Source of the DNA: an uncultured archaeon | GTDB lineage: Archaea; Iainarchaeota; Iainarchaeia; Iainarchaeales; CSSED10-239 | Length of the DNA stretch: 64,000 bases | Reading direction: 5' to 3' | Assembly: GCA_964586355.1 (NCBI GenBank) | Contig: CAZPGO010000011.1 | Span: 6,634 to 70,633, forward strand | Shown here: piece after piece, positions 1-64,000 of the stretch | Numbering within the stretch: position 1 is the stretch's first letter | How the letters are laid out: the number at the start of each line of letters is the position of its first letter | The notes under the pieces: model-generated | What the model was told of the DNA's origin: nothing | Databases searched by the model: none | The model's input: only the letters and a program-made list of their open reading frames with translations | Translations under genes and position numbers: made by a program

Positions 1-23
1 GCTTAGACTAAAGAGTGACTAAA

Positions 24-710
24 ATGAATACAGAAAAACTAAGAGGGAAAATAATAGTTATTGAAGGAAGTGATGGTTGTGGAAAAACCACACAAATAAA
101 CCTCTTAAAACAGTATTTAGAAGATCTTGGAGAAAAGGTGGCTCTTTTTGATTTTCCAAGATATGGTGAAAAATCAGCAGTTTTAGTTGAAGAATATCTT
201 AATGGGGATTTTGGATCTGCAAAAGAGGTGGGTGCCTACAGAGCTTCTATATTTTATGCTTGTGATCGTTATGCTGCATCTTTTGAGATGAAAAAAGCAA
301 TTGAGGAAAAAAATATTATTCTTTGTAACAGATATGCAACAGCAAACATGCTTCACCAAGCAGGAAAGATATCAGACCTTAAGGAAAGAAAAAAGTTTCT
401 TAAGTGGCTAGTTAATCTGGAGTTTGATATCTTTAACATCCCTAAACCAAATCATGTAATTTTTTTATATTTAGATTCTTCCATTTCTTCAAAACTAGCA
501 ACACAAAAACAAGCAAGACATGATAATATTATTCAAAGTAATGATATTCACGAAAAAGATCTAAACCATTTAAAAGAAGCTACAGATTCTGGTCTTTGGG
601 TTTCAAAGATCTATAAATGGATAGTAATTAATTGTCAAAATAGAAATAAAGAGATCTTAACTATTAAAAAAATTCATAAAAAGATTCTTAAGAAATTAGG
701 TGTTTTATAG
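24..710 (+). CDS. tmk: thymidylate (dTMP) kinase
   Basis: P-loop IIVIEGSDGCGKTTQ and overall dTMP kinase layout. ATG at 24 follows an SD-like GAGTGA; the ORF track starts at GTG 15. Confidence 0.85.
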   Translation: MNTEKLRGKIIVIEGSDGCGKTTQINLLKQYLEDLGEKVALFDFPRYGEKSAVLVEEYLNGDFGSAKEVGAYRASIFYACDRYAASFEMKKAIEEKNIILCNRYATANMLHQAGKISDLKERKKFLKWLVNLEFDIFNIPKPNHVIFLYLDSSISSKLATQKQARHDNIIQSNDIHEKDLNHLKEATDSGLWVSKIYKWIVINCQNRNKEILTIKKIHKKILKKLGVL

Positions 711-864
711 AAAAATAATTATACACTATCAAGTTACTAACCATTTCTAGAAAATTTACCCCCACACTTCCGGTAATAAAAAATAAGCACTTTTATTTTT
801 TGTTTTTGTTTTTCAAATATGTTTTACTTAATAAAGAAACACTCTATATATTATATGTGATTTT

Positions 865-3012
865 ATGGCTGACAAAGATTTTCAAGAAGATTTTGTAGAT
901 TTTCAAGAACCTACAAGCACAAACATAGCTGTTGAAGAATATATTGATATTTTTCAAGAATTTCTTGAAGCCGTTTATAAAAGAGATGTTGAGTTTCTTG
1001 CTGCTAATTATCCTGATCAAAAATCAATAGAAATAGATTTTAAAAAACTAGAAGCCTATGATCTAACTCTTGCAGAAAGATTAATAGAAGATCCACATAC
1101 AATGATTGATGCTGCAAATGAAGCACTAAAAAGAATTGATGTTGGTGTTTTAGAGCAAGAAGCTGATGTGGATTTTGAGCCTAGAATTAGATTTTTTAAT
1201 CTTCCTGAAGAATCAAAAATAAGTATAAGAAATGTTGGTTCTGAGTGTATAGGAAAATTAATTTCTGTTGAAGGAATGGTAAGACAAATAACAGAAAGAT
1301 TAGAAAAAATGACTGTTGCTCATTTTGTTTGTAGAAGATGTCAAAACAGTTATGATATTAAACAACTAAGTCAACAAATAAAAAAACCTGTAATGTGTGA
1401 ATGTAAGTCTAGAGAGTTTGATATAGATCTAGAACAAAGTAAATTTATTGATTATCAAAAAATACAAGTTCAAGAACCCTTAGAAAGCTTAAAAGGTAGT
1501 GAACAAGCAAGCCATATGGAAGTGTTTTTATCTGAGGATCTTGTAAATTTGTGTTCTGCTGGTGATAAGATAATTATTACTGGTATTGTTAAACTTAAAC
1601 CACCAAAATCAAACGATTCAAACATTTATCAGAAATATATGGTTGCAAACCATATCGAAAAAGTCGATCAAGAATTTGATGAATTAAAGATCTCTCCAGA
1701 AGAGGTTGAAGAGATAAAACAACTTTCTAGAAAAGATAATATTTATGAATTGTTATCAGGATCTATTGCTCCAGGAATCTATGGACACGATATAGTAAAA
1801 GAAGCAATAATGCTTCAGATGTTTGGTGGTGTGAAAAAAAAGGTTGGAAAGCAAGATCTTCGTGGAAATATTCATGTGTTGTTAGTTGGTGATCCTTCTA
1901 CTGGTAAAAGTCAATTGTTAAAATATGGTTCAGAGATTGCTCCAAAAAGCATTTATGTTGCAGGAAAAAGCGCTTCTGGTGCAGGACTAACTGTTAGTGC
2001 TGTAAAAGACGATTTTGGAGAAGGCGGTTGGACATTAAAGGCTGGTGCTGTTGTTCTTGCTAGTGGTGGTATTGCAATGATTGATGAGTTTGATAAGATG
2101 GAGGCTGAGGATCGTAGTTCTCTTCATGAAGCCATGGCTCAGTCAACAGTTTCTGTATCTAAGGCTGGGTTATATGCTAAGTTTAGAGCAGACACCTCAA
2201 TATTAGCCGCAGCAAACCCAAAACTAAACAGATTTGATAAATTTAAGAATCCAATCGAGCAGATTGATCTTCCTTTTTCTTTATTATCAAGATTTGATCT
2301 TTATTTTATAATAAGAGATTCATTAAATAGAAAGCTTGATATAGAAATGGGAAGTAAAATCATGGAAGTTCATGAGGCTGCAGAGAAATTAGCACAAACT
2401 GATTCTTCTAAATCTATTTCTAAAGAAGAGCTTGAGGATATAGAGCAAAAGGTTTTGCCAAAAGTAGACCCAACCCTTTTTAAAAAATATGTTGCTTATG
2501 CAAGACAAAATATTAAACCTATTTTGACAAAAGAAACTTCTGATAAAATACTTAATTATTATATTGAATTAAGAGATATTGGTAGAGCCCAGGAAAGTTT
2601 TTCAGCAACCCCTAGACAGCTAGAAGGTTTAATAAGGTTGGCAGAAGCAAGTGCAAGAATAAAACTAAAAGACAAAATAGAAATTGATGATGCTCTAAGA
2701 GCTATAAGGATTTTTAAGACTTCTTTAGAGCAAACTTCTACAGATCTTGATACCGGTAAAATAGATATTGATATCATAAGTAGTGGACACAGTACTAGTG
2801 AGAGGTCATTTTTAAAAAAGGTTTTGAGATTAATTGAAGAGTTAAGTGTTGATGGTGCTCCTGTGGATATTTCTGAGTTACAAAAATTAACTGAGCAAGA
2901 GAATATTAAAAAAGATAAATTGGTTGATGCTATTATAAAACTAAAAAAATCAGGGGATATATATGAGCCAAAAAATGGTTTTTATAAAGCAACGAATTTT
3001 ATGACTCAATAG
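865..3012 (+). CDS. mcm: MCM replicative helicase
   Basis: 715 aa. C4 zinc motif CRRC...CEC, Walker A GDPSTGKSQ, Walker B IDEFDKM, arginine-finger region SRFDL. No intein. Confidence 0.95.
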   Translation: MADKDFQEDFVDFQEPTSTNIAVEEYIDIFQEFLEAVYKRDVEFLAANYPDQKSIEIDFKKLEAYDLTLAERLIEDPHTMIDAANEALKRIDVGVLEQEADVDFEPRIRFFNLPEESKISIRNVGSECIGKLISVEGMVRQITERLEKMTVAHFVCRRCQNSYDIKQLSQQIKKPVMCECKSREFDIDLEQSKFIDYQKIQVQEPLESLKGSEQASHMEVFLSEDLVNLCSAGDKIIITGIVKLKPPKSNDSNIYQKYMVANHIEKVDQEFDELKISPEEVEEIKQLSRKDNIYELLSGSIAPGIYGHDIVKEAIMLQMFGGVKKKVGKQDLRGNIHVLLVGDPSTGKSQLLKYGSEIAPKSIYVAGKSASGAGLTVSAVKDDFGEGGWTLKAGAVVLASGGIAMIDEFDKMEAEDRSSLHEAMAQSTVSVSKAGLYAKFRADTSILAAANPKLNRFDKFKNPIEQIDLPFSLLSRFDLYFIIRDSLNRKLDIEMGSKIMEVHEAAEKLAQTDSSKSISKEELEDIEQKVLPKVDPTLFKKYVAYARQNIKPILTKETSDKILNYYIELRDIGRAQESFSATPRQLEGLIRLAEASARIKLKDKIEIDDALRAIRIFKTSLEQTSTDLDTGKIDIDIISSGHSTSERSFLKKVLRLIEELSVDGAPVDISELQKLTEQENIKKDKLVDAIIKLKKSGDIYEPKNGFYKATNFMTQ

Positions 3013-3166
3013 TTTTTAACAGAAAGAAAAGGCTCTCAAATATTTTTATTATGTTGTCTGATATCACTTTTAATTAGAGCAAATTGTCTACTATTATTTC
3101 CATAAAAACTTTCTGTTTTTAATATTTTGTGATAACTATTATTATATTATTTTAATTTGAAAAAAT

Positions 3167-4015
3167 ATGAAAAAACAATCAGCAATACATGATAAAAGGT
3201 TTATACTAAATTTTATTATTTTATTTTTAGCTGTGCATATCTTAGGGCTTTTTGTTGCACACCACTATTCTTTATTAGATCTGCAATTATCTGTTTTTGG
3301 AGATCCTAATAGCATCTATAATGCTTTGTTTATTGTTGGCTATATTTTATTTTTAACTTTGATGATCTTGTTAATGAAAAAACTTTTTAAAAGCGGGAAA
3401 TATATCTATCTATTTGAATTTTTTGCTTTGTTTTTTGCTATGGGTCTTGTTTTTGAGATCTTTTTACCTTTTTTACATGCTTATTTTTTAGCAGGTATTT
3501 TATTATTTTTTAAAAATCTATTTGAATCTGAAAAAATAAAATTATGGTTTAATAATTTTGTGTTAGGGGTTTCTTTAGCAGGTGCTGGAACCCTCTTAGG
3601 GTTAGGGCTAGGTCTTGTTCCAATAATTGCTTTGTTATTTTTATTAGCAGTTTATGATATTGTTGCTGTATTTTACACCAAGCACATGGTTTCTTTAGCA
3701 AAACTAATAATTTCAAAAAAAGTTTCTTTAATATTTTTACTACCTTCAAAAAAAAGAGTGTATAGACTTGGTGGTGGCGATTTTGCTATCCCTTTAGCTG
3801 TTTCTGCTAGCTTGTTTAATATCTTAATTAGAAAATTTAGTTTAGTAACAACATTAATACCAATTTTTTTTGTGTGGGTTGCGGCAATTTCTGGTATGTT
3901 ATTAACTTTTTATATTTTAGATAAAAAAAAGATAAATGCTTTACCAGCACTACCTATTCAGGTTTTTTTAATGATATTAGTTATTGTTATTTCTTATTTT
4001 ATTTTACTATACTAA
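3167..4015 (+). CDS. presenilin / signal-peptide-peptidase-like intramembrane aspartyl protease (A22 family)
   Basis: Polytopic membrane protein with the YD motif (AVYDIVAVF), the GxGD motif (LGGGDFAIP) and a C-terminal PAL motif (NALPALP). Confidence 0.7.
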   Translation: MKKQSAIHDKRFILNFIILFLAVHILGLFVAHHYSLLDLQLSVFGDPNSIYNALFIVGYILFLTLMILLMKKLFKSGKYIYLFEFFALFFAMGLVFEIFLPFLHAYFLAGILLFFKNLFESEKIKLWFNNFVLGVSLAGAGTLLGLGLGLVPIIALLFLLAVYDIVAVFYTKHMVSLAKLIISKKVSLIFLLPSKKRVYRLGGGDFAIPLAVSASLFNILIRKFSLVTTLIPIFFVWVAAISGMLLTFYILDKKKINALPALPIQVFLMILVIVISYFILLY

Positions 4016-4403
4016 CACTGTTTGTTCTTACAAACTCACAAGTTTTTGTAACTTCAACAAGATATTTTATTTTCCCATCTTTATTTTTGCACATATTTTC
4101 TTTTTGATCATCTAAAAAGCTAACTCTTGGCGAGTGAACAACATCACAACCCCAACCTAAGGCGACATTTTCTGAAAGACAGGGACCAGATTCAAGCAAA
4201 TTGCCTTTTGCTATCTCTTGCTTACAAAGAGCAACACAGTTTTTTATTGCGTCTTCTTCATAATCTAAAGTTGCATCTCTAAAAACTATATTTAATATTC
4301 CAAAAACAAGTATTATTCCTAAAATAATAACATACAAATACAAACTTATTTTACTTGGTCTAAAAAGATTAAACTTTTCTTTCTTCTTTTTTTTCTGGTT
4401 CAT
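3999..4403 (-). CDS. hypothetical membrane-anchored Cys-rich secreted protein
   Basis: Lys-rich N-terminus, one TM helix, then a domain with 6 cysteines. No recognised family. Confidence 0.4.
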   Translation of the reverse strand: MNQKKKKKEKFNLFRPSKISLYLYVIILGIILVFGILNIVFRDATLDYEEDAIKNCVALCKQEIAKGNLLESGPCLSENVALGWGCDVVHSPRVSFLDDQKENMCKNKDGKIKYLVEVTKTCEFVRTNSVSIVK

Positions 4404-4541
4404 ATTATTTTGCCTTCTTTATAATAGATCTTTTTTTATATCTTCTTCTATTATGGAATATAAAACAATATACTCTATAAAAACCTTTCTTTATTTACAA
4501 AAATAAAAGGGTTTTAAAATAAATCCATATATATATATTAT

Positions 4542-4994
4542 ATGACAAAGTCCAAAACAGAGCAACCCTCTTTACCAAAATTAGAATTAAATTATAATCA
4601 ATTACTGGATAGACTATATATGTCTTTACCACAAAAGGCAAAAGAGTCTGTAAGATATGAAATGCCTACCGCTATTTCAATGATACAAGGTAAACAAACA
4701 ATCTGGAAGAATTTCATAAAATGTGCTAAAGATCTTGATAGAGATCAAAACTTATTATATAAGTTTGTTATGAAGGAGATCAGCACATCTTCAACAATAG
4801 TAAACAATCAATCATTAGTATTAAACGGTGCATTTGATAATCAAAAAATTAATTTAATATTAGAAAAATTCATTAATGCTTTTGTTTTGTGTTCTGAATG
4901 TAAAAAACCAGACACCACAATAATAACACAACACAATATAAAGGTGTTAAAATGCTCTGCATGTGGAGCAATATCTGCTTTACCAAAATTATAG
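4542..4994 (+). CDS. eif2b: translation initiation factor aIF2 beta subunit
   Basis: C-terminal zinc ribbon CSECKKPDT...CSACG and size typical of aIF2-beta. Confidence 0.85.
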   Translation: MTKSKTEQPSLPKLELNYNQLLDRLYMSLPQKAKESVRYEMPTAISMIQGKQTIWKNFIKCAKDLDRDQNLLYKFVMKEISTSSTIVNNQSLVLNGAFDNQKINLILEKFINAFVLCSECKKPDTTIITQHNIKVLKCSACGAISALPKL

Positions 4995-5007
4995 ACTTAT
5001 TTTTAAT

Positions 5008-5298
5008 ATGATTGGAAAAATACATAAATATGCTGGGCAAAAGATTTTTGCTTGTTGTGATTTTGAGCTTTTAGAGAAAAATATTCTCTTTAATGATGTC
5101 AAGATACATATACGCTCAGGTTTTTATGGTTCTACTAAGCTTACAAAAAAAGAAATTCTTGATTTTGTATCTGAAGCAAATCAAGTTAATGTTTTTGGAA
5201 AAAGGGTTTGTGATCTTTTACTTTCAAAAAACATAATTACTAAAGAGGATGTTATTTATATAGAAAATATACCACATATTCAAATCTATAAAATTTAA
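5008..5298 (+). CDS. DUF424-family protein
   Basis: MIGKIHKYAGQKIFACCDFELLEKN resembles archaeal DUF424. Start moved to the internal ATG at 5008 to avoid overlapping aIF2-beta. Confidence 0.5.
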   Translation: MIGKIHKYAGQKIFACCDFELLEKNILFNDVKIHIRSGFYGSTKLTKKEILDFVSEANQVNVFGKRVCDLLLSKNIITKEDVIYIENIPHIQIYKI

Positions 5299-5325
5299 AA
5301 AAACTTTTGGAGGTTATATAAAAAA

Positions 5326-5784
5326 ATGCAAAAACACTTTAATAAAAACAGAACACCAAACCCTGCCTTTGATCCAACTAATGAGTTTAAAAAATTAAGA
5401 ACTCCTTTTAGAAAAGATCTAGAAATGTATGGCAAAATAACTAATTTAATGGGAACAAATCAAGTAAAAGTTGCTTGTGAAGATGCCACAGAAAGGATCT
5501 GTAGAATTCCTGGAAAGATGTTTAGACATATCTGGATAAAAACAAATGATATTGTTATTATTAAACTTTGGGACTTTCAACCAAGCAAAGCAGATGTTGT
5601 TTGGAGATATCAAGGTTTTCAAAAAAATGCTTTAGAAAGGCGTGGAGAATTAACAAAACTTTATGCGTTTACTCATGATGAGGTCTCTAATAATCCAAGA
5701 TATTTACCACAAAATAACACCCCTCAAAAAGAAGAATCTTCTTCTGATATTAAAGAGTTACCAGATTCAGACAATAAAGAATAA
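5326..5784 (+). CDS. eif1a: translation initiation factor aIF1A
   Basis: S1-like OB core GQVKVACEDATERICRIPGKMFRHIWIKTNDIVII with an acidic C-terminal tail. Confidence 0.85.
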   Translation: MQKHFNKNRTPNPAFDPTNEFKKLRTPFRKDLEMYGKITNLMGTNQVKVACEDATERICRIPGKMFRHIWIKTNDIVIIKLWDFQPSKADVVWRYQGFQKNALERRGELTKLYAFTHDEVSNNPRYLPQNNTPQKEESSSDIKELPDSDNKE

Positions 5785-5801
5785 TATAAAAAAAGATCAA
5801 A

Positions 5802-6551
5802 ATGCTTCCAATAAAAAAGATAGAAGGTTATGTTTTTGATAATACTGTTCATGAGGCCTTATTTAAATTATCAAGTAATGGTATAATAGATTCTATTGAT
5901 GAACCAATAGCATCAGGAAAAGAAGCAATTACTTTTTTAGGGCATATTGATAAAACTTATTTGGTTGCAAAGATCTATAAGATAGAAACCTCTAATTTTA
6001 AAAAACTTGGTAAATATATTAAAGGAGATTATAGATTTAAAAAAATAAAAAATGAAAGAAGAAATCTTTTTTTAATATGGGCAAGTAAAGAATATAAGAA
6101 TCTTACTCTTGCAATTAACAATGGGGTTTCTGTTCCGGTACCAATAGCAAGAGAAAAAAACATTTTAATTCTTTCCTTGGTTGGAACAAAAGAGGGTAAT
6201 CCTCATCCAAAGTTAATTAAGTTTAGAAAATATGATTTTGAGCATGTTTATTCACAAATAATAGAAAACTATGCAAAACTATTATATGGTGCAAAGATAG
6301 TTCATGCAGATTTTAGTCCATATAATATTTTGATAGATCCAGAAACTCAAAAAATAACAATAATAGATATGGGTCAAGCTGTTGTTCACACTCACCCAAA
6401 AGCAAAAGCTTTTTTAAAAAGAGACATAATTAATATTACTGATTTTCTAAATAAAAGAGCAAAAAACAAAATAACTTATGAGCAGTTTTTAGAAGATCTA
6501 AAACATAAAAAAAAGGAATTGTACAAAAGCGAGGTTAATAAAAATGAGTAA
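5802..6551 (+). CDS. RIO-type serine protein kinase (Rio1-like)
   Basis: ATP-binding SGKEA, catalytic HADFSPYNILI, metal-binding IIDMGQAV. Lies in the conserved aIF1A-RIO-KH neighbourhood. Confidence 0.85.
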   Translation: MLPIKKIEGYVFDNTVHEALFKLSSNGIIDSIDEPIASGKEAITFLGHIDKTYLVAKIYKIETSNFKKLGKYIKGDYRFKKIKNERRNLFLIWASKEYKNLTLAINNGVSVPVPIAREKNILILSLVGTKEGNPHPKLIKFRKYDFEHVYSQIIENYAKLLYGAKIVHADFSPYNILIDPETQKITIIDMGQAVVHTHPKAKAFLKRDIINITDFLNKRAKNKITYEQFLEDLKHKKKELYKSEVNKNE

Positions 6552-6756
6552 AATAAAAAAAAGACCATTAACTCTAATAATATTAGCAATATTTTTTGGA
6601 GTGTTTGCTTGGTTGTATATTTTTGAAAATAGAAAAACCGAATTTTGGGTAGGTGTTTCTTTATCAGTACTACTTTGCTGGACAATTGTTGTTCCTGTTG
6701 GTTTTTATATTTGGTCACTAGTTGATTGTATACTTTATAGTGATAAACTATACTAA
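6544..6756 (+). CDS. small membrane protein (2 TM), hypothetical
   Basis: 70 aa with two hydrophobic helices. No family recognised. Confidence 0.3.
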   Translation: MSKIKKRPLTLIILAIFFGVFAWLYIFENRKTEFWVGVSLSVLLCWTIVVPVGFYIWSLVDCILYSDKLY

Positions 6757-6771
6757 AATTTTGGAAAAGTT

Positions 6772-7350
6772 ATGGAAGAAATAATTAAAGTTAATCATCA
6801 AAGATTGCCAATTATTATTGGTCATGATGGAGAAACAAAAAAACTTATTGAAAAAAAAACTAATGTAGCTTTAGAGATTGATAGTCATACTGGTGAAATT
6901 GTAATTGTTGGTCAAAGCAATTATTATAATGTCTATAATGCAAAAAAAGTAATTACTGCAATCTCTAGAGGTTTTTCTCCAGAAAATGCTTTTAATATTC
7001 TAAAGGGAGACAACACCTTAGAAGTTATGTCCATTGAAAACTTTATTGGTAAAAACACCAATAGAATTCATCAGATAAAAGGAAGAATAATAGGTAGAGA
7101 TGGAAGCATAAAAAACATAATTGAAAAAAAATATGGGTGTTTTTTAGCAGTTTATGGAAAAACAGTAGCAATTATAGCAAGATCTGATTACATGGGAGAG
7201 ATCATGGAGATTGTTGAGTCTTTGATTAATGGTGCAAAACACACAGCAGTTTTTAAGATCTTAAAAAGATCAAAAGTGAGAAACACCATAGGAAATAGAA
7301 TAGTTAAAGATAATGTTACTGAAAAAATTGATGATATTTCTTTTAAATGA
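6772..7350 (+). CDS. KH-domain RNA-binding protein (Dim2/Pno1-like)
   Basis: Two KH-like segments (IIGHDGETKKLIE; IGRDGSIKNIIE). Conserved position after the RIO kinase. Confidence 0.7.
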   Translation: MEEIIKVNHQRLPIIIGHDGETKKLIEKKTNVALEIDSHTGEIVIVGQSNYYNVYNAKKVITAISRGFSPENAFNILKGDNTLEVMSIENFIGKNTNRIHQIKGRIIGRDGSIKNIIEKKYGCFLAVYGKTVAIIARSDYMGEIMEIVESLINGAKHTAVFKILKRSKVRNTIGNRIVKDNVTEKIDDISFK

Positions 7351-7461
7351 TTTTTTTTATTTTTTAAATAAAAAAAGAACTACTATTTTTAAATCTTTTT
7401 GACTATAATATATTTATATAAATATATTTAAGCTATTTTTAATATTAGAAGGGATTTAGAA

Positions 7462-9159
7462 ATGAGTAAAGAAAAAACTATTAAAGATAAAGATGTTATA
7501 AATCAATTAGATGCTGATGAATTATTTACTGAATTTAAGGAACATTCAGTAGCAGACTTTTTTAAAAAAAACAAACAGATGTTAGGTCTTTCTGGAAAAC
7601 AAAGATCTTTAACAACAATTATACACGAACTAGTAACCAATTCCTTAGATGCTTGTGAAGAAGCGGGGTTGCTTCCAGAAATTGAAGTAAAGCTATCAGA
7701 AATAGGCTCAGAATACTATGAGATATCAGTAAAAGATAATGGCCCAGGCATTCCAGAAGACAAAATAGCAAGTGCTTTAGGTAAATTACTTGCAGGAACC
7801 AAATTTCATAGACTGGTTCAAACTAGAGGTCAGCAAGGAATTGGTGTTAGTGGAATTATTTTATTATCTCAAATGACTACTGGAAAACCAACAAAAGTTA
7901 TTTCCGGAACCAGTAAAGGTAAAACAAGTTCTCTAGAAATTTCTATTGATAGTAAAACAAACACTCCAAAGGTTGTAAACAAACATTATTTAGAAAATAA
8001 ATATAGAGGTCTTGCAATCAAATGTAAGTTTAAAGAAATAATTTACAAAAAAGGTCAAAACAGTGTTGATGAATATTTAAGAAGAACAGCAATATCCAAT
8101 CCTCATTTATCTCTTTTTTTTGAAGACCCTAATGGAGAGATTACAAAATACACAAGAACAGTAACAAAACTACCAAGAATACCAAAAGCAGTAAAACCAC
8201 ACCCAAGAGGAACAACAGTAGATGAACTTTTAAGTTATGCTAGACATGCTAGTGCAAGAAAAGTAAATTCTTTTTTAGCAACAACTTTTGATAGGGTTGG
8301 TCAAACATCAATTGATAACATCCAAAAAATAGTTCATTTTGATCTAAATAAAGATCCTAGATCTCTAAGTTGGGAAGAAGCAGAAGATCTTGTAAAAGCT
8401 ATTAAAGAAACAAAATTTATTGCTCCAAGCACAGATAATCTTGTGCCAATAGGTGAAGATCAAATAAAAAAATCTTTAAAATCAATTGTTAGTCCAGAAT
8501 TTTTGTCCGTGGTAACAAGAAAACCAGGGGTTTACCAAGGAGGATATGCTTTTCAAGTTGAGGCTGGTGTTGCTTATGGTGGTGGCGCTGGTAGACTTGT
8601 AAGTGTTGAAAAGATAGTAGAAAAAGGGGTTACAAAAAAAGAAGAAGTTAGAACCTCTGAAATAATAAGATTTGCAAATAAAGCCCCATTATTGTTTGAT
8701 GCTGGAGGTTGTGCAATTACAAAAACTGTTGAATCTGTAGATTGGAAAAGATATGGTATCTCTAATTTTGATTCTAGTCCATTATCAATATTTGTGAACT
8801 TAATCTCTGTTCATATCCCTTACACATCTGCAGGAAAATCTGCTGTCTCTGATGATAATGACATTGTTAATGAAATTAAGTTGGCAGTAATGGATGTTGC
8901 AAGAAGAGTAGGAATATACATTATTGAGAAAAAAAGAGAAGCAGAAAAAAAAGAAAAAAGAAAAGTTTTTGGAAAATATGCTCCATATGTTGTAGAGGCT
9001 TTAGTTCATACAACAGGAGATAATAATAAAGAGCTTTTATTAAAAAATCTAAATAACATGGTTTTAGAAAAACTAAAAATGGAAGAAGAAGTTCCCTCTT
9101 CTAAAGACGAAGCTGTTGTTGAAGAAGAGGTTATTGAAGATGATGAAATTAATGAATAA
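7462..9159 (+). CDS. top6B: DNA topoisomerase VI subunit B
   Basis: GHKL ATPase motifs (ELVTNSLDA, DNGPGI, GQQGIGVS), 565 aa, directly upstream of top6A. Confidence 0.9.
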   Translation: MSKEKTIKDKDVINQLDADELFTEFKEHSVADFFKKNKQMLGLSGKQRSLTTIIHELVTNSLDACEEAGLLPEIEVKLSEIGSEYYEISVKDNGPGIPEDKIASALGKLLAGTKFHRLVQTRGQQGIGVSGIILLSQMTTGKPTKVISGTSKGKTSSLEISIDSKTNTPKVVNKHYLENKYRGLAIKCKFKEIIYKKGQNSVDEYLRRTAISNPHLSLFFEDPNGEITKYTRTVTKLPRIPKAVKPHPRGTTVDELLSYARHASARKVNSFLATTFDRVGQTSIDNIQKIVHFDLNKDPRSLSWEEAEDLVKAIKETKFIAPSTDNLVPIGEDQIKKSLKSIVSPEFLSVVTRKPGVYQGGYAFQVEAGVAYGGGAGRLVSVEKIVEKGVTKKEEVRTSEIIRFANKAPLLFDAGGCAITKTVESVDWKRYGISNFDSSPLSIFVNLISVHIPYTSAGKSAVSDDNDIVNEIKLAVMDVARRVGIYIIEKKREAEKKEKRKVFGKYAPYVVEALVHTTGDNNKELLLKNLNNMVLEKLKMEEEVPSSKDEAVVEEEVIEDDEINE

Positions 9160-9169
9160 GTGATAATTT

Positions 9170-10309
9170 ATGACAAAATCAAAACCGAAAAAAAAAGTTT
9201 TAGAAGAATTTGAAGTAGAAACAACTAAGGATATTGAAAGAAAAACATTTCAAATCGCAAAAGATATTGTTGATCAAATAAAAGCTAATCAACAACCAAC
9301 CTTTGTGACAAAGGTCAGAGGACTTAGTAATGTTTACTTTGATGACGAGAAACAATACATTCAGTTAGGAGATAAGACAGTTGCAAGACCTTTTCTAAAT
9401 CTTGGTGCTGCAAGAAAGTTTATGCAGACAATGTTAGTTAATGACAAATGTAATGAATACTTAAAAGAAGGAAAAACAGCATCAATCAGAGAAATCTACT
9501 ACGAACTAAAAAGAACAGTAGCTAACACCAAGGAGAACACTTTTGATGGGCAAAATGAATCTAATGAAGTAATTGTTGATATTGAGCATGCTGCAAACAC
9601 CATAAGAGAAAAGTTAGGTCTTCATGCAGAGTCTAAAGGATCTTTATATGGGGATATTACTTTAAAAGATCTAAAACACGATGGAGATGTTTTTAATTGT
9701 AACACCCTTGGTCGTGGTGGCTGGTCTATAATGTCTAGAATAGAACCTGAAGAAATTGAAATAGTTGATGTTAATGCAGAAGTAGTTTTAGTTATTGAAA
9801 CTGCTGCGATGTATAACAGGCTTATTGAAGAAAGATACACCAAATCACACAAAGCAATATTAATAGGGACCGGGGGCCAAGCAGCAAGAGGTGCAAGAAG
9901 GTTAATACATAGATTAAGATATGAATATGATCTTCCTGTTATTGTTTTTACTGATGGGGATCCATATGGTTGGTATATTTATTCAGTAATTAAAAGTGGA
10001 TCTATGGCTCTAGCAGCACATTCCAAATATTTAGCTGTTCCTGATGCTAAATATGTTGGTATGACTTTAACAGATGTTGAGACTTATGGTTTGCAAAATG
10101 TTACTGAAAAAATGAAAGATGGAGATATTAAAAGAGCAAAAGAATTAATGAGCTATGATTGGTTTAAATCAAATGAATGGCAAAAAGAACTAAAGCTTGC
10201 AATTGATAAAAAAATAAGAATTGAGCAACAGGCTTTAGCAAACAAATCATTAGACTTTGTTGCAAAAAAATATCTTCCTGAAAAAATTGAAAAAGAGATT
10301 TTTTTATAA
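9170..10309 (+). CDS. top6A: DNA topoisomerase VI subunit A (Spo11 family)
   Basis: Toprim region VLVIETAAM...FTDGDPYGWYIY and Spo11-like layout. Confidence 0.9.
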   Translation: MTKSKPKKKVLEEFEVETTKDIERKTFQIAKDIVDQIKANQQPTFVTKVRGLSNVYFDDEKQYIQLGDKTVARPFLNLGAARKFMQTMLVNDKCNEYLKEGKTASIREIYYELKRTVANTKENTFDGQNESNEVIVDIEHAANTIREKLGLHAESKGSLYGDITLKDLKHDGDVFNCNTLGRGGWSIMSRIEPEEIEIVDVNAEVVLVIETAAMYNRLIEERYTKSHKAILIGTGGQAARGARRLIHRLRYEYDLPVIVFTDGDPYGWYIYSVIKSGSMALAAHSKYLAVPDAKYVGMTLTDVETYGLQNVTEKMKDGDIKRAKELMSYDWFKSNEWQKELKLAIDKKIRIEQQALANKSLDFVAKKYLPEKIEKEIFL

Positions 10310-10318
10310 TTTTTTTTA

Positions 10319-11518
10319 CTAATTTTTTTTATTTGGAAGTATTGCATTTAATATTACTCCAACAACACTACTAAGAGCAACACTTCCAAGACTAAAGGTG
10401 CCTCCAAAATTTATTATAGCCCCTCCAACTCCTAGAATTAACATTACAGATATTATTACCATATTTTTTGTTTTGTTAAGATCTACTTTTGAATCAATAA
10501 TTGTTTTTATTCCAACAATAGTTATCATTCCAAATAAAAGAATCATAATACCTCCAAGAACAGCTTCTGGTATTGTTCTTAAAAAACCACTCATTTTTCC
10601 AATAAAGGATAATATTACCGCAGTAATTGCTGCAATTCTAAGGATCATAGGGTCTGTTATTTTTGTAAGAGTTATTGCACCAGTAACCTCTGAATATGTT
10701 GTAACTGGTGTTCCTCCAAACATACCTGAAAAAAAAGTAGCACACCCATCACCAAGTAAAGTTCTTTTTATTCCTGGATTTTTTACAAAATCTTTTTTTG
10801 CAACTTTGGAAATTGCATAAATATCCCCAATATGCTCAATTATTGGTGCTATTGCAACTGGTACTAAAAATAAAATAGCTGATAGATTAAATACTGGTGC
10901 ACTAAATGCTGGTAATGAAAACCAAGGTGCGTTTATTATTGGAGAAAAATCTATTTTATTTAAAATAATTGCTGTTAAATATCCTGCAATAATTCCAAAA
11001 AGGACAGGCAGTAATTTTATTGTTTTTTTACCAAAGATAGTTACAAAGATCGCAGTCATTAAAGAAATACCAGCAAGAACCCAATTACTACTTGCCATTT
11101 CAACTCCAACTCCTGCAAGTGCTAAGCCTATGATCATAATTACTGGCCCTATTACTATTGATGGAAATATTTTTTGAATAAATTCTATTCCTTTTTGTCT
11201 TACAATTAATGAGACCAACATATATGTAACACCAACACCCATAATCCCACAAAGAGCTCCAGAATATCCATAAAGTTCTATGGCTTTAATAACTGGAGCA
11301 ATAAAAACAAATGAACTTCCTAAAAATATAGGAACTTTTTTTTTTGTAATCATATGAAATATTAAAGTACCACACCCCGCAGTAAATAATGCGATTGATG
11401 GATCTATACCAACTAATAATGGCACTAATACGACAGCTCCAAAAGCCACACAAAGCATCTGTATTCCAAGAATTATTTTTTTAAAAAGAGATATGTTTTT
11501 TAGATCTTCAGTTTTCAT
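10319..11518 (-). CDS. uraA: uracil/xanthine permease (NCS2 family)
   Basis: About 12 TM helices with NCS2-like segments (LGSSFVFIAP, TTYSEVTGAITLTK). Confidence 0.8.
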   Translation of the reverse strand: MKTEDLKNISLFKKIILGIQMLCVAFGAVVLVPLLVGIDPSIALFTAGCGTLIFHMITKKKVPIFLGSSFVFIAPVIKAIELYGYSGALCGIMGVGVTYMLVSLIVRQKGIEFIQKIFPSIVIGPVIMIIGLALAGVGVEMASSNWVLAGISLMTAIFVTIFGKKTIKLLPVLFGIIAGYLTAIILNKIDFSPIINAPWFSLPAFSAPVFNLSAILFLVPVAIAPIIEHIGDIYAISKVAKKDFVKNPGIKRTLLGDGCATFFSGMFGGTPVTTYSEVTGAITLTKITDPMILRIAAITAVILSFIGKMSGFLRTIPEAVLGGIMILLFGMITIVGIKTIIDSKVDLNKTKNMVIISVMLILGVGGAIINFGGTFSLGSVALSSVVGVILNAILPNKKN

Positions 11519-11606
11519 AAATTAAAGTGTCTTTAAAAGAGTATATAAATATAATTGTTTTTAATATATATTATTTAACATAATAAAAAAAAGAGGATTT
11601 GATAAA

Positions 11607-11822
11607 ATGCCACCTAAGATACTAAAAACAGTAAAACTAAAAACAGCATCAAAAAAACCAATTGTTAGAGAAAAAAGAAAAGAAAATACATCGCCTAATC
11701 TACGAGGAGTTTCTGTAGAAGATGTTGAAAATTTTTTAAAAGAGAGAAACCGTCGTTTTTCAATTCAAAGAAAAAGATCTGAGATTACAGATTCTAAAAA
11801 AAGACAAAAGCAAAAATATTAA
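11607..11822 (+). CDS. small lysine-rich hypothetical protein
   Basis: 71 aa, begins MPPK, very basic. No family recognised. Confidence 0.3.
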   Translation: MPPKILKTVKLKTASKKPIVREKRKENTSPNLRGVSVEDVENFLKERNRRFSIQRKRSEITDSKKRQKQKY

Positions 11823-12136
11823 TTTATTTTTGTTTTTTTAGAAATTTTAAAAAATTATAATCTATATATTATTAAAAAGAAAAAAATGAAGTCTGATATG
11901 CCTTTAAGATTAACCCCAAAAAAATGAGTAGAATAAAAAAAAGTATAATGGTAAAAAAAAAGTGTCACAAATAATTCTAAAATAGCATTAAAAGGCATGA
12001 TCCTTGAAGATGTAACTAAATTAATATTAGAACAGAAAAAAACATTAGATTCAGAAAAAAATGTTTTATTATTTCCAAAACAAAGAATAAAAAAAAGATA
12101 AATTATATTTTATATTTTTCTAAAACATGATTAAAT

Positions 12137-13318
12137 ATGAACATATTAGTAATTAATGCAGGCAGCAGTTCTTTAAAATTTCAATATATTAATCCCATCT
12201 CTCAAGATGTTTTAATTAAAGGACTTTATGATGGTCTAAATAGAAAAGATCACAAAGTAAAATTAAAACTTACAATAAAGGATTCCAAAGAAACAGAAGA
12301 AAAAACAATTAAAAACCATTCAGCTATCGTTGATGATCTTTTATCAAAGTTAATTGAAAAAAAAATAATCTCAGACTTTTCAGAAATAAAATACATTGGA
12401 CACAGAGTTGTTCATGGAGCAGAAGATTATTCCCAGACAACAGAGATAACAGATTCTATGTTAAGACATCTAAAAGCAATTTCTTTTTTAGCACCTTTAC
12501 ATAATCCAGTAAATATTGAATATATAGAGATCTTAAAAGAAAAATTAAAAGATGCAAAACAATTTGCTGTATTTGACACCGCTTTTCATCAAACAATCCC
12601 TCCGGAAATCTATCTTTATGGTCTTCCAAAAGAGTTATATGATAAATATAAGATAAGAAAATATGGTTTTCATGGAATTAGTCATAAATATGTGTCCTAT
12701 AAAGCAAGCGAATTATTAAATAAAGATTATAATTTATTAAAAATAGTTAATTGTCATTTAGGAAATGGTCAAAGCATTTGTGCTATTTTAAATGGAAAAA
12801 GTTTTGATACTTCTATGGGCTTTACTCCTTTAGATGGGCTTCCTATGGGTACTAGAAGTGGAAGCTTTGATCCTGAAATTATTCTTTTTCTTTTAGAGCG
12901 TGGTTATTCTAAAGAACAAATAAAAACTTTAATAAACAAGGAATCAGGGCTAGTAGGTATTAGTCAGATAAGTGCAGATCACAGAAAAATTGAAGAGTTA
13001 TCTATGGCTGGAGAGGTTAATGCAAAACTAGCTAATGATATTTTAGTTAAAAGAATAGTCTCTCTTATAGGAAGTTATATTGCAGAAATGAATGGTGTCG
13101 ATGTTATTGTTTTTACAGGAGGTATTGGAGAAAAATCTGCATATTTGAGAAAATTAGTTTTAGATCATTTTAATTATCTAGAATTATTTTGTGATGATGA
13201 ACCAAATTCTGCTCATGAAACAATAATTTCAAAACCAAATAGTAAAGTTAAAGTTATGGTAATTCCAACTAATGAAGAATTACAGATCGCAAAAGAGGTT
13301 TATGATATTATAAAATAG
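12137..13318 (+). CDS. ackA: acetate kinase
   Basis: N-terminal ILVINAGSSSLKF, plus HRVVHGA, FDTAFHQT, YGFHGISH, GGIGE. Confidence 0.9.
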   Translation: MNILVINAGSSSLKFQYINPISQDVLIKGLYDGLNRKDHKVKLKLTIKDSKETEEKTIKNHSAIVDDLLSKLIEKKIISDFSEIKYIGHRVVHGAEDYSQTTEITDSMLRHLKAISFLAPLHNPVNIEYIEILKEKLKDAKQFAVFDTAFHQTIPPEIYLYGLPKELYDKYKIRKYGFHGISHKYVSYKASELLNKDYNLLKIVNCHLGNGQSICAILNGKSFDTSMGFTPLDGLPMGTRSGSFDPEIILFLLERGYSKEQIKTLINKESGLVGISQISADHRKIEELSMAGEVNAKLANDILVKRIVSLIGSYIAEMNGVDVIVFTGGIGEKSAYLRKLVLDHFNYLELFCDDEPNSAHETIISKPNSKVKVMVIPTNEELQIAKEVYDIIK

Positions 13319-15367
13319 TTATTTACTAAGTTCTTCTTGTCTTAGTAAACTATTCCATTTATTATCAATATCTTCTTGAATAGATCTCAAAACCTCTTTA
13401 TTTTTTTCCTTTAATACTTCTTTAAACTTTGTTTGTGTTTTTAAAAATTCTTCAATAGATATTCTGTTTTTTGGTTTATAGTTAATAGTTAATTTTCCAT
13501 CCTCATATTCATAAAGAGGCCAGAAATTACTTTCTGTTGCAAGTTTACTGATAGCAATTGTTTGTGATGGATCTGCTTTCATATTTGTTGGACACGCAGC
13601 ATATGCAATTAGAACTGCTGGGCCTTTTTTTTCAAAGGCTTTTTTTGCTTTGTTATACATATCTATTTGGTTATAAGGATTTACTTGAGCAACATAAGGG
13701 ATATTGTGAGCAATTGCTATTTGGGTTAGATCTTTATTATACTCTATTTTACCATAAGAATTTACTCCAGATGGAGTTGTACTTGTTGATGCTCCTTTTG
13801 GTGTGGCTGATGATCTTTGATTCCCGGTATTATGAACTACAATTCCATCTGCAATAAAATTATGTTCTCCTTCAACTCTTAAATCAAAAGTTTTTTCTTT
13901 GCCAATTTCTTTAATGTTTTTTATAATTTCAGTATCAAAATTTTTATTTCCAATTAAAAAGTTTTGGTATTTATATTGAGTAGGATATTTTTCAATATTC
14001 CAAGGATATTTTTTACTAAAACATATGCTATAATATTTACTATCTTTTAATAACGGACGATAAACCACAAATGTGCCTTTTTCTCTTTTTTGAATTGTTA
14101 TTTTTCCAACTCTGTAATCTAATGTTTGTAATAATAATCTTAATCTTAAAATAAGTTCTTTACTTGCCGAAAGATATCTACAACTGTCTTTTTTTTTTTT
14201 TTTATAAATATACCCATCAGATAATAATAATCCTTCAATAAACGCTTCTTTTTGATCGTCAGGAATTGTATAGACCCAAGACGGAATTATTTTGTTTTTT
14301 GCACCGTGTTTAAATCCTAATGATTCAATAAATTTAGCAATATTTACTGAATATAGGTAAATATATATTTTATCTGTTTTTATTTGTTTTAATTTAAATA
14401 TTTTTTCACATGCTTTGATACATTTATCCCTACCAACTGTGCCTTCTGGTAATGCAAATCCAATTTCTCCTTTTTCTGTTCTAGACCAACCATCGCCAAT
14501 ATAAAGTCCTAAAAATAGCATTAAATCTTTGGTTGATTTTATAGGTATTTTAACATTATTTATACAATTAACTTTGTAATCTCCTTTTTTTACAAGTTTT
14601 ATTTTTTCAAAAGTAAAAGCTTTTTTCCCTTCTAATTTTTTTAAAGTAATAACTTGATCTCCTTTTTTTAATTCCGTAAGTGTTTTCCAAAATAATGTGT
14701 TTGGTTTGCCTCTAGGCTTTTTATCAACAATTAAAAAAGGATGATTTCCTGTTGCTTTAATATTGTGGTGAAATGTTTCAATTTCATACACTTTTTTAAC
14801 GCCATTATTAAAAACGCCACTACAGTTTTTAAGAACCAATTTATGAGTTTTTTGATCAAAAGCATAAACTTTTTCACCTACAATAATTTCTGAAACTTTT
14901 TTTAATCCATTTTCTGTATAAATTAATGAATCTTTGCTTAAACAATTCATATACCCTTCGTTTGTGTAACAAAGATAAACAAAATTATGTCCCCTCTCCA
15001 GAGCTCCAGACAATGCGGATAAGCCAATATCAAATGATCCGCCGTCTCCTGCAATTACCAAAAAATTTATGTCTTTTTTTATTTTCCCTTTTTTCTTTAA
15101 TGCCAAATAAGCCTTTTCCACTCCAGAAATTGTTGCAGCAGAATTTGCAAATGCAGAATGAATCCAAGGCATATTCCAAGAAGTTTGTGGGTAGATTGTT
15201 GTTGTTACTTCTGCACATGATGTTGCACTCGAAACAACAACAGGATCATCACTAGCACTAGCAACAGTTCTAGAGATTATTCCTATAGGGCACCCTGAGC
15301 AGGTTCTATGTCCTGACACCATCACATTTTTTTTTTCTATTCTTTCTGCAAGTTCTTTTATATTCAT
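13319..15367 (-). CDS. porB: pyruvate/2-oxoacid:ferredoxin oxidoreductase beta (TPP-binding) subunit, interrupted by an intein
   Basis: Exteins carry GHRTCSGC and the TPP motif GDGG...NEGYMN|TGNQRSSATP. The ORF is 682 aa, versus roughly 300 aa for typical PorB. Confidence 0.9.
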   Translation of the reverse strand: MNIKELAERIEKKNVMVSGHRTCSGCPIGIISRTVASASDDPVVVSSATSCAEVTTTIYPQTSWNMPWIHSAFANSAATISGVEKAYLALKKKGKIKKDINFLVIAGDGGSFDIGLSALSGALERGHNFVYLCYTNEGYMNCLSKDSLIYTENGLKKVSEIIVGEKVYAFDQKTHKLVLKNCSGVFNNGVKKVYEIETFHHNIKATGNHPFLIVDKKPRGKPNTLFWKTLTELKKGDQVITLKKLEGKKAFTFEKIKLVKKGDYKVNCINNVKIPIKSTKDLMLFLGLYIGDGWSRTEKGEIGFALPEGTVGRDKCIKACEKIFKLKQIKTDKIYIYLYSVNIAKFIESLGFKHGAKNKIIPSWVYTIPDDQKEAFIEGLLLSDGYIYKKKKKDSCRYLSASKELILRLRLLLQTLDYRVGKITIQKREKGTFVVYRPLLKDSKYYSICFSKKYPWNIEKYPTQYKYQNFLIGNKNFDTEIIKNIKEIGKEKTFDLRVEGEHNFIADGIVVHNTGNQRSSATPKGASTSTTPSGVNSYGKIEYNKDLTQIAIAHNIPYVAQVNPYNQIDMYNKAKKAFEKKGPAVLIAYAACPTNMKADPSQTIAISKLATESNFWPLYEYEDGKLTINYKPKNRISIEEFLKTQTKFKEVLKEKNKEVLRSIQEDIDNKWNSLLRQEELSK
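13829..14944 (-). mobile_element. intein with LAGLIDADG homing-endonuclease domain (residues 142-513 of PorB)
   Basis: Starts with Cys (CLSKDSLIY). Block B is ATGNHPF. LAGLIDADG motifs are LFLGLYIGDGW and FIEGLLLSDGYI. Block F is FDLRVEGEHNFIA. Ends VVHN, followed by Thr. Confidence 0.85.
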
Positions 15368-15373
15368 AAATAA

Positions 15374-16540
15374 TCATTCTTTTATTCCAACATATCTTTT
15401 TTCTTTTGGTTTATTATCTATTACAGAGACTAAAAGGTCTTCAATATTTTTTTGAGTAATCTCCCGTCCACCAAGACCAAAAACATAAGATCTTATTTTT
15501 GGTTTGTTTTTTAGATGGTTATAAGCAGTTAATAAAATATCCTTGTAGATTGGAGAATTAGATCCTGGACCTTCACTTCTTTCAAGTACAACAATATTTT
15601 CTGCATTTTCTAAAGCTTTAGAATATTCTTCATATAAAAATGGTCTGTAAAGTATTGGTCTTAATAGTCCTACAGATCTATTTTCTTTTCTTAATTTATC
15701 TATAACATCTTTGCTACTCTCAGCAGTTGAGCTTAAAGTAATTAATACCGTTTTAGATTCTTTTGCATAATACTCTTCATAAAAATTAATCTCTTTATCA
15801 AATATTTCTTTAAACTCTTTAGAGATCTTTTGGTAATTTTCTTTAACTTTTAAAAAAGCATCAAACATTCCTTTTCTTATTTCAAAGTAACTATCCTGAA
15901 GTGCAAGTGCTCCAACTGTTATTGGATTATCTGTGTCTAACAAACTATAGCTAGGAGAAAACTCTCCAATAAATTTTTTAACCAAAATATCATCATATGT
16001 GTCAAGATTTTCAAGATTGTGACTTGTAAAAAAACCATCAATACAAACCATTATTGGTAAATAAACAGATTCTGCTAGTCTTAAACCAAATAATGTCATA
16101 TCATAAGCTTCTTGAGCATTTTGGCAATAAACTTGCATCCATCCTTGATCTATTGCTGACATGCTATCTGAATGATCACAATGTATGTTAATTGGTGCGG
16201 ATATTGCTCTGTTTGCTACAGGCATAACAATTGGTAATCTTAGACCAGACGCAATTCCTAATGCTTCAAACATATAGAGTAATCCTTGAGAAGCTGTTGC
16301 TGTTACTGCTCTAGATCCTGCAGCTGATGCACCGATAGCTGCTGATAATGCTGAGTGCTCTGATTCTGTTCTTATAATTTCTGTATTAACTAATCCGTTT
16401 GCCTGATATTTTGAAAAGGTTTCTATTATTGGTGTTTGTGGTGTTATAGGATACATTGGAAATACATCAGGATCTATTTGTTTTAGAGCATAAGCTATTG
16501 CTTCTCCGCCTGTCATTGCTGTTTTATTTTTTTTACTCAT
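15374..16540 (-). CDS. porA: pyruvate/2-oxoacid:ferredoxin oxidoreductase alpha subunit
   Basis: 388 aa with YPITPQT and SEHSA motifs. Operon order is porG-porD-porA-porB. Confidence 0.9.
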   Translation of the reverse strand: MSKKNKTAMTGGEAIAYALKQIDPDVFPMYPITPQTPIIETFSKYQANGLVNTEIIRTESEHSALSAAIGASAAGSRAVTATASQGLLYMFEALGIASGLRLPIVMPVANRAISAPINIHCDHSDSMSAIDQGWMQVYCQNAQEAYDMTLFGLRLAESVYLPIMVCIDGFFTSHNLENLDTYDDILVKKFIGEFSPSYSLLDTDNPITVGALALQDSYFEIRKGMFDAFLKVKENYQKISKEFKEIFDKEINFYEEYYAKESKTVLITLSSTAESSKDVIDKLRKENRSVGLLRPILYRPFLYEEYSKALENAENIVVLERSEGPGSNSPIYKDILLTAYNHLKNKPKIRSYVFGLGGREITQKNIEDLLVSVIDNKPKEKRYVGIKE

Positions 16541-16817
16541 CTTCTTCCTCTTTAACCATTTTTATTGCTTTAACAGGGCAAATATTTGCACATATTCCAC
16601 AACCTTTACAATAATCTAATTTTGTTTTGTCTCTTTTAATATTTCCATCTTTGTCTTTTTTAAACATTATTGCTTTTTCTGGGCAAGCATTATAACAAAG
16701 CATACAATGAATACATTTTTTTTCATCCCAAACAGGTTTTTGTGATCTCCAAGATCCTGTTTTGTTTTCTAATGATGTTTTTGCTGGTAATACTCCTGCA
16801 ATTTTTTTAGATTTCAT
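16533..16817 (-). CDS. porD: pyruvate:ferredoxin oxidoreductase delta subunit (2x[4Fe-4S] ferredoxin)
   Basis: Two Cys clusters, CIHCMLCYNACP and CKGCGICANICP. Confidence 0.85.
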   Translation of the reverse strand: MKSKKIAGVLPAKTSLENKTGSWRSQKPVWDEKKCIHCMLCYNACPEKAIMFKKDKDGNIKRDKTKLDYCKGCGICANICPVKAIKMVKEEEDE

Positions 16818-16832
16818 GTTTTTTTCCTATTT

Positions 16833-17375
16833 TTAATAATTATAACCTTTTTCTAGGCATTTTATATTTGGTTCTATAACTTCCAACTTGCCTTTTTTTT
16901 CAAACTCTTTTTTTATAATGTTTTTTACTGAGTCTAATGTCACTATGTTTGTTATTTTTATTAATACTCCAATTAGCACCGTGCTAGGATTATTAATTTT
17001 AATCAGTTCTTGAGAGATGCTAGATCCATCAATAGTATAGATCTCTTTATTTTTTAGATCTTTAAAATTTTCTTTTTGTTTAGTGGTGTTAATAATGTAT
17101 GTTGAATCAAAATCTTTTAATGTAGAAATATTATTAAATAATTTATCATCTAAAACCATAACTACATCAGGATTAGAGATCGGCTCATGTATTCTTATTG
17201 GTTTATCTGATATTCTTACAAAAGATCTAACAGGAGCACCTCTTCTCTCTGGCCCATATTCAGGGAATGCTTGAATGTATTTTCCATCAATTAAAGCCGA
17301 TTCTGCAATTAGTTGTGCACAAGTTTTTGCTCCTTGTCCCCCTCTACCATAAACGATTATTTCAAAGTCTTTCAT
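16833..17375 (-). CDS. porG: pyruvate:ferredoxin oxidoreductase gamma subunit
   Basis: FEIIVYGRGGQGAKT, PEYGPERRGAP; 180 aa. Confidence 0.85.
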   Translation of the reverse strand: MKDFEIIVYGRGGQGAKTCAQLIAESALIDGKYIQAFPEYGPERRGAPVRSFVRISDKPIRIHEPISNPDVVMVLDDKLFNNISTLKDFDSTYIINTTKQKENFKDLKNKEIYTIDGSSISQELIKINNPSTVLIGVLIKITNIVTLDSVKNIIKKEFEKKGKLEVIEPNIKCLEKGYNY

Positions 17376-17491
17376 GTTTCTTCTCTTTTTTTTATAAATT
17401 AGTATTTATAATATATTATAAAAGGTTTTATATATTTATTTAATAACAAATAATATAACCAACAAACTATTTTAAAGCTTGTGAAACAAAC

Positions 17492-18823
17492 ATGAAAGAT
17501 CTAAACAAATTTTTTAATCCAAAAAGTATTGCAATAATTGGTGCTTCTGAAAAAGAAGGGTCTGTTGGAAGAACAGTTGTTAAAAATTTAGAATATTTTT
17601 CTGGAAATAAATTTTATGTTAATCCAGGACACGATAAAATTTTTAATAAAAAAGCTTACAAATCAATAATAGAGATAAAAGATGTAGATCTTGCAATTGT
17701 TGTAACCCCTGCAAAAGCAGTTTTATCAGTTATTCACGAAATTTCAAAAACCAATTGTAAGAACATCTTAATGATTACTGCTGGTTTTGATGAGATTGGA
17801 AATAGTAATTTGTCTTTAGAGATAAAAAAAATTTTAGATAAAAATAGAATAAATCTTATTGGTCCAAATTGTTTAGGAATACTAAATCTAGAAAATAACT
17901 TAGATGCAACTTTTAATTCTAGAGAAAAAATAGATCTTCCAAAACCAGGCAATGTTTCAATAATCTCTCAATCTGGGGCACTAGGTGTTGCTTTACTTGA
18001 TCTTTCTAGTTATGAGAATCTAAATATTAACAAATTTATTTCATATGGTAATGCCTTAGATGTTGATGAGTCAGATCTTTTGGAATTTCTTGGACAAGAT
18101 AAAAAAACAGATGTTATTCTTTGTTATATTGAAGGAATTAAAGATGGAAATAAGTTTTTAAGAGTTTTAAAAAACATAACAAAAACAAAAAAAGTAATTA
18201 TTCTTAAGGGCGGAGTAAGTCAAAAAGGAACAACAGCAGTAAAAAGTCACACAGCTGCAATTGCAGGATCTAGTGAAGTTTTCTTTTCAGCTATTGATCA
18301 GTTTGGAGCGTATTCTGTTGATTCTATAAAAGATCTTTTTAATCTTGCAAAAGTTTTTTCAAAATATAAAAACCAAGAAATAAAAAATATTCAAATAATT
18401 ACTAATGGCGGTGGTTTTGGTGTTTTGACTACTGATCAATTAGATCTAAATAATATTTCTCTTTCTTCTCTAGGTGTTGAAACCATAAAAAAAATAAAAA
18501 AAATAGTTCCAGAATATGCAGTAATAAGAAATCCAATTGATTTAACTGGAGATGCTGATAATAAAAGATTTATTAATACCATTAAATTTTGTTTAGAGGA
18601 CAAATCTGTTTCAGCAATTGCTCTTTTAATATTATTTCAATTGCCAGCAATTGATGAATCCATTATTACAGATCTAAAAAAACTTAATTCAAAAAAACCT
18701 ATTTTTGTTCTTGCAATTGGTGGTAAGAAAACAAAAGATATAATTTATAAAATAGAACAAAATGGATTTGTTTGTTTTAGTGACCCAAAAGAGCTTGCAA
18801 GAACTTTATCAATAATACCATAA
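17492..18823 (+). CDS. acdA: ADP-forming acetyl-CoA synthetase (ACD) alpha subunit / CoA-binding succinyl-CoA-synthetase-like protein
   Basis: FNPKSIAIIGAS CoA-binding N-terminus, ISQSGALG, and the phosphohistidine motif SHTAAIAGS. No ATP-grasp beta subunit adjacent. Confidence 0.8.
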   Translation: MKDLNKFFNPKSIAIIGASEKEGSVGRTVVKNLEYFSGNKFYVNPGHDKIFNKKAYKSIIEIKDVDLAIVVTPAKAVLSVIHEISKTNCKNILMITAGFDEIGNSNLSLEIKKILDKNRINLIGPNCLGILNLENNLDATFNSREKIDLPKPGNVSIISQSGALGVALLDLSSYENLNINKFISYGNALDVDESDLLEFLGQDKKTDVILCYIEGIKDGNKFLRVLKNITKTKKVIILKGGVSQKGTTAVKSHTAAIAGSSEVFFSAIDQFGAYSVDSIKDLFNLAKVFSKYKNQEIKNIQIITNGGGFGVLTTDQLDLNNISLSSLGVETIKKIKKIVPEYAVIRNPIDLTGDADNKRFINTIKFCLEDKSVSAIALLILFQLPAIDESIITDLKKLNSKKPIFVLAIGGKKTKDIIYKIEQNGFVCFSDPKELARTLSIIP

Positions 18824-18831
18824 AGATTTTT

Positions 18832-19275
18832 ATGTTAAGAATATTTAAACCAAAAAGAAAAAAGAAAAAAATAATTAATCCAGAATACTCTAACAAAAGA
18901 TATCTTGGTCCAAATAATTTACACCCAAAAGATATACCTACTCAGTTTATTTCTGGTAAGCAAGGTATAGTTTTAGAAAAGGGTACAAAAATAAAAAAAG
19001 TAATTAATCCAGAGATCGATTCAAATTATTCTACAATAGTAACAGCAAAAAAAAGTATAGCAATTCCAGCTTATGAAAGAAAAGAGGGTTTTTTTCCTGG
19101 TGGACCTATAAAAAAACTAGTTAATAGCTTAGTTAATAAAATAAATAAACTTCATAAAAAACAACAGCTTTATGGCTTAACAAAAGTAGAAAAAATAAGA
19201 TTAGGTCAATATCAGGCACAATTAAGAAACATTGTTGCTACTAGAGAGGGTACAAAAATAAAAAGAATAAATTAA
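18832..19275 (+). CDS. lysine-rich hypothetical protein
   Basis: 147 aa, basic, no recognised domains. Confidence 0.3.
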   Translation: MLRIFKPKRKKKKIINPEYSNKRYLGPNNLHPKDIPTQFISGKQGIVLEKGTKIKKVINPEIDSNYSTIVTAKKSIAIPAYERKEGFFPGGPIKKLVNSLVNKINKLHKKQQLYGLTKVEKIRLGQYQAQLRNIVATREGTKIKRIN

Positions 19276-19926
19276 TTATTTGTTTTTAGATTTTATGGCT
19301 TTATCTCTTTCTTTAAGTTTTTTATTAATTTCTAAAATCAATTCTTTTTTTGGAATACCATAGTTATCACAAACCTCTCCAATCTCTAAAGAATCAATTT
19401 CTAATTTTGCCATAGGGCAAGAAAGACAAGGTACATTATATTTTTCTAAAATTTTTTCCATGCCTTTTAATTTAATTATTTTTCCAAGTTTTGTGTGTTC
19501 ATCAACTTTCATTAAATCACCTACCTTGTTTTTTTCTAAATAATTTTTAATAGCTAAATGTAAGGCATCTGCAGATAGATTAGAACAGTGCATTTTTACT
19601 GGTGGTAAGCCATCAAGTTCTTTTGCAACATCTGTTCTTGTTATTTTTAAGGCTTCTTCAAGAGTTTTTCCTTTAGCAAGATCAGTAATCATTGATGATG
19701 TTGCAATAGCAGCAGCACAACCAAGTGTTTTAAACTTAATATCTGTTATTATTTCTTTTTTTGTCTTTGGATCTTTTTTAACATTAATATAAATTCTCAT
19801 AATATCCCCACATTTTAATCCTCCAACTTCTCCAAAAGAATCAGCTTTTTTAAGCTCTCCAAGGTTATGTGGTTTTAAGAAATGATCCATAACTTTTTTT
19901 GAATATTTTTCCATATGTTTTTTCAC
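19276..19926 (-). CDS. NifU/IscU-type Fe-S scaffold fused to a DUF1858-like C-terminal domain
   Basis: Scaffold cysteines (GGLKCGD, LGCAAAIA, HCSNL). The C-terminus PCLSCPMAKLEIDSLEIGEVCDNYGI resembles DUF1858. Confidence 0.75.
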   Translation of the reverse strand: MKKHMEKYSKKVMDHFLKPHNLGELKKADSFGEVGGLKCGDIMRIYINVKKDPKTKKEIITDIKFKTLGCAAAIATSSMITDLAKGKTLEEALKITRTDVAKELDGLPPVKMHCSNLSADALHLAIKNYLEKNKVGDLMKVDEHTKLGKIIKLKGMEKILEKYNVPCLSCPMAKLEIDSLEIGEVCDNYGIPKKELILEINKKLKERDKAIKSKNK

Positions 19927-19929
19927 ATT

Positions 19930-21075
19930 TTATTTTTTTAAAGGCGACATTTTTCTTAATTGGTCAACTATCTCTGTGATTGTTTCAATTGTGTATTTAA
20001 TGTCTTCCTTTGTGGTTTCTTTACCAAGACTAATTCTTATAGATCCATGTGTGTCTTCTTGTCTAAGGCCAATAGCACTTAAGACATGGCTTGGTTCTAA
20101 TGTATTAGAGGAACAAGCAGAACCAGTTGATACCTCTATTCCCTTGTGATCTAAAAGCAAAAGAATAGATTCTCCTTCTGCATATCTAAAAGTAACATTT
20201 ACATTATTACACAATCTTTTTTTACCTAGTGGACCATTAATCCATGAATCATCAATATCAGATAATCCTTTTATTAATTGATTTCTTAATTCTTCCATAT
20301 GTGAAATATCTTTTTCTTTAATAACATCAACAGATTTTCCAAAACCAACAATTCCAGAAACATTACTAGTGCCGCTTCTTATTCCATATTCATGTCCACC
20401 ACCATGTAATAATGGTTCCAGTTTTAGACCTTCTTTTACAAATAACCCTCCAACGCCTTTTGGGCCATAGATCTTATGAGCATTAATGGTCATAAAATCT
20501 ATTTCTTCTTTTTTAAGATCAATTGGTACCTTTGTAAAACTTTGACAAGCATCTGTATGTAAAAGTGTTTTTTTTTCATGAACTATTTTTGATATTTCTT
20601 TAATATTTTGTATAGTTCCAATTTCATTATTTCCATGAATTATTGAAACCAATAATGTTTCTTTTGTTATTTCTTGTTCCAGTTTATTTAAATCAACAAA
20701 CCCTTCTTTATCTACTGGTAAATAACTTATTTTATATCCGTTTTTTTCTAGGAATTTACAAGAATTAAGAACACAATCATGTTCTATTTTTGTAGTAATT
20801 ATATGTTTTTTTTCTTTATTTGCATAAGCAAGACCTTTTAGAGCAAAATTATTACTCTCTGTTCCTCCAGAGGTAAATATTAATTTGTGGTCTTTGCCAT
20901 TAGTTTTTTTAGAAATCTTTTCTCTAGCATTCTCCATAGCGTCTTTTGCAATTTCGCCCATTTTATGTAAAGAGGCAGTATTTCCATATTCTTTAGAAAA
21001 GAAAGGTTGCATTTCTTCAAAAACTTTCTTATCTACTGGTGTTGTTGCTGCATAATCTAAATATCTTTTTTTCAT
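19930..21075 (-). CDS. nifS: cysteine desulfurase (NifS/IscS class)
   Basis: PLP lysine region INAHKIYGPKG, active-site loop SSGSACSS; 381 aa. Confidence 0.9.
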   Translation of the reverse strand: MKKRYLDYAATTPVDKKVFEEMQPFFSKEYGNTASLHKMGEIAKDAMENAREKISKKTNGKDHKLIFTSGGTESNNFALKGLAYANKEKKHIITTKIEHDCVLNSCKFLEKNGYKISYLPVDKEGFVDLNKLEQEITKETLLVSIIHGNNEIGTIQNIKEISKIVHEKKTLLHTDACQSFTKVPIDLKKEEIDFMTINAHKIYGPKGVGGLFVKEGLKLEPLLHGGGHEYGIRSGTSNVSGIVGFGKSVDVIKEKDISHMEELRNQLIKGLSDIDDSWINGPLGKKRLCNNVNVTFRYAEGESILLLLDHKGIEVSTGSACSSNTLEPSHVLSAIGLRQEDTHGSIRISLGKETTKEDIKYTIETITEIVDQLRKMSPLKK

Positions 21076-21081
21076 ATTTTC

Positions 21082-21384
21082 TCAAATTTTATTTTGTTTA
21101 CATCCGTTTTTACAATTATTTTTCATATGTTTTTCTACTATTAAAAATAAGGGATCTAGTGTTTTTTTATTTACTCTGTAAATTATTTTTTTACCAACTC
21201 TTTTTGAAAAAACAACATTACACCCTGCTAATATTTTTAAATTATGACTAACTTTTGATTGTTCTTCTGTAATTTCTTTACAGATATCAGAAACACATTT
21301 CTCTCCAGAATAAAGTGAACTTATAATATTCCATCTTGTTTTGTTGGAGATGACATTAAAAAAATAATATGAAATGCATTTCAT
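21082..21384 (-). CDS. ArsR-family winged-helix transcriptional regulator
   Basis: 100 aa. RWNIISSLYSGEKCVSDICKEITEEQSKVSHNLKIL is a typical ArsR HTH. First gene of the nifS-nifU operon. Confidence 0.7.
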   Translation of the reverse strand: MKCISYYFFNVISNKTRWNIISSLYSGEKCVSDICKEITEEQSKVSHNLKILAGCNVVFSKRVGKKIIYRVNKKTLDPLFLIVEKHMKNNCKNGCKQNKI

Positions 21385-21508
21385 ATATAATATATATCAT
21401 ATGTTCTATAAAAAGCTTTCTTTTTTTCCATAAAAAACCCATAACCTCTATTTTTAAAAATAATCTTTCTAATATCTAATAATAAAATAATTTTAAGAGA
21501 GAGAATAT

Positions 21509-21979
21509 ATGAAAAAACCAACAAGTGGATTAACAGCTATAAGAAATTTACAAAACTCAGCAAAAAATTCTAGTAAGTTAAAAAGTTTTTTAGGAATAAA
21601 ACCAAAAGCCCTAGGTGCAAAATATCTAAAAGATATAAGTCCAGTTATCGATTCTATAATAACACATAAAATAAAAAATAAAAGATTATCTGTTTTATTA
21701 GGTGAAAAAACAGACTTTTCTTTAAAAGTATTAAAAATAAAAAAACATTTTTTAGATCTTTCTAATAAAGATCCTATTCTTGCAAGAGAAAACCTAGTTT
21801 CTGAAATCCACTCTTTACAGGCAGAATATTCAAAAGAAGTAAAGGTTTTAAAAAAACATACTTCTAAAAAAGCTGTTTTTGAATCAGTTGAACAAGATCT
21901 ATCAAAAGCTTATTCTTATGTAATTAATATTTTAGATTCTGTTATATCTGTTTTACCCAAAGAAAACAAAAGAAGATAA
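21509..21979 (+). CDS. lysine-rich hypothetical protein
   Basis: 156 aa, no recognised domain. Confidence 0.3.
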   Translation: MKKPTSGLTAIRNLQNSAKNSSKLKSFLGIKPKALGAKYLKDISPVIDSIITHKIKNKRLSVLLGEKTDFSLKVLKIKKHFLDLSNKDPILARENLVSEIHSLQAEYSKEVKVLKKHTSKKAVFESVEQDLSKAYSYVINILDSVISVLPKENKRR

Positions 21980-21980
21980 G

Positions 21981-23192
21981 TTATTTACTTAATATTTCTT
22001 TTACTTTTTCTATATTATTATTTTTTAACAGATCATATATTCTTTTATAATCAAAATTTGAAGAAATGGGTAATTGTTTAATCTGTTCAAAAAAGATCTC
22101 AAAAGAGGTATCATTAATATTTACATTTTCTTTAGATTGTATTTCTTTTAATTTATCTATACTTTCTTTTAATGATTTTTCTTCAAGGTTATTAGTTATT
22201 GATAATATAACTTTTTCTTCATATTCTTTTTTTAGATTAGAAATGTTTAGATCTTTATTATATTCTCCAAGATTTAGATCTCCCTTTATTCTTACTCTTA
22301 TAAGTGGTTTTTTTGTTTCATTTTTTGTTTCTATTATTTTTTTATTAATTTCTTCTTTTATTTTTTGTAAGATGTTTTCTGTTTTTTCTTTATTAAATTT
22401 AAGATCAATATAATAAGTTTTTCTTACATTTTTAATTATTTCAAAATCTATAGTTTTTAAAATAGTGTCAATTACAAAAAAACCCTTTTCTTTTCCAGTT
22501 TCTAATTTTTTTAATTGTGTAGTAACGGTTGATCCTGGTAAAATAAAAGTAGTTCCATTTTCTAATTTTTCTAAGCTTGACCAATGAAGGTGACCATTAA
22601 TAATTAGATTAAAATCTTTTGGCAAATGTGATAAGGAAATAGTTGAGATCATATCATCTTCAAAAGGAAGATATTCTTTTATAGATTGATGTAACATTAA
22701 TATGTTATATTCATTTTCAATAGGTTGTGGATTCCATTCCTTTAATACCTCTAAAGCATATTTGTCAGGAATTCCACTCATTCCAAAAACATTTATTTTT
22801 TCCGAATCTTTTGTAATTGTTATTTTTGATTTATGTAAAAAAGTTGTAAAACCAATAGCTTCTAATATATCTACAGTGCTTTTTTGGTCTTTTCCTCTGT
22901 ATTCGTGATTACCTATTATTGAGATCATTGGTATTTTTAATGTTCTATTTGAGTGGTTTTTAAGATCTAGATTATTTTCAACATTTATTTCAGACAAAAG
23001 GTTTATAGCATCATAAAAAATCTCTTGATTTGGGGTGTTTTGATCAAAAAGATCTCCTGGTGCTAGAATCAGATCAACTTTTTTTTCTTCAATTTGTTTA
23101 AATGCTTCTTTGAGATTAAAAAAAGAGTCTTTTTCTAGTTGTGAACCCCAATCCACTCCAAGATGCCAATCACTAATAACTGCTATTTTCAT
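21981..23192 (-). CDS. mre11: Mre11-type DNA repair nuclease (metallophosphoesterase)
   Basis: Motifs ISDWHLG, GDLFD, GNHE, MLHQ, NGHLH. Start placed at MKIAVISD (ATG 23192). Confidence 0.8.
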   Translation of the reverse strand: MKIAVISDWHLGVDWGSQLEKDSFFNLKEAFKQIEEKKVDLILAPGDLFDQNTPNQEIFYDAINLLSEINVENNLDLKNHSNRTLKIPMISIIGNHEYRGKDQKSTVDILEAIGFTTFLHKSKITITKDSEKINVFGMSGIPDKYALEVLKEWNPQPIENEYNILMLHQSIKEYLPFEDDMISTISLSHLPKDFNLIINGHLHWSSLEKLENGTTFILPGSTVTTQLKKLETGKEKGFFVIDTILKTIDFEIIKNVRKTYYIDLKFNKEKTENILQKIKEEINKKIIETKNETKKPLIRVRIKGDLNLGEYNKDLNISNLKKEYEEKVILSITNNLEEKSLKESIDKLKEIQSKENVNINDTSFEIFFEQIKQLPISSNFDYKRIYDLLKNNNIEKVKEILSK

Positions 23193-23291
23193 ATATATTT
23201 TATGGTTAGAAATCTTTTTTAAATGAAAACTTTTACACATATTTATTTTTAAATAACAATATAAACTTTTAGATCTTTTATATTTCTTATT

Positions 23292-24434
23292 ATGCTTAAT
23301 AAAAGATCTGTTTCCCCATTGATCGCAACAATTTTATTAGTTGTTCTCTCTGTTATATTGATCACTGTTGTTTTAACATGGGGGAAAGGTTTTTCAAAAG
23401 AGAAATTAGATCAAACAAAAATAAAAGATACAAGTTATATTGGTTTAATAACAGCAAAACAAGTTTCAGATAATGCTTTTTATTTAATAACAACAAAAAA
23501 CCTGCCATCTACTGAAATAATAGCATACAAAATTATTCCGTCATTAGAGCATCCTATCTTTTATTTACTTGAAGATAAGATCTATACTTTATCTGAATCA
23601 GTTAACTTAACACCAAACTCATCTACTCTTTTTACAATAGATTGTGCTCCAGAAAAAAAATATACTGTTGTTTTAATTACTAGTGATAATAAATATATTC
23701 CAATAGAAATAAACAGCAATCTTTCTTACACTTATCTTGGTTGTATTGAAAAAAGTTGTATGGCCTATAAAGAGAAATTTGTTAACTTGCCAGATGGTAA
23801 TTATCCAATACAAATAGATAGTTTTCTATTTGATGTTTATTGTGACATGACAACAGATGGTGGTGGTTGGGCAATTGTTGCAACAAATAAAAATAATAGT
23901 AATCCAAATCATTTATCTGCAGCAAGTAGAGAAGTTTTTATAAATAATAATTATTCTGTTATTCCAGAAATAAGTACAATAGATAATGTTACAAAAGAAG
24001 GATACATTGCTTTAAAATATTGGACAGATCTAGCAAAAACAAAAGAACTAAGATTTGTTGTTGGGCAAAACACTCTTAAACTTGGTGGTTGGGAGTTTAG
24101 ATCTGGACCAAGTTCTGATTGGTTACATTATTGGAATTATGCTGAATGTACTGGTCCTTATGCTGATAGTTGTTGGGCTGCTAGTGATAATTGTGGTTTT
24201 ACTTTTGACACACCCAGTGGAGAAAAAAACAGAGGCAGCATTTGCTATGGTTGGGCATATACAAGCAGCAACAACATATTTGCAAAAAAAAATTCTCCAA
24301 GATCTGGGTATTGGTTAGGTTGGTATTATAATGTGAGTAGATTTAATTTATTAGGAAATGCGCCAGACACATTGTCTCCAGAATGGATGGATGTTGCCGG
24401 TGCTGTTGGCGACGCTCATATTGCTGTAAGATAA
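23292..24434 (+). CDS. archaeal type IV pilin-like (class III signal peptide) protein with C-terminal fibrinogen-related domain
   Basis: N-terminus MLNKRS/VSPLIATILLVVLSVILITVVLTWG. C-terminal half has the FReD signature FDVYCDMTTDGGGWAIV. Confidence 0.7.
   Translation: MLNKRSVSPLIATILLVVLSVILITVVLTWGKGFSKEKLDQTKIKDTSYIGLITAKQVSDNAFYLITTKNLPSTEIIAYKIIPSLEHPIFYLLEDKIYTLSESVNLTPNSSTLFTIDCAPEKKYTVVLITSDNKYIPIEINSNLSYTYLGCIEKSCMAYKEKFVNLPDGNYPIQIDSFLFDVYCDMTTDGGGWAIVATNKNNSNPNHLSAASREVFINNNYSVIPEISTIDNVTKEGYIALKYWTDLAKTKELRFVVGQNTLKLGGWEFRSGPSSDWLHYWNYAECTGPYADSCWAASDNCGFTFDTPSGEKNRGSICYGWAYTSSNNIFAKKNSPRSGYWLGWYYNVSRFNLLGNAPDTLSPEWMDVAGAVGDAHIAVR
23307..23393 (+). repeat. pilin N-terminal module, copy 1 (paralogous to 36320..36406)
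   Basis: SVSPLIATILLVVLSVILITVVLTWGKGF versus SVSPLIATILLIVVSVIIVTIVLTWGKGF. Shared nucleotide strings include ccattgatcgcaac. Confidence 0.8.
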
Positions 24435-24521
24435 TTATATTTTAGTAAATAAAAGTAGTATTCCTTTTAAAGATATTGGCTCTTAAATATTATAGATTTA
24501 ATATATATAGAAAATAGATGT

Positions 24522-24592
24522 GCCTTGGTGGCAGACCGGTCATGCATTCGCCTGCAGAGCGAAAGAATGGGGTTCGACTCCCTACCAAGGCT
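24522..24592 (+). tRNA. tRNA-Cys (GCA)
   Basis: Hand-folded cloverleaf. Acceptor gccttgg/ccaaggc, anticodon stem ttcgc/gcgaa, loop cTGCAga, T-loop ttcgact. Confidence 0.85.
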
Positions 24593-24599
24593 TATAATT

Positions 24600-24968
24600 T
24601 TACTTTGTTTCTTCAATTGCTTGGTCTATAACTTTTTTTTGTTGTTCAAGAGTTTTAATCTCTTCTCTTAATTTTTTAAAAAACTCTGGGTAACTACTGT
24701 TACTTCTAACGAACAAATCTAGATCAAATTCTTCTAATCCAACAACTTTTTTAGGTTCTTTCTTTGCAAGCTCATATATTTTTCTATAAGCTGTTTTTTT
24801 TCTTTTAATTGTTTTTTCATACATTTGACCAAAGCCTTGTAATTTTTTTGTTTTCTGTACTTTTGTTGATCTTGGATCTCTTAAAATTTCAGTAAGACTT
24901 TTTAATTTAGAATCCAAAATCTTTTTTGTTGCTGATTTTTTTCCAGTACCAGGTCCTTTAGGTGGCAT
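24600..24968 (-). CDS. lysine-rich hypothetical protein
   Basis: Starts MPPKGPGTGKK at an ATG preceded by GAGTGAT. No family recognised. Confidence 0.3.
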   Translation of the reverse strand: MPPKGPGTGKKSATKKILDSKLKSLTEILRDPRSTKVQKTKKLQGFGQMYEKTIKRKKTAYRKIYELAKKEPKKVVGLEEFDLDLFVRSNSSYPEFFKKLREEIKTLEQQKKVIDQAIEETK

Positions 24969-24980
24969 TTTTATCACTCT

Positions 24981-26747
24981 TTACATTTCTTTTATATCTT
25001 TTAATACCTTTTTTATTTTTTCTTTTGCTAGCATACAAACAGATCCTGGAAACTCATCTCTAAGTTTTTCTCTCTCCATTCCAGTAAACAAAAGATCTAT
25101 TGGTATAATTATTTGTTTTACTTTTTTTATTTCTATTTTTGCAAGATCTCTAATATTTAAATTACCATTAACATCAATATATTCTTTTTTATCTTTTTGA
25201 AAAGTTTCTATTTTTTTTTGAGAAGGTGATTTTTCTTCAATCTCTTTTTTTTTAACTTTTGGTTTTTTTCCTCTTACTATCTCCCAGTGTTCGCTTTCGT
25301 GTTTTATTCTCCCTTCTATTAGTTCTTCAAGTTCTTCTGGTTCAGGATAATTTTGATCATTAACTTTTATTAGATCTAATGTAGATACACTATATATTTC
25401 TCCACTAGTTCCATTGATCATTATAGAATCATTTTCTAATATTTTTCCAGATTCTAGATTTGCACCAACAACACAGGGTTTATTTAGTTTCTTAGAAATT
25501 ACTGCTGCATGACTTATAGTCCCCCCGCCAGTAGTAATAACCCCCTTTGCTGTTTTAATAGCATCAATCATTTCTTGATCTGTCATTTCTGTGATCAATA
25601 TATTTTCCTCACTAACCTTTTCTAAATCATTATAGTTGTTTATAAAAATGGCTTTTCCAGTAACCACTCCACTACTAGCACCAATTCCCTTAACTATTAA
25701 TTGATCTTTAAGAGAATGAATTTTTTGTTGAGTTAAATTTTTTTTTGTTTTTTCAATAACGTTAGGATTTAATGCTTCTGAAGATATAACATAAAAATCA
25801 GCTTTATCCATAGCCCATTCAACCATTTGAGGAGTTCCAAAAAACTCTTCTACTTTTAGTGCGGTGTTTGTTAGATCTTTTAATAAATGAGTATTTATTT
25901 TTTGTTTTTCTTGTTCGCTTTCTAACACAGGATTTTTTGTTGTTACTCCTTTAATTCTTTTTAGTTCCCATTCCTGTTTAGAAATATTTTTAACTAAATT
26001 TTTGTAAGGTTTTTTTTGTGTCTCATAATGATCAGGAGTAATTTCTTTAATAACATGTGCTGCTCCAAAACCATAAACTGCTTCTATTACTACAGAGTTT
26101 GGATTATCTTCACTTTTTGAGGTTATGGTAATTCCAGAATATTTTGCAACAATCATTTTTTGTATTAAAATACTTATTCCAAGTCTTTCAATATTAATGT
26201 TTTTTTTATGAGCATACTCTATAACATCTGGAGAAAATAAAGTAGCCCAAGAATCTTTAATTGCTTTTACTAAATTATCTCTACCTTTTACATTTAAAGC
26301 CCCACCCTCTTCTTCAACAAACTTAGTGTCACAAACTTCTCCATCATCACACACCACAGAACATCTAACTGCAACAAAGTCGTCGGCTTGTGAGTTTAAC
26401 CAACCTACTCCTGTTTCTCCAATTTTTAAATAATATTTATATAATTGTATTTCCATTTTTGGATTAAGTTTTCCTTTATAGATTAATTCTTGAATTTGTT
26501 TTGATTTTTCTAAAATATCTTTAGAGTTAGTGTAATCTATAGAGTTTAGAATTTGTGAAATCTTTTGTTTGATATTATTAACTTGTAAAAAATTAAAGTA
26601 CTCAGTAGAAGTTATTACAAAACCTCTAGGAACAGTAATTCCTGCTGTGGTTAGTTGTGCTAATCTTGCTGCCTTTCTTCCAATTATTCTAGAATCAACA
26701 TATGCTGCTTCTTTAAGCCATTTTATATTTTCGTAGTCTAATGCCAT
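24981..26747 (-). CDS. PEP-utilising enzyme family protein (PpsA/PPDK-like ATP-grasp plus swivel His domain, no PEP/pyruvate TIM barrel)
   Basis: N-terminus IGRKAARLAQL (PPDK_N type) and mobile domain GGTISHAAVISKKLNKPCVVG. The C-terminal 150 aa are unrelated and Lys/Glu-rich. Confidence 0.7.
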   Translation of the reverse strand: MALDYENIKWLKEAAYVDSRIIGRKAARLAQLTTAGITVPRGFVITSTEYFNFLQVNNIKQKISQILNSIDYTNSKDILEKSKQIQELIYKGKLNPKMEIQLYKYYLKIGETGVGWLNSQADDFVAVRCSVVCDDGEVCDTKFVEEEGGALNVKGRDNLVKAIKDSWATLFSPDVIEYAHKKNINIERLGISILIQKMIVAKYSGITITSKSEDNPNSVVIEAVYGFGAAHVIKEITPDHYETQKKPYKNLVKNISKQEWELKRIKGVTTKNPVLESEQEKQKINTHLLKDLTNTALKVEEFFGTPQMVEWAMDKADFYVISSEALNPNVIEKTKKNLTQQKIHSLKDQLIVKGIGASSGVVTGKAIFINNYNDLEKVSEENILITEMTDQEMIDAIKTAKGVITTGGGTISHAAVISKKLNKPCVVGANLESGKILENDSIMINGTSGEIYSVSTLDLIKVNDQNYPEPEELEELIEGRIKHESEHWEIVRGKKPKVKKKEIEEKSPSQKKIETFQKDKKEYIDVNGNLNIRDLAKIEIKKVKQIIIPIDLLFTGMEREKLRDEFPGSVCMLAKEKIKKVLKDIKEM

Positions 26748-27047
26748 TTTTTATCAGTTAGTTATATTTTTGATCTTAGTTAGTTATTTAGTTATAGTAA
26801 GCTTTTTGTTTTTTTATATTACATTATAAATAAATTATAGTTCTTTTTATATTGTTTTTGTTTTTATATATCAAAGAAACTTTAGAATTTAGGACTAATT
26901 TTATAAAAAAGCCAGTATTTTTTAGCCACCGGACACAAAAAACGGTTGTTATGCCACTGGTCAAGCACCCCCTTCCAAAAAGGATATATACTTATAGATC
27001 TATTATTATGTTATAGTCTAGAAAATAAAAAAAGGGGATAATTAAAT

Positions 27048-28097
27048 ATGAAAGAAAAAAAAGCTGATAATGTTATAGAAGAAGAATTAGATCAAGATGA
27101 GAATTTTGAAGAATTAGATGTGCCTATAGAAGAGATAGAAACAACAAAAGAAAAACCAGAAAAAACTAAATCTATAACAGATCTTCCAGGAGTTGGTCCA
27201 GCATCTGCTGAAAAACTTATTTCTGCAGGGTATGATTCTTTTGAATGTATTGCTGTAGCATCTCCTATGGAATTGGTTGCTGTTGCTGGTCTTGGAGAAG
27301 GCACAGCAATAAAAGCAATAAAAGCTGCAAGAGATTCATTAGAAATGGGTTTTGAAAGTGCAGAAAAGATCTTAGAGAGAAGAAAATTAATTGCCAGATT
27401 AACCACAGGGTCAAAAGAACTTGATGAGCTTTTAGGTGGAGGTATTGAAAGTCAATCCATTACTGAAGTTTATGGAATGTTTGCAGCAGGCAAATCACAA
27501 TGGTGTTTTCAGTTAAGTGTTCTTGCTCAATTGCCTAGGGATAAAGGAGGTTTAGGAGGAAATGTTTTATATATTGATACAGAAAACTCATTTAGACCAG
27601 AAAGAGTTGAGCAAGTGGCAACATATAGAGGTTTAGATCCAGAAGAAGTTATGAAAAATATTTTTGTTGCTAGAGCATATAATAGTAATCATCAGATGCT
27701 TCTTGCAGATAAGGCTGCTGAAATTATTAAAGAAAAAAATATTAAACTAGTAATAGTTGATTCCCTAACAAGTCAATTTAGATCAGAATTTGTTGGAAGA
27801 GGTCAATTATCTGATAGACAGCAAAAACTAAATAGTCATATGAGATTATTACAAAAGATTGCTGAGCTTTATAATATTGTTGTATTTGTAACTAATCAAG
27901 TAATGTCCAGACCAGATGTTTTGTTTGGAGATCCAACAGATGCGATTGGTGGAAATGTTGTAAAACATGCTTCAAAAACAAGAATTTATTTAAGAAAAGG
28001 TTCAGGATCTAAAAGAATAGCAAAACTTGTAGATTCTCCCAGTCTTGCAGATGGAGAAGCAATTTACCAAGTTAATGAACATGGAATCACTGACTAA
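27048..28097 (+). CDS. radA: RadA recombinase
   Basis: HhH LPGVGPASAEKL, Walker A GMFAAGKSQ, Walker B LVIVDSL; acidic N-terminal extension. Confidence 0.95.
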   Translation: MKEKKADNVIEEELDQDENFEELDVPIEEIETTKEKPEKTKSITDLPGVGPASAEKLISAGYDSFECIAVASPMELVAVAGLGEGTAIKAIKAARDSLEMGFESAEKILERRKLIARLTTGSKELDELLGGGIESQSITEVYGMFAAGKSQWCFQLSVLAQLPRDKGGLGGNVLYIDTENSFRPERVEQVATYRGLDPEEVMKNIFVARAYNSNHQMLLADKAAEIIKEKNIKLVIVDSLTSQFRSEFVGRGQLSDRQQKLNSHMRLLQKIAELYNIVVFVTNQVMSRPDVLFGDPTDAIGGNVVKHASKTRIYLRKGSGSKRIAKLVDSPSLADGEAIYQVNEHGITD

Positions 28098-28154
28098 TTG
28101 GTTCCTTGTTTTATAATCATAAGCAATAAAAACAGAAAGTAGCTATAATATGTT

Positions 28155-28160
28155 AGGTGA
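28155..28160 (+). promoter_or_regulatory. Shine-Dalgarno-like AGGTGA, 4 nt upstream of ATG 28165
   Basis: Matches the GGTGA(T) element seen 4-9 nt before many start codons in this window. Confidence 0.5.
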
Positions 28161-28260
28161 AATAATGTCTTAAAATATATTAAGTGCAATAATAAATATA
28201 AAAAACAAGACAGAATATAATTTAATTGATAAGGTTATTTTTAAAAATAGAATAAATGAA

Positions 28261-28998
28261 ATGTGTGCTGCACTTGAAAATTTTATAAAAGATGCTTTTT
28301 GTAATTCTTTTACAGATTCTTCAGAAATTAGAAATCAAAAATATGAAGAGTGTTTTTCATATTTAGGAAATCAAAATAATCCACCAGATGTAATTATAAA
28401 AAACTGGGATGCAATTGAAATAAAAAAAATTGAAAGCAAAAATCTATCGGATTTAGCATTAAATAGTTCTTATCCCAAATCAAAATTATTTTCTGATTCT
28501 CCAATGATAACTTCAGAATGTAAAAATTGTGAAGAGTGGTTAAGTAAAGATGTTCTTTATGTTGTTGGAAATATAAAAGAAAATAAAATAGCCACATTGA
28601 TTTTTATATATGGAGATTGTTATGCTGCCGATAAAGAAATTTATGAAAGAATAAAATCCACAGTTATTGATAATATAAAATCTAAACTTGAATATTCTAA
28701 AACAAATGAACTGGGTAGAATTAACAGAGTGGATCCCTTGGGTATAACAAATTTAAGAATAAGAGGAGTGTGGACTATTCAACACCCATTAAAAGTTTAT
28801 AGTGATGTCTTAAAAATTATAGATACAAAATTTCAATTATTTGTATTAATGAAACAAGAAAAATATTTGTCATTTCCAAAAGATGATAGAAATAATATAG
28901 AGCGAGAAAAAAATATAATTTTAGAAAACATAAAAATTCCAAATCCAAATAACCCGGCTAAATTAATAGAATGTAAGATAATAAAGGTGGTAAAATGA
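28261..28998 (+). CDS. type II restriction endonuclease (NgoPII/HaeIII-partner-like), longest uninterrupted part
   Basis: Overlaps the downstream m5C methyltransferase by 4 nt. Segments PPDVIIKNWDAIEIKKIES and RINRVDPLGITNLRIRGVW look like a PD-(D/E)xK-type REase. The true start is probably ATG 28165, interrupted by TAA 28171. Confidence 0.6.
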   Translation: MCAALENFIKDAFCNSFTDSSEIRNQKYEECFSYLGNQNNPPDVIIKNWDAIEIKKIESKNLSDLALNSSYPKSKLFSDSPMITSECKNCEEWLSKDVLYVVGNIKENKIATLIFIYGDCYAADKEIYERIKSTVIDNIKSKLEYSKTNELGRINRVDPLGITNLRIRGVWTIQHPLKVYSDVLKIIDTKFQLFVLMKQEKYLSFPKDDRNNIEREKNIILENIKIPNPNNPAKLIECKIIKVVK

Positions 28999-29990
28999 AA
29001 ATCGCCTCTTTTTTTTCTGGTGCTGGGGGGTTAGATTTAGGATTTTCTAATGCTGGATTTAAATTAGTTTTTGCAAATGATAATTGGTCTGGATGTTGGG
29101 ATACTTTTGAGAGAAATCACAAACTAAAAATCTATAAAAAATCAATAACAGAAATTAAAGCTCACGAAATCCCGAATGTGATTGGCTTTATAGGTGGTCC
29201 ACCATGCCAAAGTTGGAGTTTGGCGGGAGCTATGCGTGGAATAGAAGATGATAGAGGTAAATTGTTTTACAATTATATTGAATTGATAAAAGAAAAAAAA
29301 CCAGCATTTTTTTTAGCAGAAAATGTAGCCGGTATATTGTCTGAAAAACAATATACAGAATTTAAAAAAATCATTTCTAAATTTAAAGAAATTGGATATA
29401 ATGTAGTATATAAATTAGTTAATGCAAAAGATTATGGTGTTCCACAAGATAGAGAGAGAGTGATAATTGTAGGTTATCATCACAAATTAAATAAAACTTT
29501 TGAATTCCCAGATCCGTTAAAATGTGATGTGACTTTAGAGAATACTATTAGTGATTTGCCACAACCCATTCCAGCAAAAGAAAAGAATTATGCAAATAAT
29601 AATTTAGAAATTCCAAATCACGAATATTTTATTGGTGATTTTTCTAAGATATATATGTCTAGAAATAGAGTGAGATCCTGGGGAGAAGTGTCACACACCA
29701 TTCAAGCAGGAGCCAGGCATACACCAATTCCTCCACAAGCCCCGAAGATGAGATTTGTATCTCAAAATGAAAGAGAATTTGTTAAAGGAAAAGAAAAACT
29801 ATATCGCAGATTATCTGTAAGAGAGTGTGCGAGAATACAAACATTTCCTGATAATTTTATGTTTTATTATAATAATGTTTCAGATGGATATAAACTGATT
29901 GGAAATGCTGTGCCAGTTAAACTAGCAGAAGTTATTGCAAATAAAATTAGAAGAGATCTAGATAAAAATTTGATTCAAGATCATTTCTAA
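28995..29990 (+). CDS. DNA (cytosine-5)-methyltransferase, M.HaeIII/M.NgoPII-like
   Basis: Motif I FFSGAGGLDLGF, IV GGPPCQSWS, VI ENV, VIII QDRERV, IX RRLSVRECARIQTFPD, X GNAVPV. Collinear with my recollection of M.HaeIII. Confidence 0.95.
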   Translation: MKIASFFSGAGGLDLGFSNAGFKLVFANDNWSGCWDTFERNHKLKIYKKSITEIKAHEIPNVIGFIGGPPCQSWSLAGAMRGIEDDRGKLFYNYIELIKEKKPAFFLAENVAGILSEKQYTEFKKIISKFKEIGYNVVYKLVNAKDYGVPQDRERVIIVGYHHKLNKTFEFPDPLKCDVTLENTISDLPQPIPAKEKNYANNNLEIPNHEYFIGDFSKIYMSRNRVRSWGEVSHTIQAGARHTPIPPQAPKMRFVSQNEREFVKGKEKLYRRLSVRECARIQTFPDNFMFYYNNVSDGYKLIGNAVPVKLAEVIANKIRRDLDKNLIQDHF

Positions 29991-30034
29991 ATATTGAATA
30001 TGTTGATTAAGATAAAACATCTAATTGTTATTAA

Positions 30035-30901
30035 TTATTTTCTTTTCAGATCCAATCCAAAAGCATGAACAAATTTACCATATTTGTCATCTGGTTGGTA
30101 ATATCTAGATCTATCTTTGTATTCTAATATTTTTTTTATTTTTTTATCGATAGGATCTTTACTAATAATTCCAGGTCCTCCAAGACAACCACCTTCACAA
30201 AAAAGAGCATCCACAAATCTAAATTTTTTAAATTCTTTAAAATCTTTTATTGCTAAATCTATGTTTTTAGGCCCATCACAAACAATAATTTCTTCTTTTT
30301 GTAATACTTGTTTGTTTAACATACTTTCTGCAACACCACCACTAATAGGGTATATTTTTGTTATGTCATTATAAAATTTATCAATTTCTTTATTTTCTAA
30401 AGTATCTTCAATTATTTTAAGAGAATTATTTTCTTCTAAATATTTGTAGATCTCACAAAGCTCTTTAAAAGTTATAGCAAAATCCACACACTCAGAATTC
30501 TCTTTTGCTTCTTGTTTTTTTGCAATACAGGGTCCAACAAAAATAGTTTTATAATCTTTCCCAAATTCTCTTTTAACAAATCTTGCCATAACAACCATTG
30601 GAGAAGCTACATCAATAAAATTTTCTTTTAGTTCTGGAAATTTATTCTCAATATATCTTACTAATGCAGGACAATTTGGGCAGATGTATTGTTTTTCTGG
30701 ATTGTTTTTTAATATCTCAATATATTTATAATTTATTAATTTTGCAGCATAGGTTAACTCAACAATTTTACTAAAACCTATAGCTCTAAGATCTAAAACA
30801 ATTTCAGGAAAAGAAAAATCAACTGGAAAACTTGGTGCTAATAGGCAAATAGTTTTTTCTTTTTTTAGAGTATCTATTACTTGTAATAGTTCATCATTCA
30901 T
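30035..30901 (-). CDS. minimal [FeFe]-hydrogenase-like protein (H-domain only)
   Basis: Fe_hyd_lg_C-like segments: LLAPSFPVDF, CPNCPALVRYIENKFPEL, GPCIAKKQEA (PCxxKxxE), FCEGGCLGGPG. Only 288 aa. Confidence 0.7.
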   Translation of the reverse strand: MNDELLQVIDTLKKEKTICLLAPSFPVDFSFPEIVLDLRAIGFSKIVELTYAAKLINYKYIEILKNNPEKQYICPNCPALVRYIENKFPELKENFIDVASPMVVMARFVKREFGKDYKTIFVGPCIAKKQEAKENSECVDFAITFKELCEIYKYLEENNSLKIIEDTLENKEIDKFYNDITKIYPISGGVAESMLNKQVLQKEEIIVCDGPKNIDLAIKDFKEFKKFRFVDALFCEGGCLGGPGIISKDPIDKKIKKILEYKDRSRYYQPDDKYGKFVHAFGLDLKRK

Positions 30902-31903
30902 TTAGACTCTTTCTTTTTCTTTATCTGTTAATATAAAATTTTTATATTTGCTATTTTTGTTTTTCAACAAGACAATCCTAGAAGGTTTACATTCGTCAAC
31001 AATTTTAAACTTAGTTGAATTATCTTCAATAAGTTTTGCAAAATCATAACATTCTTTATGTGAGGGCATGTTATCTAATGTTAATGTTTTTCTAGAATAT
31101 CCTAAAAACATATATGCTTTTACTTCTAAAAAATCAGTATCTGTTTTTTCAAAAAGTTTTATATATTCTTTTAATAAAGAGGCATCATCATTTAGTCCTT
31201 TTATTAATGTAAATCTAACAACTCTTCTAGTATTAATATCTTTATACATAGAAATAGTCTTTTGTAAATTTTTCCAACCCTCTTTTATTTTTGGTCTGTT
31301 AATTTTAAGATAAAGATCTTCTGTTGGTGCATCCACAGACAAATATAATTGAGTTGGTAGTGCATTTTTATCTTGAAGTTTTTTAAGCATTTTTGGTTCT
31401 TGCCCATTTGTTACTAAAAAAACACTTTTCATTTGTTTTAAGCTTTTAAGATAAATAATCATTTCATCCAATCTTGGATAAAGAGTGGGTTCTCCAGACA
31501 AAGAGATTGCTACATGACTAGGGACCTGTGCTTCTTTAAACTTTTTTTTATCTAGATTTTTATAACCACCAAATCCACTTAGTAATTTATTTCTTTCAAT
31601 AAATAGTCCATCAATAATCTCTTTAGGATCATCAACAAAATCAATATCTAATTTAGGTGTGTCCATATACTGCGCAGGTCTCCAACAAAAAGTGCAATTT
31701 TGGTGACACCATAAAACAGCGGGGGTTATTTGTGCACAGCGATGGCAATTAATATTATAGAAATGTTCTTTATAACAAACACCTTCTTTTCTAAGTGCTT
31801 TTTTATTCCAGGTACAAATTTCTACAGCTGAATGTTTTCCAAATATTCCATATTGTTTATGTTTTAGATCAGCAATAATTTCTTTATTTATTTCTTTAGT
31901 CAT
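30902..31903 (-). CDS. taw1: tRNA 4-demethylwyosine synthase (Taw1/TYW1), radical SAM
   Basis: Radical-SAM CHQNCTFCW plus the upstream Cys cluster; 333 aa. Confidence 0.85.
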   Translation of the reverse strand: MTKEINKEIIADLKHKQYGIFGKHSAVEICTWNKKALRKEGVCYKEHFYNINCHRCAQITPAVLWCHQNCTFCWRPAQYMDTPKLDIDFVDDPKEIIDGLFIERNKLLSGFGGYKNLDKKKFKEAQVPSHVAISLSGEPTLYPRLDEMIIYLKSLKQMKSVFLVTNGQEPKMLKKLQDKNALPTQLYLSVDAPTEDLYLKINRPKIKEGWKNLQKTISMYKDINTRRVVRFTLIKGLNDDASLLKEYIKLFEKTDTDFLEVKAYMFLGYSRKTLTLDNMPSHKECYDFAKLIEDNSTKFKIVDECKPSRIVLLKNKNSKYKNFILTDKEKERV

Positions 31904-32026
31904 ATATATCTTTAAGATAGGGCTATATTTATAAATACTTTTATTTATAAAATATTAGTAAATATAAAAAGTATTAATACTAAAAAAATACTGTTTTTAA
32001 AAATATTTTAATAAAGGTGGTTCGTT

Positions 32027-33478
32027 TTGAAAAAAATAAATACTAAAAAAGCAACTAACAAACCAGTAGGTAAAAAAACCTCTGCAAAAGTTGCTTCTAA
32101 AAATAAAAAAACAATTAAAAAACCAGTAAATAAAGCGGTTGTTAAGAGTACTTCCAAACAAACAGCTGTTGTTAAAAAGCCAATAACTACAAAAAAAACA
32201 AAAAAGTTTAACAAAGATATACTTTTAATTATTCTACTTTCAGTAATTGTTCTTGGAATTATTGTTAGTGTTGTTTTAACAACTCCAAAGAATTTTGAAG
32301 ATTCAGATTTAAGTGATTATGATAATCTAATTGATGAAAATGCATTAGATGTTAATATTACCCCACAACAAGATCCAAAAGAGCAAAGACTTACAGAAAT
32401 TCAAGAAGAAGCACAAGAGCTTTCTTTACTAATGGCAAATGAAATCAAAGAATCACAATTAGAAGTTTTTGAAAATTGGTATGAAGAGTTAGATGTAAAT
32501 AAAGAAGAAATGGATTCTTGTTTAGAGAGAAATAATTACTTAAATCAAGACTTAGATTTTGAACAAGCAAAAATTTTAGATAAAATAGGAATGGATTTCT
32601 ATTTAGCTCAATCTACTGGTATATTAGGAACTCCTGCAACATTTATAAATAGTTTTTTCATATCTGGTTATCTTGACATTGATGAGTTTTCAGAGATCTA
32701 TGATGTTGCAGTTTCTGAAGAAATTCCTGATATAAATTTTGAATCAGAAAGTACTTTTACTATAGATGTAAATAAAGATCCAAAACTAAATATAATTTAT
32801 AATCAAAACTATGCAAAAACAGATCAAACCATAGAATTACTAAAACAAAATTCTGAAAATACTTTTTTTAAAGAATTATTTGATGAATTAGAATTAAATA
32901 AAATAGATTATAAAACAGAAGATGCTCAAGAGATACTAAAAAAAGCAGGAGCTACATTTTTGCCTTTATTCTATATCGAAGGAAATATAGAGGATTTAAA
33001 TATTTCAAAAAAAGAAGACTTTGACTCATTGTTCTATGAACTAGAAGAAGGATTCTATGTTTTAAATCCACAAACAACAGGCATAAGCCAAAATCTTTTA
33101 TACAAGGATTTTTTAGTTGAAGATGATTATATGATTGGAGACTCTAACCTTACAAATACAATAATGATCTTTACAGATTATAGTTGTGGATATTCAAAAA
33201 TGTTTGAGACACAGATGCTTCCACAAATATTAACAAACTATATTGACACCAACAAATCTAAGTTAATTATAAAAGATCTTCCATTAAATCAAGAAGTTTC
33301 CTTATTTCCAGCAATATTTGCTAGATGTGCTCAAGCACAAGGTAATTTTTTGGACACACATATGAAATTATTTGAAGAAAGTAATTCTTATACAACTTCA
33401 ATAATTGAGAGTATAAGAACCAAATATACTCCCCAATTAACTGCTTTAGAAGAGGAGTATAACAATTTATTAGAATAA
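32027..33478 (+). CDS. membrane-anchored DsbA-like thioredoxin-fold protein
   Basis: TTG start after AAGGTGG. Lys-rich N-terminus, one TM helix, GILGTPATFINSFFISGY (DsbA C-terminal half), then FTDYSCGYSKMF (CxxS active-site-like). Confidence 0.5.
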   Translation: MKKINTKKATNKPVGKKTSAKVASKNKKTIKKPVNKAVVKSTSKQTAVVKKPITTKKTKKFNKDILLIILLSVIVLGIIVSVVLTTPKNFEDSDLSDYDNLIDENALDVNITPQQDPKEQRLTEIQEEAQELSLLMANEIKESQLEVFENWYEELDVNKEEMDSCLERNNYLNQDLDFEQAKILDKIGMDFYLAQSTGILGTPATFINSFFISGYLDIDEFSEIYDVAVSEEIPDINFESESTFTIDVNKDPKLNIIYNQNYAKTDQTIELLKQNSENTFFKELFDELELNKIDYKTEDAQEILKKAGATFLPLFYIEGNIEDLNISKKEDFDSLFYELEEGFYVLNPQTTGISQNLLYKDFLVEDDYMIGDSNLTNTIMIFTDYSCGYSKMFETQMLPQILTNYIDTNKSKLIIKDLPLNQEVSLFPAIFARCAQAQGNFLDTHMKLFEESNSYTTSIIESIRTKYTPQLTALEEEYNNLLE

Positions 33479-33541
33479 TTTCTTTTTTCTCTTTTTATTA
33501 TATATTTATTAATATTTCTAAAAATATATTATATATCTAAA

Positions 33542-33617
33542 GGGTCCGTGGCCTAGTGGATAGGGCAACAGCCTTCTAAGCTGTGGGTCGAGGGTTCGAA
33601 TCCCTCCGGACTCGCCA
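33542..33617 (+). tRNA. tRNA-Arg (TCT), genomically encoded CCA
   Basis: Acceptor gggtccg/cggactc, anticodon stem acagc/gctgt, loop cTTCTaa, T-arm gaggg-ttcgaat-ccctc, then g-cca. Confidence 0.9.
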
Positions 33618-33640
33618 TTAATTTTTTTAGTTGATTACTT

Positions 33641-35356
33641 ATGAACTTTAAAGAAGAGTTTGCAAAATTATTAAAAAATTCATTTTTAGATTCTACTAAT
33701 TTAGATCTAGAAAATATAATTAACAATATAACTAGACCGCCAAGTATAGAGCTAGGCAACTATTGTTATCCTGTGTTTGTTTTAAGTAAAAGCTATAAAC
33801 TTCCACCAAATGAAATAGCTAAACAGATATTAGAAAATCTAAATAAGCAAAAACAAAACATATTCAAGTTTTCCTTTGTTTCAGGCTATATAAACGCAAC
33901 AATAGAAGATTTTGTTTTTACAAAAGAAATTATTGCCAAAATCCTAGAAAAAGGAACAAATTATGGAAAAGTAACAAATTCTAAAAAAACAGAATATGTA
34001 ATAGATACATTTAATGTAAATCCATTAAAAGCACTACACATTGGTCATTTAAGAAATGCAGTAACAGGCCAAGCAGTCTCAAAATTATTAGAGTATACTG
34101 GAGATCAACCAATAGCTATTTCTTATGGTGGAGATGTAGGCACACATGTTGCTAAATTTTATTGGTATTATACTAAGTTTTTAGAAAACAAAACAATTCC
34201 AAAAGAAGATGTTTCAAGATGGTTTGGTAATATTTATATTTCTGCAACAAAATTATTATCAGAAAAACCAGAATATAAAGAAGAGATAGATCTAATACAA
34301 TCAAAACTATTGGTTGATGAAAAACTAAAAGAAGAAATAAAAGTTTTAGCAAACTATTCAAAAAGAGCAAACCAAAAAATAGCAGAAGAATTGAATCTAA
34401 ATCTAAAAGAAAACATATATGAAAGCCAATCTGAAAGCAAATTTTTAGAGATTAAAGAAAAACTTTTTTTGAATCATAAAGAGGTTTTTACAGAAAGTGA
34501 TGGTGCTATTATTTGTGATCTTTCTGATTATAAATTAGGTGTTTTAGTTTTAATCAAAAATAATAATGCTCCACTTTATGCCTCCAAAGATATTGGCTTA
34601 GTAAAAATAAAAAAAAAACTATTTCCAACAGCAAATCATTTCTTGTATGTTGTGGGTAGTGAGCAAGAACATTATTTTAAACAATTATTTAAGTTATTTT
34701 CCTTTATTTACCCAAATACAAATCATCAGCATATCTCTCACGGGTTAGTAAATTTAAGTTCAGGAAAAATGGCCTCTCGTGAAGGTGGTTCAGTTCTTTA
34801 TGAGGATTTTAGAGATTCTCTTGACAAAAAAACAAAAAGTATTTTAGAAGAAAACAATCTAGAAATAGATCAAGATATTATTGATGCTATTTCTTTTGGA
34901 ACCATAAAATTTGAAATGTTAAAAGTTAATTTAAATAAAACCATTGTTTTTGATATTAATAAAGCCCTAGATCTAAACGGAGATTCTGCAGTATATATTC
35001 AATACACTGGAGTGAGAGCAAAAAGCATTTTTAAAAAATCAGAAGAAGATGTATCTCTAAAAGATCTTGATTTATTAACAACTACAGCTCTTGAAAAAGA
35101 GGAAAAAATATTATTAAACCTTCTCTCTTCATTAAAAGAAAAAATATTATTAGCAAGAAAAGATTATAGACCAAGTGTTATTGCAAACTATCTTTTAGAT
35201 CTCTCACATGCTTTTAACAAATTTTATTCTTCTTGTCAAGTTTTACATTCTGATAAAAACATTAAACTTAAAAGACTATTAATAACAAGAGCATATCTAA
35301 TAACCCTAAATAATGCTTGTGATATTTTAGGCATAAAGATACCAGAAAGGATGTAA
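33641..35356 (+). CDS. argS: arginyl-tRNA synthetase
   Basis: Class I HIGH motif (PLKALHIGHLRN), DALR-type anticodon-binding C-terminus; 571 aa. Confidence 0.9.
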   Translation: MNFKEEFAKLLKNSFLDSTNLDLENIINNITRPPSIELGNYCYPVFVLSKSYKLPPNEIAKQILENLNKQKQNIFKFSFVSGYINATIEDFVFTKEIIAKILEKGTNYGKVTNSKKTEYVIDTFNVNPLKALHIGHLRNAVTGQAVSKLLEYTGDQPIAISYGGDVGTHVAKFYWYYTKFLENKTIPKEDVSRWFGNIYISATKLLSEKPEYKEEIDLIQSKLLVDEKLKEEIKVLANYSKRANQKIAEELNLNLKENIYESQSESKFLEIKEKLFLNHKEVFTESDGAIICDLSDYKLGVLVLIKNNNAPLYASKDIGLVKIKKKLFPTANHFLYVVGSEQEHYFKQLFKLFSFIYPNTNHQHISHGLVNLSSGKMASREGGSVLYEDFRDSLDKKTKSILEENNLEIDQDIIDAISFGTIKFEMLKVNLNKTIVFDINKALDLNGDSAVYIQYTGVRAKSIFKKSEEDVSLKDLDLLTTTALEKEEKILLNLLSSLKEKILLARKDYRPSVIANYLLDLSHAFNKFYSSCQVLHSDKNIKLKRLLITRAYLITLNNACDILGIKIPERM

Positions 35357-35360
35357 GAGT

Positions 35361-35957
35361 ATGAATTTTGAATTAGTAAATATAGAGTGTTATGATGTTT
35401 TTAAAAAAGAACTAAAAGAGATAGGCATAGAGGATATTTTTTTTTATAAAAAAATTTTTAAAAAAGAAGATTTTCTAATAGATTTCAATTTAAAAAATAG
35501 CAACTCTTCAAAAATATTTTTATTAGAGGATATTAATTTAGTTAATTTTGCACCAAGTAATTCTTTATTAGTATTTAAAGCAGAAAAAAGTTCTGATCTT
35601 TTTTTAGCAATAAAAAATAAAAAAATAAAAGCAATAGTTCATCCAATAGGAAATGATCTTATATTTGATGAGGCTTCTGCAAATTTATTAAAAGAGAATA
35701 ACAAACCTGTTATTTTTAATTTTTCTGAATTTAAAAAAAACACCTATAAATCCATAAAGCAGTCACAATTTATTATAGATCTTTTGTTAAAAAAACAAAT
35801 TCCTTTTTTCTTTCTTAGTTTTGCAGAAAAAAAGAATGATGTTATTCAACCAATTATTTTAGAGAATTTTTTAAAAAACTTTAATTTAAATGCAGAATTT
35901 ATAAAAAAACAAATGCAAAAAGAAACTTTTGAAAAAACATGCCTAAACAAAAAATAA
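35361..35957 (+). CDS. rnp3: probable RNase P protein component 3 (Rpp30-like)
   Basis: Position immediately upstream of Pop5 in the exosome superoperon. The C-terminal IPFFFLSFAEKKNDVIQP resembles the Rpp30 SSGA region. Sequence is divergent. Confidence 0.45.
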   Translation: MNFELVNIECYDVFKKELKEIGIEDIFFYKKIFKKEDFLIDFNLKNSNSSKIFLLEDINLVNFAPSNSLLVFKAEKSSDLFLAIKNKKIKAIVHPIGNDLIFDEASANLLKENNKPVIFNFSEFKKNTYKSIKQSQFIIDLLLKKQIPFFFLSFAEKKNDVIQPIILENFLKNFNLNAEFIKKQMQKETFEKTCLNKK

Positions 35958-36271
35958 ATGTTATTAGACCAACATTAAGACATAAGAAAAGATATGTTAC
36001 TTTAAAGTTCATTAATCCAATTATAGATCTAGATAAGCAAAAAATCTTTTGTGCACTTTACAAATCTTTGCAAAAATCTAATGGTATTTTTGTACAGATC
36101 TCAACAAACATTACTGTCTTAGAATATGATTTTGAAAACAAAACTGCACTAATAAGAATAAACAAAGAATATTTATCAGAATTTTTGGGATCTTTGTTCT
36201 TTTTAGATGGCGATTATGGTATTATTAAGATAATTTCTGTTGATTCAACCATAAAACAAGCCAACAAATAG
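35939..36271 (+). CDS. rnp2: RNase P protein component 2 (Pop5-like)
   Basis: N-terminal RPTLRHKKRYVTLKF is the Pop5 signature; 110 aa. Confidence 0.7.
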   Translation: MPKQKINVIRPTLRHKKRYVTLKFINPIIDLDKQKIFCALYKSLQKSNGIFVQISTNITVLEYDFENKTALIRINKEYLSEFLGSLFFLDGDYGIIKIISVDSTIKQANK

Positions 36272-36301
36272 TTTTTATAAAGTTTGTATGTTTATTTTTT
36301 T

Positions 36302-36616
36302 GTGTTTTTAAGATATAAATCTGTATCTCCATTGATCGCAACGATTCTATTAATAGTTGTCTCTGTAATTATAGTTACTATTGTTTTAACCTGGGGCAAA
36401 GGTTTTGTAACAGATTCTTTTTCTCAAACAGATTCTTTTAGTATTCAAAAAAATCTTAAAAATCTAGAGTTTATTAAATTTAAAAATGGAATAAATGGAA
36501 GATTCTTTTTTGATTATTATCCACCCAAAAATAAAGATCTAAATTTTACTGTTGTTAGCTACGCTTATAATGATTATCCTTTAGTTCCATTAGAGCCAGA
36601 AAAAACCATTTCTTAA
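36302..36616 (+). CDS. type IV pilin-like N-terminal module (class III signal peptide), ends at in-frame TAA
   Basis: A GTG 36302 start gives MFLRYKS/VSPLIATILLIVVSVIIVTIVLTWGKGF, parallel to ORF 23292. The ORF track uses TTG 36284. Confidence 0.6.
   Translation: MFLRYKSVSPLIATILLIVVSVIIVTIVLTWGKGFVTDSFSQTDSFSIQKNLKNLEFIKFKNGINGRFFFDYYPPKNKDLNFTVVSYAYNDYPLVPLEPEKTIS
36320..36406 (+). repeat. pilin N-terminal module, copy 2 (paralogous to 23307..23393)
   Basis: 24 of 29 aa identical to copy 1, with conserved nucleotide strings. Confidence 0.8.
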
Positions 36617-36679
36617 ATTGGCACTTTTTATTTAGATCTTGGTGTTGTTGATACTGGCCCTTTTATTATTAATCTTGTT

Positions 36680-37711
36680 TTGTCTAATGGATCTTATTTA
36701 TCTTTTAAAAATATAACTAGTGTTAATAGATCTCCATCATCTAATGATTGCCCAGAAGGCTATATTCCAGTTCCAGGAAATTATCTTTATGACACTGTTG
36801 GTTCCAAGGGTGGTTTTTGTGTTCCAAAATATGAAATGAAATTAGATCGAAATAATGATGGTTTTGGTAATGTATCATCTGAATTTGGTTGTGAACTTTC
36901 GACCTTTAATGTCTGGAATTATAATTCTATAGATTGTAATACAGGCGATTTGGTTTCTTCAGCCAATGGTTCGCCAATTGTATTTTCTGGTTTAAATAAT
37001 GCAATTACTTCTTGTGAATCATTAGGAGAAAATCATCATTTAATGACTAATGATGAGTGGATGACACTTGTAAGAAATATAGAAATTATTCCTCAAAATT
37101 GGTATGATCCTGAAACAGATAGTTGGGGTGTTTCAGTAACAGATATTGGAAATGGAAATAAATTGCCACAAGGTCAAAAAACACTAAATCCTAATTTTTG
37201 TTTAGATGCATCTCAAGATGATGAAGACGGTTATTTTGGCATAAGCAATCCAAATAATAGTCATAGAAGAACTTTATACTTAACAAACGGAGAAGTTATT
37301 TGGGATCTATCCGGAAATATATTTGAATTTGTTGATTTGGTTATTAAAAAAAAAGATCTTCCAGATCTAGTTAATTATGATGGGACAGAATATAATAGTT
37401 CAGTTATGTTGGATGGAGATTATGCTTTAAACGGTGCTAATAAATATGCTAATTGGTTTGATTTAGGTAACACTACTTTATATTATAAAGATTTATATTT
37501 ATTGACAAATAACAATTATACTAGAGAAAATGGAAATGTTGGTTATTTATATACTCTTAGTAATAGAGCAAGTACAGATGAAACAGAAATTGTTTTTATT
37601 AGAGGGTGTCATTGGGCAGACACAACAAATTGTGGTATTTTAACCGTGCTTACAAATAGAACATATTCTGGAACTGATCCTGCTGGTGCTCGTTGTGTTT
37701 ATTACCCTTAG
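36680..37711 (+). CDS. FGE-sulfatase / C-type-lectin-fold domain protein (same frame as 36302..36616)
   Basis: CPEGYIPVPG...FCVPKYEM, HLMTNDEWMTLVRN, WDLSGNIFEFVD, IRGCHWAD and GARCVY follow the FGE/SUMF1-type pattern. Confidence 0.65.
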   Translation: MSNGSYLSFKNITSVNRSPSSNDCPEGYIPVPGNYLYDTVGSKGGFCVPKYEMKLDRNNDGFGNVSSEFGCELSTFNVWNYNSIDCNTGDLVSSANGSPIVFSGLNNAITSCESLGENHHLMTNDEWMTLVRNIEIIPQNWYDPETDSWGVSVTDIGNGNKLPQGQKTLNPNFCLDASQDDEDGYFGISNPNNSHRRTLYLTNGEVIWDLSGNIFEFVDLVIKKKDLPDLVNYDGTEYNSSVMLDGDYALNGANKYANWFDLGNTTLYYKDLYLLTNNNYTRENGNVGYLYTLSNRASTDETEIVFIRGCHWADTTNCGILTVLTNRTYSGTDPAGARCVYYP

Positions 37712-37859
37712 TTTTTAATTAATATCATAAAACTTTTATAAAAAACAACCTTTTTAATCTTTCTTATGCATATATATATTATAGCTCTTGTTATCTATAT
37801 AGTTATAAAAAATAAAACAACAAATTTTATTTAAAAATATAAAAAATAGGTGAATTAAT

Positions 37860-38576
37860 TTGATACCAATTTCTGGAAACGCAGCAGCATATGATAGATC
37901 AATAACAGTTTTTAGTCCTGAAGGACATCTTTACCAAGTAGATTATGCTTCAAAAATAATTGAAAAAGGGTCTCCTGCAGTAGCAGTCATATATAAATCA
38001 GGAATAATTATTGCTGCAGATAAAAAAATATTATCTCCATTAGTAATACCAGACTCAGTAGAAAAAGTATTTAAGATAGATCAAAAAATATGGACTGCTT
38101 GTGCTGGATTAATTGGAGATGGAAGAAGATTGGTTGATTTTGCTAGGCAAATAGCTCAAGAGAATAGAACCTATTATGATGAAGCAATAGAAGTTGAGAC
38201 CTTAGTAAAAAGAATAGCATCAATAATACAATATTTTACACAATATGGTGGAGGAAGACCATTTGGTGTTTCCTTAATAATAGCTGGTGTTGATTCCTTA
38301 GGCAAACATATATTTGAAGCAGAACCAAGTGGAGCAATTACAGCATATAAAGCACTAGCAATTGGTCAAAACAGACAAAAGTTAATGGACTTTTTAGAAA
38401 AACATTATAAAGAAACATTATCTGCTGAAGATGCAATTGAGCTTTCTTTAAAAGCCCTATCTTTAAATTTAGAAGACAAACAAAAACTAAATCCAAAGAG
38501 TATTGAAGTAATTAATATTACAGAAAATAATAGCGAACATATAATACCTTTAAACAAATACTCAAAATATTTTTAA
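37860..38576 (+). CDS. psmA: proteasome alpha subunit
   Basis: YDRSITVFSPEGHLYQVDYA signature. TTG start 6 nt after AGGTGA. Confidence 0.9.
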   Translation: MIPISGNAAAYDRSITVFSPEGHLYQVDYASKIIEKGSPAVAVIYKSGIIIAADKKILSPLVIPDSVEKVFKIDQKIWTACAGLIGDGRRLVDFARQIAQENRTYYDEAIEVETLVKRIASIIQYFTQYGGGRPFGVSLIIAGVDSLGKHIFEAEPSGAITAYKALAIGQNRQKLMDFLEKHYKETLSAEDAIELSLKALSLNLEDKQKLNPKSIEVINITENNSEHIIPLNKYSKYF

Positions 38577-38600
38577 AAATAAAAAAAGGTGAATAAAAAA

Positions 38601-39296
38601 ATGGTAAAATTAGATGATTGTGTTATAGCAAAATTATCAAAAGACTCACACCATTTTGAAATCTTTGTAGAACCTTATTTAGCATGGGATTACAAACATG
38701 GCAAAGAAATCAATTTTGATGATGTTTTTGGAATGGAAGAAATCTATTCAGATTCAGCAAAAGGAAAAACCGCAAGTCAAGAAGTACTAAAACAAGTTTT
38801 TGGTACAGAAGATTTTTTAGAAATTGCAAAAAAAATAATTCTTGATGGAGAAGTTCAATTAACTACAGTTCAAAGAAACCAAATGCTTGAAAAAAGAAAA
38901 AATGATGTAATTAATTTTATTGCAAAAAATGCAAATGATCCAAGAGAGAAAACACCAATACCTCCACAAAGAATAATAAATGTGCTAGAAGAAGCAAAAT
39001 ATAAATTTAATTTATCAAGAAGAAGAGATGACGAAATAAAAGAAGTTTTGTTAATTTTAAAAAAAATAATGCCAATCTCATTAGATAAACTAGAACTATC
39101 AATAGAAGTTCCTGCAAGTTACTCAGGAAAAATAATGCCTATATTACATAAATATGATATACTTGAAGAAAAATGGATGCCAAATGGTTCCTTATTTGCA
39201 AAAGTTGCTATCCCTGCTGGGCTTAAGAATAATTTGATTTCTGACTTTAATAATATTACAAAAGGCGAAGTAACAATAAATGTTTTAAAAGAATAA
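38601..39296 (+). CDS. SBDS-family ribosome maturation protein (Sdo1)
   Basis: FEIFVEPYLAWDYKHGKE plus the conserved superoperon position. ATG 38601 follows GGTGA. Confidence 0.8.
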   Translation: MVKLDDCVIAKLSKDSHHFEIFVEPYLAWDYKHGKEINFDDVFGMEEIYSDSAKGKTASQEVLKQVFGTEDFLEIAKKIILDGEVQLTTVQRNQMLEKRKNDVINFIAKNANDPREKTPIPPQRIINVLEEAKYKFNLSRRRDDEIKEVLLILKKIMPISLDKLELSIEVPASYSGKIMPILHKYDILEEKWMPNGSLFAKVAIPAGLKNNLISDFNNITKGEVTINVLKE

Positions 39297-39311
39297 AAAA
39301 GTGAAAATATT

Positions 39312-39935
39312 ATGAACACAACTAAAAGAATAGTAACACCAGGTGAATTAATAACAGATCAAAGAAAAAAACTTGGTGATAATATATATATAAAAGAAAA
39401 TAAAATCTATAGTAGTGTTTTGGGAATATTAAATGAAAGTGATGACTATATTTCAGTTGTTGCATTAAATGGTCCTTATCTTCCAAGAGTTGGAGATGGG
39501 GTTATTGGTATTGTTAAAAATGTAACACAAGTGGGTTATGTTATAGATATAAAAACAAACCAAGACTGTTTTTTCCCGAAATCATTACTAACAAAAGAAC
39601 TTACAAAAGGCCAAATGCTTTTTGCAAGAGTAAAGTCTACAAATGATTCTGTAGATCTAGAAAATATTAATATACTTCCAAAAGGAAATTTAATTTCTGT
39701 ATCCTCAGTAAAGATTCCAAGAATAATTGGAAAAAACGAATCTATGTTAAATGTTTTAAAAAACAACACAGAATCAAATATATTGGTTGGAAAAAATGGA
39801 TGGATATGGTATGTTTCTAAAAAGCCTGTTTTGTTAGAGAATGCAATTAATTTAATAACTACAAATTCACAGAAATCTAACCTAACAAACACAGTAGAAG
39901 AATATTTAAAAAAATCAAAGGTTGATAAAAAATGA
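39312..39935 (+). CDS. rrp4: exosome complex RNA-binding subunit Rrp4 (S1 + KH)
   Basis: VTPGELI N-terminus, S1 segment PRVGDGVIGIVKNV, KH-like NGWIWY; superoperon context. Confidence 0.85.
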   Translation: MNTTKRIVTPGELITDQRKKLGDNIYIKENKIYSSVLGILNESDDYISVVALNGPYLPRVGDGVIGIVKNVTQVGYVIDIKTNQDCFFPKSLLTKELTKGQMLFARVKSTNDSVDLENINILPKGNLISVSSVKIPRIIGKNESMLNVLKNNTESNILVGKNGWIWYVSKKPVLLENAINLITTNSQKSNLTNTVEEYLKKSKVDKK

Positions 39936-40636
39936 GTCCAAGATTAGATAATAGAAAAATAGATGAACTAAGAGATATAAAAATAGAACTAGGCGTTGCA
40001 AAAAATGCAGAAGGCTCCTGTTATTTAGAATGGGGTAAAAATATTGTTGTTGCAACAGTAAATGGTCCAAAACCAGTTATTCCAAGACATCTTTCAAATC
40101 CACAAAAAGCAGTTGTTGATTATAAATATAGAATGGCTTGCTTTTCTGTAAGTGAGAGAAAATCACCTGTTCCTGGAAAAAGAGATAAAGAAATTTCATT
40201 AGTTTCTGGAAATGCTTTAGAATCTGCAATAATGGTTGAACAATTCCCAAATACATTAATAGATGTTAATGTTTTGATTTTGTCAGCTGATGCAGGAACA
40301 AGAGTTGCAGCTTTGACTGCTGCTAGTTTAGCTGCTGCTGATGCCGGATTACCTATGAGAGGAATGGTTAGTGCTGTTGCTGCAGGAAGAGCAAATAAAG
40401 ACTTAGTCTTAGATCTTACAAAAGATGAAGAAGACACAGAAGATGCGGTTGATATGGCTTGTGCATTTTTAATGCCACAAAAAGAAATTGTTTTATTACA
40501 AATGGATGGGTTTGTAAAGAAAGACGATTGTAGTAAAATTTTAGAAAATGCTTTAGTGGGTGCAGAAAAAGTTTACGAACTGCAAAAAAAAGCATTATTA
40601 GAAAAATATCCATTAGAAGGTGAAATCCAATTATGA
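39932..40636 (+). CDS. rrp41: exosome complex exonuclease Rrp41 (RNase PH fold)
   Basis: RLDNRKIDELRDIKIELGVAKNAEGSCYLEWGKN, DAGTRVAALTAASLAAADAG. Confidence 0.9.
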   Translation: MSPRLDNRKIDELRDIKIELGVAKNAEGSCYLEWGKNIVVATVNGPKPVIPRHLSNPQKAVVDYKYRMACFSVSERKSPVPGKRDKEISLVSGNALESAIMVEQFPNTLIDVNVLILSADAGTRVAALTAASLAAADAGLPMRGMVSAVAAGRANKDLVLDLTKDEEDTEDAVDMACAFLMPQKEIVLLQMDGFVKKDDCSKILENALVGAEKVYELQKKALLEKYPLEGEIQL

Positions 40637-41430
40637 GTAACGACACATTAAGAATAATAAATGCTGAAAAAGCAAAAACATATATTGCTCAAAATAAAAG
40701 AGAAGATGGCAGAGGTTTTTTAGATCATAGACCAATTGAAGTAAAAAAAGATGTTATCAATTCTGCTGATGGATCTGCTTGGGTAAAATTAGGAAACACA
40801 GAAGTGGTTGCTGGAATTAAGTTTGGAATTTCTGCACCTTACCCAGACAGCCCAAATCAAGGATCTATGGTGTTTAATCTAGAGATCACAAATATTGCTT
40901 CTCAAGATGTAGAAACAGGACCACCTTCTCTAGAAACAATGGAGTTTGGAAGAGTTGCTGATAGAGTTATTAGATCAGCAGAATTTGTTGACTTCGAAAA
41001 ACTTTGTATAGTTCCTGGAGAAAAAGTTTTAACTATATTTGTTGATTGTTATGCAATTAATGCTGACGGTAACTTAATAGATGCTGCTGAATTTGCAGCA
41101 TTAACAGCTATACTAAACTGTAAAATGCCAAAGCTTGATGAAAATAATGATATAATGGCTAAGGAATATACGGATAAAAAGCTCCCAGTAAACGAAAAAA
41201 ACATTCCTATCTCTTTTACATTCTTTAAAGTAGATGATCAAATTGTTTTAGATGCTACAGATGGAGAAGATTATGCGGCATCAGCAAGATTTACTTTAGG
41301 TGTTTGTAACGATGTTATAGTTGCATATCACAAAGGGGGTAATGCAGGAACATTTACTGTTGAAGAAATAAATAAGATGATGGATGTTGCTACATCTAAA
41401 TACAATGAGATAAAATCAAAACTTATATAA
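40633..41430 (+). CDS. rrp42: exosome complex subunit Rrp42 (RNase PH fold)
   Basis: REDGRGFLDHRPIEVK, DGSAWVKLGNTEVVAG; follows rrp41 with a 4-nt overlap. Confidence 0.85.
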   Translation: MSNDTLRIINAEKAKTYIAQNKREDGRGFLDHRPIEVKKDVINSADGSAWVKLGNTEVVAGIKFGISAPYPDSPNQGSMVFNLEITNIASQDVETGPPSLETMEFGRVADRVIRSAEFVDFEKLCIVPGEKVLTIFVDCYAINADGNLIDAAEFAALTAILNCKMPKLDENNDIMAKEYTDKKLPVNEKNIPISFTFFKVDDQIVLDATDGEDYAASARFTLGVCNDVIVAYHKGGNAGTFTVEEINKMMDVATSKYNEIKSKLI

Positions 41431-41468
41431 ATATGGAGAAAACATTTTAGAAAGAAAAGTGATTTTTT

Positions 41469-41690
41469 ATGACTACAAAAAAAGTTAAAAAAACAGGTAA
41501 ATATGGTCCAAGAGGCGGAGTTGGTATTAGAAAAAAATTTCTTTTAGCAACAAATGATAAGTCCCAAAAAATCTGCCCAAATTGTGGTACCAAAGACAAA
41601 ATCAAAAGAGTGGCTGCAGGTATATATAAATGTACTAAATGCGATGTAAAAATAGGTGGCGGAGCTTATAAATTTAAGCAAAGTAAATAA
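41469..41690 (+). CDS. rpl37ae: ribosomal protein L37Ae (eL43)
   Basis: GKYGPRGG plus the zinc ribbon CPNCG...CTKCD; 73 aa. Confidence 0.85.
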   Translation: MTTKKVKKTGKYGPRGGVGIRKKFLLATNDKSQKICPNCGTKDKIKRVAAGIYKCTKCDVKIGGGAYKFKQSK

Positions 41691-41702
41691 ATGTGATAAA
41701 TT

Positions 41703-41831
41703 ATGTATTATTGTGCAAAATGTAAGCAAGAATATGATGAGTTTCCAGAAAGCAAAAAATGCAAAGTTTGTGCTGGAAGAATCTTTTATAAAAAAAGATT
41801 ACCTATTACAAAAAAGATAAAAGCAAATTAA
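41703..41831 (+). CDS. rpoP: DNA-directed RNA polymerase subunit P (RpoP/Rpb12-like), 42 aa
   Basis: Not in the ORF track. Hand translation gives MYYCAKCKQEYDEFPESKKCKVCAGRIFYKKRLPITKKIKAN with a CxxC...CxxC zinc ribbon, a GTGAT SD, and the expected superoperon position. Confidence 0.7.
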   Translation: MYYCAKCKQEYDEFPESKKCKVCAGRIFYKKRLPITKKIKAN

Positions 41832-41854
41832 TTGAAATCTTAATTTGAACAAAA

Positions 41855-42310
41855 ATGTTTATAACAACTTCCAGAAAAGCAAATAATTTAGAAAAAAAAG
41901 TTGCAAAATATTTTTCAATTTTTTTACCTAATCTTAAGTTGATTTCTAGAGGTAAAACTCCTCTAAAAAAACTTTTTGAAAAAAGTTGTTTTTTAGGTTT
42001 TGATTATTTTGTAAAACTTTCAAAAAACAAATCTTTTTTTGTAATGGAAATTTATAAATTAAGAAAAGATCAATATTTTTTAAATAAAAAATATGTTGTA
42101 GATTTACAAGATATAAATCACAAAATACCATTAAAAGAAATAAGCAAAATAAATTATTTAGTTTATGATCAAACAAAGAAATTTTCTTTTTTAAATCTTG
42201 AAAATTCAGAAAAAGAGTCTGATTACAAGATTTTAGAAGAAAAGGGGACAGTTGGTTTTTATTTTAATGAAAAAGATTTAGGTTTTTGTTTTAAAATCTA
42301 TGAAGAATAA
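41855..42310 (+). CDS. Brix-domain (Imp4-like) ribosome biogenesis protein
   Basis: MFITTSRKANNLEKKVAKYFS matches the archaeal Brix N-terminus (TTSRkp); superoperon position. Confidence 0.6.
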   Translation: MFITTSRKANNLEKKVAKYFSIFLPNLKLISRGKTPLKKLFEKSCFLGFDYFVKLSKNKSFFVMEIYKLRKDQYFLNKKYVVDLQDINHKIPLKEISKINYLVYDQTKKFSFLNLENSEKESDYKILEEKGTVGFYFNEKDLGFCFKIYEE

Positions 42311-42322
42311 ATTGTTTTAAAC

Positions 42323-42568
42323 ATGATTGAATATATTTTAAATTCTAATATTAGAATAAAAACAAAAGATCCAAAAAAATTAAAACAATTATTAGATTTA
42401 GAAACAAATAGACAAAAATATTTTAGATCTAACTCAGAAATAAAACTTGAAAAAGAATCTATACTAATAGAGATCTTTGCAAAGGACATAACTGCTTACA
42501 AAGCAACAGTTAATCAATATATAAATTTATTAGAATTAATAAAAAAAACTTACGAGGTGGAATTATGA
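42323..42568 (+). CDS. pcc1: probable KEOPS subunit Pcc1
   Basis: 81 aa. The position between Brix and prefoldin beta is the canonical Pcc1 slot. The AKDITAYKATVNQYINLL segment is Pcc1-like. Confidence 0.5.
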   Translation: MIEYILNSNIRIKTKDPKKLKQLLDLETNRQKYFRSNSEIKLEKESILIEIFAKDITAYKATVNQYINLLELIKKTYEVEL

Positions 42569-42912
42569 CAAAAACAGATGAAAACACATCAAATGTAAAT
42601 AAATATAGACAACAATTAATGTTTCTTTCTAATCAAAAGCAACAGATTCAGTTTCAAATAAATGTTTTAGATGGAACATTAAAAGAACTAGAAAAAACTT
42701 CTGAAAAGAAAGTTTACAAAGGTGTTGGTAATGTTTTTATTTTAAAAGATAAAGAAGAAGTAATAAAAGAAACAAAAGATCTTAAAGAAACAATGGATCT
42801 TAGATTAAAGACATTACAAAAACAAGAAGAAGAAATCTTAAAGAAAATAAACTCTTTTACAAAAGCACCAGAAGAAAAAGAAGATAAGAAATCACAAGAT
42901 GGTGTGATTTAA
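42565..42912 (+). CDS. pfdB: prefoldin beta subunit
   Basis: Coiled-coil/beta-hairpin/coiled-coil layout (VYKGVGNVFILKDKEEV hairpin); 115 aa. Confidence 0.75.
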   Translation: MTKTDENTSNVNKYRQQLMFLSNQKQQIQFQINVLDGTLKELEKTSEKKVYKGVGNVFILKDKEEVIKETKDLKETMDLRLKTLQKQEEEILKKINSFTKAPEEKEDKKSQDGVI

Positions 42913-42914
42913 AA

Positions 42915-43337
42915 CTATTTTAAATAGATTATTTTTTTACCATCTTTTATTTTTTTTCTTTTAGAATATTTTATTAAGTAATGAATTTTGCTTTTAGGAA
43001 TTTTTAACTTTTGTTCAAGATCTCTATAAGAATAATCTTTATACTCTGCTAATATTTTTTGCAATTTTTCTATTTTAATAGAAATTGGTCTTCCTTGTTC
43101 TTTTCTAATAATTAGTTTTATTTTTTTAGATTTTAATAATTGTTTTGTACTTTCCCCAAGTCTTTCTTTAGTAGACTTAGATAAAGTTATAGTTTCTAAT
43201 TTTTTACACTTTTCAAGAATTTTTAAAAATTTTTTGTGAGAGAAAGTTCTAGTGATATGTAGTTCTTGACATCTAGGATTTAATGATGGTATTTTAGAAT
43301 CCTCTGATATTATGTCTCTTACTGTTAATGTGCTCAT
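42915..43337 (-). CDS. hypothetical protein with C-terminal HTH-like segment
   Basis: 140 aa. YRDLEQKLKIPKSKIHYLIKY looks like an HTH. No family recognised. Confidence 0.3.
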   Translation of the reverse strand: MSTLTVRDIISEDSKIPSLNPRCQELHITRTFSHKKFLKILEKCKKLETITLSKSTKERLGESTKQLLKSKKIKLIIRKEQGRPISIKIEKLQKILAEYKDYSYRDLEQKLKIPKSKIHYLIKYSKRKKIKDGKKIIYLK

Positions 43338-43402
43338 AATTTTTTACCTTTTGTCCAACAATTATTACTAATAATTATATATGAATATATTTATAATAAT
43401 AC

Positions 43403-45109
43403 TTATTTTATTTTTTCAAGATCTTTACCAATCCCTTCTCTTAATTTGTTGTTTTTAAGAGCTGTAATATGGTTGATTCTTTCTTTAGCGATTTTTTCTT
43501 TATTATGTTCATCAATATTTATTAAGTTAGAGACATAATAACTACTTAAATATCTTGGCATAATGACATAATCTGCCCCATAAGTATATAATTTTAAGGC
43601 ATTATTTGTGTTGTCTGCCACAAATATCAATTTTATTTTATGATTTTTTTCTTTTATTTTTTTAATAAGCAACAAATCAGAATCTAAATCACTAATTGTA
43701 GAAATAATTATTTTTGTTTTTGATAGATCTAATTCACATAATAGTTCTAGATTGCTTACATCTCCATAAACAAAATCAATTTTATTTTTAGTTAATTGAT
43801 TTATTTTTTCAGGATTATAATCTATAACCAATAAATTTTTTTTAGCCTTTTTTAGAGAATTAACTAAATTATATCCTAATCTGTTATACCCAAATATAAG
43901 ATAATCATAAGCTTTATTTTTATATGTGATTTCATCAATCTTTTTATCCTTTCTTTCAAACACAGATAATAGTTTAGATATTTTACAAAATATTTTTTCT
44001 GAATAAATAATCATATAAGACGAACCAATAATAGTTATTAATCCAACAATAGTTACAAAAGATAATATCTCTGAACTAAGATGTCCAACACTCACACCTA
44101 AGGCAATTAAAATAAGAGAAAATTCACTTATTTGTGCAACAGTTAGTCCAGCCATAAATCCAGTTTTTTTAGTGTACCCCATCTTGCCCATAATCAACAT
44201 TATAATTATTGGGTTTCCAATCAATATAAATACGGATAAAATAATTATTGGAAAAATAAATTGAGAGATATTACCAAAAGTCATATTTAATCCTAAATGT
44301 ACAAAAAAAGAGATTAAAAAAAAATCTCTTAAAGGTCTTAGTTTGAAATTAATTTCTTGTCTATATGGTAAAAAAGATAAGAAAAAACCCGCAAGTAAAG
44401 CCCCAATCTCTATAGAGAAACCAAAAATATAAAATAAAGATGCTAGAGCAATACACCAACTAATAGAAAAAAGTAATAAAAATTCTTGAGACTTTGCAAC
44501 AAATTTTACAAATCTGGGTAAAACATAAATTGATAAAAGTGATAAAAATATAATTAAGAAAATACCTATTCCTATATTTCCTAGCACATTTAAACTAAAA
44601 CCATCTTTTAATGAAGATATTACAATAAGAATAAATATAGCAACAATATCTTGAACAACTAAAAACCCCACCGAAATTTTTCCATAAAGAGATTCTAGTG
44701 CATTTTTATCTGATAATAGTTTCATAATGATGATTGTGCTACTAAATGCGATTGCAATAGAGACATATAAAGAAACAATTAAAGAAAACCCCAGTAATAA
44801 ACAAAATAAAAATCCAATACCTGTAGTAAATACTATTTGTCCAATACCAGTAAATAAAGAAATTTTTCCTACCTCTTTTAGAACCTGTGGATCTAAATTA
44901 AGCCCCACTAAAAACAACAATAAGGCAACACCAATTTGTGCAAATATTGCTATAAAATCTCCTTTTGCAAGATTTAAAAAATAGGGACTAACAAGTATTC
45001 CGGTTAATATATATCCAATCAACAATGGTTGCTTTAATGCTCTCATAATTGCAGTAATAATTACTGCTAGAAAAACAATAATTCCAAGTTCTATAAATGC
45101 TTCAATCAT
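43403..45109 (-). CDS. cation:proton antiporter (CPA2/Kef-type) with C-terminal RCK/TrkA-N domain
   Basis: About 12 TM helices followed by a Rossmann-like segment, YLIFGYNRLGYNLV. Confidence 0.8.
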   Translation of the reverse strand: MIEAFIELGIIVFLAVIITAIMRALKQPLLIGYILTGILVSPYFLNLAKGDFIAIFAQIGVALLLFLVGLNLDPQVLKEVGKISLFTGIGQIVFTTGIGFLFCLLLGFSLIVSLYVSIAIAFSSTIIIMKLLSDKNALESLYGKISVGFLVVQDIVAIFILIVISSLKDGFSLNVLGNIGIGIFLIIFLSLLSIYVLPRFVKFVAKSQEFLLLFSISWCIALASLFYIFGFSIEIGALLAGFFLSFLPYRQEINFKLRPLRDFFLISFFVHLGLNMTFGNISQFIFPIIILSVFILIGNPIIIMLIMGKMGYTKKTGFMAGLTVAQISEFSLILIALGVSVGHLSSEILSFVTIVGLITIIGSSYMIIYSEKIFCKISKLLSVFERKDKKIDEITYKNKAYDYLIFGYNRLGYNLVNSLKKAKKNLLVIDYNPEKINQLTKNKIDFVYGDVSNLELLCELDLSKTKIIISTISDLDSDLLLIKKIKEKNHKIKLIFVADNTNNALKLYTYGADYVIMPRYLSSYYVSNLINIDEHNKEKIAKERINHITALKNNKLREGIGKDLEKIK

Positions 45110-45162
45110 TAAATCTCAATTTGTTTTTTTATAAAATTAAAGTAAAAACTCTTTATAAACAT

Positions 45163-46236
45163 TTATTTTTTAAGAATTCTTTTTTTTTCTTTTCTTTTTT
45201 TCAGATCTATAATTAATTTGTCTAGTCTATTAAAAAAGATTTTTTTATCCTTAAAATTATGTTTTTCTAAGTTTTTTTTATACGTTTTTATATTTTTAAT
45301 AAATTTATTAATTTCTGTACAAGTTATTTTTTTGTGATTTTCACCAAAACCCATTTTTTGAAGATAATAGGCATTTGTATGTTGTTCGAATTGATTTTTT
45401 ACTGGTAGAGAATAAATTGGTTTTTTAAAAAAAATAGCTTCAGATAATAATGAGTGCCCCCCATTACTAATAACTGCTTTACAGTTTGCTAATTCTTTTA
45501 TGTTATTTCCTGTTTTTTTAAATATAATGTTTCCTTCTTTTTTCTCTTGATTTAGACCATACACATGAAAAGTTTCCTTCTTTATTTTTTTTAATTCATT
45601 TATTATTTTGTTATTTTTATCTTGAAATCTATTATATACTAAAAAATAATTTTTATCTGTTGGTTTTATTTTATAAAACTCTTCTCTAAAAAAAGGATCA
45701 AATATTTCAGTTCTTGCTTTTCTTATTTTTGGTTTATAAAAACATAATGCAAGATACCAATCAGCTCTAAAGCATCTAAGCTTACCAACCATTTTTGCAA
45801 TAAAAAGATTTGTTAAATCTTTTAGTTTAAATTCTACATCAGTTCTAAAAATAGCAGCATGATTATCAATAGCAATACAAGGAATCTCATATATTTTTGC
45901 AAGAGTTATACTTGTGGTTTCAAAATCAGAAATAATAAGGTCAGGTTTTATTTTTTTAATAAGATCTTTAATAATCTTATGGTTTTTTGGTTTTTTTTTA
46001 AAAGATGCTAAAAAATCAATAACTGTTTTTAATTGTTTAACTTCATTTGCTCCATATGCTATTGATAAAGAATTAATAACACTAATGTTTTTATATTTTT
46101 TATTTAAAAAAGCCTTGGTCTCTTTTCCTGTGACAATATAAACATTGTGTCCCTTCTTTTGTAAATGGTCAATTATAGGCATAGCTCTTGTGGTATGACC
46201 TAATCCATCTGAGCAAATTCCATATATAATATTCAT
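45163..46236 (-). CDS. glycosyltransferase (GT-B, MJ1255/GT28-like)
   Basis: N-terminus MNIIYGICSDGLGHTTRAMPI, C-terminal NGGHSLLSEA and EQHTNA motifs. Confidence 0.7.
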   Translation of the reverse strand: MNIIYGICSDGLGHTTRAMPIIDHLQKKGHNVYIVTGKETKAFLNKKYKNISVINSLSIAYGANEVKQLKTVIDFLASFKKKPKNHKIIKDLIKKIKPDLIISDFETTSITLAKIYEIPCIAIDNHAAIFRTDVEFKLKDLTNLFIAKMVGKLRCFRADWYLALCFYKPKIRKARTEIFDPFFREEFYKIKPTDKNYFLVYNRFQDKNNKIINELKKIKKETFHVYGLNQEKKEGNIIFKKTGNNIKELANCKAVISNGGHSLLSEAIFFKKPIYSLPVKNQFEQHTNAYYLQKMGFGENHKKITCTEINKFIKNIKTYKKNLEKHNFKDKKIFFNRLDKLIIDLKKRKEKKRILKK

Positions 46237-46326
46237 AAAAATCGTCTTTTATATATTTAGAAAAAAACCCTTTAAAAACAAATCTTTTTTATACTAATTA
46301 CCTATATATTTATTTGGTTGATTAAA

Positions 46327-46887
46327 ATGATAATATTAATTTGTGGATTTACTGCCTCAGGAAAAAGTTATGCTTCTAGATTTGTAGCAAAAAAACTAAA
46401 TTATAAAATGATTCATACCTCTGATGTGTTAAGACAAATTTTAGAAAATAAAGTAGTAGATATAAGCCATACTCAAATGAACACAGGATGGTATGAAAAA
46501 TCAGAAGTAGATCTAAAAAGAAAGAAAAATACTTCTATAGATAAAAAATTAGATCAATATCTTTTGAAGCTTATTGATAATAAAGACAATTTGGTTTTAG
46601 ATTCTTGGACCTTGCCATATCTTTCTAAAAAAGGTATTAAGATCTGGTTAGATGCAGATCTTGCAGAGAGAGCAAAAAGGGCTGCTTTAAGAGGAGATTT
46701 TTCATATAATGAATCTGTAAGATTAACAAAAAAAAAAGACGATTTTTCAAAAAAACATTTTAAAGAGCTATATGGTTTTACCTTAGGAAAAGATTTAAAT
46801 AAATTTGATCTTGTTTTAGATACAAATAACTTATCAATTCCAGAAGTAGAAAATGCTGTTTTAAATTTTATAAAAAAGAAAAACTAA
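46327..46887 (+). CDS. P-loop nucleotide kinase (archaeal cytidylate kinase-like)
   Basis: ILICGFTASGKS Walker A and a lid-like RAKRAALRGD; about 186 aa. Confidence 0.55.
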   Translation: MIILICGFTASGKSYASRFVAKKLNYKMIHTSDVLRQILENKVVDISHTQMNTGWYEKSEVDLKRKKNTSIDKKLDQYLLKLIDNKDNLVLDSWTLPYLSKKGIKIWLDADLAERAKRAALRGDFSYNESVRLTKKKDDFSKKHFKELYGFTLGKDLNKFDLVLDTNNLSIPEVENAVLNFIKKKN

Positions 46888-47723
46888 TTTTTTCTAAATT
46901 CTATTTTTTTTAAAACCTTATAATCTATTTTAAAATCCCCAATTCTATTTTCAGGAAAAAGAGAGAGCCCATGAAAATCAGAACCCCCTGTTTCAATAAG
47001 ATTTAATTTTTTTCCTATTTCTTTTATCTCATTAACAAATTTTATTTCAGAATCTAAGAATGGCCCAGTACTTTCAAACCCAGATAGCCCTTGTTTTTTT
47101 AATTTATAAAAATAAGGCTCAATATCTTCTTTGATATTTGTGGGTAAATGCCAAGGGTGTGGTAAAACAGCAACACCATCAGAATTAATTATTTCAGATA
47201 TTGCTTTTTTTGTTTTTAATCTTTTTGGATGATATTTTACTTTTATTTTTTTAATAATATTTACAAAAGCATCTTGTAAAGAGAAACAGTATCCTTTTCT
47301 TACTAGTTCACGTGCTATATGTAAACCCATTATTTTTTTATCTGGACCGGTGTGTTTATAGACCTCTTCTAAAGTTATATTGTACCCATTATCCATTAAC
47401 CAATATACTTTTTGAATATTTATATCATTAGACCCAGCACTATTTTCTTCAATGATTTTTTTTAAAGGCTCATATTTTAGATCAATAAAATAACCCAGAA
47501 TTTCAGAACCTATACAATTAATTTCCACACCAGGTATTAGTGTAACCTTGTTTTTTTGAGCAATCTTGTAGATCTCTTTTTCAGAATATGCACTAACACA
47601 ATCATGATCTGTAATAGATAAATAACTAATATTTTGTTTAGCACATTCCTTTATTAAATACTCAGGAGAATGAGCTCCATCTGAGTAATAAGTATGTGTG
47701 TGAAGATCACAGTATTTTGTCAT
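46884..47723 (-). CDS. PHP-domain metal-dependent phosphoesterase
   Basis: CDLHTHTYYSDG, SITDHD, GGSDFHG. Confidence 0.8.
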   Translation of the reverse strand: MTKYCDLHTHTYYSDGAHSPEYLIKECAKQNISYLSITDHDCVSAYSEKEIYKIAQKNKVTLIPGVEINCIGSEILGYFIDLKYEPLKKIIEENSAGSNDINIQKVYWLMDNGYNITLEEVYKHTGPDKKIMGLHIARELVRKGYCFSLQDAFVNIIKKIKVKYHPKRLKTKKAISEIINSDGVAVLPHPWHLPTNIKEDIEPYFYKLKKQGLSGFESTGPFLDSEIKFVNEIKEIGKKLNLIETGGSDFHGLSLFPENRIGDFKIDYKVLKKIEFRKN

Positions 47724-47729
47724 AATAAA

Positions 47730-47939
47730 TCATTGCATAGTTTTTGTAGCTAATTTTATATCTTCACTAGTAACTGTTTTTCTTTTTGCATGTTGTGCAA
47801 GCTCAATTGCTTGTTTAGATATATCCATTGCAACTTCTGATAAAATTTTTCCAAGTTCTTCTGCTGCATCTTCTGAAACTCTTTCTGCTCCTGCTTTTCT
47901 TATAAGTCTGTCTATTGCTGCGATTGGTAAATCTGCCAT
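47730..47939 (-). CDS. archaeal histone (HMf family)
   Basis: LPIAAIDRLIRKAGAERVSEDAAEEL...AKRKTVTSEDIKLA; 69 aa. Confidence 0.9.
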   Translation of the reverse strand: MADLPIAAIDRLIRKAGAERVSEDAAEELGKILSEVAMDISKQAIELAQHAKRKTVTSEDIKLATKTMQ

Positions 47940-48075
47940 ATTTTTCCCTCCATTTATAAAAAGAAGTTATTTTTATTCTTTTATTTATGTATTATTAGTT
48001 GTTAATATATAAAAACCTAATCGTTGGTTATGTTTTTAATAGTTACATATATATATTTATATAGAGTGAAGAAAT

Positions 48076-48969
48076 ATGACCTTAGCTGATAGTATATTAT
48101 TACAAATAAGTCAAAAGAGAACATCCTTTAATGATCTTCTAACAAGAATTATGCCTAATTATTCAAGCACAGCATCAGCAAGAGCAGCACTTTCTAGAGC
48201 AATTAAAAATTTAGTGGCTTTTGAAAACATTATAAAAAAAGAAGATTTTTATGAAATTACTGATAAAGGGAAAAAAATAGTAGAATCTAAACTAAAAAAT
48301 AAAATGTTAATAATAATTAATGATCTTTTAAAGAAATCCAAAGCAACCACAAATCTAGTACATTTAGACGATATTATAAAAAATATACAAATTTTTTTAG
48401 AAAGATCAAAAGAAGATCCTACCTTACTAATGGCTGGTAAAAGTAGTGCGACTTTTTATATTTCAGATCTTGCTGAACTAAAAGAAAGTATTGAAAAAAG
48501 AATATCTAATCTTAATAGATTAGGACAAGCACTTGATAAACAGATCTTATTTTTAAAAGAACTTAATTTTGAGGACATGGTTATTTCTAATTTAGATAGT
48601 GCAGCCTTTGAAATAATTGCAAAATTAATTAATCTGTATTCTGTTACTGAAATAATAATTGATTGTGATAAAGATGATATCAATTCAGGACTACTATTTG
48701 AAAATCATTATGAATTTATAAGAAAGCCAGATAATGTTTTTATTCTTAAATCAGAAGATCTAAATGCTTTAAAAAAACTAGTATTAACTAATTTAGAATC
48801 TATTATGCAAACAAGATTTAAGATTTATATAAAAGAAGCAATAATTTATTTAAAGTTAGGAAAATTATATTATACAGCACCTTATGAAATCATAAACCAA
48901 ATTAGAGAAGCATTTCCAAGTTTAAATAAAACAGAAAATATTAGTATAACAAAAAGAGAATTATTATGA
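48076..48969 (+). CDS. hypothetical protein, possible N-terminal winged helix
   Basis: 297 aa, no confident family. The N-terminal 75 aa are wHTH-like. Confidence 0.3.
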   Translation: MTLADSILLQISQKRTSFNDLLTRIMPNYSSTASARAALSRAIKNLVAFENIIKKEDFYEITDKGKKIVESKLKNKMLIIINDLLKKSKATTNLVHLDDIIKNIQIFLERSKEDPTLLMAGKSSATFYISDLAELKESIEKRISNLNRLGQALDKQILFLKELNFEDMVISNLDSAAFEIIAKLINLYSVTEIIIDCDKDDINSGLLFENHYEFIRKPDNVFILKSEDLNALKKLVLTNLESIMQTRFKIYIKEAIIYLKLGKLYYTAPYEIINQIREAFPSLNKTENISITKRELL

Positions 48970-49622
48970 AAATAAAATATTTTGGTCATTCCTGTTTTTA
49001 TATAGAAGATGGTGTAAAAATCTTAATAGATCCTTTTATTCCAGAATCTCAAAAAATGGTTTGTCCTATAGATGTTGTACCAGATCTTATTTTAGTAAGT
49101 CATGATCATCAAGACCATATTGGAGAGAGTATAGATATTGCAAAAACAAATGGTTCAAAAGTTGTTGCAATTGCTGAACTTGCTTTAGAAATTTCTAAAT
49201 ATAAAATTTCTGTAATCTCTGGAAATATTGGTGGAACTGTTGAATATCCTGGAGTTAAAATAACTTTTGTAAAAGCAGATCATTCTTGTAACTTAGGTGT
49301 TGCTGTTGGTTTTATAATTAATATTAATGAAAAAATAATTTATTTTGCAGGAGATACTGGTGTTTTTTTAGATATGAAAATAATAAGAGAGCTATATCAT
49401 CCAGAGATTGTCATTTTACCAATTGGTGGTGTTTATACAATGGATCCAATTCAAGCAATTTATGCTTTAAAATTATTAGAACCAAAAATAGTTATTCCTA
49501 TGCATTACAGCACCTTTGAGAACTTAACTGGAAAACCAGAAGATCTAGAGAGGTTAATAAATAAAGAGGATTTAAAAACCAGGCAAATTACACTAAATCT
49601 TGGACAGGTGATTGAATTTTAA
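48966..49622 (+). CDS. UPF0173-type metallo-beta-lactamase-fold hydrolase
   Basis: MKIKYFGHSCFYIE, SHDHQDH, and a GD...PIGG pattern. Confidence 0.8.
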   Translation: MKIKYFGHSCFYIEDGVKILIDPFIPESQKMVCPIDVVPDLILVSHDHQDHIGESIDIAKTNGSKVVAIAELALEISKYKISVISGNIGGTVEYPGVKITFVKADHSCNLGVAVGFIININEKIIYFAGDTGVFLDMKIIRELYHPEIVILPIGGVYTMDPIQAIYALKLLEPKIVIPMHYSTFENLTGKPEDLERLINKEDLKTRQITLNLGQVIEF

Positions 49623-49626
49623 GTTT

Positions 49627-49698
49627 GCAACTATAGTCTAGTGGTTAGGATGTAAGCTTCCCAAGCTTGAGACTCGGGTTCGAATCCCGGTAGTTGCA
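49627..49698 (+). tRNA. tRNA-Gly (CCC)
   Basis: Acceptor gcaacta/tagttgc, anticodon stem taagc/gcttg, loop tTCCCaa, T-loop ttcgaat. Confidence 0.9.
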
Positions 49699-49824
49699 TA
49701 TCCATTTTTTTCTTTTGAATAAGAAAAACATTGATTAAAAAGAAAACAATTAAATATTATTTTTAAATATTAAAAAATATCTTAATTAATAAATGATTTT
49801 TATGAAATTACTAAAAAAATTTAA

Positions 49825-49830
49825 AAGGAG
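49825..49830 (+). promoter_or_regulatory. Shine-Dalgarno-like AAGGAG, 6 nt upstream of ATG 49837
   Basis: Supports ATG 49837, not TTG 49882, as the intended start of the DUF4349 gene. Confidence 0.5.
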
Positions 49831-49881
49831 AAAAACATGAGTTTAAAAAAACAATTTGAAAAAATAAAAGAGAATTAGTTA

Positions 49882-50730
49882 TTGATCTTGGCTATTGTTT
49901 TTATTTTTGGAGTAATGATTTACTTACCAAGTTCTGGACCAGTAAACTTTACTTCACAAAACAGAGTAGCTATGGATTATGCTTCTGAATCCTCTTTAGC
50001 ATATGGTGGATCTTATGACAGTTATAAAAACTATTCACAGAATTTTGCACCAGAAGTTGAAAATAGAAAAATAGTTAAAACTTCTAATCTTAGTCTAGAA
50101 ACAAAGGTTGGTAAATTTTATGAAGTGGATTCTAAAATAAGAGAGGTTGTAACTTCCTCTGATTCTTTTATATTAAATGAAAACATTTATTCTAACAAGG
50201 TTAATTCTAGGGATGTATTTTCAGGAAATTATGCTATAAAAGTAGATACAGATAAACTTGATAGTGTTATAAATCAGTTAAAAGACTTAGGAAAAGTAAC
50301 TCTTTTTAGAGAAGGTGCTGATGATGTGACTGGTCAGTACACAAATGTAAATATAGAGTTAGAAGTAGAAAAAGAAAGGCTTTTAAGATATCAAGAAATG
50401 TATGCTGAAGCTGAAATGATAAACGATAAAATTGAATTAAATGATAGAATATTTAATCAAGAAAGGACCATTAAATATCTTGAAGATTCAATAAGAAATA
50501 TTGATCAAAGAGTGGATTATTCTACCATTAATTTAACAGTTAATGAGAAATCAGATTATCTAGGAATAGCTTTTGTTAAGTTATCTGATCTTGTAAGATC
50601 TTTTATAAATAGTCTTAATTCATTAATAAAATTAGTTGTTTTGATCTTACCTTGGGCAATAATTGTTGGTTTTTTCTATGCAATTAATAAGATCTTTAAA
50701 AAAGATTCAAAAAAATTAAGGAAAAAATAA
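49882..50730 (+). CDS. DUF4349-domain membrane protein (longest uninterrupted part)
   Basis: N-terminal TM helix, central coiled region with DDVTGQYTNVNIELEVEKERL, C-terminal TM helix. The probable true start, ATG 49837, is separated from this part by an in-frame TAG. Confidence 0.6.
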   Translation: MILAIVFIFGVMIYLPSSGPVNFTSQNRVAMDYASESSLAYGGSYDSYKNYSQNFAPEVENRKIVKTSNLSLETKVGKFYEVDSKIREVVTSSDSFILNENIYSNKVNSRDVFSGNYAIKVDTDKLDSVINQLKDLGKVTLFREGADDVTGQYTNVNIELEVEKERLLRYQEMYAEAEMINDKIELNDRIFNQERTIKYLEDSIRNIDQRVDYSTINLTVNEKSDYLGIAFVKLSDLVRSFINSLNSLIKLVVLILPWAIIVGFFYAINKIFKKDSKKLRKK

Positions 50731-50765
50731 TTTTTTCCTTTCTTTTTTTATATGAGGTGATGTTT

Positions 50766-51125
50766 ATGGATATTTCAAAAAAGCAAATGTGTGTTTTTAA
50801 ATGGGTTGTTAAACTTTTTAGTATTTTTGTATTATTACTTAGTTTGTTTTTTTACTTTTTTTTTGATAATCCATTTATTTTTAGTTTTAAAGATATTCCT
50901 AAAGACATGCTTTTATTTGCTGTTTTTTGGATAATTGGGGCACCAATTATGTTTATAGGTCAAATAGTTGGTTTAAAATGGGAAAAGGTTGGTGGGTTTT
51001 TGATTGTTATTCCAATATCTGTTTATATGGTGGTCTCATTTGTAACTAAACAACCATTTGTCTCTCTTTTATTTTTCCCACTAATCATTGGTATGTGTTA
51101 TCTTTATTTTGGGTACGAAAAATAA
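50766..51125 (+). CDS. small polytopic membrane protein, hypothetical
   Basis: ATG 50766 lies 5 nt after GAGGTGAT; 4 predicted TM helices. Confidence 0.4.
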   Translation: MDISKKQMCVFKWVVKLFSIFVLLLSLFFYFFFDNPFIFSFKDIPKDMLLFAVFWIIGAPIMFIGQIVGLKWEKVGGFLIVIPISVYMVVSFVTKQPFVSLLFFPLIIGMCYLYFGYEK

Positions 51126-51210
51126 TTTTTTCTCTATTTTAAGAAAAAACATAGTTTTATATAGAGCTTGTGACTAATTATTTTTATTAATTTACACTTA
51201 ATTTTTAAAA

Positions 51211-51996
51211 ATGGGGGCAAACAAAATGGCAAAAGAAAATAAAAATAAGCTAATTATCTGGGCATCAGTTGCTTTAGTGATTGGTATTATAATAGGATTA
51301 TTAATCCCAAATTTAACAACAATGGGACAAGCAAAATCTGCTTTAGGACTAGATCCTGAAAATAATAAAATTGATTTTGAAGAAGCGGGAAGAGATTTAG
51401 TATTAAATTCCTTAAAAGTAAATACAATCTATAATAGACAAAATCCAACAGACGGCTCTAATATTGACATGAAAAGTAATGAAATCAATCTAATTTCAAA
51501 TGAATTAAAAATATTTAGACCAAATTTTACAGATACAACACAACCAACAGTTTGGATTGCTGAAGAAGATTCACAACCAAAGATAGGTGTATCTGCACCA
51601 GTTGTTTTTACTAAGAATATAGAATTATCAGGAAATGATAATCTATTAATTGCATCAGAAATTGTTTCAAATACAGAATTAGTTTTAGATGCACCACAAG
51701 TAGATATTTCTGGAGACGAAAAAATACAATTGAATACTGCTGGTTCCATAATAAATATGTATGATTCTATAAATGGACCAATTATGAGTTTAGGATCTCA
51801 TTGGTTAAATTTAACTGGAAATCATATTGGGATAGGTAATAATCAATCCACAGCAATTAGTATAAATCCTTCTGGAGATATACAACTTCAAAACTTATCT
51901 AGTGGGCATTATTTGGATTACAATGGACTAGAAACAGCATATGCTTGTTTAACTGCAGACGGAACATTATTTAGAAGTTTAACGCCATGTAATTAA
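51211..51996 (+). CDS. membrane-anchored extracellular protein, hypothetical
   Basis: N-terminal TM helix (LIIWASVALVIGIIIGLLI) followed by a Ser/Asn/Thr-rich, beta-like ectodomain. Confidence 0.35.
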   Translation: MGANKMAKENKNKLIIWASVALVIGIIIGLLIPNLTTMGQAKSALGLDPENNKIDFEEAGRDLVLNSLKVNTIYNRQNPTDGSNIDMKSNEINLISNELKIFRPNFTDTTQPTVWIAEEDSQPKIGVSAPVVFTKNIELSGNDNLLIASEIVSNTELVLDAPQVDISGDEKIQLNTAGSIINMYDSINGPIMSLGSHWLNLTGNHIGIGNNQSTAISINPSGDIQLQNLSSGHYLDYNGLETAYACLTADGTLFRSLTPCN

Positions 51997-52043
51997 AATA
52001 ATTTTTTTTTCTTTTTTTATATTTTACTATTTATAAGATATTT

Positions 52044-52466
52044 ATGATTAAGATATATTTTGCAGGATCTATTACTGGTGGTAGAAATGATCAAGAACTT
52101 TATGTGGAATTGATCAATTATTTAAAAAACAAAGGAAAAGTTTTAACAGAACATATTGCAGATCCACAATTAAAAGATACTGGAGAAATTGGCAAATTAT
52201 CTGCTAAAGAGATCTTTGATAGAGATGTTAATTGGATTAAAGAAGCTGATGTTATTTTAGCAGAAGTTACTCAGGTTTCTTTAGGTGTTGGTTATGAACT
52301 TGGATTATCTGAATCACTAGATAAAAGAATAATTTGTTTATATAGACCAAAAGAAGGGAAAAGGTTGTTTGCCATGATTAGTGGAAATGAAAAGTTTCTT
52401 GTAAAAGAGTATCAAACCATTGATGAGGCAAAAATAATTATTGATGATTTTTTTAAGGGTCTTTAA
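52044..52466 (+). CDS. 2'-deoxynucleoside 5'-phosphate N-hydrolase / nucleoside deoxyribosyltransferase-like (DNPH1/Rcl family)
   Basis: IYFAGSITGGRNDQELYVELINYLKNKGKVLTEH and GVGYELG match the DNPH1 pattern. Confidence 0.7.
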   Translation: MIKIYFAGSITGGRNDQELYVELINYLKNKGKVLTEHIADPQLKDTGEIGKLSAKEIFDRDVNWIKEADVILAEVTQVSLGVGYELGLSESLDKRIICLYRPKEGKRLFAMISGNEKFLVKEYQTIDEAKIIIDDFFKGL

Positions 52467-52522
52467 TTTTTTCTTTTATCTATTTACTTTATATATATTT
52501 TTAATTATATATTATATATATT

Positions 52523-52605
52523 GCAGAGGTGGCGGAGTGGTCAAACGCACCAGGCTTGAGACCTGGAGTCTTGCGACTACGCGAGTTCGAATCTCGTCCT
52601 CTGCG
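52523..52605 (+). tRNA. tRNA-Ser (TGA)
   Basis: Acceptor gcagagg/cctctgc, anticodon stem ccagg/cctgg, loop cTTGAga, 14-nt variable arm. Confidence 0.9.
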
Positions 52606-52748
52606 TAACCGGTTTTGCTTGGTTAACGCGCAATGGTTTTAGTAAGCTAGCACCCAATAATTTGTGTGTAGTAAACTTTTTTTAAAAGGTTTACTTTTAA
52701 ATATCTTAAAAATTTGTTTTTGTAAGATAATTTTTAATGTGAATAACT

Positions 52749-53087
52749 ATGTCAGAAGAAAAGTCCACAATAATATATGATGATTTTGATAAATTAAATA
52801 TTAGAATAGGTACTGTTATTGAATGTGAAAAAGTAGAGAAAAGTGAAAAATTATTAAAATTAATAGTAGATTTTGGAGAATTTAAAAGACAAATAATTGC
52901 AGGAATTTCAACAAAATATACCCCCGAAGATCTACTTAATAAACAATTACCAATCATAGTAAACTTAGCTCCAAGGAAATTATTAGGTTTAGAAAGTCAA
53001 GGAATGATTCTTGCTATTGGGGATGATGATGTTGAAGCTTTATTAACTCCAACCGAAAAAGTAAATAATGGTGCGGGAGTTCATTAA
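52749..53087 (+). CDS. tRNA-binding domain protein (Trbp111/CsaA/MetRS-C-terminal-like)
   Basis: KLNIRIGTVIECEKVEKSEKLLKLIVDFGE...IVNLAPRKLLGLESQGMIL. Confidence 0.8.
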   Translation: MSEEKSTIIYDDFDKLNIRIGTVIECEKVEKSEKLLKLIVDFGEFKRQIIAGISTKYTPEDLLNKQLPIIVNLAPRKLLGLESQGMILAIGDDDVEALLTPTEKVNNGAGVH

Positions 53088-53137
53088 TATTGTTTTATAT
53101 TATTTTGTGCTCATAAAATATATACCTTTTTTTTTCT

Positions 53138-53220
53138 GCAGAGGTGGCGGAGTGGTCAAACGCACTAGCCTGGAAAGCTAGAGTCGAACGACTACGCGAG
53201 TTCGAATCTCGTCCTCTGCG
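53138..53220 (+). tRNA. tRNA-Ser (GGA)
   Basis: Same acceptor, D and T arms as the tRNA at 52523. Anticodon stem ctagc/gctag, loop cTGGAaa. Confidence 0.9.
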
Positions 53221-53370
53221 TTTTTTTAATCCTTTTTAACTAAATATTTAATTAAAACTATTTTTTAAAATACTTATAGATTATGCACCATAGATTCACA
53301 CCTTCTTTTTTTGATAGAATCTACTTTCTTTATAAAAACTATTGTTTTTAATACTAAATGTGATCTCTAA

Positions 53371-53538
53371 ATGATTAAAAAAAACTATTTAATAATATTT
53401 ACTATTATTATGGGATTAGTGATCTTATTTGTTTTCCCTAGCCCACAAGAGAATTTTATTTATTATATATTAACTATGTTTTTTTTTATTTTATTAATTA
53501 TTTTTTTTTGTAAATACAAACCAAAAACAAAAAATTGA
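53371..53538 (+). CDS. possible 55-aa two-TM membrane peptide
   Basis: Hand translation: MIKKNYLIIFTIIMGLVILFVFPSPQENFIYYILTMFFFILLIIFFCKYKPKTKN. Below the ORF-track cutoff, and could be chance in AT-rich DNA. Confidence 0.25.
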   Translation: MIKKNYLIIFTIIMGLVILFVFPSPQENFIYYILTMFFFILLIIFFCKYKPKTKN

Positions 53539-53647
53539 TTTTTCTGTTGTTTTTTCAAGAAAGTGGTTTTTCAAGTAATATTTTATATTTATATATTTAT
53601 CGCAACCTATATTCAATATATATTAGCTTTATTTTTGGAGAAATATT

Positions 53648-53875
53648 ATGGAACGAGAAAAACTAGATGATAATAAGTACCTAATTGGAAATATGATTTC
53701 TATAGGTTATGATGAAGAAAAAAAAATATTAGAAATAGAATATGTTCATGGTTTTTTATATCAATATCATAATGTGCCAAAAGAAATATATGATAAATTA
53801 ATGGCAGAAGAAAGCAAGATAACTTTTGTTCAAGAAAGAATTGCTAAAATGTTTAGAGCACAAAGAATAAAATAA
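53648..53875 (+). CDS. KTSC-domain protein
   Basis: IGYDEEKKILEIEYVHGFLYQYHNVPKEIYDKLMAEES matches the KTSC domain pattern. Confidence 0.65.
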   Translation: MEREKLDDNKYLIGNMISIGYDEEKKILEIEYVHGFLYQYHNVPKEIYDKLMAEESKITFVQERIAKMFRAQRIK

Positions 53876-53977
53876 ATTTTAGATCTTTTTTCTTTCTTAA
53901 AAAAAATACCTTTTTTTACTTTTTCATAATCTTTAAAAACCCTAATATCTTTATATTTGTTAATATTACTTTATTTA

Positions 53978-56557
53978 ATGATAATTATGGCTGTAGAAAA
54001 ATTAAAAGGCGATGGATCAGATCCATTTGATAAATTAGAACAAGGCATAGATGATAGTATCTATAAGAGTAATCAAAAAGAATTCCCAAACAAACCAAAA
54101 ACCCCAAAAATCAAACCAGCTCTTTCTTTTTTAACAGATCTTGATGACTCTAAAGTAGTCTATATTGGTAGAAAAAAATCTGTGCTTAAACAATATGGAA
54201 ATACCTCTTCTGCTTTTTTAGGAATGGTTAATGAAGAGGATTGTAATGGTGCTAAAGTTCATCTAGATGGGCTAAATCCACACGTGGTTTTTATTGATGG
54301 TTCTAGAGGTTCTGGAAAAAGCTATGGTCTTGGAGTAATAGCTGAAGAGCTTGCAAAGAAAAATCCTTATATAGGTCAAATAGTTATAGATCCTGTTGGT
54401 GTTTTTTGGTCTATGAGATTTCCAAATCAGGAAAGAAAAGAACTAGAGCAGTTAGAAAAATGGGGGCTCTCTCCAGAAGGCTTAAACAACATAAAAGTTT
54501 TTGTGCCTGAGGGCATGGCAAATAAGATCTCTAAAGAGACCTATGATGAAACCTTCTCTATGTATCCATCTTTGTTATCTACTGACGATTGGTGTTTGAC
54601 CTTTGGTATAGATAGATTTAATCCAACAGGTTTATTGTTAGAAAAAACCCTTTCACATGTAAAGCACGGGTTTGTTGCAAAACTAGAAGAAGATAAAGAG
54701 GATAAAATTCGTCCAAAGGGTAATCAATTTACTTTAGATGATATTATTTATTGTTTGCAATACTGTAAAGAATTTAAATCCAGTAGCACAGGATATAAAC
54801 CAGACTCAATAAGAGCCCTAGTTTCAAGATTTGATGCAGCAAAGTCATGGGGGATATTTAGTGACCATGGAACCCCCTTATCTAAGTTATCTAGAGAAAA
54901 TCAATTAACTATTCTAGATACCAGTTTTTTAGATGATAACATAAGTGCTTTAGTAATAGGTATACTTTCAAGAAGAATACTTTCTGCAAGAAAATTAGTA
55001 ACAAGACAAGATGCTATTAAAAAATTTGATGATAACACAGAAAACCCGGATGAATTACTAGAACTGGAAATACCCCCTACTTGGTTGTATATAGATGAAG
55101 CACACACACTAATACCATCAGGAAACACCATAACACCAGCAACAAATGCAATCATCGAATATGTAAAGCAGGGGAGAAGGCCCGGTTGTTCAATGGTTTT
55201 TGCCACACAACAACCGTCAGCAATTAACAGTAAAGTTTTATCACAGGTGGATATTTTTATTAGTCATAAACTAGTCTTTAATGATGATATCTCTGCAGTA
55301 CAAAAAAGAATGCCAGCAATTATTCCAGGGGAATACAAAAACCCAAATTTCATAAAAACTCTTCCTGTTGGTGTTGCTCTAATTGGTGATAGAGGAGAAG
55401 AGACTTCTAGAGCTTTTATAATTAAAATAAAACCTAGATTAAGTCAACATGAAGGCAGAGATGCTGAGACCATAAGAGAAGTTATAAAAAAAGATTTTGA
55501 TGAAGTTCTTTCTATGGTTGTAGATCTTATTGAAAAAAAGTTATTAAAAGTAAAACAACTAAAGGTTTCTGATGCTAAGGATATTTTAGACATTATAAAT
55601 ATAAAATATAAATCAAATGTAAATTATAAACAACTAAGAATTCCATTATTAGAAAAAAACATAATAGAGAGAGAAGATTATTTGTTTTTTAAAACAGAAA
55701 AAGTAACTAAACAAAAAGCAGAGATCCCTAAAGAAGAACAAGATGCTATAACAGATGTGTTAAATGAATATGAATCAAATGAAAGTTCTTTAGATGATGT
55801 TGAAAAAAAAGAATCTACTATTTTATTAGATAAAATAAAAACCTTACCAGTAAGAATTCCAAAAGAAATAGCAGAAAACAAATCTCAAAGAGGTATTTTA
55901 AAATTTTTAAATAAGAAAAAAATAAAAAGTTCTTTTTTAGAATATAGAAAGATCTACAAAATAAATTTTAACTATTTTGATGAAAATAAACATTTTGCAG
56001 AATTAGTTGCTTACTTGGATTCTGTTACAGGAGAGTTTTTACATTTTGATAAAAATTGTTATTTTAAACATTCTACTGGTTTGCCATTAGTAAAAGATCT
56101 AGGAGAGAATGAACTTTTAATTTTACAAACCCTAAACGAACCAAAAACATTACAAGAAATAGCAAAAGAGTTAGAAGCTCCTCAAGATCTGTTAAAAAAA
56201 GATTTAATTTCTTTAGTTGATAGTGGAATATGTGATGTTAAGGTAATCAATCAAGAAGAATATTTTTTAATAATTACAAAAAAAATAGATGTCCCTTATG
56301 ATCCATTATTAAAAATAATATCTAGCCTCTCTGAACTTCCATTAAAGTCTGAAGAAAACATATTAGAAGAGGCAATTGAATCAGAAAACTATACTAAAGA
56401 AGACTTTGAAACAATATTTTTAAAGCTTTGGAAAACAATTGAGATTACAGAAGTATCTAATATCTTTTGGCCAATCTGGAATATTGTTTTTGAAAATACT
56501 CAAAAAGATTCTTTTCCTGCTCTAAAAATAGATGCTGTGTTAGGTCAAAAAATATAA
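53978..56557 (+). CDS. HerA/FtsK-superfamily (DUF87-like) ATPase with about 350-aa C-terminal extension containing a winged helix
   Basis: Walker A DGSRGSGKSYG, Walker B WLYIDEAHTLIP, GRRPGCSMVFATQQPSAINSKVLSQVD. C-terminal ELLILQTLNEPKTLQEIAKEL is wHTH-like. Start is ATG 53978 or 53987. Confidence 0.7.
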   Translation: MIIMAVEKLKGDGSDPFDKLEQGIDDSIYKSNQKEFPNKPKTPKIKPALSFLTDLDDSKVVYIGRKKSVLKQYGNTSSAFLGMVNEEDCNGAKVHLDGLNPHVVFIDGSRGSGKSYGLGVIAEELAKKNPYIGQIVIDPVGVFWSMRFPNQERKELEQLEKWGLSPEGLNNIKVFVPEGMANKISKETYDETFSMYPSLLSTDDWCLTFGIDRFNPTGLLLEKTLSHVKHGFVAKLEEDKEDKIRPKGNQFTLDDIIYCLQYCKEFKSSSTGYKPDSIRALVSRFDAAKSWGIFSDHGTPLSKLSRENQLTILDTSFLDDNISALVIGILSRRILSARKLVTRQDAIKKFDDNTENPDELLELEIPPTWLYIDEAHTLIPSGNTITPATNAIIEYVKQGRRPGCSMVFATQQPSAINSKVLSQVDIFISHKLVFNDDISAVQKRMPAIIPGEYKNPNFIKTLPVGVALIGDRGEETSRAFIIKIKPRLSQHEGRDAETIREVIKKDFDEVLSMVVDLIEKKLLKVKQLKVSDAKDILDIINIKYKSNVNYKQLRIPLLEKNIIEREDYLFFKTEKVTKQKAEIPKEEQDAITDVLNEYESNESSLDDVEKKESTILLDKIKTLPVRIPKEIAENKSQRGILKFLNKKKIKSSFLEYRKIYKINFNYFDENKHFAELVAYLDSVTGEFLHFDKNCYFKHSTGLPLVKDLGENELLILQTLNEPKTLQEIAKELEAPQDLLKKDLISLVDSGICDVKVINQEEYFLIITKKIDVPYDPLLKIISSLSELPLKSEENILEEAIESENYTKEDFETIFLKLWKTIEITEVSNIFWPIWNIVFENTQKDSFPALKIDAVLGQKI

Positions 56558-56570
56558 AAGTGATAATCTT

Positions 56571-56891
56571 ATGAGTACAGAACCTAAAGAAGAATTAACA
56601 ATAAACAGTTTTTTATTAGACTCTTGTAAAGCAACTCCAGGTTTTGAATTCTTTCCAAAACTGAATATAAAAGTGGATTTGGAAAAACTAGTAATGAAGT
56701 TAAGAGGCAAAAATTATTTTATAGAAAAAGATAGTTCTCCCTTTTTAGTTGTAATTAAAACAAAGAAAGGAGAAACAACCATATTTAGTTCCTTAAAAAT
56801 AATTGTCAGAGAAGTAAAAGATCAAAAAGAAGCAAAAAAGATTCTAACAGAATTACTAAAAACCATTAATGAACAAATTATGCAAGAGTGA
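56571..56891 (+). CDS. hypothetical 106-aa protein
   Basis: A GTGAT SD precedes the ATG. The last 10 nt overlap tRNA-Ser(CGA). No confident family. Confidence 0.35.
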   Translation: MSTEPKEELTINSFLLDSCKATPGFEFFPKLNIKVDLEKLVMKLRGKNYFIEKDSSPFLVVIKTKKGETTIFSSLKIIVREVKDQKEAKKILTELLKTINEQIMQE

Positions 56892-56970
56892 CTGAGTCTG
56901 GTCGAAGGTGCTCGGCTCGAGACCGAGTAGTGGGTAATACCACTCATGGGTTCAAATCCCATCTCTTGCG
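56882..56970 (+). tRNA. tRNA-Ser (CGA)
   Basis: Acceptor gcaagag/ctcttgc, anticodon stem ctcgg/ccgag, loop cTCGAga, 18-nt variable arm (agtgg/ccact stem), T-arm atggg-ttcaaat-cccat. Confidence 0.85.
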
Positions 56971-57042
56971 TTTAGAAGGGTTTTTTAAAGTATTTGTTTA
57001 TTATTTATTTTAGCAAAAAAGTTTTTTTGGTGAAAAATAAAA

Positions 57043-57759
57043 ATGATATCTACAAAAAATATTACTCTTTTTAAAAAAGGCTTAGAAAATATAACCCCCT
57101 TAATTCAAGAAACTAATGTTAGATTTAAGGATGATGGAATATATATAAAAGCAATAGATAAAACACAGATATTGTTAGTAGATTTTTTTATGTCCAAAAA
57201 GGCTTTTGATAGTTATTCAATTGAACCAACATTAGTTGGTCTAAATATTTTAGAACTTCAAAACATGGTTTCTAGATCCTTTGAACAAGATAAGTTAGAG
57301 CTTAATTTAAAAGAACAAAATCTAGAAGTTTTTTTAAATGGAAAAATAGAAAGAAAATTTCAATTGCCTTTTTTAGATCTCTCTGAATCTGATGTTAATT
57401 TACCTAATCTTAATTATGATGTAACCATAAATATGAATGCCGGTTTATTAAAGGAAATAATAAAAGATGTTAGCTTAATTGGATCTACTATACTCTTTAA
57501 AATTCAAGGAAATAAGTTCATAATAGAATCTATTGGAGAAAAAGGTCAAATAAAAACAACTATTCCAGAGATTAAACCAAAATCTAAAAAAAATATTTCT
57601 GTTAAGTTTTCTTTATCTTTTCTAAAAAACATAACAAAATCTATGGATAATGATTCAACATTATTAATCAAGCTTGCTGAAGACATTCCTATATATATTG
57701 AATATGCTCTAAGTAAAGAATGTAATATTAAGTTTTATTTAAGTTCTATGCTTTTATGA
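57043..57759 (+). CDS. pcn: DNA polymerase sliding clamp (PCNA)
   Basis: 238 aa with a two-domain PCNA-like pattern. The N-terminus reads FKKGLENITPLIQETNVRFKDDGIYIKAID. Confidence 0.85.
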   Translation: MISTKNITLFKKGLENITPLIQETNVRFKDDGIYIKAIDKTQILLVDFFMSKKAFDSYSIEPTLVGLNILELQNMVSRSFEQDKLELNLKEQNLEVFLNGKIERKFQLPFLDLSESDVNLPNLNYDVTINMNAGLLKEIIKDVSLIGSTILFKIQGNKFIIESIGEKGQIKTTIPEIKPKSKKNISVKFSLSFLKNITKSMDNDSTLLIKLAEDIPIYIEYALSKECNIKFYLSSMLL

Positions 57760-57786
57760 TCTAATAAAAAAAAGATTTATAAAAAA

Positions 57787-59667
57787 CTATTTTAAAGAAT
57801 AGATCTTTTTAATTTTTATTAAAAGATCTTCCTTTTTCTTAGAATCTTTAAAAGCGTGTTCTATAACTTCCCAAATGGTCTTTACAGGAATTATCTCTAT
57901 ATCCTTAGATATTTCTTTAGAGAGTACAAGATCTTCTTTATTAGACTCAGGAATAATAACTGTTTTTATCTTAGCTGTGTTTGCCGCACCAACTTTAGCT
58001 GTAACTCCACCGATAGGTAGTACCTCTCCTCTAATTGATAAAGATCCTGTCATTGCAACACTTTGTTTTATTGCTATGTTTTCTAATACAGAAATTATTG
58101 CTGTTGCTATAGATATTGATGCTGAGTCTCCTTCAACATTATAAGTTTGTAAAAACTGAACATGTATATCGTAGTTAGAAATATCTTTTCCAGTTATCTT
58201 TTTAATAATTGCAGAAACATTTTCTACAGATTCTTTTGCAATATTTCCTAACTGACCAGTAGCTATTATTTTTCCTTGTGTTTGTGATTGAGCAGGAGCT
58301 ACTTCGCACTCTATTGGTAGTAATAGACCAGCATCTGTTTCATTCATAACTGCTAGACCATTTACTCTTCCAATAACAGCCCCTTTTGTTTTTATAATAT
58401 CATAATCTTTTTTAACAGCCATCATTTTAGTAACTATTTGTTGTTCTAAAGTCTTTGCGCTGTTTTTTGCATCTAAAACAATTTTTCTAGAAACTGTTTT
58501 TTCTCCTCTCTCTATTGCAAGATCTCCTGCTGTTCTTATCAATCCACCAAGCTCTCTAAGTTTTAAGGTTAAACTATGTTTTCTTGTTGCTCTTTTTTTA
58601 GCCTCAAAAATTATCTCATCAACAGCATCTTTACTAAATGCAGGAATCTTTTTGTCTTTTGCGATCTCTTGAGCCACAAACTGCACTATTTTATTTCTGT
58701 TAGTAATTGTGTCTGGCATATCAATATTCATATAACACTCATAACCAGCACCTCTGATTCTAGATCTAATTGCTGGGTGAACTTTATCTAAATCATTATA
58801 ATTACCTGCTGCAACCAATATAAAATCACAAGGTGCAGGAGTTGTCCTTACCATTGCCCCACTAGACATCTCTGATTGTCCTGTAATACTAAACTTTTTT
58901 TCTTGTAATATTGTTAATAGATCTTGTTGAGATTTTGGAGAAAGTGCAGAAATCTCATCAATAAATAATACTCCCCCATGAGCTTTATGAATCATACCAG
59001 GAACAACTCTAAAATGTGGTGGTGTTCCAAGCCCTCCTGATTGTAAGGGGTCATGTAAAACATCACCAAGTAATGCTCCTGCTTTGGCTCCAGTAGCATC
59101 AATAAATGGAACAGTTTTTGTTTTTTGATTATTTATTAAGATTTTTGGAATTAATACTTTTTGTTTCTGCATCATTTGTAGACTTAAGGCACTAGAGACC
59201 ATTATAAACCCAGATAATAATAACATTGCTGCAAACACAACATCAGGAACCCACCCAAGTTTCCAAAAAATTATTGCTAACAGTAACCAAGCTGTAGGTA
59301 ATATTAAACCCATTAATCTACTAGACCCCATGGATTTAGCAGACTCTAATTTTGCTTCATCTACTATTTTTTTACCTTCTCCTGCATTTACTTCTTTTAC
59401 TATTGGTGTGTGGCTATCCTCTTTATTTGGATATACTAAAATATCAGTTAACTGGTTTGTTGGAAGCATTTCAGCAAGAGCAGCAGCAATCATGGATTTT
59501 CCGGTACCAGGGGCACCTATAAGCATTATGTGTCTTCTTTGTTTTGCTGCTTTTTTAATAATCTTAATTGCATCTTCTTGACCAACAACTTGATCAATTA
59601 ACATTTTTGGAACAATTATTTGGCTTGTATCTTTATAATCTAACTCTTTTTCTTTTTTTTCTACCAT
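57787..59667 (-). CDS. lonB: archaeal membrane-bound Lon protease (LonB)
   Basis: Walker [10 protein letters not shown], two TM helices inserted in the AAA domain, protease domain with GDSASISIA and GGVTAKV. Confidence 0.9.
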
Positions 59668-59747
59668 GTTTTATCTTATTTAAAAATTAGTTATAATATA
59701 TTATATGTAACAACTTTATTAAAAACATATTTGTTATAAAGATATTT

Positions 59748-60671
59748 ATGTCAAACAAAATTAAAATAACTTTTTTAGGAACAAGTGCAAGTGTTCCAAC
59801 AGCAAAGAAAAATTTAACAAGTGTTTTGCTTAATTATCAAGGAGACAATTATCTTTTTGATTGCCCAGAAAATGTTCAGCAACAGATTATGAAAAGTAAG
59901 CAAAGTTTAATGAAAATAAAACATATTTTCATAACCCATTTTCATGGAGATCATTTTTTTGGAATCTTAGGGCTTTTAGCTACTATGAATCTTAATAACA
60001 GAGAAGAGGACTTAACTATTTATCTTCCAGAGAAAAATAAAAAATCTTTTTTAGATCTACTCTCTTCTGCAAAAATAGTTAGTAATTTTAAGATTAATCT
60101 TGTTGGTATTAAAAAAGAACAAACAATTCTTAAAAATAAAAACTTAACAATAACTTCTGTTAAGTTAGATCACACAATACCAACATATGGTTTTTCCTTT
60201 AAAATAAAAGATACTTTGGGAAAATTTAATAGAGAAAAGGCATTAAAATTAAAGATCCCAGAAGGTCCATTGTTTTCAAAATTGTCTGAAGGCAAATCTA
60301 TAAAACTAAATGGAAAAATCATTACTCCTGAGATGGTTCTTGATGAAAGTAAAAGAAAAACGGGTAAAAAAATACTTTATTTAACAGACACCAAAATAAT
60401 AAAGCCTAAAAAGATCTTAGAAAATTCAGATATTTTAATACATGAGTGTACTTTTGGAAAAGATGAAGAAAAAAAAGCAAATCTTGTAAAACATTCTACC
60501 TCTGTTGGTGTTGCTGATTTTGCAAAAAAAATAAATGCAAAATATTTATATTTAGTTCATATATCAAGTAGATATCAAGAAACAGATCAAATATTAAAAG
60601 AAGCAAAAAAATTTTTTAAAAACACAATAATTCCAAAAGATCTTGATTCTTTTGAAATTGATGATTATTAA
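59748..60671 (+). CDS. rnz: ribonuclease Z
   Basis: ITFLGTSASVPT and the HFHGDH motif; 307 aa. Confidence 0.9.
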   Translation: MSNKIKITFLGTSASVPTAKKNLTSVLLNYQGDNYLFDCPENVQQQIMKSKQSLMKIKHIFITHFHGDHFFGILGLLATMNLNNREEDLTIYLPEKNKKSFLDLLSSAKIVSNFKINLVGIKKEQTILKNKNLTITSVKLDHTIPTYGFSFKIKDTLGKFNREKALKLKIPEGPLFSKLSEGKSIKLNGKIITPEMVLDESKRKTGKKILYLTDTKIIKPKKILENSDILIHECTFGKDEEKKANLVKHSTSVGVADFAKKINAKYLYLVHISSRYQETDQILKEAKKFFKNTIIPKDLDSFEIDDY

Positions 60672-60672
60672 T

Positions 60673-61365
60673 TTATTTAAAAGAAAAACATTTTCCTGGA
60701 TCTAAAATTACAGGATTTATTGGAAATCTTAGATTACTTAATTTTTCTGTAAATTGATTAATGTTAACCTTAATATCTTCAAAGGTATTATACTGCATAG
60801 GAATAACTACTTTTGGTTTCATTTTTTTAACAGCTTGGACTGCTGACCCAATATCCATTGTATACCTACCACCAATTGGTAAGAATGCAATATCTGCCTT
60901 TATATTATCATGTTCGTTTGTAAGATTAGTATCTCCTGCAAAATAAATATTTTGCTCTTTATAATTTAAAAGATAACTTAATGGATAAAAAGATGTTGGA
61001 TGATGTGCAGGATGAGCTGTGTATTTTATATCTTGTAGTAATCTTGTTTGGTATTCATCAATTGAGATAAGATTATTTCTTTGATTCTTTTCTAATTTGT
61101 TAAGAATACTTTGATGAGCAATAATTTTAGAATCGTATTTTTTTACTAAATAATTAGCAGCATCAATATCACAACTATCATAGTGTTCATGACTAATTAA
61201 TACAACATCTATTTTTGGTATTTTAGTTATTTTCTCAGAACAACCAATTAATCTCTTGTAATTACAAACCTTCTCGTTACTAAAATATGGATCTGTTAAT
61301 ATGTTTTTGCCGTTTATAGATATTATAAAAGAAGAGTGCCCCAAGTACTTTACTTTAATAGACAT
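60673..61365 (-). CDS. metallo-beta-lactamase-fold hydrolase
   Basis: VKYLGHSSFII, SHEHYDS, GD...PIGG. Distant paralogue of 48966..49622. Confidence 0.7.
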   Translation of the reverse strand: MSIKVKYLGHSSFIISINGKNILTDPYFSNEKVCNYKRLIGCSEKITKIPKIDVVLISHEHYDSCDIDAANYLVKKYDSKIIAHQSILNKLEKNQRNNLISIDEYQTRLLQDIKYTAHPAHHPTSFYPLSYLLNYKEQNIYFAGDTNLTNEHDNIKADIAFLPIGGRYTMDIGSAVQAVKKMKPKVVIPMQYNTFEDIKVNINQFTEKLSNLRFPINPVILDPGKCFSFK

Positions 61366-61494
61366 AATAATATTAGAGCGAAATCTTATTTAAGTTAATC
61401 TTTTTTAATAAAACAGTTATTTTCTCTTTTTAGGTGTTTTTTTAAATATTTACTACTATAATATAATATAGAAATACATTAAAGAAAGAAAAAA

Positions 61495-62298
61495 ATGAAT
61501 AAACAAAAAACTCTTCTAGTATTGCTGATGGTTTTATTTTTCATAAATGGAATATCTGCAACAGAAATAAATGATTTTGATATAGTTATAGATGTTCGCT
61601 CTCCAAACTCAGCAACAATAACTGAAAAATGGAAAGTATCTGTAGAAAATGAAAATGATCTGATTTCTTTTAAAGAAAGCATACTTGCAGCAAATGTTGA
61701 TTTAATTAAGTTAGAAGCAATAAACAAAAATCTTAAACCACATATATACATCAACAAATTTTCAAAGCTCTCAGTAGAATTTGATGAAATTGATTTGGTT
61801 GTAAAACTTGAGTATTCAACAGAAGACGTTATTCTAATAAAATACCTAGATTACGAGGATCAAATAATTTGGGAGTTTAATGAAAATCTTTTAAGTAATT
61901 TTGTTGAAAGTGGTTTATATCACATTCCAAAAAACTCTAGAATAAAAGTATTTATTAACCACCCTTTAATAATCGGGGATGTTTTACCAAAAGGCACACT
62001 AGAAAATAATTCCATAAATTGGACTGGTATTTCTACAAATGAAATCAGACTTTTGGCTATCGAAAAGAAAATACCTCTAGCAACTTTTAATGTTTCTGAT
62101 TTTTTTAATAAAGTTTATCTTAAAGGTGTATTTTATTATACCATGATAGCAATAATTTTTATAATACTTGTTTTATTATTATTTAAAAAAAAAGTAAGTA
62201 AGGGAATAAAATCTTTTGTTAGAAAACATTCCATAATAAAACAAAAAAAACAAATTAATGATGTTATAGATATAGATCTAGTTAACAAAAAAGAGTGA
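61495..62298 (+). CDS. secreted, C-terminally anchored protein, hypothetical
   Basis: Signal-peptide-like N-terminus and a C-terminal TM helix (YYTMIAIIFIILVLLLF). Confidence 0.35.
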   Translation: MNKQKTLLVLLMVLFFINGISATEINDFDIVIDVRSPNSATITEKWKVSVENENDLISFKESILAANVDLIKLEAINKNLKPHIYINKFSKLSVEFDEIDLVVKLEYSTEDVILIKYLDYEDQIIWEFNENLLSNFVESGLYHIPKNSRIKVFINHPLIIGDVLPKGTLENNSINWTGISTNEIRLLAIEKKIPLATFNVSDFFNKVYLKGVFYYTMIAIIFIILVLLLFKKKVSKGIKSFVRKHSIIKQKKQINDVIDIDLVNKKE

Positions 62299-62312
62299 AT
62301 TTTTGAAAAAAT

Positions 62313-63803
62313 ATGCAATTAAATAAAATAGAAGCAAAAGTATATGAAGCAATTAAGGAAAAAAAAAAGATTAATCTTGAAGATCTATTACTGTTTTTAA
62401 AAGAGATAAATGAAGATACTATTAGAAGATCTTTAGAAATTCTAAAAAGAGAAGGACTAATAGACGAAAACACAATAATTTCAAAAAAATATAGTTTAGA
62501 TAAAAATGGACTTGTTGCTCTAGAAAATGGATTTATTGAAGAAAATTTTTGTAACTATATTAAAGATAAAAAAATAAAAATAAGTGATCTTTCTACATTA
62601 GAAATACCAAAACTAAAAAAAGAAGAGATCTCTTTAGCATTTGGTCTAGCAAAGAAAAAAAATTATGTTACTATTGTTGATGGATTTATTTTTGTTAGTG
62701 AGGGTTTCTCTGCAGAGGTTGAAAAAGAGAAGCAGATCTTAGAATCCATAAAATCAAATAAAAGTGTTTCAAAGCAAGAGGTAGACTCTCTTCTAAAAAG
62801 AAAAGATTTTATTAAAGAAGAAGATGTTTCTTATAAATCCTATAAATTGTTACAAATAGTTTACTATGAAACAATTTCAGATAAGGAGCTATATCTAACC
62901 AGTGAACATCTAAAAACAGGAGATTATAAAAAAATAGATTATAAAGAATTTGATGTAAGTGTATTGCCAAGACCAAAAGATATTGGCAGAATACATCCTT
63001 TAAAAATAATAATAAATCAATTAAGAGATCTATATTTAGAAATGGGATTTAAGGAAATGAAAGGTCCATATGTAGAAACCAGTTTTTGGAATATGGATGC
63101 TATGTTTATTTCTCAGGACCATCCTGCAAGAGACTCACAAGATACTTTCTTTTTAAAAGAGAGTGGTTCTTTACCATTAGATGAGCTCTTAATAGAAAAT
63201 GTCTCTACCATTCACAAAAATGGAGGCTCAACAGGCTCTTTTGGTTATCAGTATGATTGGTCAGAAGCACAAGCCAGATCTTTAGTTTTAAGAACACATA
63301 CAACTGCTGTTACTTTTAGAACATTATATGATCTATCCACTGAAGAAAAACAATTCTCAAAATATTTTTCTATAGGAAAAGTTTTTAGAAACGAAACAAT
63401 AGATTCCACACATTTACCAGAATTCCATCAAGCAGAAGGTTTTGTAATTGGTCCCAATCTAGGTCTTGCTGATCTATTAGGTTTTATTAAAGAGTTTTTT
63501 AGTAAACTTGGAATTAATGAAATAAGATTTAAACCAACTTATAACCCTTACACAGAACCAAGTGTTGAAGCCTATTGTTATCTGGAAAAAGAAAACAGAT
63601 GGGTAGAAATAATTAATGCAGGAATATTTAGACCAGAAGCAACAACACCTTTTGGAATAAGTAACAATGTTATTGCTTGGGGCCTTGGTGTTGAAAGATT
63701 AGCAATGTTACTCTACAAATGCAATTCTTTAAAAGAAATACATGGTGATGAACCTAATTTGGATTGGTTGAGAACATATATTTTACCAAAAAGACATTTA
63801 TAG
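62313..63803 (+). CDS. pheS: phenylalanyl-tRNA synthetase alpha subunit
   Basis: Class II motifs (HPARDSQDTFF, FRNE, GLGVERLAML); archaeal-type N-terminal wHTH repeats. Confidence 0.9.
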   Translation: MQLNKIEAKVYEAIKEKKKINLEDLLLFLKEINEDTIRRSLEILKREGLIDENTIISKKYSLDKNGLVALENGFIEENFCNYIKDKKIKISDLSTLEIPKLKKEEISLAFGLAKKKNYVTIVDGFIFVSEGFSAEVEKEKQILESIKSNKSVSKQEVDSLLKRKDFIKEEDVSYKSYKLLQIVYYETISDKELYLTSEHLKTGDYKKIDYKEFDVSVLPRPKDIGRIHPLKIIINQLRDLYLEMGFKEMKGPYVETSFWNMDAMFISQDHPARDSQDTFFLKESGSLPLDELLIENVSTIHKNGGSTGSFGYQYDWSEAQARSLVLRTHTTAVTFRTLYDLSTEEKQFSKYFSIGKVFRNETIDSTHLPEFHQAEGFVIGPNLGLADLLGFIKEFFSKLGINEIRFKPTYNPYTEPSVEAYCYLEKENRWVEIINAGIFRPEATTPFGISNNVIAWGLGVERLAMLLYKCNSLKEIHGDEPNLDWLRTYILPKRHL

Positions 63804-63824
63804 TTATTAAAATTTTGATTAATT

Positions 63825-64000
63825 ATGGCAATATTAGATACCTCTTTACAAAAGATAAATAAAAACATAAATAAAGAATTAGATATTAATTCATTAGAGC
63901 AGATCTTATTTGATTTCGGTTTAGAAATAGAAGCCTATAATTCTGAGAGTGATGAACTAAAAATAGATGTTACTGCCGAAAGATCAGATCTTTTGTCAGA
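63825..64000 (+). CDS. pheT: phenylalanyl-tRNA synthetase beta subunit (5' partial, runs off window)
   Basis: Hand translation MAILDTSLQKINKNINKELDINSLEQILFDFGLEIE...ERSDLLS, directly after pheS. Confidence 0.7.
   Translation, partial: MAILDTSLQKINKNINKELDINSLEQILFDFGLEIEAYNSESDELKIDVTAERSDLLS

Follow-up and report, generated by a model that had tools for sequence, protein, structure and literature searches.

A probable modular pilin-like surface adhesin with a divergent fibrinogen-related head in DPANN archaea

Bacterial modular pilins, of which 264 architectures have been catalogued, include two adhesins, PilB, which carries a vWA module, and PilC, which carries a ConA-like lectin module (PMC8179133; PMC9934059). 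In archaea, the type IV pilins of Pyrobaculum calidifontis (8fk7), P. arsenaticum (6w8u) and Sulfolobus acidocaldarius (AAP, 8q30) consist of a helix followed by a β-sandwich, comprise ∼140 aa and end after the sandwich. For DPANN archaea, work on Mia14 ('ARMAN') describes LamG proteins as expanded and tied to type IV pilus loci (PMC5498576). The gene considered here, found in a 64-kb stretch of DNA from a small-genome archaeon of DPANN type, analysed as a whole (the window), encodes the same helix-then-sandwich arrangement as the archaeal pilins and adds a head of 230 aa related to fibrinogen-related domains (FReDs). The two-part architecture proposed in the first-pass annotation, a pilin-type N-terminus joined to a FReD head, survived testing in both halves. 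It consists of a complete pilin module, a short linker and a non-pilin module, just as modular type IV pilins are defined (PMC8179133), and we consider it somewhat probable that the gene encodes a modular surface adhesin of the type IV pilin kind.

Architecture and pilin module

The gene and its parts are located as follows.

23246..23266, no strand assigned: AT-rich divergent intergenic region with TATA-like elements (tttttaaata, aatataaac), read from the sequence
23292..24434, + strand, stop codon included: whole gene, 380-aa modular pilin-like protein (ORF and translation, public copies, syntenic ortholog)
23292..23309, + strand: putative class III signal peptide n-region MLNKRS, residues 1-6 (K4/R5 at -3/-2, Ser at -1)
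23310..23384, + strand: hydrophobic N-terminal helix, residues 7-31, VSPLIATILLVVLSVILITVVLTWG (partial profile matches, AF2 helix, family conservation)
23385..23741, + strand: pilin globular 'stalk', residues 32-150, Ig-like β-sandwich (AF2, Foldseek, shared with proteins bearing other heads)
23745..24074, + strand: FReD-homologous part of the head, residues 152-261, A and first part of B subdomain (profiles, hhalign, BLASTP)
24075..24431, + strand: C-terminal ∼120 residues of the head, residues 262-380, Trp/Tyr/Cys-rich (no detectable relatives beyond three orthologs; purifying selection)

The quoted translation was reproduced exactly for the open reading frame (MLNKRSVSPLIATILLVVLSVILITVVLTWG... 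and ...FDVYCDMTTDGGGWAIV...). The TATA-like elements lie 26-46 nt upstream of the ATG, and the AT-rich region around them may serve as the promoter.

The N-terminus had been taken for a class III (prepilin-type) signal, and the sequence agrees with that assignment: the charged residues K4 and R5 stand at -3 and -2 of the putative cleavage site, a small residue stands at -1, and a hydrophobic stretch of 25 residues (7-31) follows. Gly or Ala is usual at -1 among substrates of archaeal prepilin peptidases. The Ser6 found here is small and non-canonical, and all the family members seen share it; the motif [KR]-S-[VIL]-S-P-L-I-A-T is retained in all ∼45 of them. In Methanococcus voltae, cleavage was impaired when the -1 Gly was replaced (PMC10117864). 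Cleavage is predicted to occur after Ser6. The archaeal pilin N-terminal profiles Pilin_N (PF07790, 18.0 bits) and TIGR02537 (18.1 bits) both match in part, spanning residues 3-37, and both fall below their curated cut-offs of 25.2 and 20 bits, which makes them suggestive. AlphaFold2 (AF2) models a long helix at residues 9-41, with pLDDT of ∼90 over residues 11-30, and residues 7-31 look like the equivalent of the pilin α1-N segment. In the family alignment, residues 6-34 contain 16 of the 20 nearly invariant columns. Near-invariance across divergent paralogs is expected of pilin α1 helices, not of Sec signal peptides. Because the segment is almost unchanged across ∼45 paralogs and orthologs while the rest of the protein diverges, we read the N-terminus as pilin-like and not as an ordinary Sec signal.

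The stalk was modelled as a β-sandwich with strands between residues 53 and 141 at pLDDT 85-96; together with the long α1 helix, the globular β domain gives residues 1-150 a predicted pilin fold. A Foldseek search of the PDB returned archaeal type IV pilins as the best three matches (8fk7, with E 2.4e-5 and prob 1.00, then 8q30 and 6w8u), and the archaellin 9eq7 is also found among the matches of the stalk model; the pilin-like stalk that had been proposed is thus upheld by helix, sandwich and closest structural relatives alike. After cleavage, the pilin module would comprise ∼144 aa, compared to 136-141 aa for the complete archaeal pilin targets. The conserved Cys118 probably forms a disulfide with Cys151 at the junction to the head. 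Formation of disulfides outside the cell in this 8-Cys protein fits with a membrane-anchored DsbA-like protein, which the window encodes at 32027..33478.

The fibrinogen-related head

The head (residues 151-380) is, by its sequence, a divergent homolog of FReDs, with the homology covering only the A subdomain and part of the B subdomain (∼152-261). The hallmark noted earlier from about residue 151 was recovered by the NCBIfam model NF040941 ('fibrinogen-like YCDxxxxGGGW') at E 5.8e-13 and 48.6 bits (cut-off 30) over residues 155-196. The A subdomain is represented by the Cys156-Cys184 pair and the YCDMTTDGGGW motif, and C12, C40 and G46-48 (head numbering) are invariant in the head alignment. 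A profile of the three orthologs aligned by hhalign with 11 classical prokaryotic FReDs at 99% probability and E 2.9e-18 across head residues 8-117, and BLASTP to a FReD-like unit of Bdellovibrio (28% identity over 170 aa) reached head residue 163. A profile of the extended family matches FReD crystal structures at E 1e-23, and the PDB sequences matched by the head itself are XEEL, intelectin-1 and tenascin. The Pfam Fibrinogen_C profile (PF00147), suggested as a check, scores 22.5 bits, just above its cut-off of 22, with a match of 33 residues only (170-202; 35 of 221 profile positions); it is matched by 45 of the 49 aligned head relatives. The head is rich in Trp and Cys as described, with 10 W, 7 C and 16 Y in 236 aa.

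Structure prediction pointed tentatively to a FReD relationship at the level of fold and was weak in detail. In the AF2 model of the full protein the head has pLDDT <50, and a rerun with the 49-sequence head alignment raised pTM to 0.64 and gave a model of low confidence (pLDDT 56), with the C-terminal half mostly at pLDDT <50 and the terminal strand at 80. The best 50 Foldseek matches of this model are all FReDs or intelectins (best E 6.4e-5), at TM-scores of 0.3-0.4. A FReD profile match was obtained, together with tentative structural matches of FReD type. The first-pass annotation had described FReDs as best known from animals; with 744 representative clusters of FReD-like domains in bacteria at E<=1e-3, they are abundant enough there that a FReD is not exotic for a prokaryote.

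Residues 262-380 occupy the place that the rest of B and the ligand-binding P subdomain have in FReDs. The C-terminal 125 aa gave no significant match to PDB sequences, and none to 426 prokaryotic FReD-like units (best 9.9 bits). An apparent extension of FReD homology by jackhmmer to ∼200 of 236 head positions was discarded, the C-terminal half having matched nothing when searched alone. The features of the P subdomain (DxDxD Ca2+ site, second disulfide of the form NC...WW..C, ligand pocket) are not recognisable in the head; the sole candidate for a remnant, 'FTFDTPSGE...SICYGWAY', arises from an anchor-driven alignment only and has its Asp replaced by Gly in the ortholog, leaving the equation of 'FTFD...C.GW.Y' with a P-domain motif unproven. 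The C-terminal region specific to intelectins, with its Ca2+-coordinated diol-binding site, is likewise not recognisable, similarity to XEEL and intelectin-1 being confined to residues 152-206. Of the earlier proposal of a carbohydrate- and acetyl-group-binding FReD, the homology stands for A and part of B; the specificity cannot be carried over from animal FReDs when the P-subdomain region is unrecognisable. The C-terminal residues of the head are under purifying selection in spite of having no detectable relatives beyond the orthologs (dN/dS 0.149 for residues 206-380).

Gene family, orthology and selection

The gene is a member of a lineage-specific family in DPANN archaea of the 'Candidatus ainarchaeum' type. 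Some 45 relatives recorded under that name, which we take to be Candidatus Iainarchaeum (Iainarchaeota), have the same near-invariant N-terminus and stalk. The heads carried on the common stalk are LamG, FGE-sulfatase-like, two unknown types and, rarely, FReD, the last represented by only two 90% clusters among 5.8 billion; in ∼40 proteins bearing other heads the stalk is 31-47% identical. The junction between the pilin module (1-150) and the FReD-like module (∼152 on) reads YLGC151IEKSC156, and paralogs swap the head module at this same place. Tandem arrays of six family genes occur in two related loci (L001 and L002). The family members found are all modular, with at least 268 aa after the motif, and a search for a short 'major pilin' combining this N-terminus with the stalk alone gave none. 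A second paralog, interrupted by an apparent in-frame TAA at 36614-36616, lies inside the window; its downstream part is matched neither by a Pfam profile nor, exactly, by any sequence of the contig index. A scan of GTDB genomes with the single protein gave no relative, and the scan with an alignment gave one species-representative genome only, bearing other heads. Metagenome contigs scanned with the head alignment yielded 80 FReD loci and no ortholog, the best showing 32% identity over the A/B region, and a pilin-like N-terminus was present in none of the 85 FReD ORFs of these loci.

Copies identical to the 380-aa protein are called on 7 public contigs, which are independent assemblies with identical neighbours; the public record carries the label 'hypothetical protein'. 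An intact FReD-headed ortholog of 380 aa occupies the syntenic position in GCA_030154545.1 and is 75.5% identical, with dN/dS of 0.22 over the whole protein. The reality of the open reading frame is thereby confirmed. Resolved by part, dN/dS is 0.156 for the head, 0.39 for the stalk and 0.147 for the hydrophobic helix (residues 7-31), and identity to the ortholog is 80% in the head as against 63% in the stalk. The possibility that the head evolves in an accelerated, diversifying manner was rejected, since it has changed less than the stalk and about as much as the housekeeping genes nearby. GC3 offers no support for a recent horizontal acquisition of the head: at 0.174 it falls inside the range of the genome, for which the value is 0.144 +/- 0.020.

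Genes for pilus processing and assembly were sought around the family. An A24 peptidase, a FlaI/PilB-type ATPase and a FlaJ/PilC-type platform are all absent from the 64-kb window, A24 peptidase and pilus ATPase or platform genes are absent from the ∼21 kb around the L001 arrays, and none was found in the related loci fetched, that of GCA_030154545.1 included. A 7-TM protein at 3167..4015 was considered as prepilin peptidase and rejected; it is of the presenilin/SPP type and is the sole intramembrane aspartyl protease in the window.

Rival readings and relation to known systems

On the favoured reading, the precursor would be inserted via Sec, and an A24 prepilin peptidase of the PibD/FlaK type, encoded elsewhere in the genome, would remove MLNKRS. 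The hydrophobic helix so freed (Val7 onward) would anchor the protein in the membrane and let the ∼144-residue pilin module join a type IV pilus-like filament or another surface assembly dependent on class III signals. The C-terminal 230-residue fibrinogen-related head would then face outward as a binding module, and would most likely bind some surface component, a glycan for instance, on a substrate or a second cell. On the assumption of an episymbiotic lifestyle, contact with a host might be the role served.

The strongest competitor keeps the surface location and gives up the filament: a membrane-anchored or bindosome-like lectin, whose class III-type N-terminus, processed or unprocessed, would hold stalk and head at the membrane or in a short surface assembly, is possible, if distinctly less likely. 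It accords with the wholly modular family, in which a stalk-only shaft subunit was not seen, with the lack of pilus machinery adjoining the genes, and with the occurrence of archaeal class III signals on non-pilins such as sugar-binding and other substrate-binding proteins (PMC2910488). Against it, stalk size and helix-plus-sandwich fold are those of complete archaeal pilins, the extreme helix conservation among paralogs would be expected if they co-assemble into one filament core, and archaeal pilins are frequently encoded away from their machinery (PMC4858521). A greater departure, in which an ordinary Sec signal is cut by SPase I after ...LTWG (Gly31) and a soluble secreted lectin released, is improbable. 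Counted from Lys32, Thr occupies -3 and Gly -1, which would suit the small-residue rule of SPase I; the hydrophobic stretch of ∼25 residues, however, has transmembrane or α1 length and exceeds a Sec h-region, the pilin/archaellin profiles match it, though below cut-off, the structural matches to pilins take in the helix, and the segment combines its near-invariance in ∼45 divergent proteins with the low dN/dS given above. Signal peptides are seldom so conserved.

Regarding the head, it is rather unlikely that it is no lectin at all, with the FReD A/B scaffold kept and a re-invented C-terminal half binding protein or serving structure or oligomerisation. The region of the P subdomain without similarity to any FReD and the unconserved Ca2+ site would suit such a function, and animal FReDs such as tenascin, angiopoietin and fibrinogen bind proteins too (as their PDB titles state). 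Yet the sister heads in the family have lectin-type folds (LamG, FGE-sulfatase/C-type-lectin-like), the A region is closest in sequence to intelectin and XEEL, both of which bind glycans, and the head has a high aromatic content. Aromatic-rich surfaces are typical of sugar-binding sites. An artefact, whether a chance ORF or a chimeric assembly of a pilin gene from an archaeon and a FReD gene from a bacterium, could be suspected from the rarity of FReD heads on this stalk and from the lack of pilin N-termini among the metagenomic FReD ORFs; it is refuted by the identical gene and neighbours in independently assembled contigs, by the intact syntenic ortholog and its dN/dS, and by head GC3 in agreement with the genome, and retains a negligible probability.

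The modular pilin-type adhesin, as favoured here, would have importance in showing that one lineage swaps binding heads, a fibrinogen-type domain among them, on one highly conserved pilin carrier. Most candidate DPANN adhesins bear the annotation 'hypothetical' or 'LamG domain'. The head boundary at about residue 151 provides concrete, expressible candidate recognition modules for glycan-array and host-range work. More speculatively, and we hold it to be doubtful, there may be no plain shaft pilin at all, filaments or a pilin-anchored coat being wholly modular, with the heads as a combinatorial 'lectin brush' setting the partner cells and their FReD ancestry shared with the repeats of predatory bacteria (Bdellovibrio, Myxococcota). 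If true, FReD-like domains would represent a means of cell-surface capture common to prokaryotes, one that predates the immune lectins of animals and is more widespread than they are.

Among known systems, the animal FReD lectins and intelectins (ficolins, tachylectin 5A, FIBCD1, tenascin Fg domain, intelectin-1/XEEL) have in common with the head the A-subdomain disulfide and the YCDM..GGGW motif, and the fold-level matches of the head model, for all its low confidence and modest TM-scores, belong exclusively to this superfamily. Unlike in these lectins, neither a P subdomain nor a Ca2+ site or an acetyl-binding pocket can be recognised in the head, and the protein has no collagen or coiled-coil region for oligomerisation. 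The bacterial NF040941 proteins (Bdellovibrio bacteriovorus, Myxococcota) resemble the head in matching the same model and in having a terminal hydrophobic strand with Arg after it; they are multi-repeat proteins with Sec-type signals, whereas here a single unit is borne on an archaeal pilin module and the last ∼120 residues are unrelated in sequence. Prokaryotic FReD-like domains thus gain an archaeal, pilin-borne example. With the Mia14 LamG proteins there is agreement in DPANN origin, in the proposed role in cell contact and in the LamG heads of the paralogs; the FReD-like head and the location away from pilus machinery set the present gene apart, and the passages on them covered here contain no description of a common pilin module with head swapping (PMC5498576). 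Compared to the archaeal pilins 8fk7, 6w8u and 8q30, sequence identity is 11-15% and the orientation of helix to domain in the model differs (rmsd ∼10 Å). The closest analogy is to PilB and PilC of Streptococcus sanguinis, in which a pilin module with class III signal is likewise followed by a short linker and a C-terminal binding module (PMC8179133, PMC9934059), and in which the module displayed on the filament has been proposed or shown to mediate adhesion. Bacterial modular pilins also resemble the present family in that many alternative modules are grafted on one kind of carrier. The distinction is that the carrier here is archaeal, with a Pilin_N/archaellin-type N-terminus and β-sandwich and without the N-methyl-Phe/Glu5 motif, and that the grafted module is FReD-like and known from sequence and models. 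The protein is best read as the archaeal counterpart of the bacterial modular pilins, and the 'modular pilin' principle would thereby be carried from bacteria into archaea.

Reality of the gene and its chromosomal setting

The open reading frame that the first-pass annotation had placed at 23292..24434 of the forward strand is present, and its translation is the 380-residue protein quoted there. The surrounding window is a segment of archaeal chromosome of low GC content (27.6%), encoding an MCM with archaeal winged helix, RadA, LonB, PheRS, a HerA-like helicase and six tRNAs, and MAGs with the label 'Candidatus ainarchaeum sp.', which we take to denote Iainarchaeum-type DPANN archaea, supply the nearest named relatives of the family. 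The window protein is already public, yet without annotation: the identical P0202 occurs on seven NCBI/JGI contigs as 'hypothetical protein', with the neighbours of the window in all three loci fetched. The '90% identity' cluster that contains P0202 is represented by P0002, to which the P0202 head is only ~76% identical.

An intact 380-residue ortholog occupies the syntenic position in GCA_030154545.1 (locus L008), preceded by a LamG-headed paralog and located upstream of the same small gene, PPDK-like gene and RadA as in the window. The two proteins are 75.5% identical overall (helix 90%, stalk 63%, head 80%), to be compared with RadA (90%), the PPDK-like gene (82%) and ArgRS (77%); dN/dS (Nei-Gojobori) is 0.22 overall, 0.156 for the head and 0.149 for its residues 206-380. 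The identical copies and the syntenic intact ortholog, together with the dN/dS of 0.22, rule out a chance open reading frame; the same copies with their neighbours on public contigs, again with the ortholog, rule out a chimeric assembly; and a recent transfer is rejected by the head GC3 of 0.174, which lies within the range of the other window genes (0.144 +/- 0.020). The gene is real and functional. A tRNA gene lies nearby:

24522..24592, forward strand: tRNA-Cys(GCA), 87 nt beyond the stop codon of the FReD-headed gene

Since L008, the related genome, keeps the gene order, there is no sign of an integrated element near this tRNA. Other genes of the window include:

13319..15367, reverse strand: pyruvate:ferredoxin oxidoreductase beta-type gene (TPP_enzyme_C)
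28261..29990, forward strand: NgoPII-type restriction endonuclease and C5 cytosine methylase, between RadA and an Fe-hydrogenase-like gene
32027..33478, forward strand: Thioredoxin_4/DsbA-like protein with N-terminal membrane anchor and single-Cys motif SCGYS

Precomputed Pfam matches at L005, the public locus identical to the window, place an intein with a LAGLIDADG endonuclease in the first. Where the window has the restriction pair, L008 (5987-6551) has a MazE/PemK toxin-antitoxin pair, and the position is therefore a small variable defence slot. The DsbA-like protein, which shares only 56% identity with its syntenic ortholog as against 90% for RadA, could be an oxidoreductase for Cys-rich surface proteins.

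A pilin-type module shared by a head-swapping family

The N-terminus MLNKRS/VSPLIATILLVVLSVILITVVLTWG, with charged residues at -3/-2, a small residue at -1 and then a hydrophobic segment of ~25 residues, is laid out in sequence like an archaeal class III signal. Profile matches cover residues 3-37, both below cut-off (Pfam Pilin_N 18.0 bits against 25.2; TIGR02537 18.1 against 20). AlphaFold2, run on a 25-row alignment, predicts a helix (9-41) and a beta-sandwich (53-141) at pLDDT 85-96, and the top three Foldseek matches of this module in the PDB are archaeal type IV pilins (8fk7, E 2.4e-5; 8q30; 6w8u), with the archaellin 9eq7 also present and generic FN3/Ig sandwiches making up the rest. 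At ~144 residues after the putative cleavage, the module has the size of a complete archaeal pilin. Since 16 of the 20 nearly invariant columns among 25 family members fall in residues 6-34, the conservation fits a filament-core helix, not a disposable Sec signal. The pilin-like signal and anchor proposed in the first-pass annotation are thus upheld by layout, model and structural matches, the profile scores falling short.

The near-invariant start [KR]-S-x-S-P-L-I-A-T-I-L-L-I-V-V-S-V-I-L-I-T-V-V-L-T-W-G is common to ~45 database proteins; in ~40 of them the stalk is shared too, at 31-47% identity. Heads are swapped at a conserved Cys-containing junction; apart from the fibrinogen-related domain (FReD), they are mostly LamG (PF13385), some FGE-sulfatase (PF03781) and at least two unassigned types. 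In related genomes, up to six such genes with differing heads stand in tandem, and in 'Candidatus ainarchaeum' MAGs one array flanks a PPDK/PEP-synthase gene. Family genes lie at:

L001 2593-12273: six-gene array
L002 1543-9122: six-gene array
L003 and L004: further loci
L008 36-2260: the locus containing the ortholog
Window 36302..37711, forward strand: second family member, 469 codons, 50% identical to the FGE-sulfatase-headed P0043-45

The window paralog has a GTG start (MFLRYKS/VSPLIATILL) and its reading frame is broken once, by a TAA at codon 105 (36614-36616), which may reflect a pseudogene, a sequencing error or read-through. Among the clusters at 90% identity, two alone carry the FReD head; no further FReD-headed ortholog turned up when GTDB genomes and JGI metagenomes were scanned, and in 80 metagenome loci all 85 FReD ORFs lack a pilin-type N-terminus.

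The fibrinogen-related head

The head matches NCBIfam NF040941, 'fibrinogen-like YCDxxxxGGGW domain', at residues 155-196 (E 5.8e-13; 48.6 bits, cut-off 30), and Pfam Fibrinogen_C is barely above cut-off (22.5 against 22, on 33 residues). Its best PDB sequence matches, XEEL, intelectin-1 and tenascin, are restricted to residues ~152-206. An exhaustive profile search with the head gave 744 representative clusters at E<=1e-3; almost every one matches the first ~55 head residues only, and many are giant multi-repeat proteins. Matches run longest in Bdellovibrio ('fibrinogen-like YCDxxxxGGGW domain-containing proteins') and in Myxococcota; the units aligning furthest (P0087, P0097, P0185, P0188, P0106, P0192) belong to Bdellovibrio bacteriovorus and Myxococcota, predatory bacteria in which they occur in tandem, two to four or more per protein. 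Among the papers searched on Bdellovibrio and fibrinogen, none apparently addresses these units. An alignment of 49 FReD-like units matches FReD crystal structures (E ~1e-23), with Fibrinogen_C found in 45 members.

A three-ortholog head profile aligns with 11 classical prokaryotic FReDs at 99% probability (E 2.9e-18) over head residues 8-117 only, and the last ~120 residues show no significant similarity to PDB chains or among 426 prokaryotic FReD-like units. The AlphaFold2 head model (pLDDT 56, pTM 0.64) is confident in the A subdomain and the terminal strand; its top 50 Foldseek matches are all FReDs or intelectins, at TM-scores of 0.3-0.4. Neither the canonical FReD Ca2+ site nor the P-domain disulfide can be recognised. 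The head is therefore, as judged from its sequence, a FReD-superfamily domain whose ligand-binding half is an orphan, though one under selection. The fibrinogen-related assignment made earlier is secure for the A/B scaffold half only, and a specificity for acetyl groups or carbohydrates cannot be carried over from animal FReDs to this head.

Proposed display at the surface and relation to known systems

Collectively, the evidence sustains the architecture first proposed, a pilin-type N-terminus with a FReD head, and is best accounted for by a modular pilin-type adhesin. Sec would insert the precursor, and an A24 peptidase with its gene elsewhere would then take off MLNKRS. The hydrophobic helix would both anchor the protein in the membrane and take part in assembly, and the FReD-like head would be displayed outward. 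No A24-type prepilin peptidase was found in the window, where the sole intramembrane aspartyl protease is:

3167..4015, forward strand: presenilin/signal-peptide-peptidase, 7-TM

With its PF06550 match (E 1.3e-16), it is of another type than the A24 prepilin peptidases. Signal cleavage, filament incorporation and the ligand are inferred, as is any part played in contact with a host. The main rival is display outside a filament, membrane-tethered or bindosome-like. Three points speak for it: in archaea, class III signals are also known from non-pilin proteins (PMC2910488), no shaft pilin or pilus machinery is seen in the window or the fetched related loci, and Ser at -1 is unusual. This Ser is non-canonical, yet it is kept in every family member inspected; archaeal pilins are often encoded apart from their machinery (PMC4858521). 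Among the database proteins and in L001-L004 and L008, no stalk-only protein with the family N-terminus was found, all members being long.

The modular pilin-type adhesin mirrors the architecture of bacterial modular pilins, among them the adhesion-mediating PilB (vWA) and PilC (lectin) of S. sanguinis (PMC8179133, PMC9934059). It also fits a report that LamG proteins have expanded in DPANN archaea, close to type IV pilus loci (PMC5498576). The cell-recognition function suggested in the first-pass annotation is plausible. Modular pilins and DPANN lectin-type surface proteins are what is known, and the FReD-headed protein is a variant of these.

What the first reader, a model, noticed from the sequence alone, without database searches (positions are those of the whole stretch)
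30035..30901. Very small [FeFe]-hydrogenase-like protein retaining the H-cluster cysteine motifs
This 288-aa ORF aligns by eye along the catalytic H-domain of [FeFe] hydrogenases. Matching segments are LLAPSFPVDF, CPNCPALVRYIENKFPEL (the TSCCPxW region), GPCIAKKQEA (MPCxxKxxE) and FCEGGCLGGPG (the CxGGCxxGG region). There are no accessory ferredoxin-like domains, and it is much shorter than classical enzymes. [FeFe] hydrogenases were long considered absent from archaea; only recently, as far as I recall, have ultra-small versions been reported from DPANN-type lineages. The residue before the cluster-ligating Cys in motif 1 reads Asn rather than the proton-relay Cys of Clostridium-type enzymes, so catalysis may differ or be absent (a sensor or Nar1-like role). 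With PFOR and ferredoxin 13 kb away, an H2-evolving electron sink is plausible.
Basis: partly seen in the sequence, partly recalled or inferred. Interest (0 to 1): 0.7.

Follow-up and report, generated by a model that had tools for sequence, protein, structure and literature searches.

The report
Known-type ultraminimal archaeal [FeFe] hydrogenase gene
The ORF is a real, intact gene for a 288-residue stand-alone [FeFe]-hydrogenase catalytic domain of the "group E, ultraminimal" type already described and shown active in DPANN archaea in 2024, so the find itself is not new, but its clade always sits beside radical-SAM enzyme genes in both archaea and CPR bacteria, which I did not find mentioned in the papers I searched.

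Summary
**Observation confirmed.** Window 30035-30901 (-) encodes a 288-aa protein that matches Pfam Fe_hyd_lg_C end to end (E=1.2e-41). It has no other domain. All four H-cluster cysteines are present (C77, C125, C235, C239), and Asn76 replaces the CpI proton-relay Cys299.

**Identity.**
- The AlphaFold2 model (pLDDT 90.5) matches solved H-domains (TM 0.70-0.78).
- The protein is 56% identical to the only hydrogenase-like gene found in the complete Ca. Forterrea multitransposorum genome. That is the source of the "Fm" group E enzyme, which binds an H-cluster and makes H2 after artificial maturation (Greening et al., Cell 2024).
- Fm carries the same ICxNCP motif, so the Asn does not abolish activity.

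**Context.** PFOR, ADP-forming acetyl-CoA synthetase and acetate kinase lie 11-19 kb away. This fits a ferredoxin-oxidising H2 sink. No HydE/F/G gene is in the window.

**New context.** The ICxNCP clade is shared with code-25 CPR bacteria (SR1/Gracilibacteria). The gene directly follows TYW1 in 19/19 archaeal loci. A RimO-like gene lies within 3 kb in 32/39 bacterial loci, often with a HemW-like gene downstream.

**Verdict.** New member of a known kind, moderate interest. The radical-SAM linkage is an untested lead.

The parts
30035..30901 (-). hydA-like gene: 288-aa stand-alone H-domain, group E 'ultraminimal' [FeFe] hydrogenase
   Evidence: ORF. Pfam Fe_hyd_lg_C E=1.2e-41. AF2 pLDDT 90.5. 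Foldseek to CpI, TM 0.76. 56% identity to the Forterrea enzyme.
30827..30844 (-). LLAPSF (residues 20-25). A22-P23-S24 correspond to CpI A230-P231-S232, residues I recall as contacting a CN ligand of the [2Fe] subcluster.
   Evidence: Invariant in 119 homologues. Aligned to the verified CpI sequence. The role of these residues is from my own knowledge of CpI.
30668..30685 (-). L1 motif I73-C74-P75-N76-C77-P78. C77 is the [4Fe-4S] ligand (CpI C300). N76 replaces the proton-relay C299. C74 sits at the CpI T297 position.
   Evidence: Alignment to CpI. N76 119/119, C77 119/119 and C74 117/119 conserved.
30509..30535 (-). L2 motif G123-P-C125-I-A-K128-K-Q-E131. C125 = CpI C355, K128 = K358, E131 = E361, and G123 replaces M353.
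   Evidence: C125, K128 and E131 are invariant.
30170..30199 (-). L3 motif C235-E-G-G-C239-L-G-G-P-G. C235 = CpI C499. C239 = C503, the Cys that bridges to the [2Fe] subcluster.
   Evidence: Both Cys are invariant.
30902..31903 (-). TYW1/Taw1 radical-SAM 4-demethylwyosine synthase. Its TAA stop codon abuts the hydrogenase ATG (probable operon).
   Evidence: NCBIfam TIGR03972, 359 bits, above the equivalog cut-off of 318. Junction sequence. Same order in 19/19 archaeal loci and 13 more metagenome loci.
13319..17375 (-). Pyruvate:ferredoxin oxidoreductase genes: porB (with intein), porA, porD (2x[4Fe-4S]) and porG. This is the likely source of low-potential electrons.
   Evidence: Pfam TPP_enzyme_C+Intein, POR_N/PFOR_II and POR. 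porD ORF with two CxxCxxCxxxCP motifs.
17492..18823 (+). ADP-forming acetyl-CoA synthetase-like protein. This is the ATP-yielding step downstream of PFOR.
   Evidence: Pfam Succ_CoA_lig, CoA_binding_2 and Ligase_CoA_2.
19276..21075 (-). IscU/NifU-like scaffold and IscS/NifS-like cysteine desulfurase. They supply the Fe-S clusters needed for the [4Fe-4S] part of the H-cluster.
   Evidence: Pfam NifU_N and Aminotran_5.

Best explanation
**What it is.** The gene encodes a group E ('ultraminimal') [FeFe] hydrogenase. It consists of nothing but the H-domain.

**How the active site is built.**
- C77, C125, C235 and C239 bind the [4Fe-4S] part of the H-cluster. C239 bridges to the diiron subcluster.
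- Invariant second-sphere residues would hold the diiron site: A22-P23-S24, S100-P101, K128, E131 and Y184.
- The classical proton-transfer chain of Clostridium-type enzymes is absent altogether. C299 is Asn76. E279 falls in a gap. E282 is Lys, R286 is Ile and S319 is Ile.
- Protons must therefore reach the site by another route. The published models show a solvent-exposed cluster.

**How it most likely works in this archaeon.** This is an AT-rich Iainarchaeota-type DPANN archaeon. The enzyme most likely takes electrons from PFOR, directly or through a small ferredoxin, and releases them as H2. That allows pyruvate to be fermented to acetate with ATP gain.

**Shown here:** homology, fold, motif conservation, orthology to the characterised Forterrea enzyme, and the presence of PFOR, ACS and acetate kinase nearby.

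**Inferred:** the electron donor, activity in vivo, and how the diiron subcluster is made without HydEFG.
For: **Homology and fold.**
- Full-length Fe_hyd_lg_C match with no other domain.
- Confident model with the H-domain fold.

**Conservation.**
- The four Cys ligands, K128, E131, S100/P101 and A22-P23-S24 are invariant across 119 homologues from two domains of life. This points to selection for a complete H-cluster pocket rather than a bare [4Fe-4S] site.

**Orthology to a characterised enzyme.**
- 56% identity over the full length to the only hydrogenase-like gene found by the scan in the complete Ca. Forterrea multitransposorum genome, CP045477.1.
- The two fall in one clade in 195/200 bootstrap replicates.
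- Greening et al. purified the Forterrea group E enzyme. They found 4.2 Fe per protein, H-cluster FTIR bands after adding [2Fe]adt, and bidirectional catalysis biased to H2 evolution.

**Metabolic context in the window.** PFOR, ADP-forming ACS, acetate kinase and IscS/IscU.
Against: - No HydE, HydF or HydG is present in the 64-kb window. TYW1 is the only radical-SAM gene among all 58 ORFs of 120 aa or more.
- The literature reports that the closed Forterrea genome, and most archaeal genomes with [FeFe] hydrogenases, lack these maturases. In vivo assembly of the diiron site is therefore unproven.
- Activity was shown only for an orthologue, only after artificial maturation, and with methyl viologen or an electrode as partner.
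- Bacterial members of the same clade occur in SR1. The complete SR1 genome was described as fermenting pyruvate through pyruvate formate-lyase rather than PFOR, with no hydrogenase noted. A ferredoxin sink is therefore not an obvious need there.
- The conserved neighbours are radical-SAM enzymes, not PFOR or ferredoxin.
Confidence: 0.7

Rival explanations
1. **Redox partner of radical-SAM enzymes.** The ICxNCP clade of group E works with the adjacent radical-SAM enzymes: TYW1 in Iainarchaeota, and RimO-like and HemW-like proteins in code-25 CPR bacteria. Each radical-SAM turnover needs one low-potential electron. The stand-alone H-domain would deliver it to their [4Fe-4S] clusters, taking it from H2 or relaying it from ferredoxin. 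This would replace the flavodoxin domain that I recall eukaryotic TYW1 carrying. A variant of the idea is that the neighbouring radical-SAM enzymes help build the diiron site where HydE/HydG are absent.
For: - TYW1 lies immediately upstream on the same strand in 19/19 archaeal genome loci and in 13 further metagenome loci. In this window the stop codon abuts the start codon.
- A RimO-like methylthiotransferase lies within 3 kb on the same strand in 32/39 bacterial loci. It is upstream in one arrangement (rimO-hyd-hemW) and downstream in another (hyd-rimO). The linkage therefore survived a rearrangement.
- A HemW-like radical-SAM gene lies directly downstream in at least 16 loci.
- The radical-SAM partner differs between the two domains, so the adjacency was not inherited as one transferred block.
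- HydEFG are reported absent from these genomes.
- SR1 lacks the PFOR route.
Against: - Four other clades of equally small H-domain proteins have no radical-SAM neighbour.
- Two close relatives (L082, L083; TYW1 64% identical) have TYW1 followed directly by RadA with no hydrogenase gene. TYW1 therefore does not require it.
- The whole ArgRS-Thx-TYW1-hyd-RadA block is syntenic in the lineage. The archaeal adjacency may be a single event kept by descent.
- One bacterial subclade (L046, L048, L051) lacks RimO nearby.
- TYW1 passes its equivalog cut-off and keeps a C43-Y-K45 motif that matches, from my memory of M. jannaschii TYW1, the pyruvate-binding Lys. It therefore looks like an ordinary tRNA enzyme.
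- H2 at environmental pressure is a poor reductant for radical-SAM clusters (inference).
- No physical-interaction evidence could be obtained.
Confidence: 0.15
2. **Fe-S protein without a diiron site in vivo.** Because the genomes lack HydEFG, the protein carries only its [4Fe-4S] cluster. It then acts as a small electron carrier or as a Nar1-like Fe-S cluster handling factor. The activity seen after adding a synthetic cofactor would be a laboratory artefact of a retained pocket.
For: - The maturases are absent from the window.
- They are reported absent from the closed Forterrea genome and most archaeal hydrogenase genomes.
- The neighbours are Fe-S enzymes, and some of them have clusters that I recall being consumed or needing repair.
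- IscS and IscU are nearby.
Against: - Residues that matter only for the diiron subcluster are invariant across archaeal and bacterial members at 47-100% identity: bridging C239, K128/E131, S100-P101 and A22-P23-S24. That is hard to explain without the subcluster.
- The N-terminal four-Cys motif that I recall for Nar1 is absent (sequence).
- Greening et al. cite eukaryotes that make active [FeFe] hydrogenase without all or some maturases.
Confidence: 0.1
3. **H2 sensor.** Like its nearest multidomain relatives (group C, HydS-type), the protein senses H2 and passes the signal to a partner.
For: - Outside the short family, the best matches are 500-750 aa proteins with Fer4 + H-domain + FeS, plus PAS, MCP, histidine-kinase or sigma-54 activator domains.
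- Greening et al. place group E as sister to sensory group C.
- From memory, group C also lacks the relay Cys. This was not checked here.
Against: - The protein has no signalling or output domain at all, and no regulator is adjacent.
- The characterised orthologue is biased to H2 production. The group C enzyme, in contrast, favours H2 oxidation.
Confidence: 0.03

Closest known systems
Group E [FeFe] hydrogenase 'Fm' of Ca. Forterrea multitransposorum (Greening et al., Cell 2024, PMC11216029)
   Same: - Same length class (286 vs 288 aa) and H-domain only.
- 56% identity along the whole protein.
- Same ICxNCP, GPCxxKKxE and CxGGCxGGPG motifs.
- Same gene order, TYW1-hyd...RadA.
- Same DPANN lineage (Iainarchaeota/Diapherotrites).
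   Different: - 44% of residues differ.
- This copy has an NgoPII-type restriction-modification pair inserted between it and RadA.
- This copy is uncharacterised. Nothing suggests a different function.
Group C sensory [FeFe] hydrogenases (HydS type, e.g. Thermotoga maritima HydS)
   Same: - Closest H-domain relatives outside the short family (and for the published tree).
- From memory, the relay Cys and the canonical proton path are also missing in group C.
   Different: - Group C proteins carry an N-terminal ferredoxin-like domain.
- They also carry a C-terminal FeS motif and PAS, MCP, kinase or sigma-54 activator domains.
- This protein has none of these.
Chlamydomonas reinhardtii HydA1 (the minimal enzyme known before 2024; group A, no accessory F-cluster domains)
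   Same: Both are an H-domain without accessory F-clusters. From my own knowledge, HydA1 takes electrons directly from a ferredoxin.
   Different: - HydA1 is 457 aa according to Greening et al., and from my own knowledge has TSCCP with the relay Cys and the full proton pathway.
- This protein is 288 aa with shortened loops.
- It has Asn at the relay position and none of the five pathway residues.
- The NCBIfam group A model scores 78 bits against a cut-off of 406.
Nar1/NARF hydrogenase-like proteins of the eukaryotic cytosolic Fe-S assembly pathway
   Same: Both have an H-domain-like fold with the Cys ligands retained. In both cases the cells have no HydEFG.
   Different: From my own knowledge, Nar1 has an extra N-terminal Cys-rich cluster site and has lost the diiron pocket. 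This protein has neither feature.

Membership tests
Group E ('ultraminimal') [FeFe] hydrogenase (Greening et al. 2024) | Only an H-domain, about 286 residues, no accessory Fe-S domains | tested here: met
   288 aa. Fe_hyd_lg_C covers residues 17-243 and is the only Pfam match. The model is a single compact domain.
Group E ('ultraminimal') [FeFe] hydrogenase (Greening et al. 2024) | All cysteines needed to ligate the H-cluster | tested here: met
   C77, C125, C235 and C239 align to CpI C300, C355, C499 and C503. All four are invariant in 119 homologues.
Group E ('ultraminimal') [FeFe] hydrogenase (Greening et al. 2024) | Groups phylogenetically with the named group E enzymes | tested here: met
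   56% identical to the sole hydrogenase-like gene found in the Forterrea complete genome. The two share a clade in 195/200 NJ bootstraps, with long group-C-like proteins as outgroup. The tree is NJ only. The published alignment and tree were not available.
Group E ('ultraminimal') [FeFe] hydrogenase (Greening et al. 2024) | Binds an H-cluster and interconverts H+ and H2 | not testable with these tools
   Shown only for the Forterrea orthologue after artificial maturation.
Group E ('ultraminimal') [FeFe] hydrogenase (Greening et al. 2024) | Host is a DPANN archaeon | tested here: met
   The window carries archaeal MCM, Topo VI, RadA, PCNA, exosome, proteasome, aIF genes and TYW1. The nearest loci are labelled Iainarchaeum or Diapherotrites. 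About two thirds of the loci in the same clade are CPR bacteria.
Prototypical group A [FeFe] hydrogenase (CpI / HydA1 type) | TSCCPxW motif with the proton-relay Cys (CpI C299) | tested here: not met
   The motif is ICPNCPAL. Asn76 lies at the C299 position.
Prototypical group A [FeFe] hydrogenase (CpI / HydA1 type) | Proton-transfer chain E279, S319, E282, R286 | tested here: not met
   E279 falls in a gap, E282 is K59, R286 is I63 and S319 is I96 in the HMMER alignment.
Prototypical group A [FeFe] hydrogenase (CpI / HydA1 type) | Passes the NCBIfam group A or group B1 model cut-off | tested here: not met
   Group A: 77.9 bits against 405.95. Group B1: 136.6 bits against 450.
Group C sensory [FeFe] hydrogenase (HydS) | N-terminal ferredoxin-like domain plus C-terminal FeS/PAS or other signalling domain | tested here: not met
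   No such domains are present. They are present in the nearest long relatives.
Nar1/NARF hydrogenase-like Fe-S assembly factor | N-terminal four-Cys cluster site and a degenerate diiron pocket (from my own knowledge of the family) | tested here: not met
   Only one Cys (C19) lies before residue 74. The pocket residues K128, E131, S100-P101 and A22-P23-S24 are invariant.
HydEFG-matured hydrogenase system | HydE, HydF and HydG maturases encoded in the genome | tested here: inconclusive
   None among the 58 ORFs of 120 aa or more in the window. The rest of the genome is not available. The literature reports their absence from the closed Forterrea genome.

The most novel reading that the evidence does not exclude
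**Claim.** The ICxNCP clade of ultraminimal hydrogenases is not only, or not primarily, a fermentative H2 valve. It would be a dedicated partner of radical-SAM enzymes.

**Basis.**
- The clade has moved between CPR bacteria that read UGA as Gly and Iainarchaeota.
- In both hosts the gene has settled directly beside radical-SAM enzymes that modify tRNA or ribosomal protein, or handle haem. These are TYW1, RimO-like and HemW-like proteins.

**Two possible mechanisms.**
- The hydrogenase supplies the electron that each radical-SAM turnover needs, from H2 or from ferredoxin.
- The neighbouring radical-SAM enzymes contribute to a HydEFG-independent route that builds the diiron cofactor.

Either mechanism would bear on the open question of how, and why, organisms without HydEFG keep an intact H-cluster pocket.
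Probability: 0.15. Interest if true: 0.8.

Novelty: new member of a known kind. Interest (0 to 1): 0.38.

Why it matters
**On its own, modest.**
- It is one more orthologue of a family published in 2024.
- An identical sequence is already in public databases, and one source names it 'iron only hydrogenase large subunit-like protein'.
- It does confirm that an Iainarchaeota-type genome pairs a PFOR/ACS fermentation module with the smallest known hydrogenase scaffold. Greening et al. point to biotechnological interest in these streamlined catalysts.

**Points from the follow-up that may matter more:**
- The clade is not purely archaeal. About two thirds of the retrieved genome loci are from SR1/Absconditabacteria, Gracilibacteria or 'Peribacteria'-labelled CPR genomes, interleaved with the archaeal ones.
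- Gene order ties the clade to radical-SAM enzymes in both domains. Greening et al. do not mention this, and I did not come across it in the other papers I opened. It gives concrete candidates for testing the physiological partner, or the missing maturation route, in organisms without HydEFG.

Tried and rejected
**Readings rejected.**
- Nar1-like or pseudo-hydrogenase: rejected because the diiron-pocket residues are invariant and the N-terminal Cys cluster site is missing.
- H2 sensor: rejected because there is no output domain.

**Tests that narrowed the radical-SAM lead.**
- I asked whether the linkage extends to all ultraminimal H-domain proteins. It does not. Representatives of four other short clades have unrelated neighbours. 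Their L1 motifs include IPSPCP, ISSACP, ISSVCP and IASACP.
- I asked whether TYW1 depends on the hydrogenase. It does not. L082 and L083 have TYW1 directly followed by RadA. The more distant TYW1 loci (51% identity or less) have no hydrogenase within the flank retrieved, up to 3.5 kb.

**Phylogeny.**
- The direction of the archaea-bacteria transfer is unresolved.
- Archaeal monophyly: 70/200 NJ bootstraps. Bacterial monophyly: 17/200.
- No maximum-likelihood tool was available.

**Searches that found nothing useful.**
- The promoter/terminator scan of 29900-32100 gave fewer promoter-like sites than shuffles and no terminator.
- Rfam found only the six tRNAs in the window.
- The 85-aa ORF antisense to the gene (30117-30374 +) has no support and was ignored.
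- GGCC, which I recall as the NgoPII site, is not depleted in the window (observed/expected 0.81).
- Supplementary tables of the Cell paper (sequences, maturase table) are not held. I therefore identified the Fm sequence through the Forterrea genome record.
- P0134, a 4122-aa hit, is a run of seven eukaryote-type hydrogenase units with flavodoxin and FAD domains. It is probably a merged gene model and is irrelevant here.

Full report
**1.

- Window 30035..30901 (minus strand) is an ATG-initiated ORF of 288 codons.
- Its product matches Pfam Fe_hyd_lg_C over profile positions 3-245 of 245. E=1.2e-41, 143.5 bits against a cut-off of 22.1. Nothing else matches.
- NCBIfam's hydrogenase models match only in their H-domain part and far below their cut-offs: B1 136.6 vs 450, group A 77.9 vs 406.
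- The best solved relatives by sequence are CpI variants, with E about 1e-13 for the single sequence and 3e-18 for a family profile.
- An AlphaFold2 model built on a 22-sequence alignment is confident (pLDDT 90.5, pTM 0.89).
- Foldseek places the model on the H-domains of CpI, CbA5H and the HydABC complexes, with E about 1e-15 and query-normalised TM 0.70-0.78.

**2. Residue-level anatomy.**

I verified my recollection of CpI residues 223-371 against the PDB sequence; the match is exact. The mapping below uses the HMMER alignments and a MAFFT addition to the family alignment.

| This protein | CpI residue | Comment |
|---|---|---|
| A22-P23-S24 | A230-P231-S232 | pocket |
| C74 | T297 | |
| N76 | C299 | proton relay in CpI |
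| C77 | C300 | [4Fe-4S] ligand |
| S100-P101-M102 | S323-P324-Q325 | pocket |
| G123 | M353 | |
| C125 | C355 | [4Fe-4S] ligand |
| K128 | K358 | pocket |
| E131 | E361 | pocket |
| Y184 | F417 | |
| L233 | M497 | |
| C235 | C499 | [4Fe-4S] ligand |
| C239 | C503 | bridges to the diiron site |

- The canonical proton-transfer chain is not retained at any of its five positions. C299 is N76, E279 falls in a gap, E282 is K59, R286 is I63 and S319 is I96.
- In 119 full-length homologues the four Cys, N76, K128, E131, S100-P101 (S100 in 118/119) and A22-P23-S24 are invariant or nearly so. C74 is present in 117/119.
- The roles of the pocket residues in CpI (contacts to the CN ligands and the bridging thiolate) come from my own knowledge of that enzyme. 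Their invariance is the tool result.

**3. It is a known family.**

- Greening et al. (Cell 2024, PMC11216029) defined group E [FeFe] hydrogenases as H-domain-only enzymes averaging 286 residues. They occur in Iainarchaeota, Micrarchaeota and Nanoarchaeota.
- They purified the enzyme 'Fm' from Ca. Forterrea multitransposorum and reported the following:
  - 4.2 Fe per protein.
  - H-cluster FTIR bands after adding synthetic [2Fe]adt.
  - Bidirectional electrocatalysis biased to H+ reduction.
- They note that each modelled enzyme has the H-cluster cysteines but differs in proton-transfer residues.
- They place group E as sister to sensory group C.
- Only 5 of 130 archaeal genomes with [FeFe] hydrogenases encode a full HydEFG set. 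The closed Forterrea genome has none.
- A scan of one genome per species returned 59 loci. L010 is the complete Forterrea chromosome CP045477.1 (839,632 bp).
- The protein encoded there (P0035, 286 aa) is 56% identical to the window protein over its whole length and reads ICGNCP at L1.
- The paper reports one [FeFe] hydrogenase per genome outside the Asgard archaea, and a 33-kDa Fm. P0035 is therefore almost certainly Fm.

**4. Host and metabolic context.**

- The window is archaeal. It encodes MCM, Topo VI A/B, aIF1A and an aIF2-beta/IF5-type factor, RIO kinase, RadA, PCNA, proteasome alpha, exosome subunits, SBDS and TYW1.
- It is AT-rich (about 27% GC).
- Its closest genome loci are labelled Iainarchaeum or Diapherotrites: hydrogenase 85% and RadA 95% identity to L001.
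- An identical protein occurs on eight public metagenome contigs with the same neighbours.
- The window also encodes:
  - PFOR as porB, porA, porD and porG at 13319-17375.
  - An ADP-forming acetyl-CoA synthetase (17492-18823).
  - Acetate kinase (12137-13318).
  - A PEP-utilising enzyme.
  - IscS/IscU.
- This is the module that Greening et al. invoke for a ferredoxin-oxidising, H2-evolving role.
- None of the 58 ORFs of 120 aa or more is HydE, HydF or HydG. TYW1 is the only radical-SAM protein.

**5. Neighbourhood: the unexpected part.**

*This window.* The gene directly follows TYW1 (30902-31903, minus strand).
- TYW1 scores 359 bits against NCBIfam TIGR03972, above the equivalog cut-off of 318.
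- Its TAA stop abuts the hydrogenase ATG.

*Archaeal loci.*
- TYW1 lies upstream on the same strand in all 19 archaeal genome loci.
- The spacer is mostly under 60 nt, and about 0.8 kb in L056.
- The pair sits inside a conserved ArgRS-thioredoxin-like-TYW1-hyd-RadA block.

*Bacterial loci.* The other 40 loci are from SR1/Absconditabacteria, Gracilibacteria, 'Peribacteria'-labelled or unclassified CPR genomes. I re-translated them with code 25. The hydrogenase gene there is flanked by radical-SAM genes of other families.
- RimO-like methylthiotransferase: TIGR01125 327 bits, just under its cut-off of 357. The MiaB/RimO subfamily model scores 285 against a cut-off of 251.
- HemW-like protein: TIGR00539 172 bits against a cut-off of 205.
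- Arrangement rimO-hyd-hemW: at least 16 loci.
- Arrangement hyd-rimO: 7 loci, plus 3 with one inserted transporter or pyrophosphatase gene.
- RimO lies within 3 kb on the same strand in 32 of 39 loci.
- Only the L046/L048/L051 subclade clearly lacks RimO nearby.

The paper by Greening et al. contains no mention of radical SAM, TYW1, methylthiotransferases, Nar1 or the CPR lineages by name (Patescibacteria, SR1, Absconditabacteria, Gracilibacteria); 'CPR' appears only in reference titles. I found no mention of an [FeFe] hydrogenase in SR1 or Gracilibacteria in the CPR papers I opened.

**6. How much weight the linkage can bear.**

For a functional link:
- Two domains of life show the linkage, with three different radical-SAM families.
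- The genes share a strand with short spacers.
- The RimO linkage persisted through a change of gene order.

Against a functional link:
- A metagenome scan with a TYW1 profile shows the archaeal adjacency is confined to one lineage. Thirteen loci with TYW1 at least 57% identical carry the hydrogenase.
- L082 and L083 (TYW1 64% identical) have TYW1 followed directly by RadA.
- Roughly sixty more distant TYW1 loci have no hydrogenase within the flank retrieved, up to 3.5 kb.
- The archaeal case is therefore probably one insertion kept by descent, and TYW1 works without it.
- Representatives of four other clades of short H-domain proteins have unrelated neighbours.
- The linkage is a lead, not a demonstrated partnership. 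I give it about 15%.

It remains worth recording for three reasons:
- The organisms lack the known maturases, two of which (HydE and HydG) are radical-SAM enzymes, from my own knowledge.
- Every radical-SAM turnover needs a low-potential electron.
- The complete SR1 genome was described as fermenting pyruvate by pyruvate formate-lyase, with no PFOR route and no hydrogenase noticed. The standard 'ferredoxin sink' role is less obvious for the bacterial members.

**7. Phylogeny.**

- A search of 1.84 billion cluster representatives with the family profile found 3184 proteins at E<=1e-3 and 191 at E<=1e-30.
- The top of the list is dominated by proteins of about 250-310 aa plus fragments. It then runs into 480-880 aa proteins.
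- The six proteins examined by Pfam comprised one Fer4 + H-domain protein of 352 aa and five of 495-747 aa. The five longer ones combine Fer4 + H-domain + FeS, and four of them add PAS, MCP, histidine-kinase or sigma-54 activator domains. They are group-C-like sensors.
- In an NJ tree of 74 sequences, the ICxNCP clade (window, archaeal and bacterial loci) is monophyletic in 195/200 bootstraps.
- Archaeal monophyly is recovered in only 70/200 and bacterial monophyly in only 17/200.
- One bacterial group (L042, L047, L049, L052, L055, L057) is solid at 200/200.
- The gene has therefore crossed between CPR bacteria and Iainarchaeota. The direction is unresolved with the tools at hand.

**8. Verdict.**

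The main interpretation (an ultra-small archaeal [FeFe] hydrogenase acting as an H2-evolving sink) agrees with published work on a 56%-identical orthologue.
- The doubt about catalysis from the Asn substitution is largely answered by that work.
- The family is known, and this exact sequence is already in public databases. The finding is therefore a new member of a known kind.
- Residual interest comes from three open points:
  - The unexplained absence of maturases.
  - The bacterial (code 25) half of the clade.
  - The conserved neighbourhood with radical-SAM enzymes.

Noticed in passing
L011-L059 (bacterial loci), e.g. L054 4611-8161, L049 5986-8255: In SR1/Absconditabacteria, Gracilibacteria and 'Peribacteria'-labelled CPR genomes, the same small hydrogenase gene is flanked by radical-SAM genes. 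There are two arrangements: rimO-like, hyd, hemW-like; or hyd, rimO-like. A RimO-like gene lies within 3 kb on the same strand in 32 of 39 loci.
   Followed up: partly
Homologues P0036-P0120; family columns G42, G123, G188, G189, G210, G237, G238, G241, G242, G244, G275: 54 of 119 database homologues show Trp at 2-7 otherwise invariant Gly columns, including the GG of the CxGGC motif. This is the signature of UGA=Gly (code 25) genes that were translated with UGA=Trp. The public protein sequences of the bacterial half of the clade are therefore mistranslated.
   Followed up: yes
window 13319-15367 (-): The PFOR beta subunit (TPP-binding domain) is interrupted by an intein with a LAGLIDADG homing-endonuclease domain, at residues about 151-513 of 682. 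This is an intein in a central metabolic enzyme.
   Followed up: no
window 28261-29990 (+): An NgoPII-type restriction endonuclease and a C5-cytosine methyltransferase sit between the hydrogenase gene and RadA. Neither is found in any of the 59 related genome loci, so this looks like a strain-specific mobile insertion. GGCC, which I recall as the NgoPII site, is not depleted in the window (observed/expected 0.81).
   Followed up: partly
L082 2543-4012; L083 3501-5426: Two metagenome relatives with the same synteny (TYW1 64% identical, RadA 82-84%) have TYW1 followed directly by convergent RadA and no hydrogenase gene. The hydrogenase is therefore an accessory insert at this spot.
   Followed up: partly
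L060 1903-2415; L061 4507-5022: In two other clades of ultraminimal H-domain proteins, a hydrophobic ORF of about 170 aa with no Pfam match overlaps the start of the hydrogenase gene. The two ORFs are weakly similar (27% identity, E=1e-8), which may indicate a membrane partner.
   Followed up: partly
window 12137-13318 (+) and 17492-18823 (+): Both an acetate kinase and an ADP-forming acetyl-CoA synthetase are encoded within 7 kb of PFOR in an archaeal genome. To my knowledge acetate kinase is uncommon in archaea. No phosphotransacetylase was looked for.
   Followed up: no
window 30899-30904 (-): The TYW1 stop codon TAA is followed at once, in the same frame, by the hydrogenase ATG. L001 shows the same abutment. 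Other loci have 13-60 nt spacers in other frames, so this is coupling, not a conserved fusion or readthrough.
   Followed up: yes
P0134: A 4122-aa database protein contains seven tandem Fe_hyd_lg_C + small-subunit units followed by flavodoxin and FAD-binding domains. It is probably a merged eukaryotic gene model or a tandem gene array.
   Followed up: partly
window 52522-56971 (+): Three tRNA-Ser genes (anticodons TGA, GGA, CGA) lie within 4.5 kb.
   Followed up: no

Follow-up and report, generated by a model that had tools for sequence, protein, structure and literature searches.

A modular archaeal pilin gene with a lectin head of the DGR type, probably a recent nonsense pseudogene fixed in its population

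In our study, the window (the whole stretch of 64,000 nucleotides that was analysed) was found to carry, between the genes of Pop5 and PsmA, a gene whose product is a modular archaeal pilin bearing a lectin head of the type known from diversity-generating retroelements (DGRs), and this gene is most probably a recent nonsense pseudogene that has become fixed in the population. The nonsense change at codon 105, where the TCT CTT of the orthologs has given way to TAA ATT, would inactivate the gene throughout the population; translation from a leaderless start would yield 104 residues and break off midway through the stalk domain, and the lectin head, which is left with no signal peptide, would presumably be either unmade or unexported. 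Neither a functional full-length product nor a functional split product is presumably made. The cell could afford such a loss, since two paralogs remain intact in its genome, one of them diversified by a DGR, along with many other pilins. The features of the locus are as follows.

35939..36271, + strand: Pop5, a subunit of RNase P (PF01900, E 9e-7), the next gene upstream in the exosome/proteasome superoperon
36274..36281, + strand: TATA-box-like element TTTATAAA, some 21 nt 5' of the start codon
36302..36613, + strand: 5' fragment of 104 codons, with the class III signal/hydrophobic helix (residues 1-43) followed by stalk strands 1-4
36607..36707, + strand: variable patch of 101 bp, with 10 of the 15 sites at which contig L114 differs from the window
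36614..36616, + strand: in-frame TAA at codon 105, where the orthologs have TCT (Ser)
36617..36679, + strand: 21 open post-stop codons, IGTFYLDLGVVDTGPFIINLV, with stalk homology to the orthologs
36680..37711, + strand: 3' fragment, an ORF of 343 aa with a TTG start, comprising the end of the stalk and a Cys-rich head of the C-type-lectin/FGE-sulfatase fold
37592..37699, + strand: equivalent of the DGR VR, FIRGCHW...GARCV, placed by correspondence to the VR of a paralog
37712..37716, + strand: T5 run directly 3' of the TAG stop, a candidate oligo-T terminator of the archaeal kind
37860..38576, + strand: PsmA, the proteasome alpha subunit (PF00227, E 1e-52; PF10584), the downstream neighbour

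The ORFs 36302..36616 and 36680..37711 have a common reading frame on the + strand and are parted only by the TAA at 36614-36616 and the 21 open codons behind it. A reading made earlier from the sequence alone had taken them for one gene, broken by a single in-frame TAA, with a fused product of about 470 aa. This is borne out by homologs that run from end to end as single ORFs, and the read-through product, with the TAA read as a residue, has 469 aa. The open run of 21 codons is not significant by itself, because at the low GC content (27%) its chance is about 0.15 by an estimate based on composition. It is the homology, and not the open run, that is decisive for the reading as one gene: 18 of the 21 post-stop residues are identical to those of the intact orthologs, and by this alignment the segment 36617..36679 is not an intergenic spacer. 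At the break itself the orthologs read TCT TCT CTT and the window reads TCT TAA ATT, with three adjacent bases altered in a surrounding stretch that is 97% identical. Comparison with the relatives also places the true start of the first ORF at 36302 rather than at the alternative position 36284; this start codon is GTG in the window and ATG in all the other haplotypes and in the orthologs. The TTTATAAA box lies directly 3' of the Pop5 stop codon and is kept in the window and in L110, L001, L003 and L004. We take its geometry to be that of an archaeal promoter, and it suggests that the pilin-lectin gene may have its own promoter and a leaderless mRNA.

Searched against 5.8 billion proteins, the 469-aa query was covered over 99-100% of its length by more than 80 homologs, each a single ORF of 440-470 aa. 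The nearest three orthologs (P0001-P0003; 468-469 aa, 78-81% identity) are intact and occupy the same slot between Pop5 and PsmA. The same collection contained no intact protein that is more than 81% identical, and a look-up of the exact 343-aa downstream product returned no record. The position of the stop is Ser (TCT) in L001, L003 and L004 and Ser, Thr or another residue across the family, and the full-length matches from 30 related species genomes showed no internal stop. Because the homologs, the orthologs of the slot and these 30 genomes are all free of an internal stop, the norm of the family is a single ORF, which is interrupted in the window copy. The orthologs were all found to be single ORFs, and not the pairs of separate genes that the sequence-only reading had considered as the contrary case.

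The gene order around the orthologs is ArgRS, Rpp30-like, Pop5, the pilin-lectin gene, PsmA, SBDS, Csl4/Rrp4-like (ECR1_N), Rrp41 and Rrp42, and the Pop5 of the window is 86-92% identical to its positional counterpart in L001-L004. Elsewhere in the family, in its other genera, a distance of 115-250 bp separates Pop5 from PsmA; the pilin-lectin gene is therefore an insertion, as had been proposed for it earlier. In most species of the window's genus the distance amounts to 600 to >1500 bp, and the gap encodes unrelated small multi-pass membrane proteins; the pilin-lectin gene is present in this slot only in the window and its closest relatives. These comparisons mark the Pop5-PsmA junction as a hot spot of insertion in the window's genus. 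The loci of the homologs place the pilin-lectin family in Iainarchaeota; in one same-family genome among the 30, the coordinates of the match agree with those in Ca. Forterrea multitransposorum CP045477.1.

The AlphaFold2 model of the protein, which was built with 68 homologs (pLDDT 86, pTM 0.85), divides into three: a helix at the N-terminus (residues 10-43), a beta-sandwich of seven strands (residues 58-138) and a large C-terminal domain, the head, which takes up about residues 145-469 of the fused protein. The pilin-like signal and stalk that had been recognized earlier are upheld by several lines of evidence. The leader, MFLRYKS-VSPLIATILLIVVSVIIVTIVLTWGKGF, has a short basic stretch and the motif of a peptidase site, together with a hydrophobic helix at the N-terminus; the best PDB matches of the front part in Foldseek are archaeal type IV pilus subunits (8fk7, 6w8u and 8q30); and the family profile matches the Pyrobaculum pilin 8fk7 over residues 4-53 with an E value of 2.8e-6. 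The 5' fragment matches UpsA (E 2e-4), and the match to PF07790 (E 0.0016, 19.7 bits) is below the gathering cut-off of 25.2. For the head, Foldseek returned TaqVP (5vf4; E 2e-5, probability 1.0, TM of 0.38 on the target) and Mtd (1yu4; E 9e-3), the low TM scores being due to the three-domain query model, and the family profile has a weak match to TaqVP 5vf4 (E 0.004). The motifs which the sequence-only reading quoted are all present in the translation. Its assignment of the head to the FGE/C-type-lectin fold holds through the homologs, the structure and a paralog, 44 of the 68 aligned homologs matching PF03781 (best E 3e-11), but not through the window's own sequence, for which no match to PF03781 was obtained at E <= 0.1 with the 343-aa, 364-aa or 469-aa translation. 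The likeness that it saw to the ORF at 23292..24434 extends to the pilin module, which is common to both, whereas the head there is fibrinogen-like (NF040941, PF00147).

Six cysteines of the head are invariant, which suggests extracellular disulfides. The annotation in the source record, 'SUMF1/EgtB/PvdO family nonheme iron enzyme', is a name given on the basis of a domain; 'FGE/SUMF1 enzyme' is a misleading name, since the head probably serves for binding. The protein is a modular, type IV pilin-like surface protein of archaea with a C-type-lectin head of the DGR type, and it is probably an adhesin of a DPANN archaeon (Iainarchaeota, Forterrea-family).

Two intact paralogs with 47-48% identity are present in the genome, at C47:13587-14900 (448 aa) and C30:103009-104325 (466 aa). 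Moreover, about 29 genes with a pilin signal were counted, and small pilins of 150-175 aa are common. The C30 paralog (47% identity) is itself a genuine target of a DGR. The VR of this paralog occupies C30:104211-104341 and has its template repeat (TR) at C10:6887-6757, on a contig that overlaps the end of C30 and carries an RT gene after the TR (C10:5722-6330), and over the last 130 bp of this paralog all the core mismatches between VR and TR (14 of 14) fall at adenines of the TR. No template repeat matching the window gene was detected in the genome. The region of the window gene that is equivalent to the VR is nearly unchanged among the orthologs, and the RGG motif has a change, G436C, that is seen in the window alone. 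By these comparisons the window gene is a non-diversified member of the pilin-lectin family. DGR mutagenesis was rejected as the origin of the stop and of the patch around it, because they lie about 1 kb from the VR equivalent, are not adenine-specific and have no TR match. Gene conversion from a paralog was likewise rejected as their source, because the paralogs have different bases there.

The downstream part of the gene bears on the age of the break. The dN/dS downstream of the stop was found to be 0.19-0.27 when the window is compared with its relatives, as against 0.26-0.35 when the intact relatives are compared with each other. The unique downstream changes number 32 nonsynonymous and 28 synonymous on the window branch, and the relatives have the same ratio (25/22). 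The window deviates at five columns that are at least 90% conserved, among them G436C, the range within the family being 0-10. No second lesion was found in the 1.1 kb downstream of the stop, and no relaxation of constraint was detected there by dN/dS or by deviations at conserved columns. As there is no excess of replacement changes downstream, the break would be recent. The lack of decay points either to a break that is recent on the scale set by the divergence from the relatives (dS about 0.6) or to a retained function, and the comparative data favour a recent break. The proposal of a recent nonsense mutation had already been made from the sequence, and it agrees with this lack of decay and with orthologs that are intact and have TCT at the site. 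One observation counts against the pseudogene: a functional gene would show the same lack of downstream decay.

Several other explanations of the TAA have to be weighed. That it is an artefact of sequencing or assembly, the organism truly having a sense codon at 36614-36616, was among the earlier suggestions, and its probability is now negligible. The allele evidence consists of assembled contigs, from different pipelines and several samples, and the TAA recurs in them independently: it is kept in all the Logan contigs of four runs (X1-X4) from two studies, and it is also present in JGI 3300077522 (L110/L114) and 3300077564 (L116) and in Logan SRR2986055 and SRR2989655 (L111, L112). The exact truncated product of 104 aa was called on nine contigs, and no point in support of an artefact was found. 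As for heterogeneity of the population, also suggested earlier, no assembly examined contains an intact allele, a statement at the level of contigs, which rare variants may escape. A further suggestion was low-level readthrough, in which a near-cognate tRNA would rarely decode the TAA and yield a little full-length pilin-lectin (an 'expression valve'). The stop is fixed on at least three haplotypes, its flanks, including the 21 post-stop codons, vary mainly synonymously or toward the residues of the orthologs, and decay is absent downstream, all of which would suit leaky or programmed readthrough; however, a young pseudogene would give the same downstream pattern, and the orthologs and all other members of the family have a sense codon at the site. 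Moreover, TAA is the main stop of this genome (904 kb in 54 contigs, 26.8% GC, 86% complete), ending 460 of the 708 long ORFs (65%), which rules out a genome-wide reassignment. The stop anticodons UUA, CUA and UCA are absent from the 33 tRNAs that ARAGORN identified in this 86% complete genome, and a suppressor tRNA was thus not found among them. Across the stops and tRNAs of the genome there is no evidence of TAA reassignment or suppression, and to our knowledge programmed readthrough of TAA has not been described in archaea. Readthrough is therefore highly improbable as an explanation, and it is scarcely to be expected that the TAA is maintained as a leaky stop for trace display of the lectin-pilin, acting as a translational throttle on a DPANN adhesin. 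A screen of the genome for pairs of ORFs in the same frame gave 84 pairs, which are mostly ordinary neighbouring genes.

A functional split, with a short (minor) pilin of 104 aa and a head that is re-initiated at the ATG at 36665 or the TTG at 36680, has some points in its favour. Start codons do occur in frame shortly after the stop, the ATG at 16 codons in the majority haplotype and the TTG at 21 codons in the window, where the change from TTA to TTG at 36680-82 is specific to the window lineage; gene callers call both pieces; and the small pilins common in this genome, at 150-175 aa, offer a parallel for a short product. On the other hand, residue 105 lies between the strands 95-103 and 107-112 of the AlphaFold2 model, inside the sandwich, and the stop therefore cuts after strand 4 of seven and leaves neither piece with a complete domain. 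The 3' fragment has no signal peptide of its own, yet its six cysteines are invariant, and inspection of the sequence before the ATG and the TTG showed no ribosome-binding site of the GGTGA type. Since the stalk is incomplete, the signal peptide and the ribosome-binding site are lacking and no relative has a split gene, the chance of a functional split is very slender. Re-initiation at the post-stop ATG or TTG is formally possible and is to be counted against the pseudogene.

Between the window and the JGI contig L114, which are otherwise near-identical, only 15 sites differ over 20.7 kb, and 11 of these 15 fall in 36302-36707, the other 20.3 kb having four. Within the patch of 101 bp around the TAA the divergence reaches 10%. 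Three haplotypes can be told apart, namely the window type, the L110 type and a recombinant form in the runs X1 and X2 (depths 25.5 vs 63.2), and the TAA-ATT core is common to all three. Six of the variable sites are synonymous, and three codons are altered conservatively, mostly toward the residue of the orthologs in the L110 type. Neither a DGR nor conversion from a paralog explains the patch, because its changes show no adenine specificity and have no counterpart in the paralogs. The patch is probably a recombination mosaic around the fixed null allele; the mosaic may reflect the spread of the null allele, or drift. A variant of the pseudogene reading holds that the null allele was adaptive, its loss being favoured (for example through a viral receptor or a mismatch with the host) and spread by recombination. 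The clustering of the differences (about 1e-16 by our own binomial estimate), the fact that only the TAA-ATT core is common to the three haplotypes and the alteration of three neighbouring bases, such as import or templating of a patch would produce, speak in favour of this variant. However, no donor sequence was found, as the paralogs lack the variant bases and a scan of JGI metagenomes with a degenerate 44-mer, in which near-identical records may have been withheld, returned only the known contig L004; a neutral loss could be fixed equally well by drift or hitch-hiking where the population is small and clonal; and only a few haplotypes are to hand. We regard this adaptive variant as possible but rather unlikely. 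The presence of the stop on at least three recombinant haplotypes could also mean an older origin or retention, which counts against the pseudogene.

The pseudogene, which remains the preferred reading, is like the ordinary nonsense pseudogenes of accessory or surface genes in prokaryotes in three ways: a single in-frame stop replaces what is a sense codon in the orthologs, other loci of the genome hold intact paralogs, and the function is an accessory one at the surface. It is unlike them in the three-base origin of the stop, in the divergent patch of 101 bp and in its fixation in all the haplotypes seen. A broken pilin-lectin gene has little weight alone and is one more lectin-headed pilin of an Iainarchaeota genome that is rich in such genes and in DGRs, probably caught just after its inactivation. 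For annotation purposes it would be best to join the two called ORFs into a single entry marked as a pseudogene. More broadly, the case would indicate that in these episymbiont-like archaea the turnover of surface-adhesin genes involves loss in addition to diversification by DGRs, and the cluster of differences around the common stop could be the footprint of the recombination that spread a null allele.

The intact design of the family can be compared with several known systems. By fold and profile it is like the archaeal type IV pilins of P. calidifontis (8fk7), P. arsenaticum (6w8u) and S. acidocaldarius (Aap, 8q30), with which it has in common a class III signal-like leader (RYKS, then VSPLIATILL), a long hydrophobic helix and a beta-sandwich. 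Unlike these solved pilins, the window gene encodes an additional head of about 320 aa at the C-terminus, and a filamentous assembly of its product is putative. The head is alike in fold to the DGR variable proteins TaqVP of Thermus aquaticus (5vf4) and Mtd of a Bordetella phage (1yu4), whereas the window copy has an archaeal pilin anchor, has no template repeat and is broken by a stop. Modular pilins of the PilB/PilC type in Streptococcus sanguinis reportedly fuse a complete pilin module to a ligand-binding head, which is the same design, and the window gene differs from them by its archaeal signal and its C-type-lectin head of the DGR type. A second RT, with a repeat pair of 104 nt, was also observed in the genome, on contig C18. 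Further, in CPR bacteria the same head is found behind a bacterial N_methyl pilin signal (PF07963 with PF03781).

An intact relative of the main gene (36302..37711), 47% identical to it, has been located outside the window in G000, the genome to which the window belongs (contig C30:103009-104341), and this paralog is targeted by a diversity-generating retroelement (DGR). The variable region at its 3' end is matched by a template repeat on contig C10, and in the core of this pair all of the 14 mismatches fall at adenines of the template repeat. The two contigs join, because the end of C30 overlaps C10:7843-7745. A further reverse transcriptase gene is found on a third contig, C18, along with a gap-free pair of 104-nt repeats, 81% identical, lying at the 3' end of another gene with a pilin signal. 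The region C18:10942-13627 is a second DGR within this 0.9-Mb genome. The elements of the two systems are as follows.

C30:104211-104341, variable region, 3' end of the paralog gene
C10:6887-6757, template repeat, counterpart of the variable region on C30
C10:5722-6330, reverse transcriptase gene (PF00078)
C18:10942-11559, second reverse transcriptase gene (PF00078)
C18:11753-11856 and 12535-12638, the 104-nt repeat pair

Variation was also observed in the main gene itself, for which at least three recombinant haplotypes are present in metagenomes. Comparison of the window with a 20.7-kb JGI contig has shown that 10 of the 15 differences lie within 101 bp (36607-36707), around the TAA which is common to both. 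The window haplotype carries M122I and E136K, which are absent from the majority haplotype, and it starts at 36302 with GTG, where ATG stands in each of the other haplotypes and in all the orthologs.

The junction between Pop5 and PsmA, where the main gene is situated, is an insertion hot spot. Most species of the same genus have one or two genes in this spacer (loci L093-L099), encoding unrelated multi-pass membrane proteins of 140-210 aa with the motif ...GIK(V/I)ISTYYII..., and in other genera Pop5 and PsmA are adjacent.

In the sequence-only reading, ORF 23292-24434 was regarded as mirroring the architecture of the main gene. This is true of the pilin module, the only part which the two have in common, but the head of the ORF is fibrinogen-like GGGWT (NF040941, E 6e-13; PF00147) and not of the FGE/C-type-lectin fold. 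The lectin-like head of the main gene is also found in CPR/Patescibacteria, namely Saccharibacteria, Moranbacteria and Parcubacteria (proteins P0088, P0089, P0091, P0096 and P0098; loci L016-L080), where it follows an N_methyl signal (PF07963) of the kind found in bacterial type IV pilins. The pilin-plus-lectin design has been arrived at by both ultrasmall archaea and ultrasmall bacteria.

A second in-frame TAA occurs in the window as the third codon of a gene resembling those for restriction endonucleases (ATG TCT TAA, 28165-28173), past which the homologous frame stays open. The context TCT TAA A is identical at this site and at 36611-36617, a match which is probably coincidental in a genome of 27% GC.
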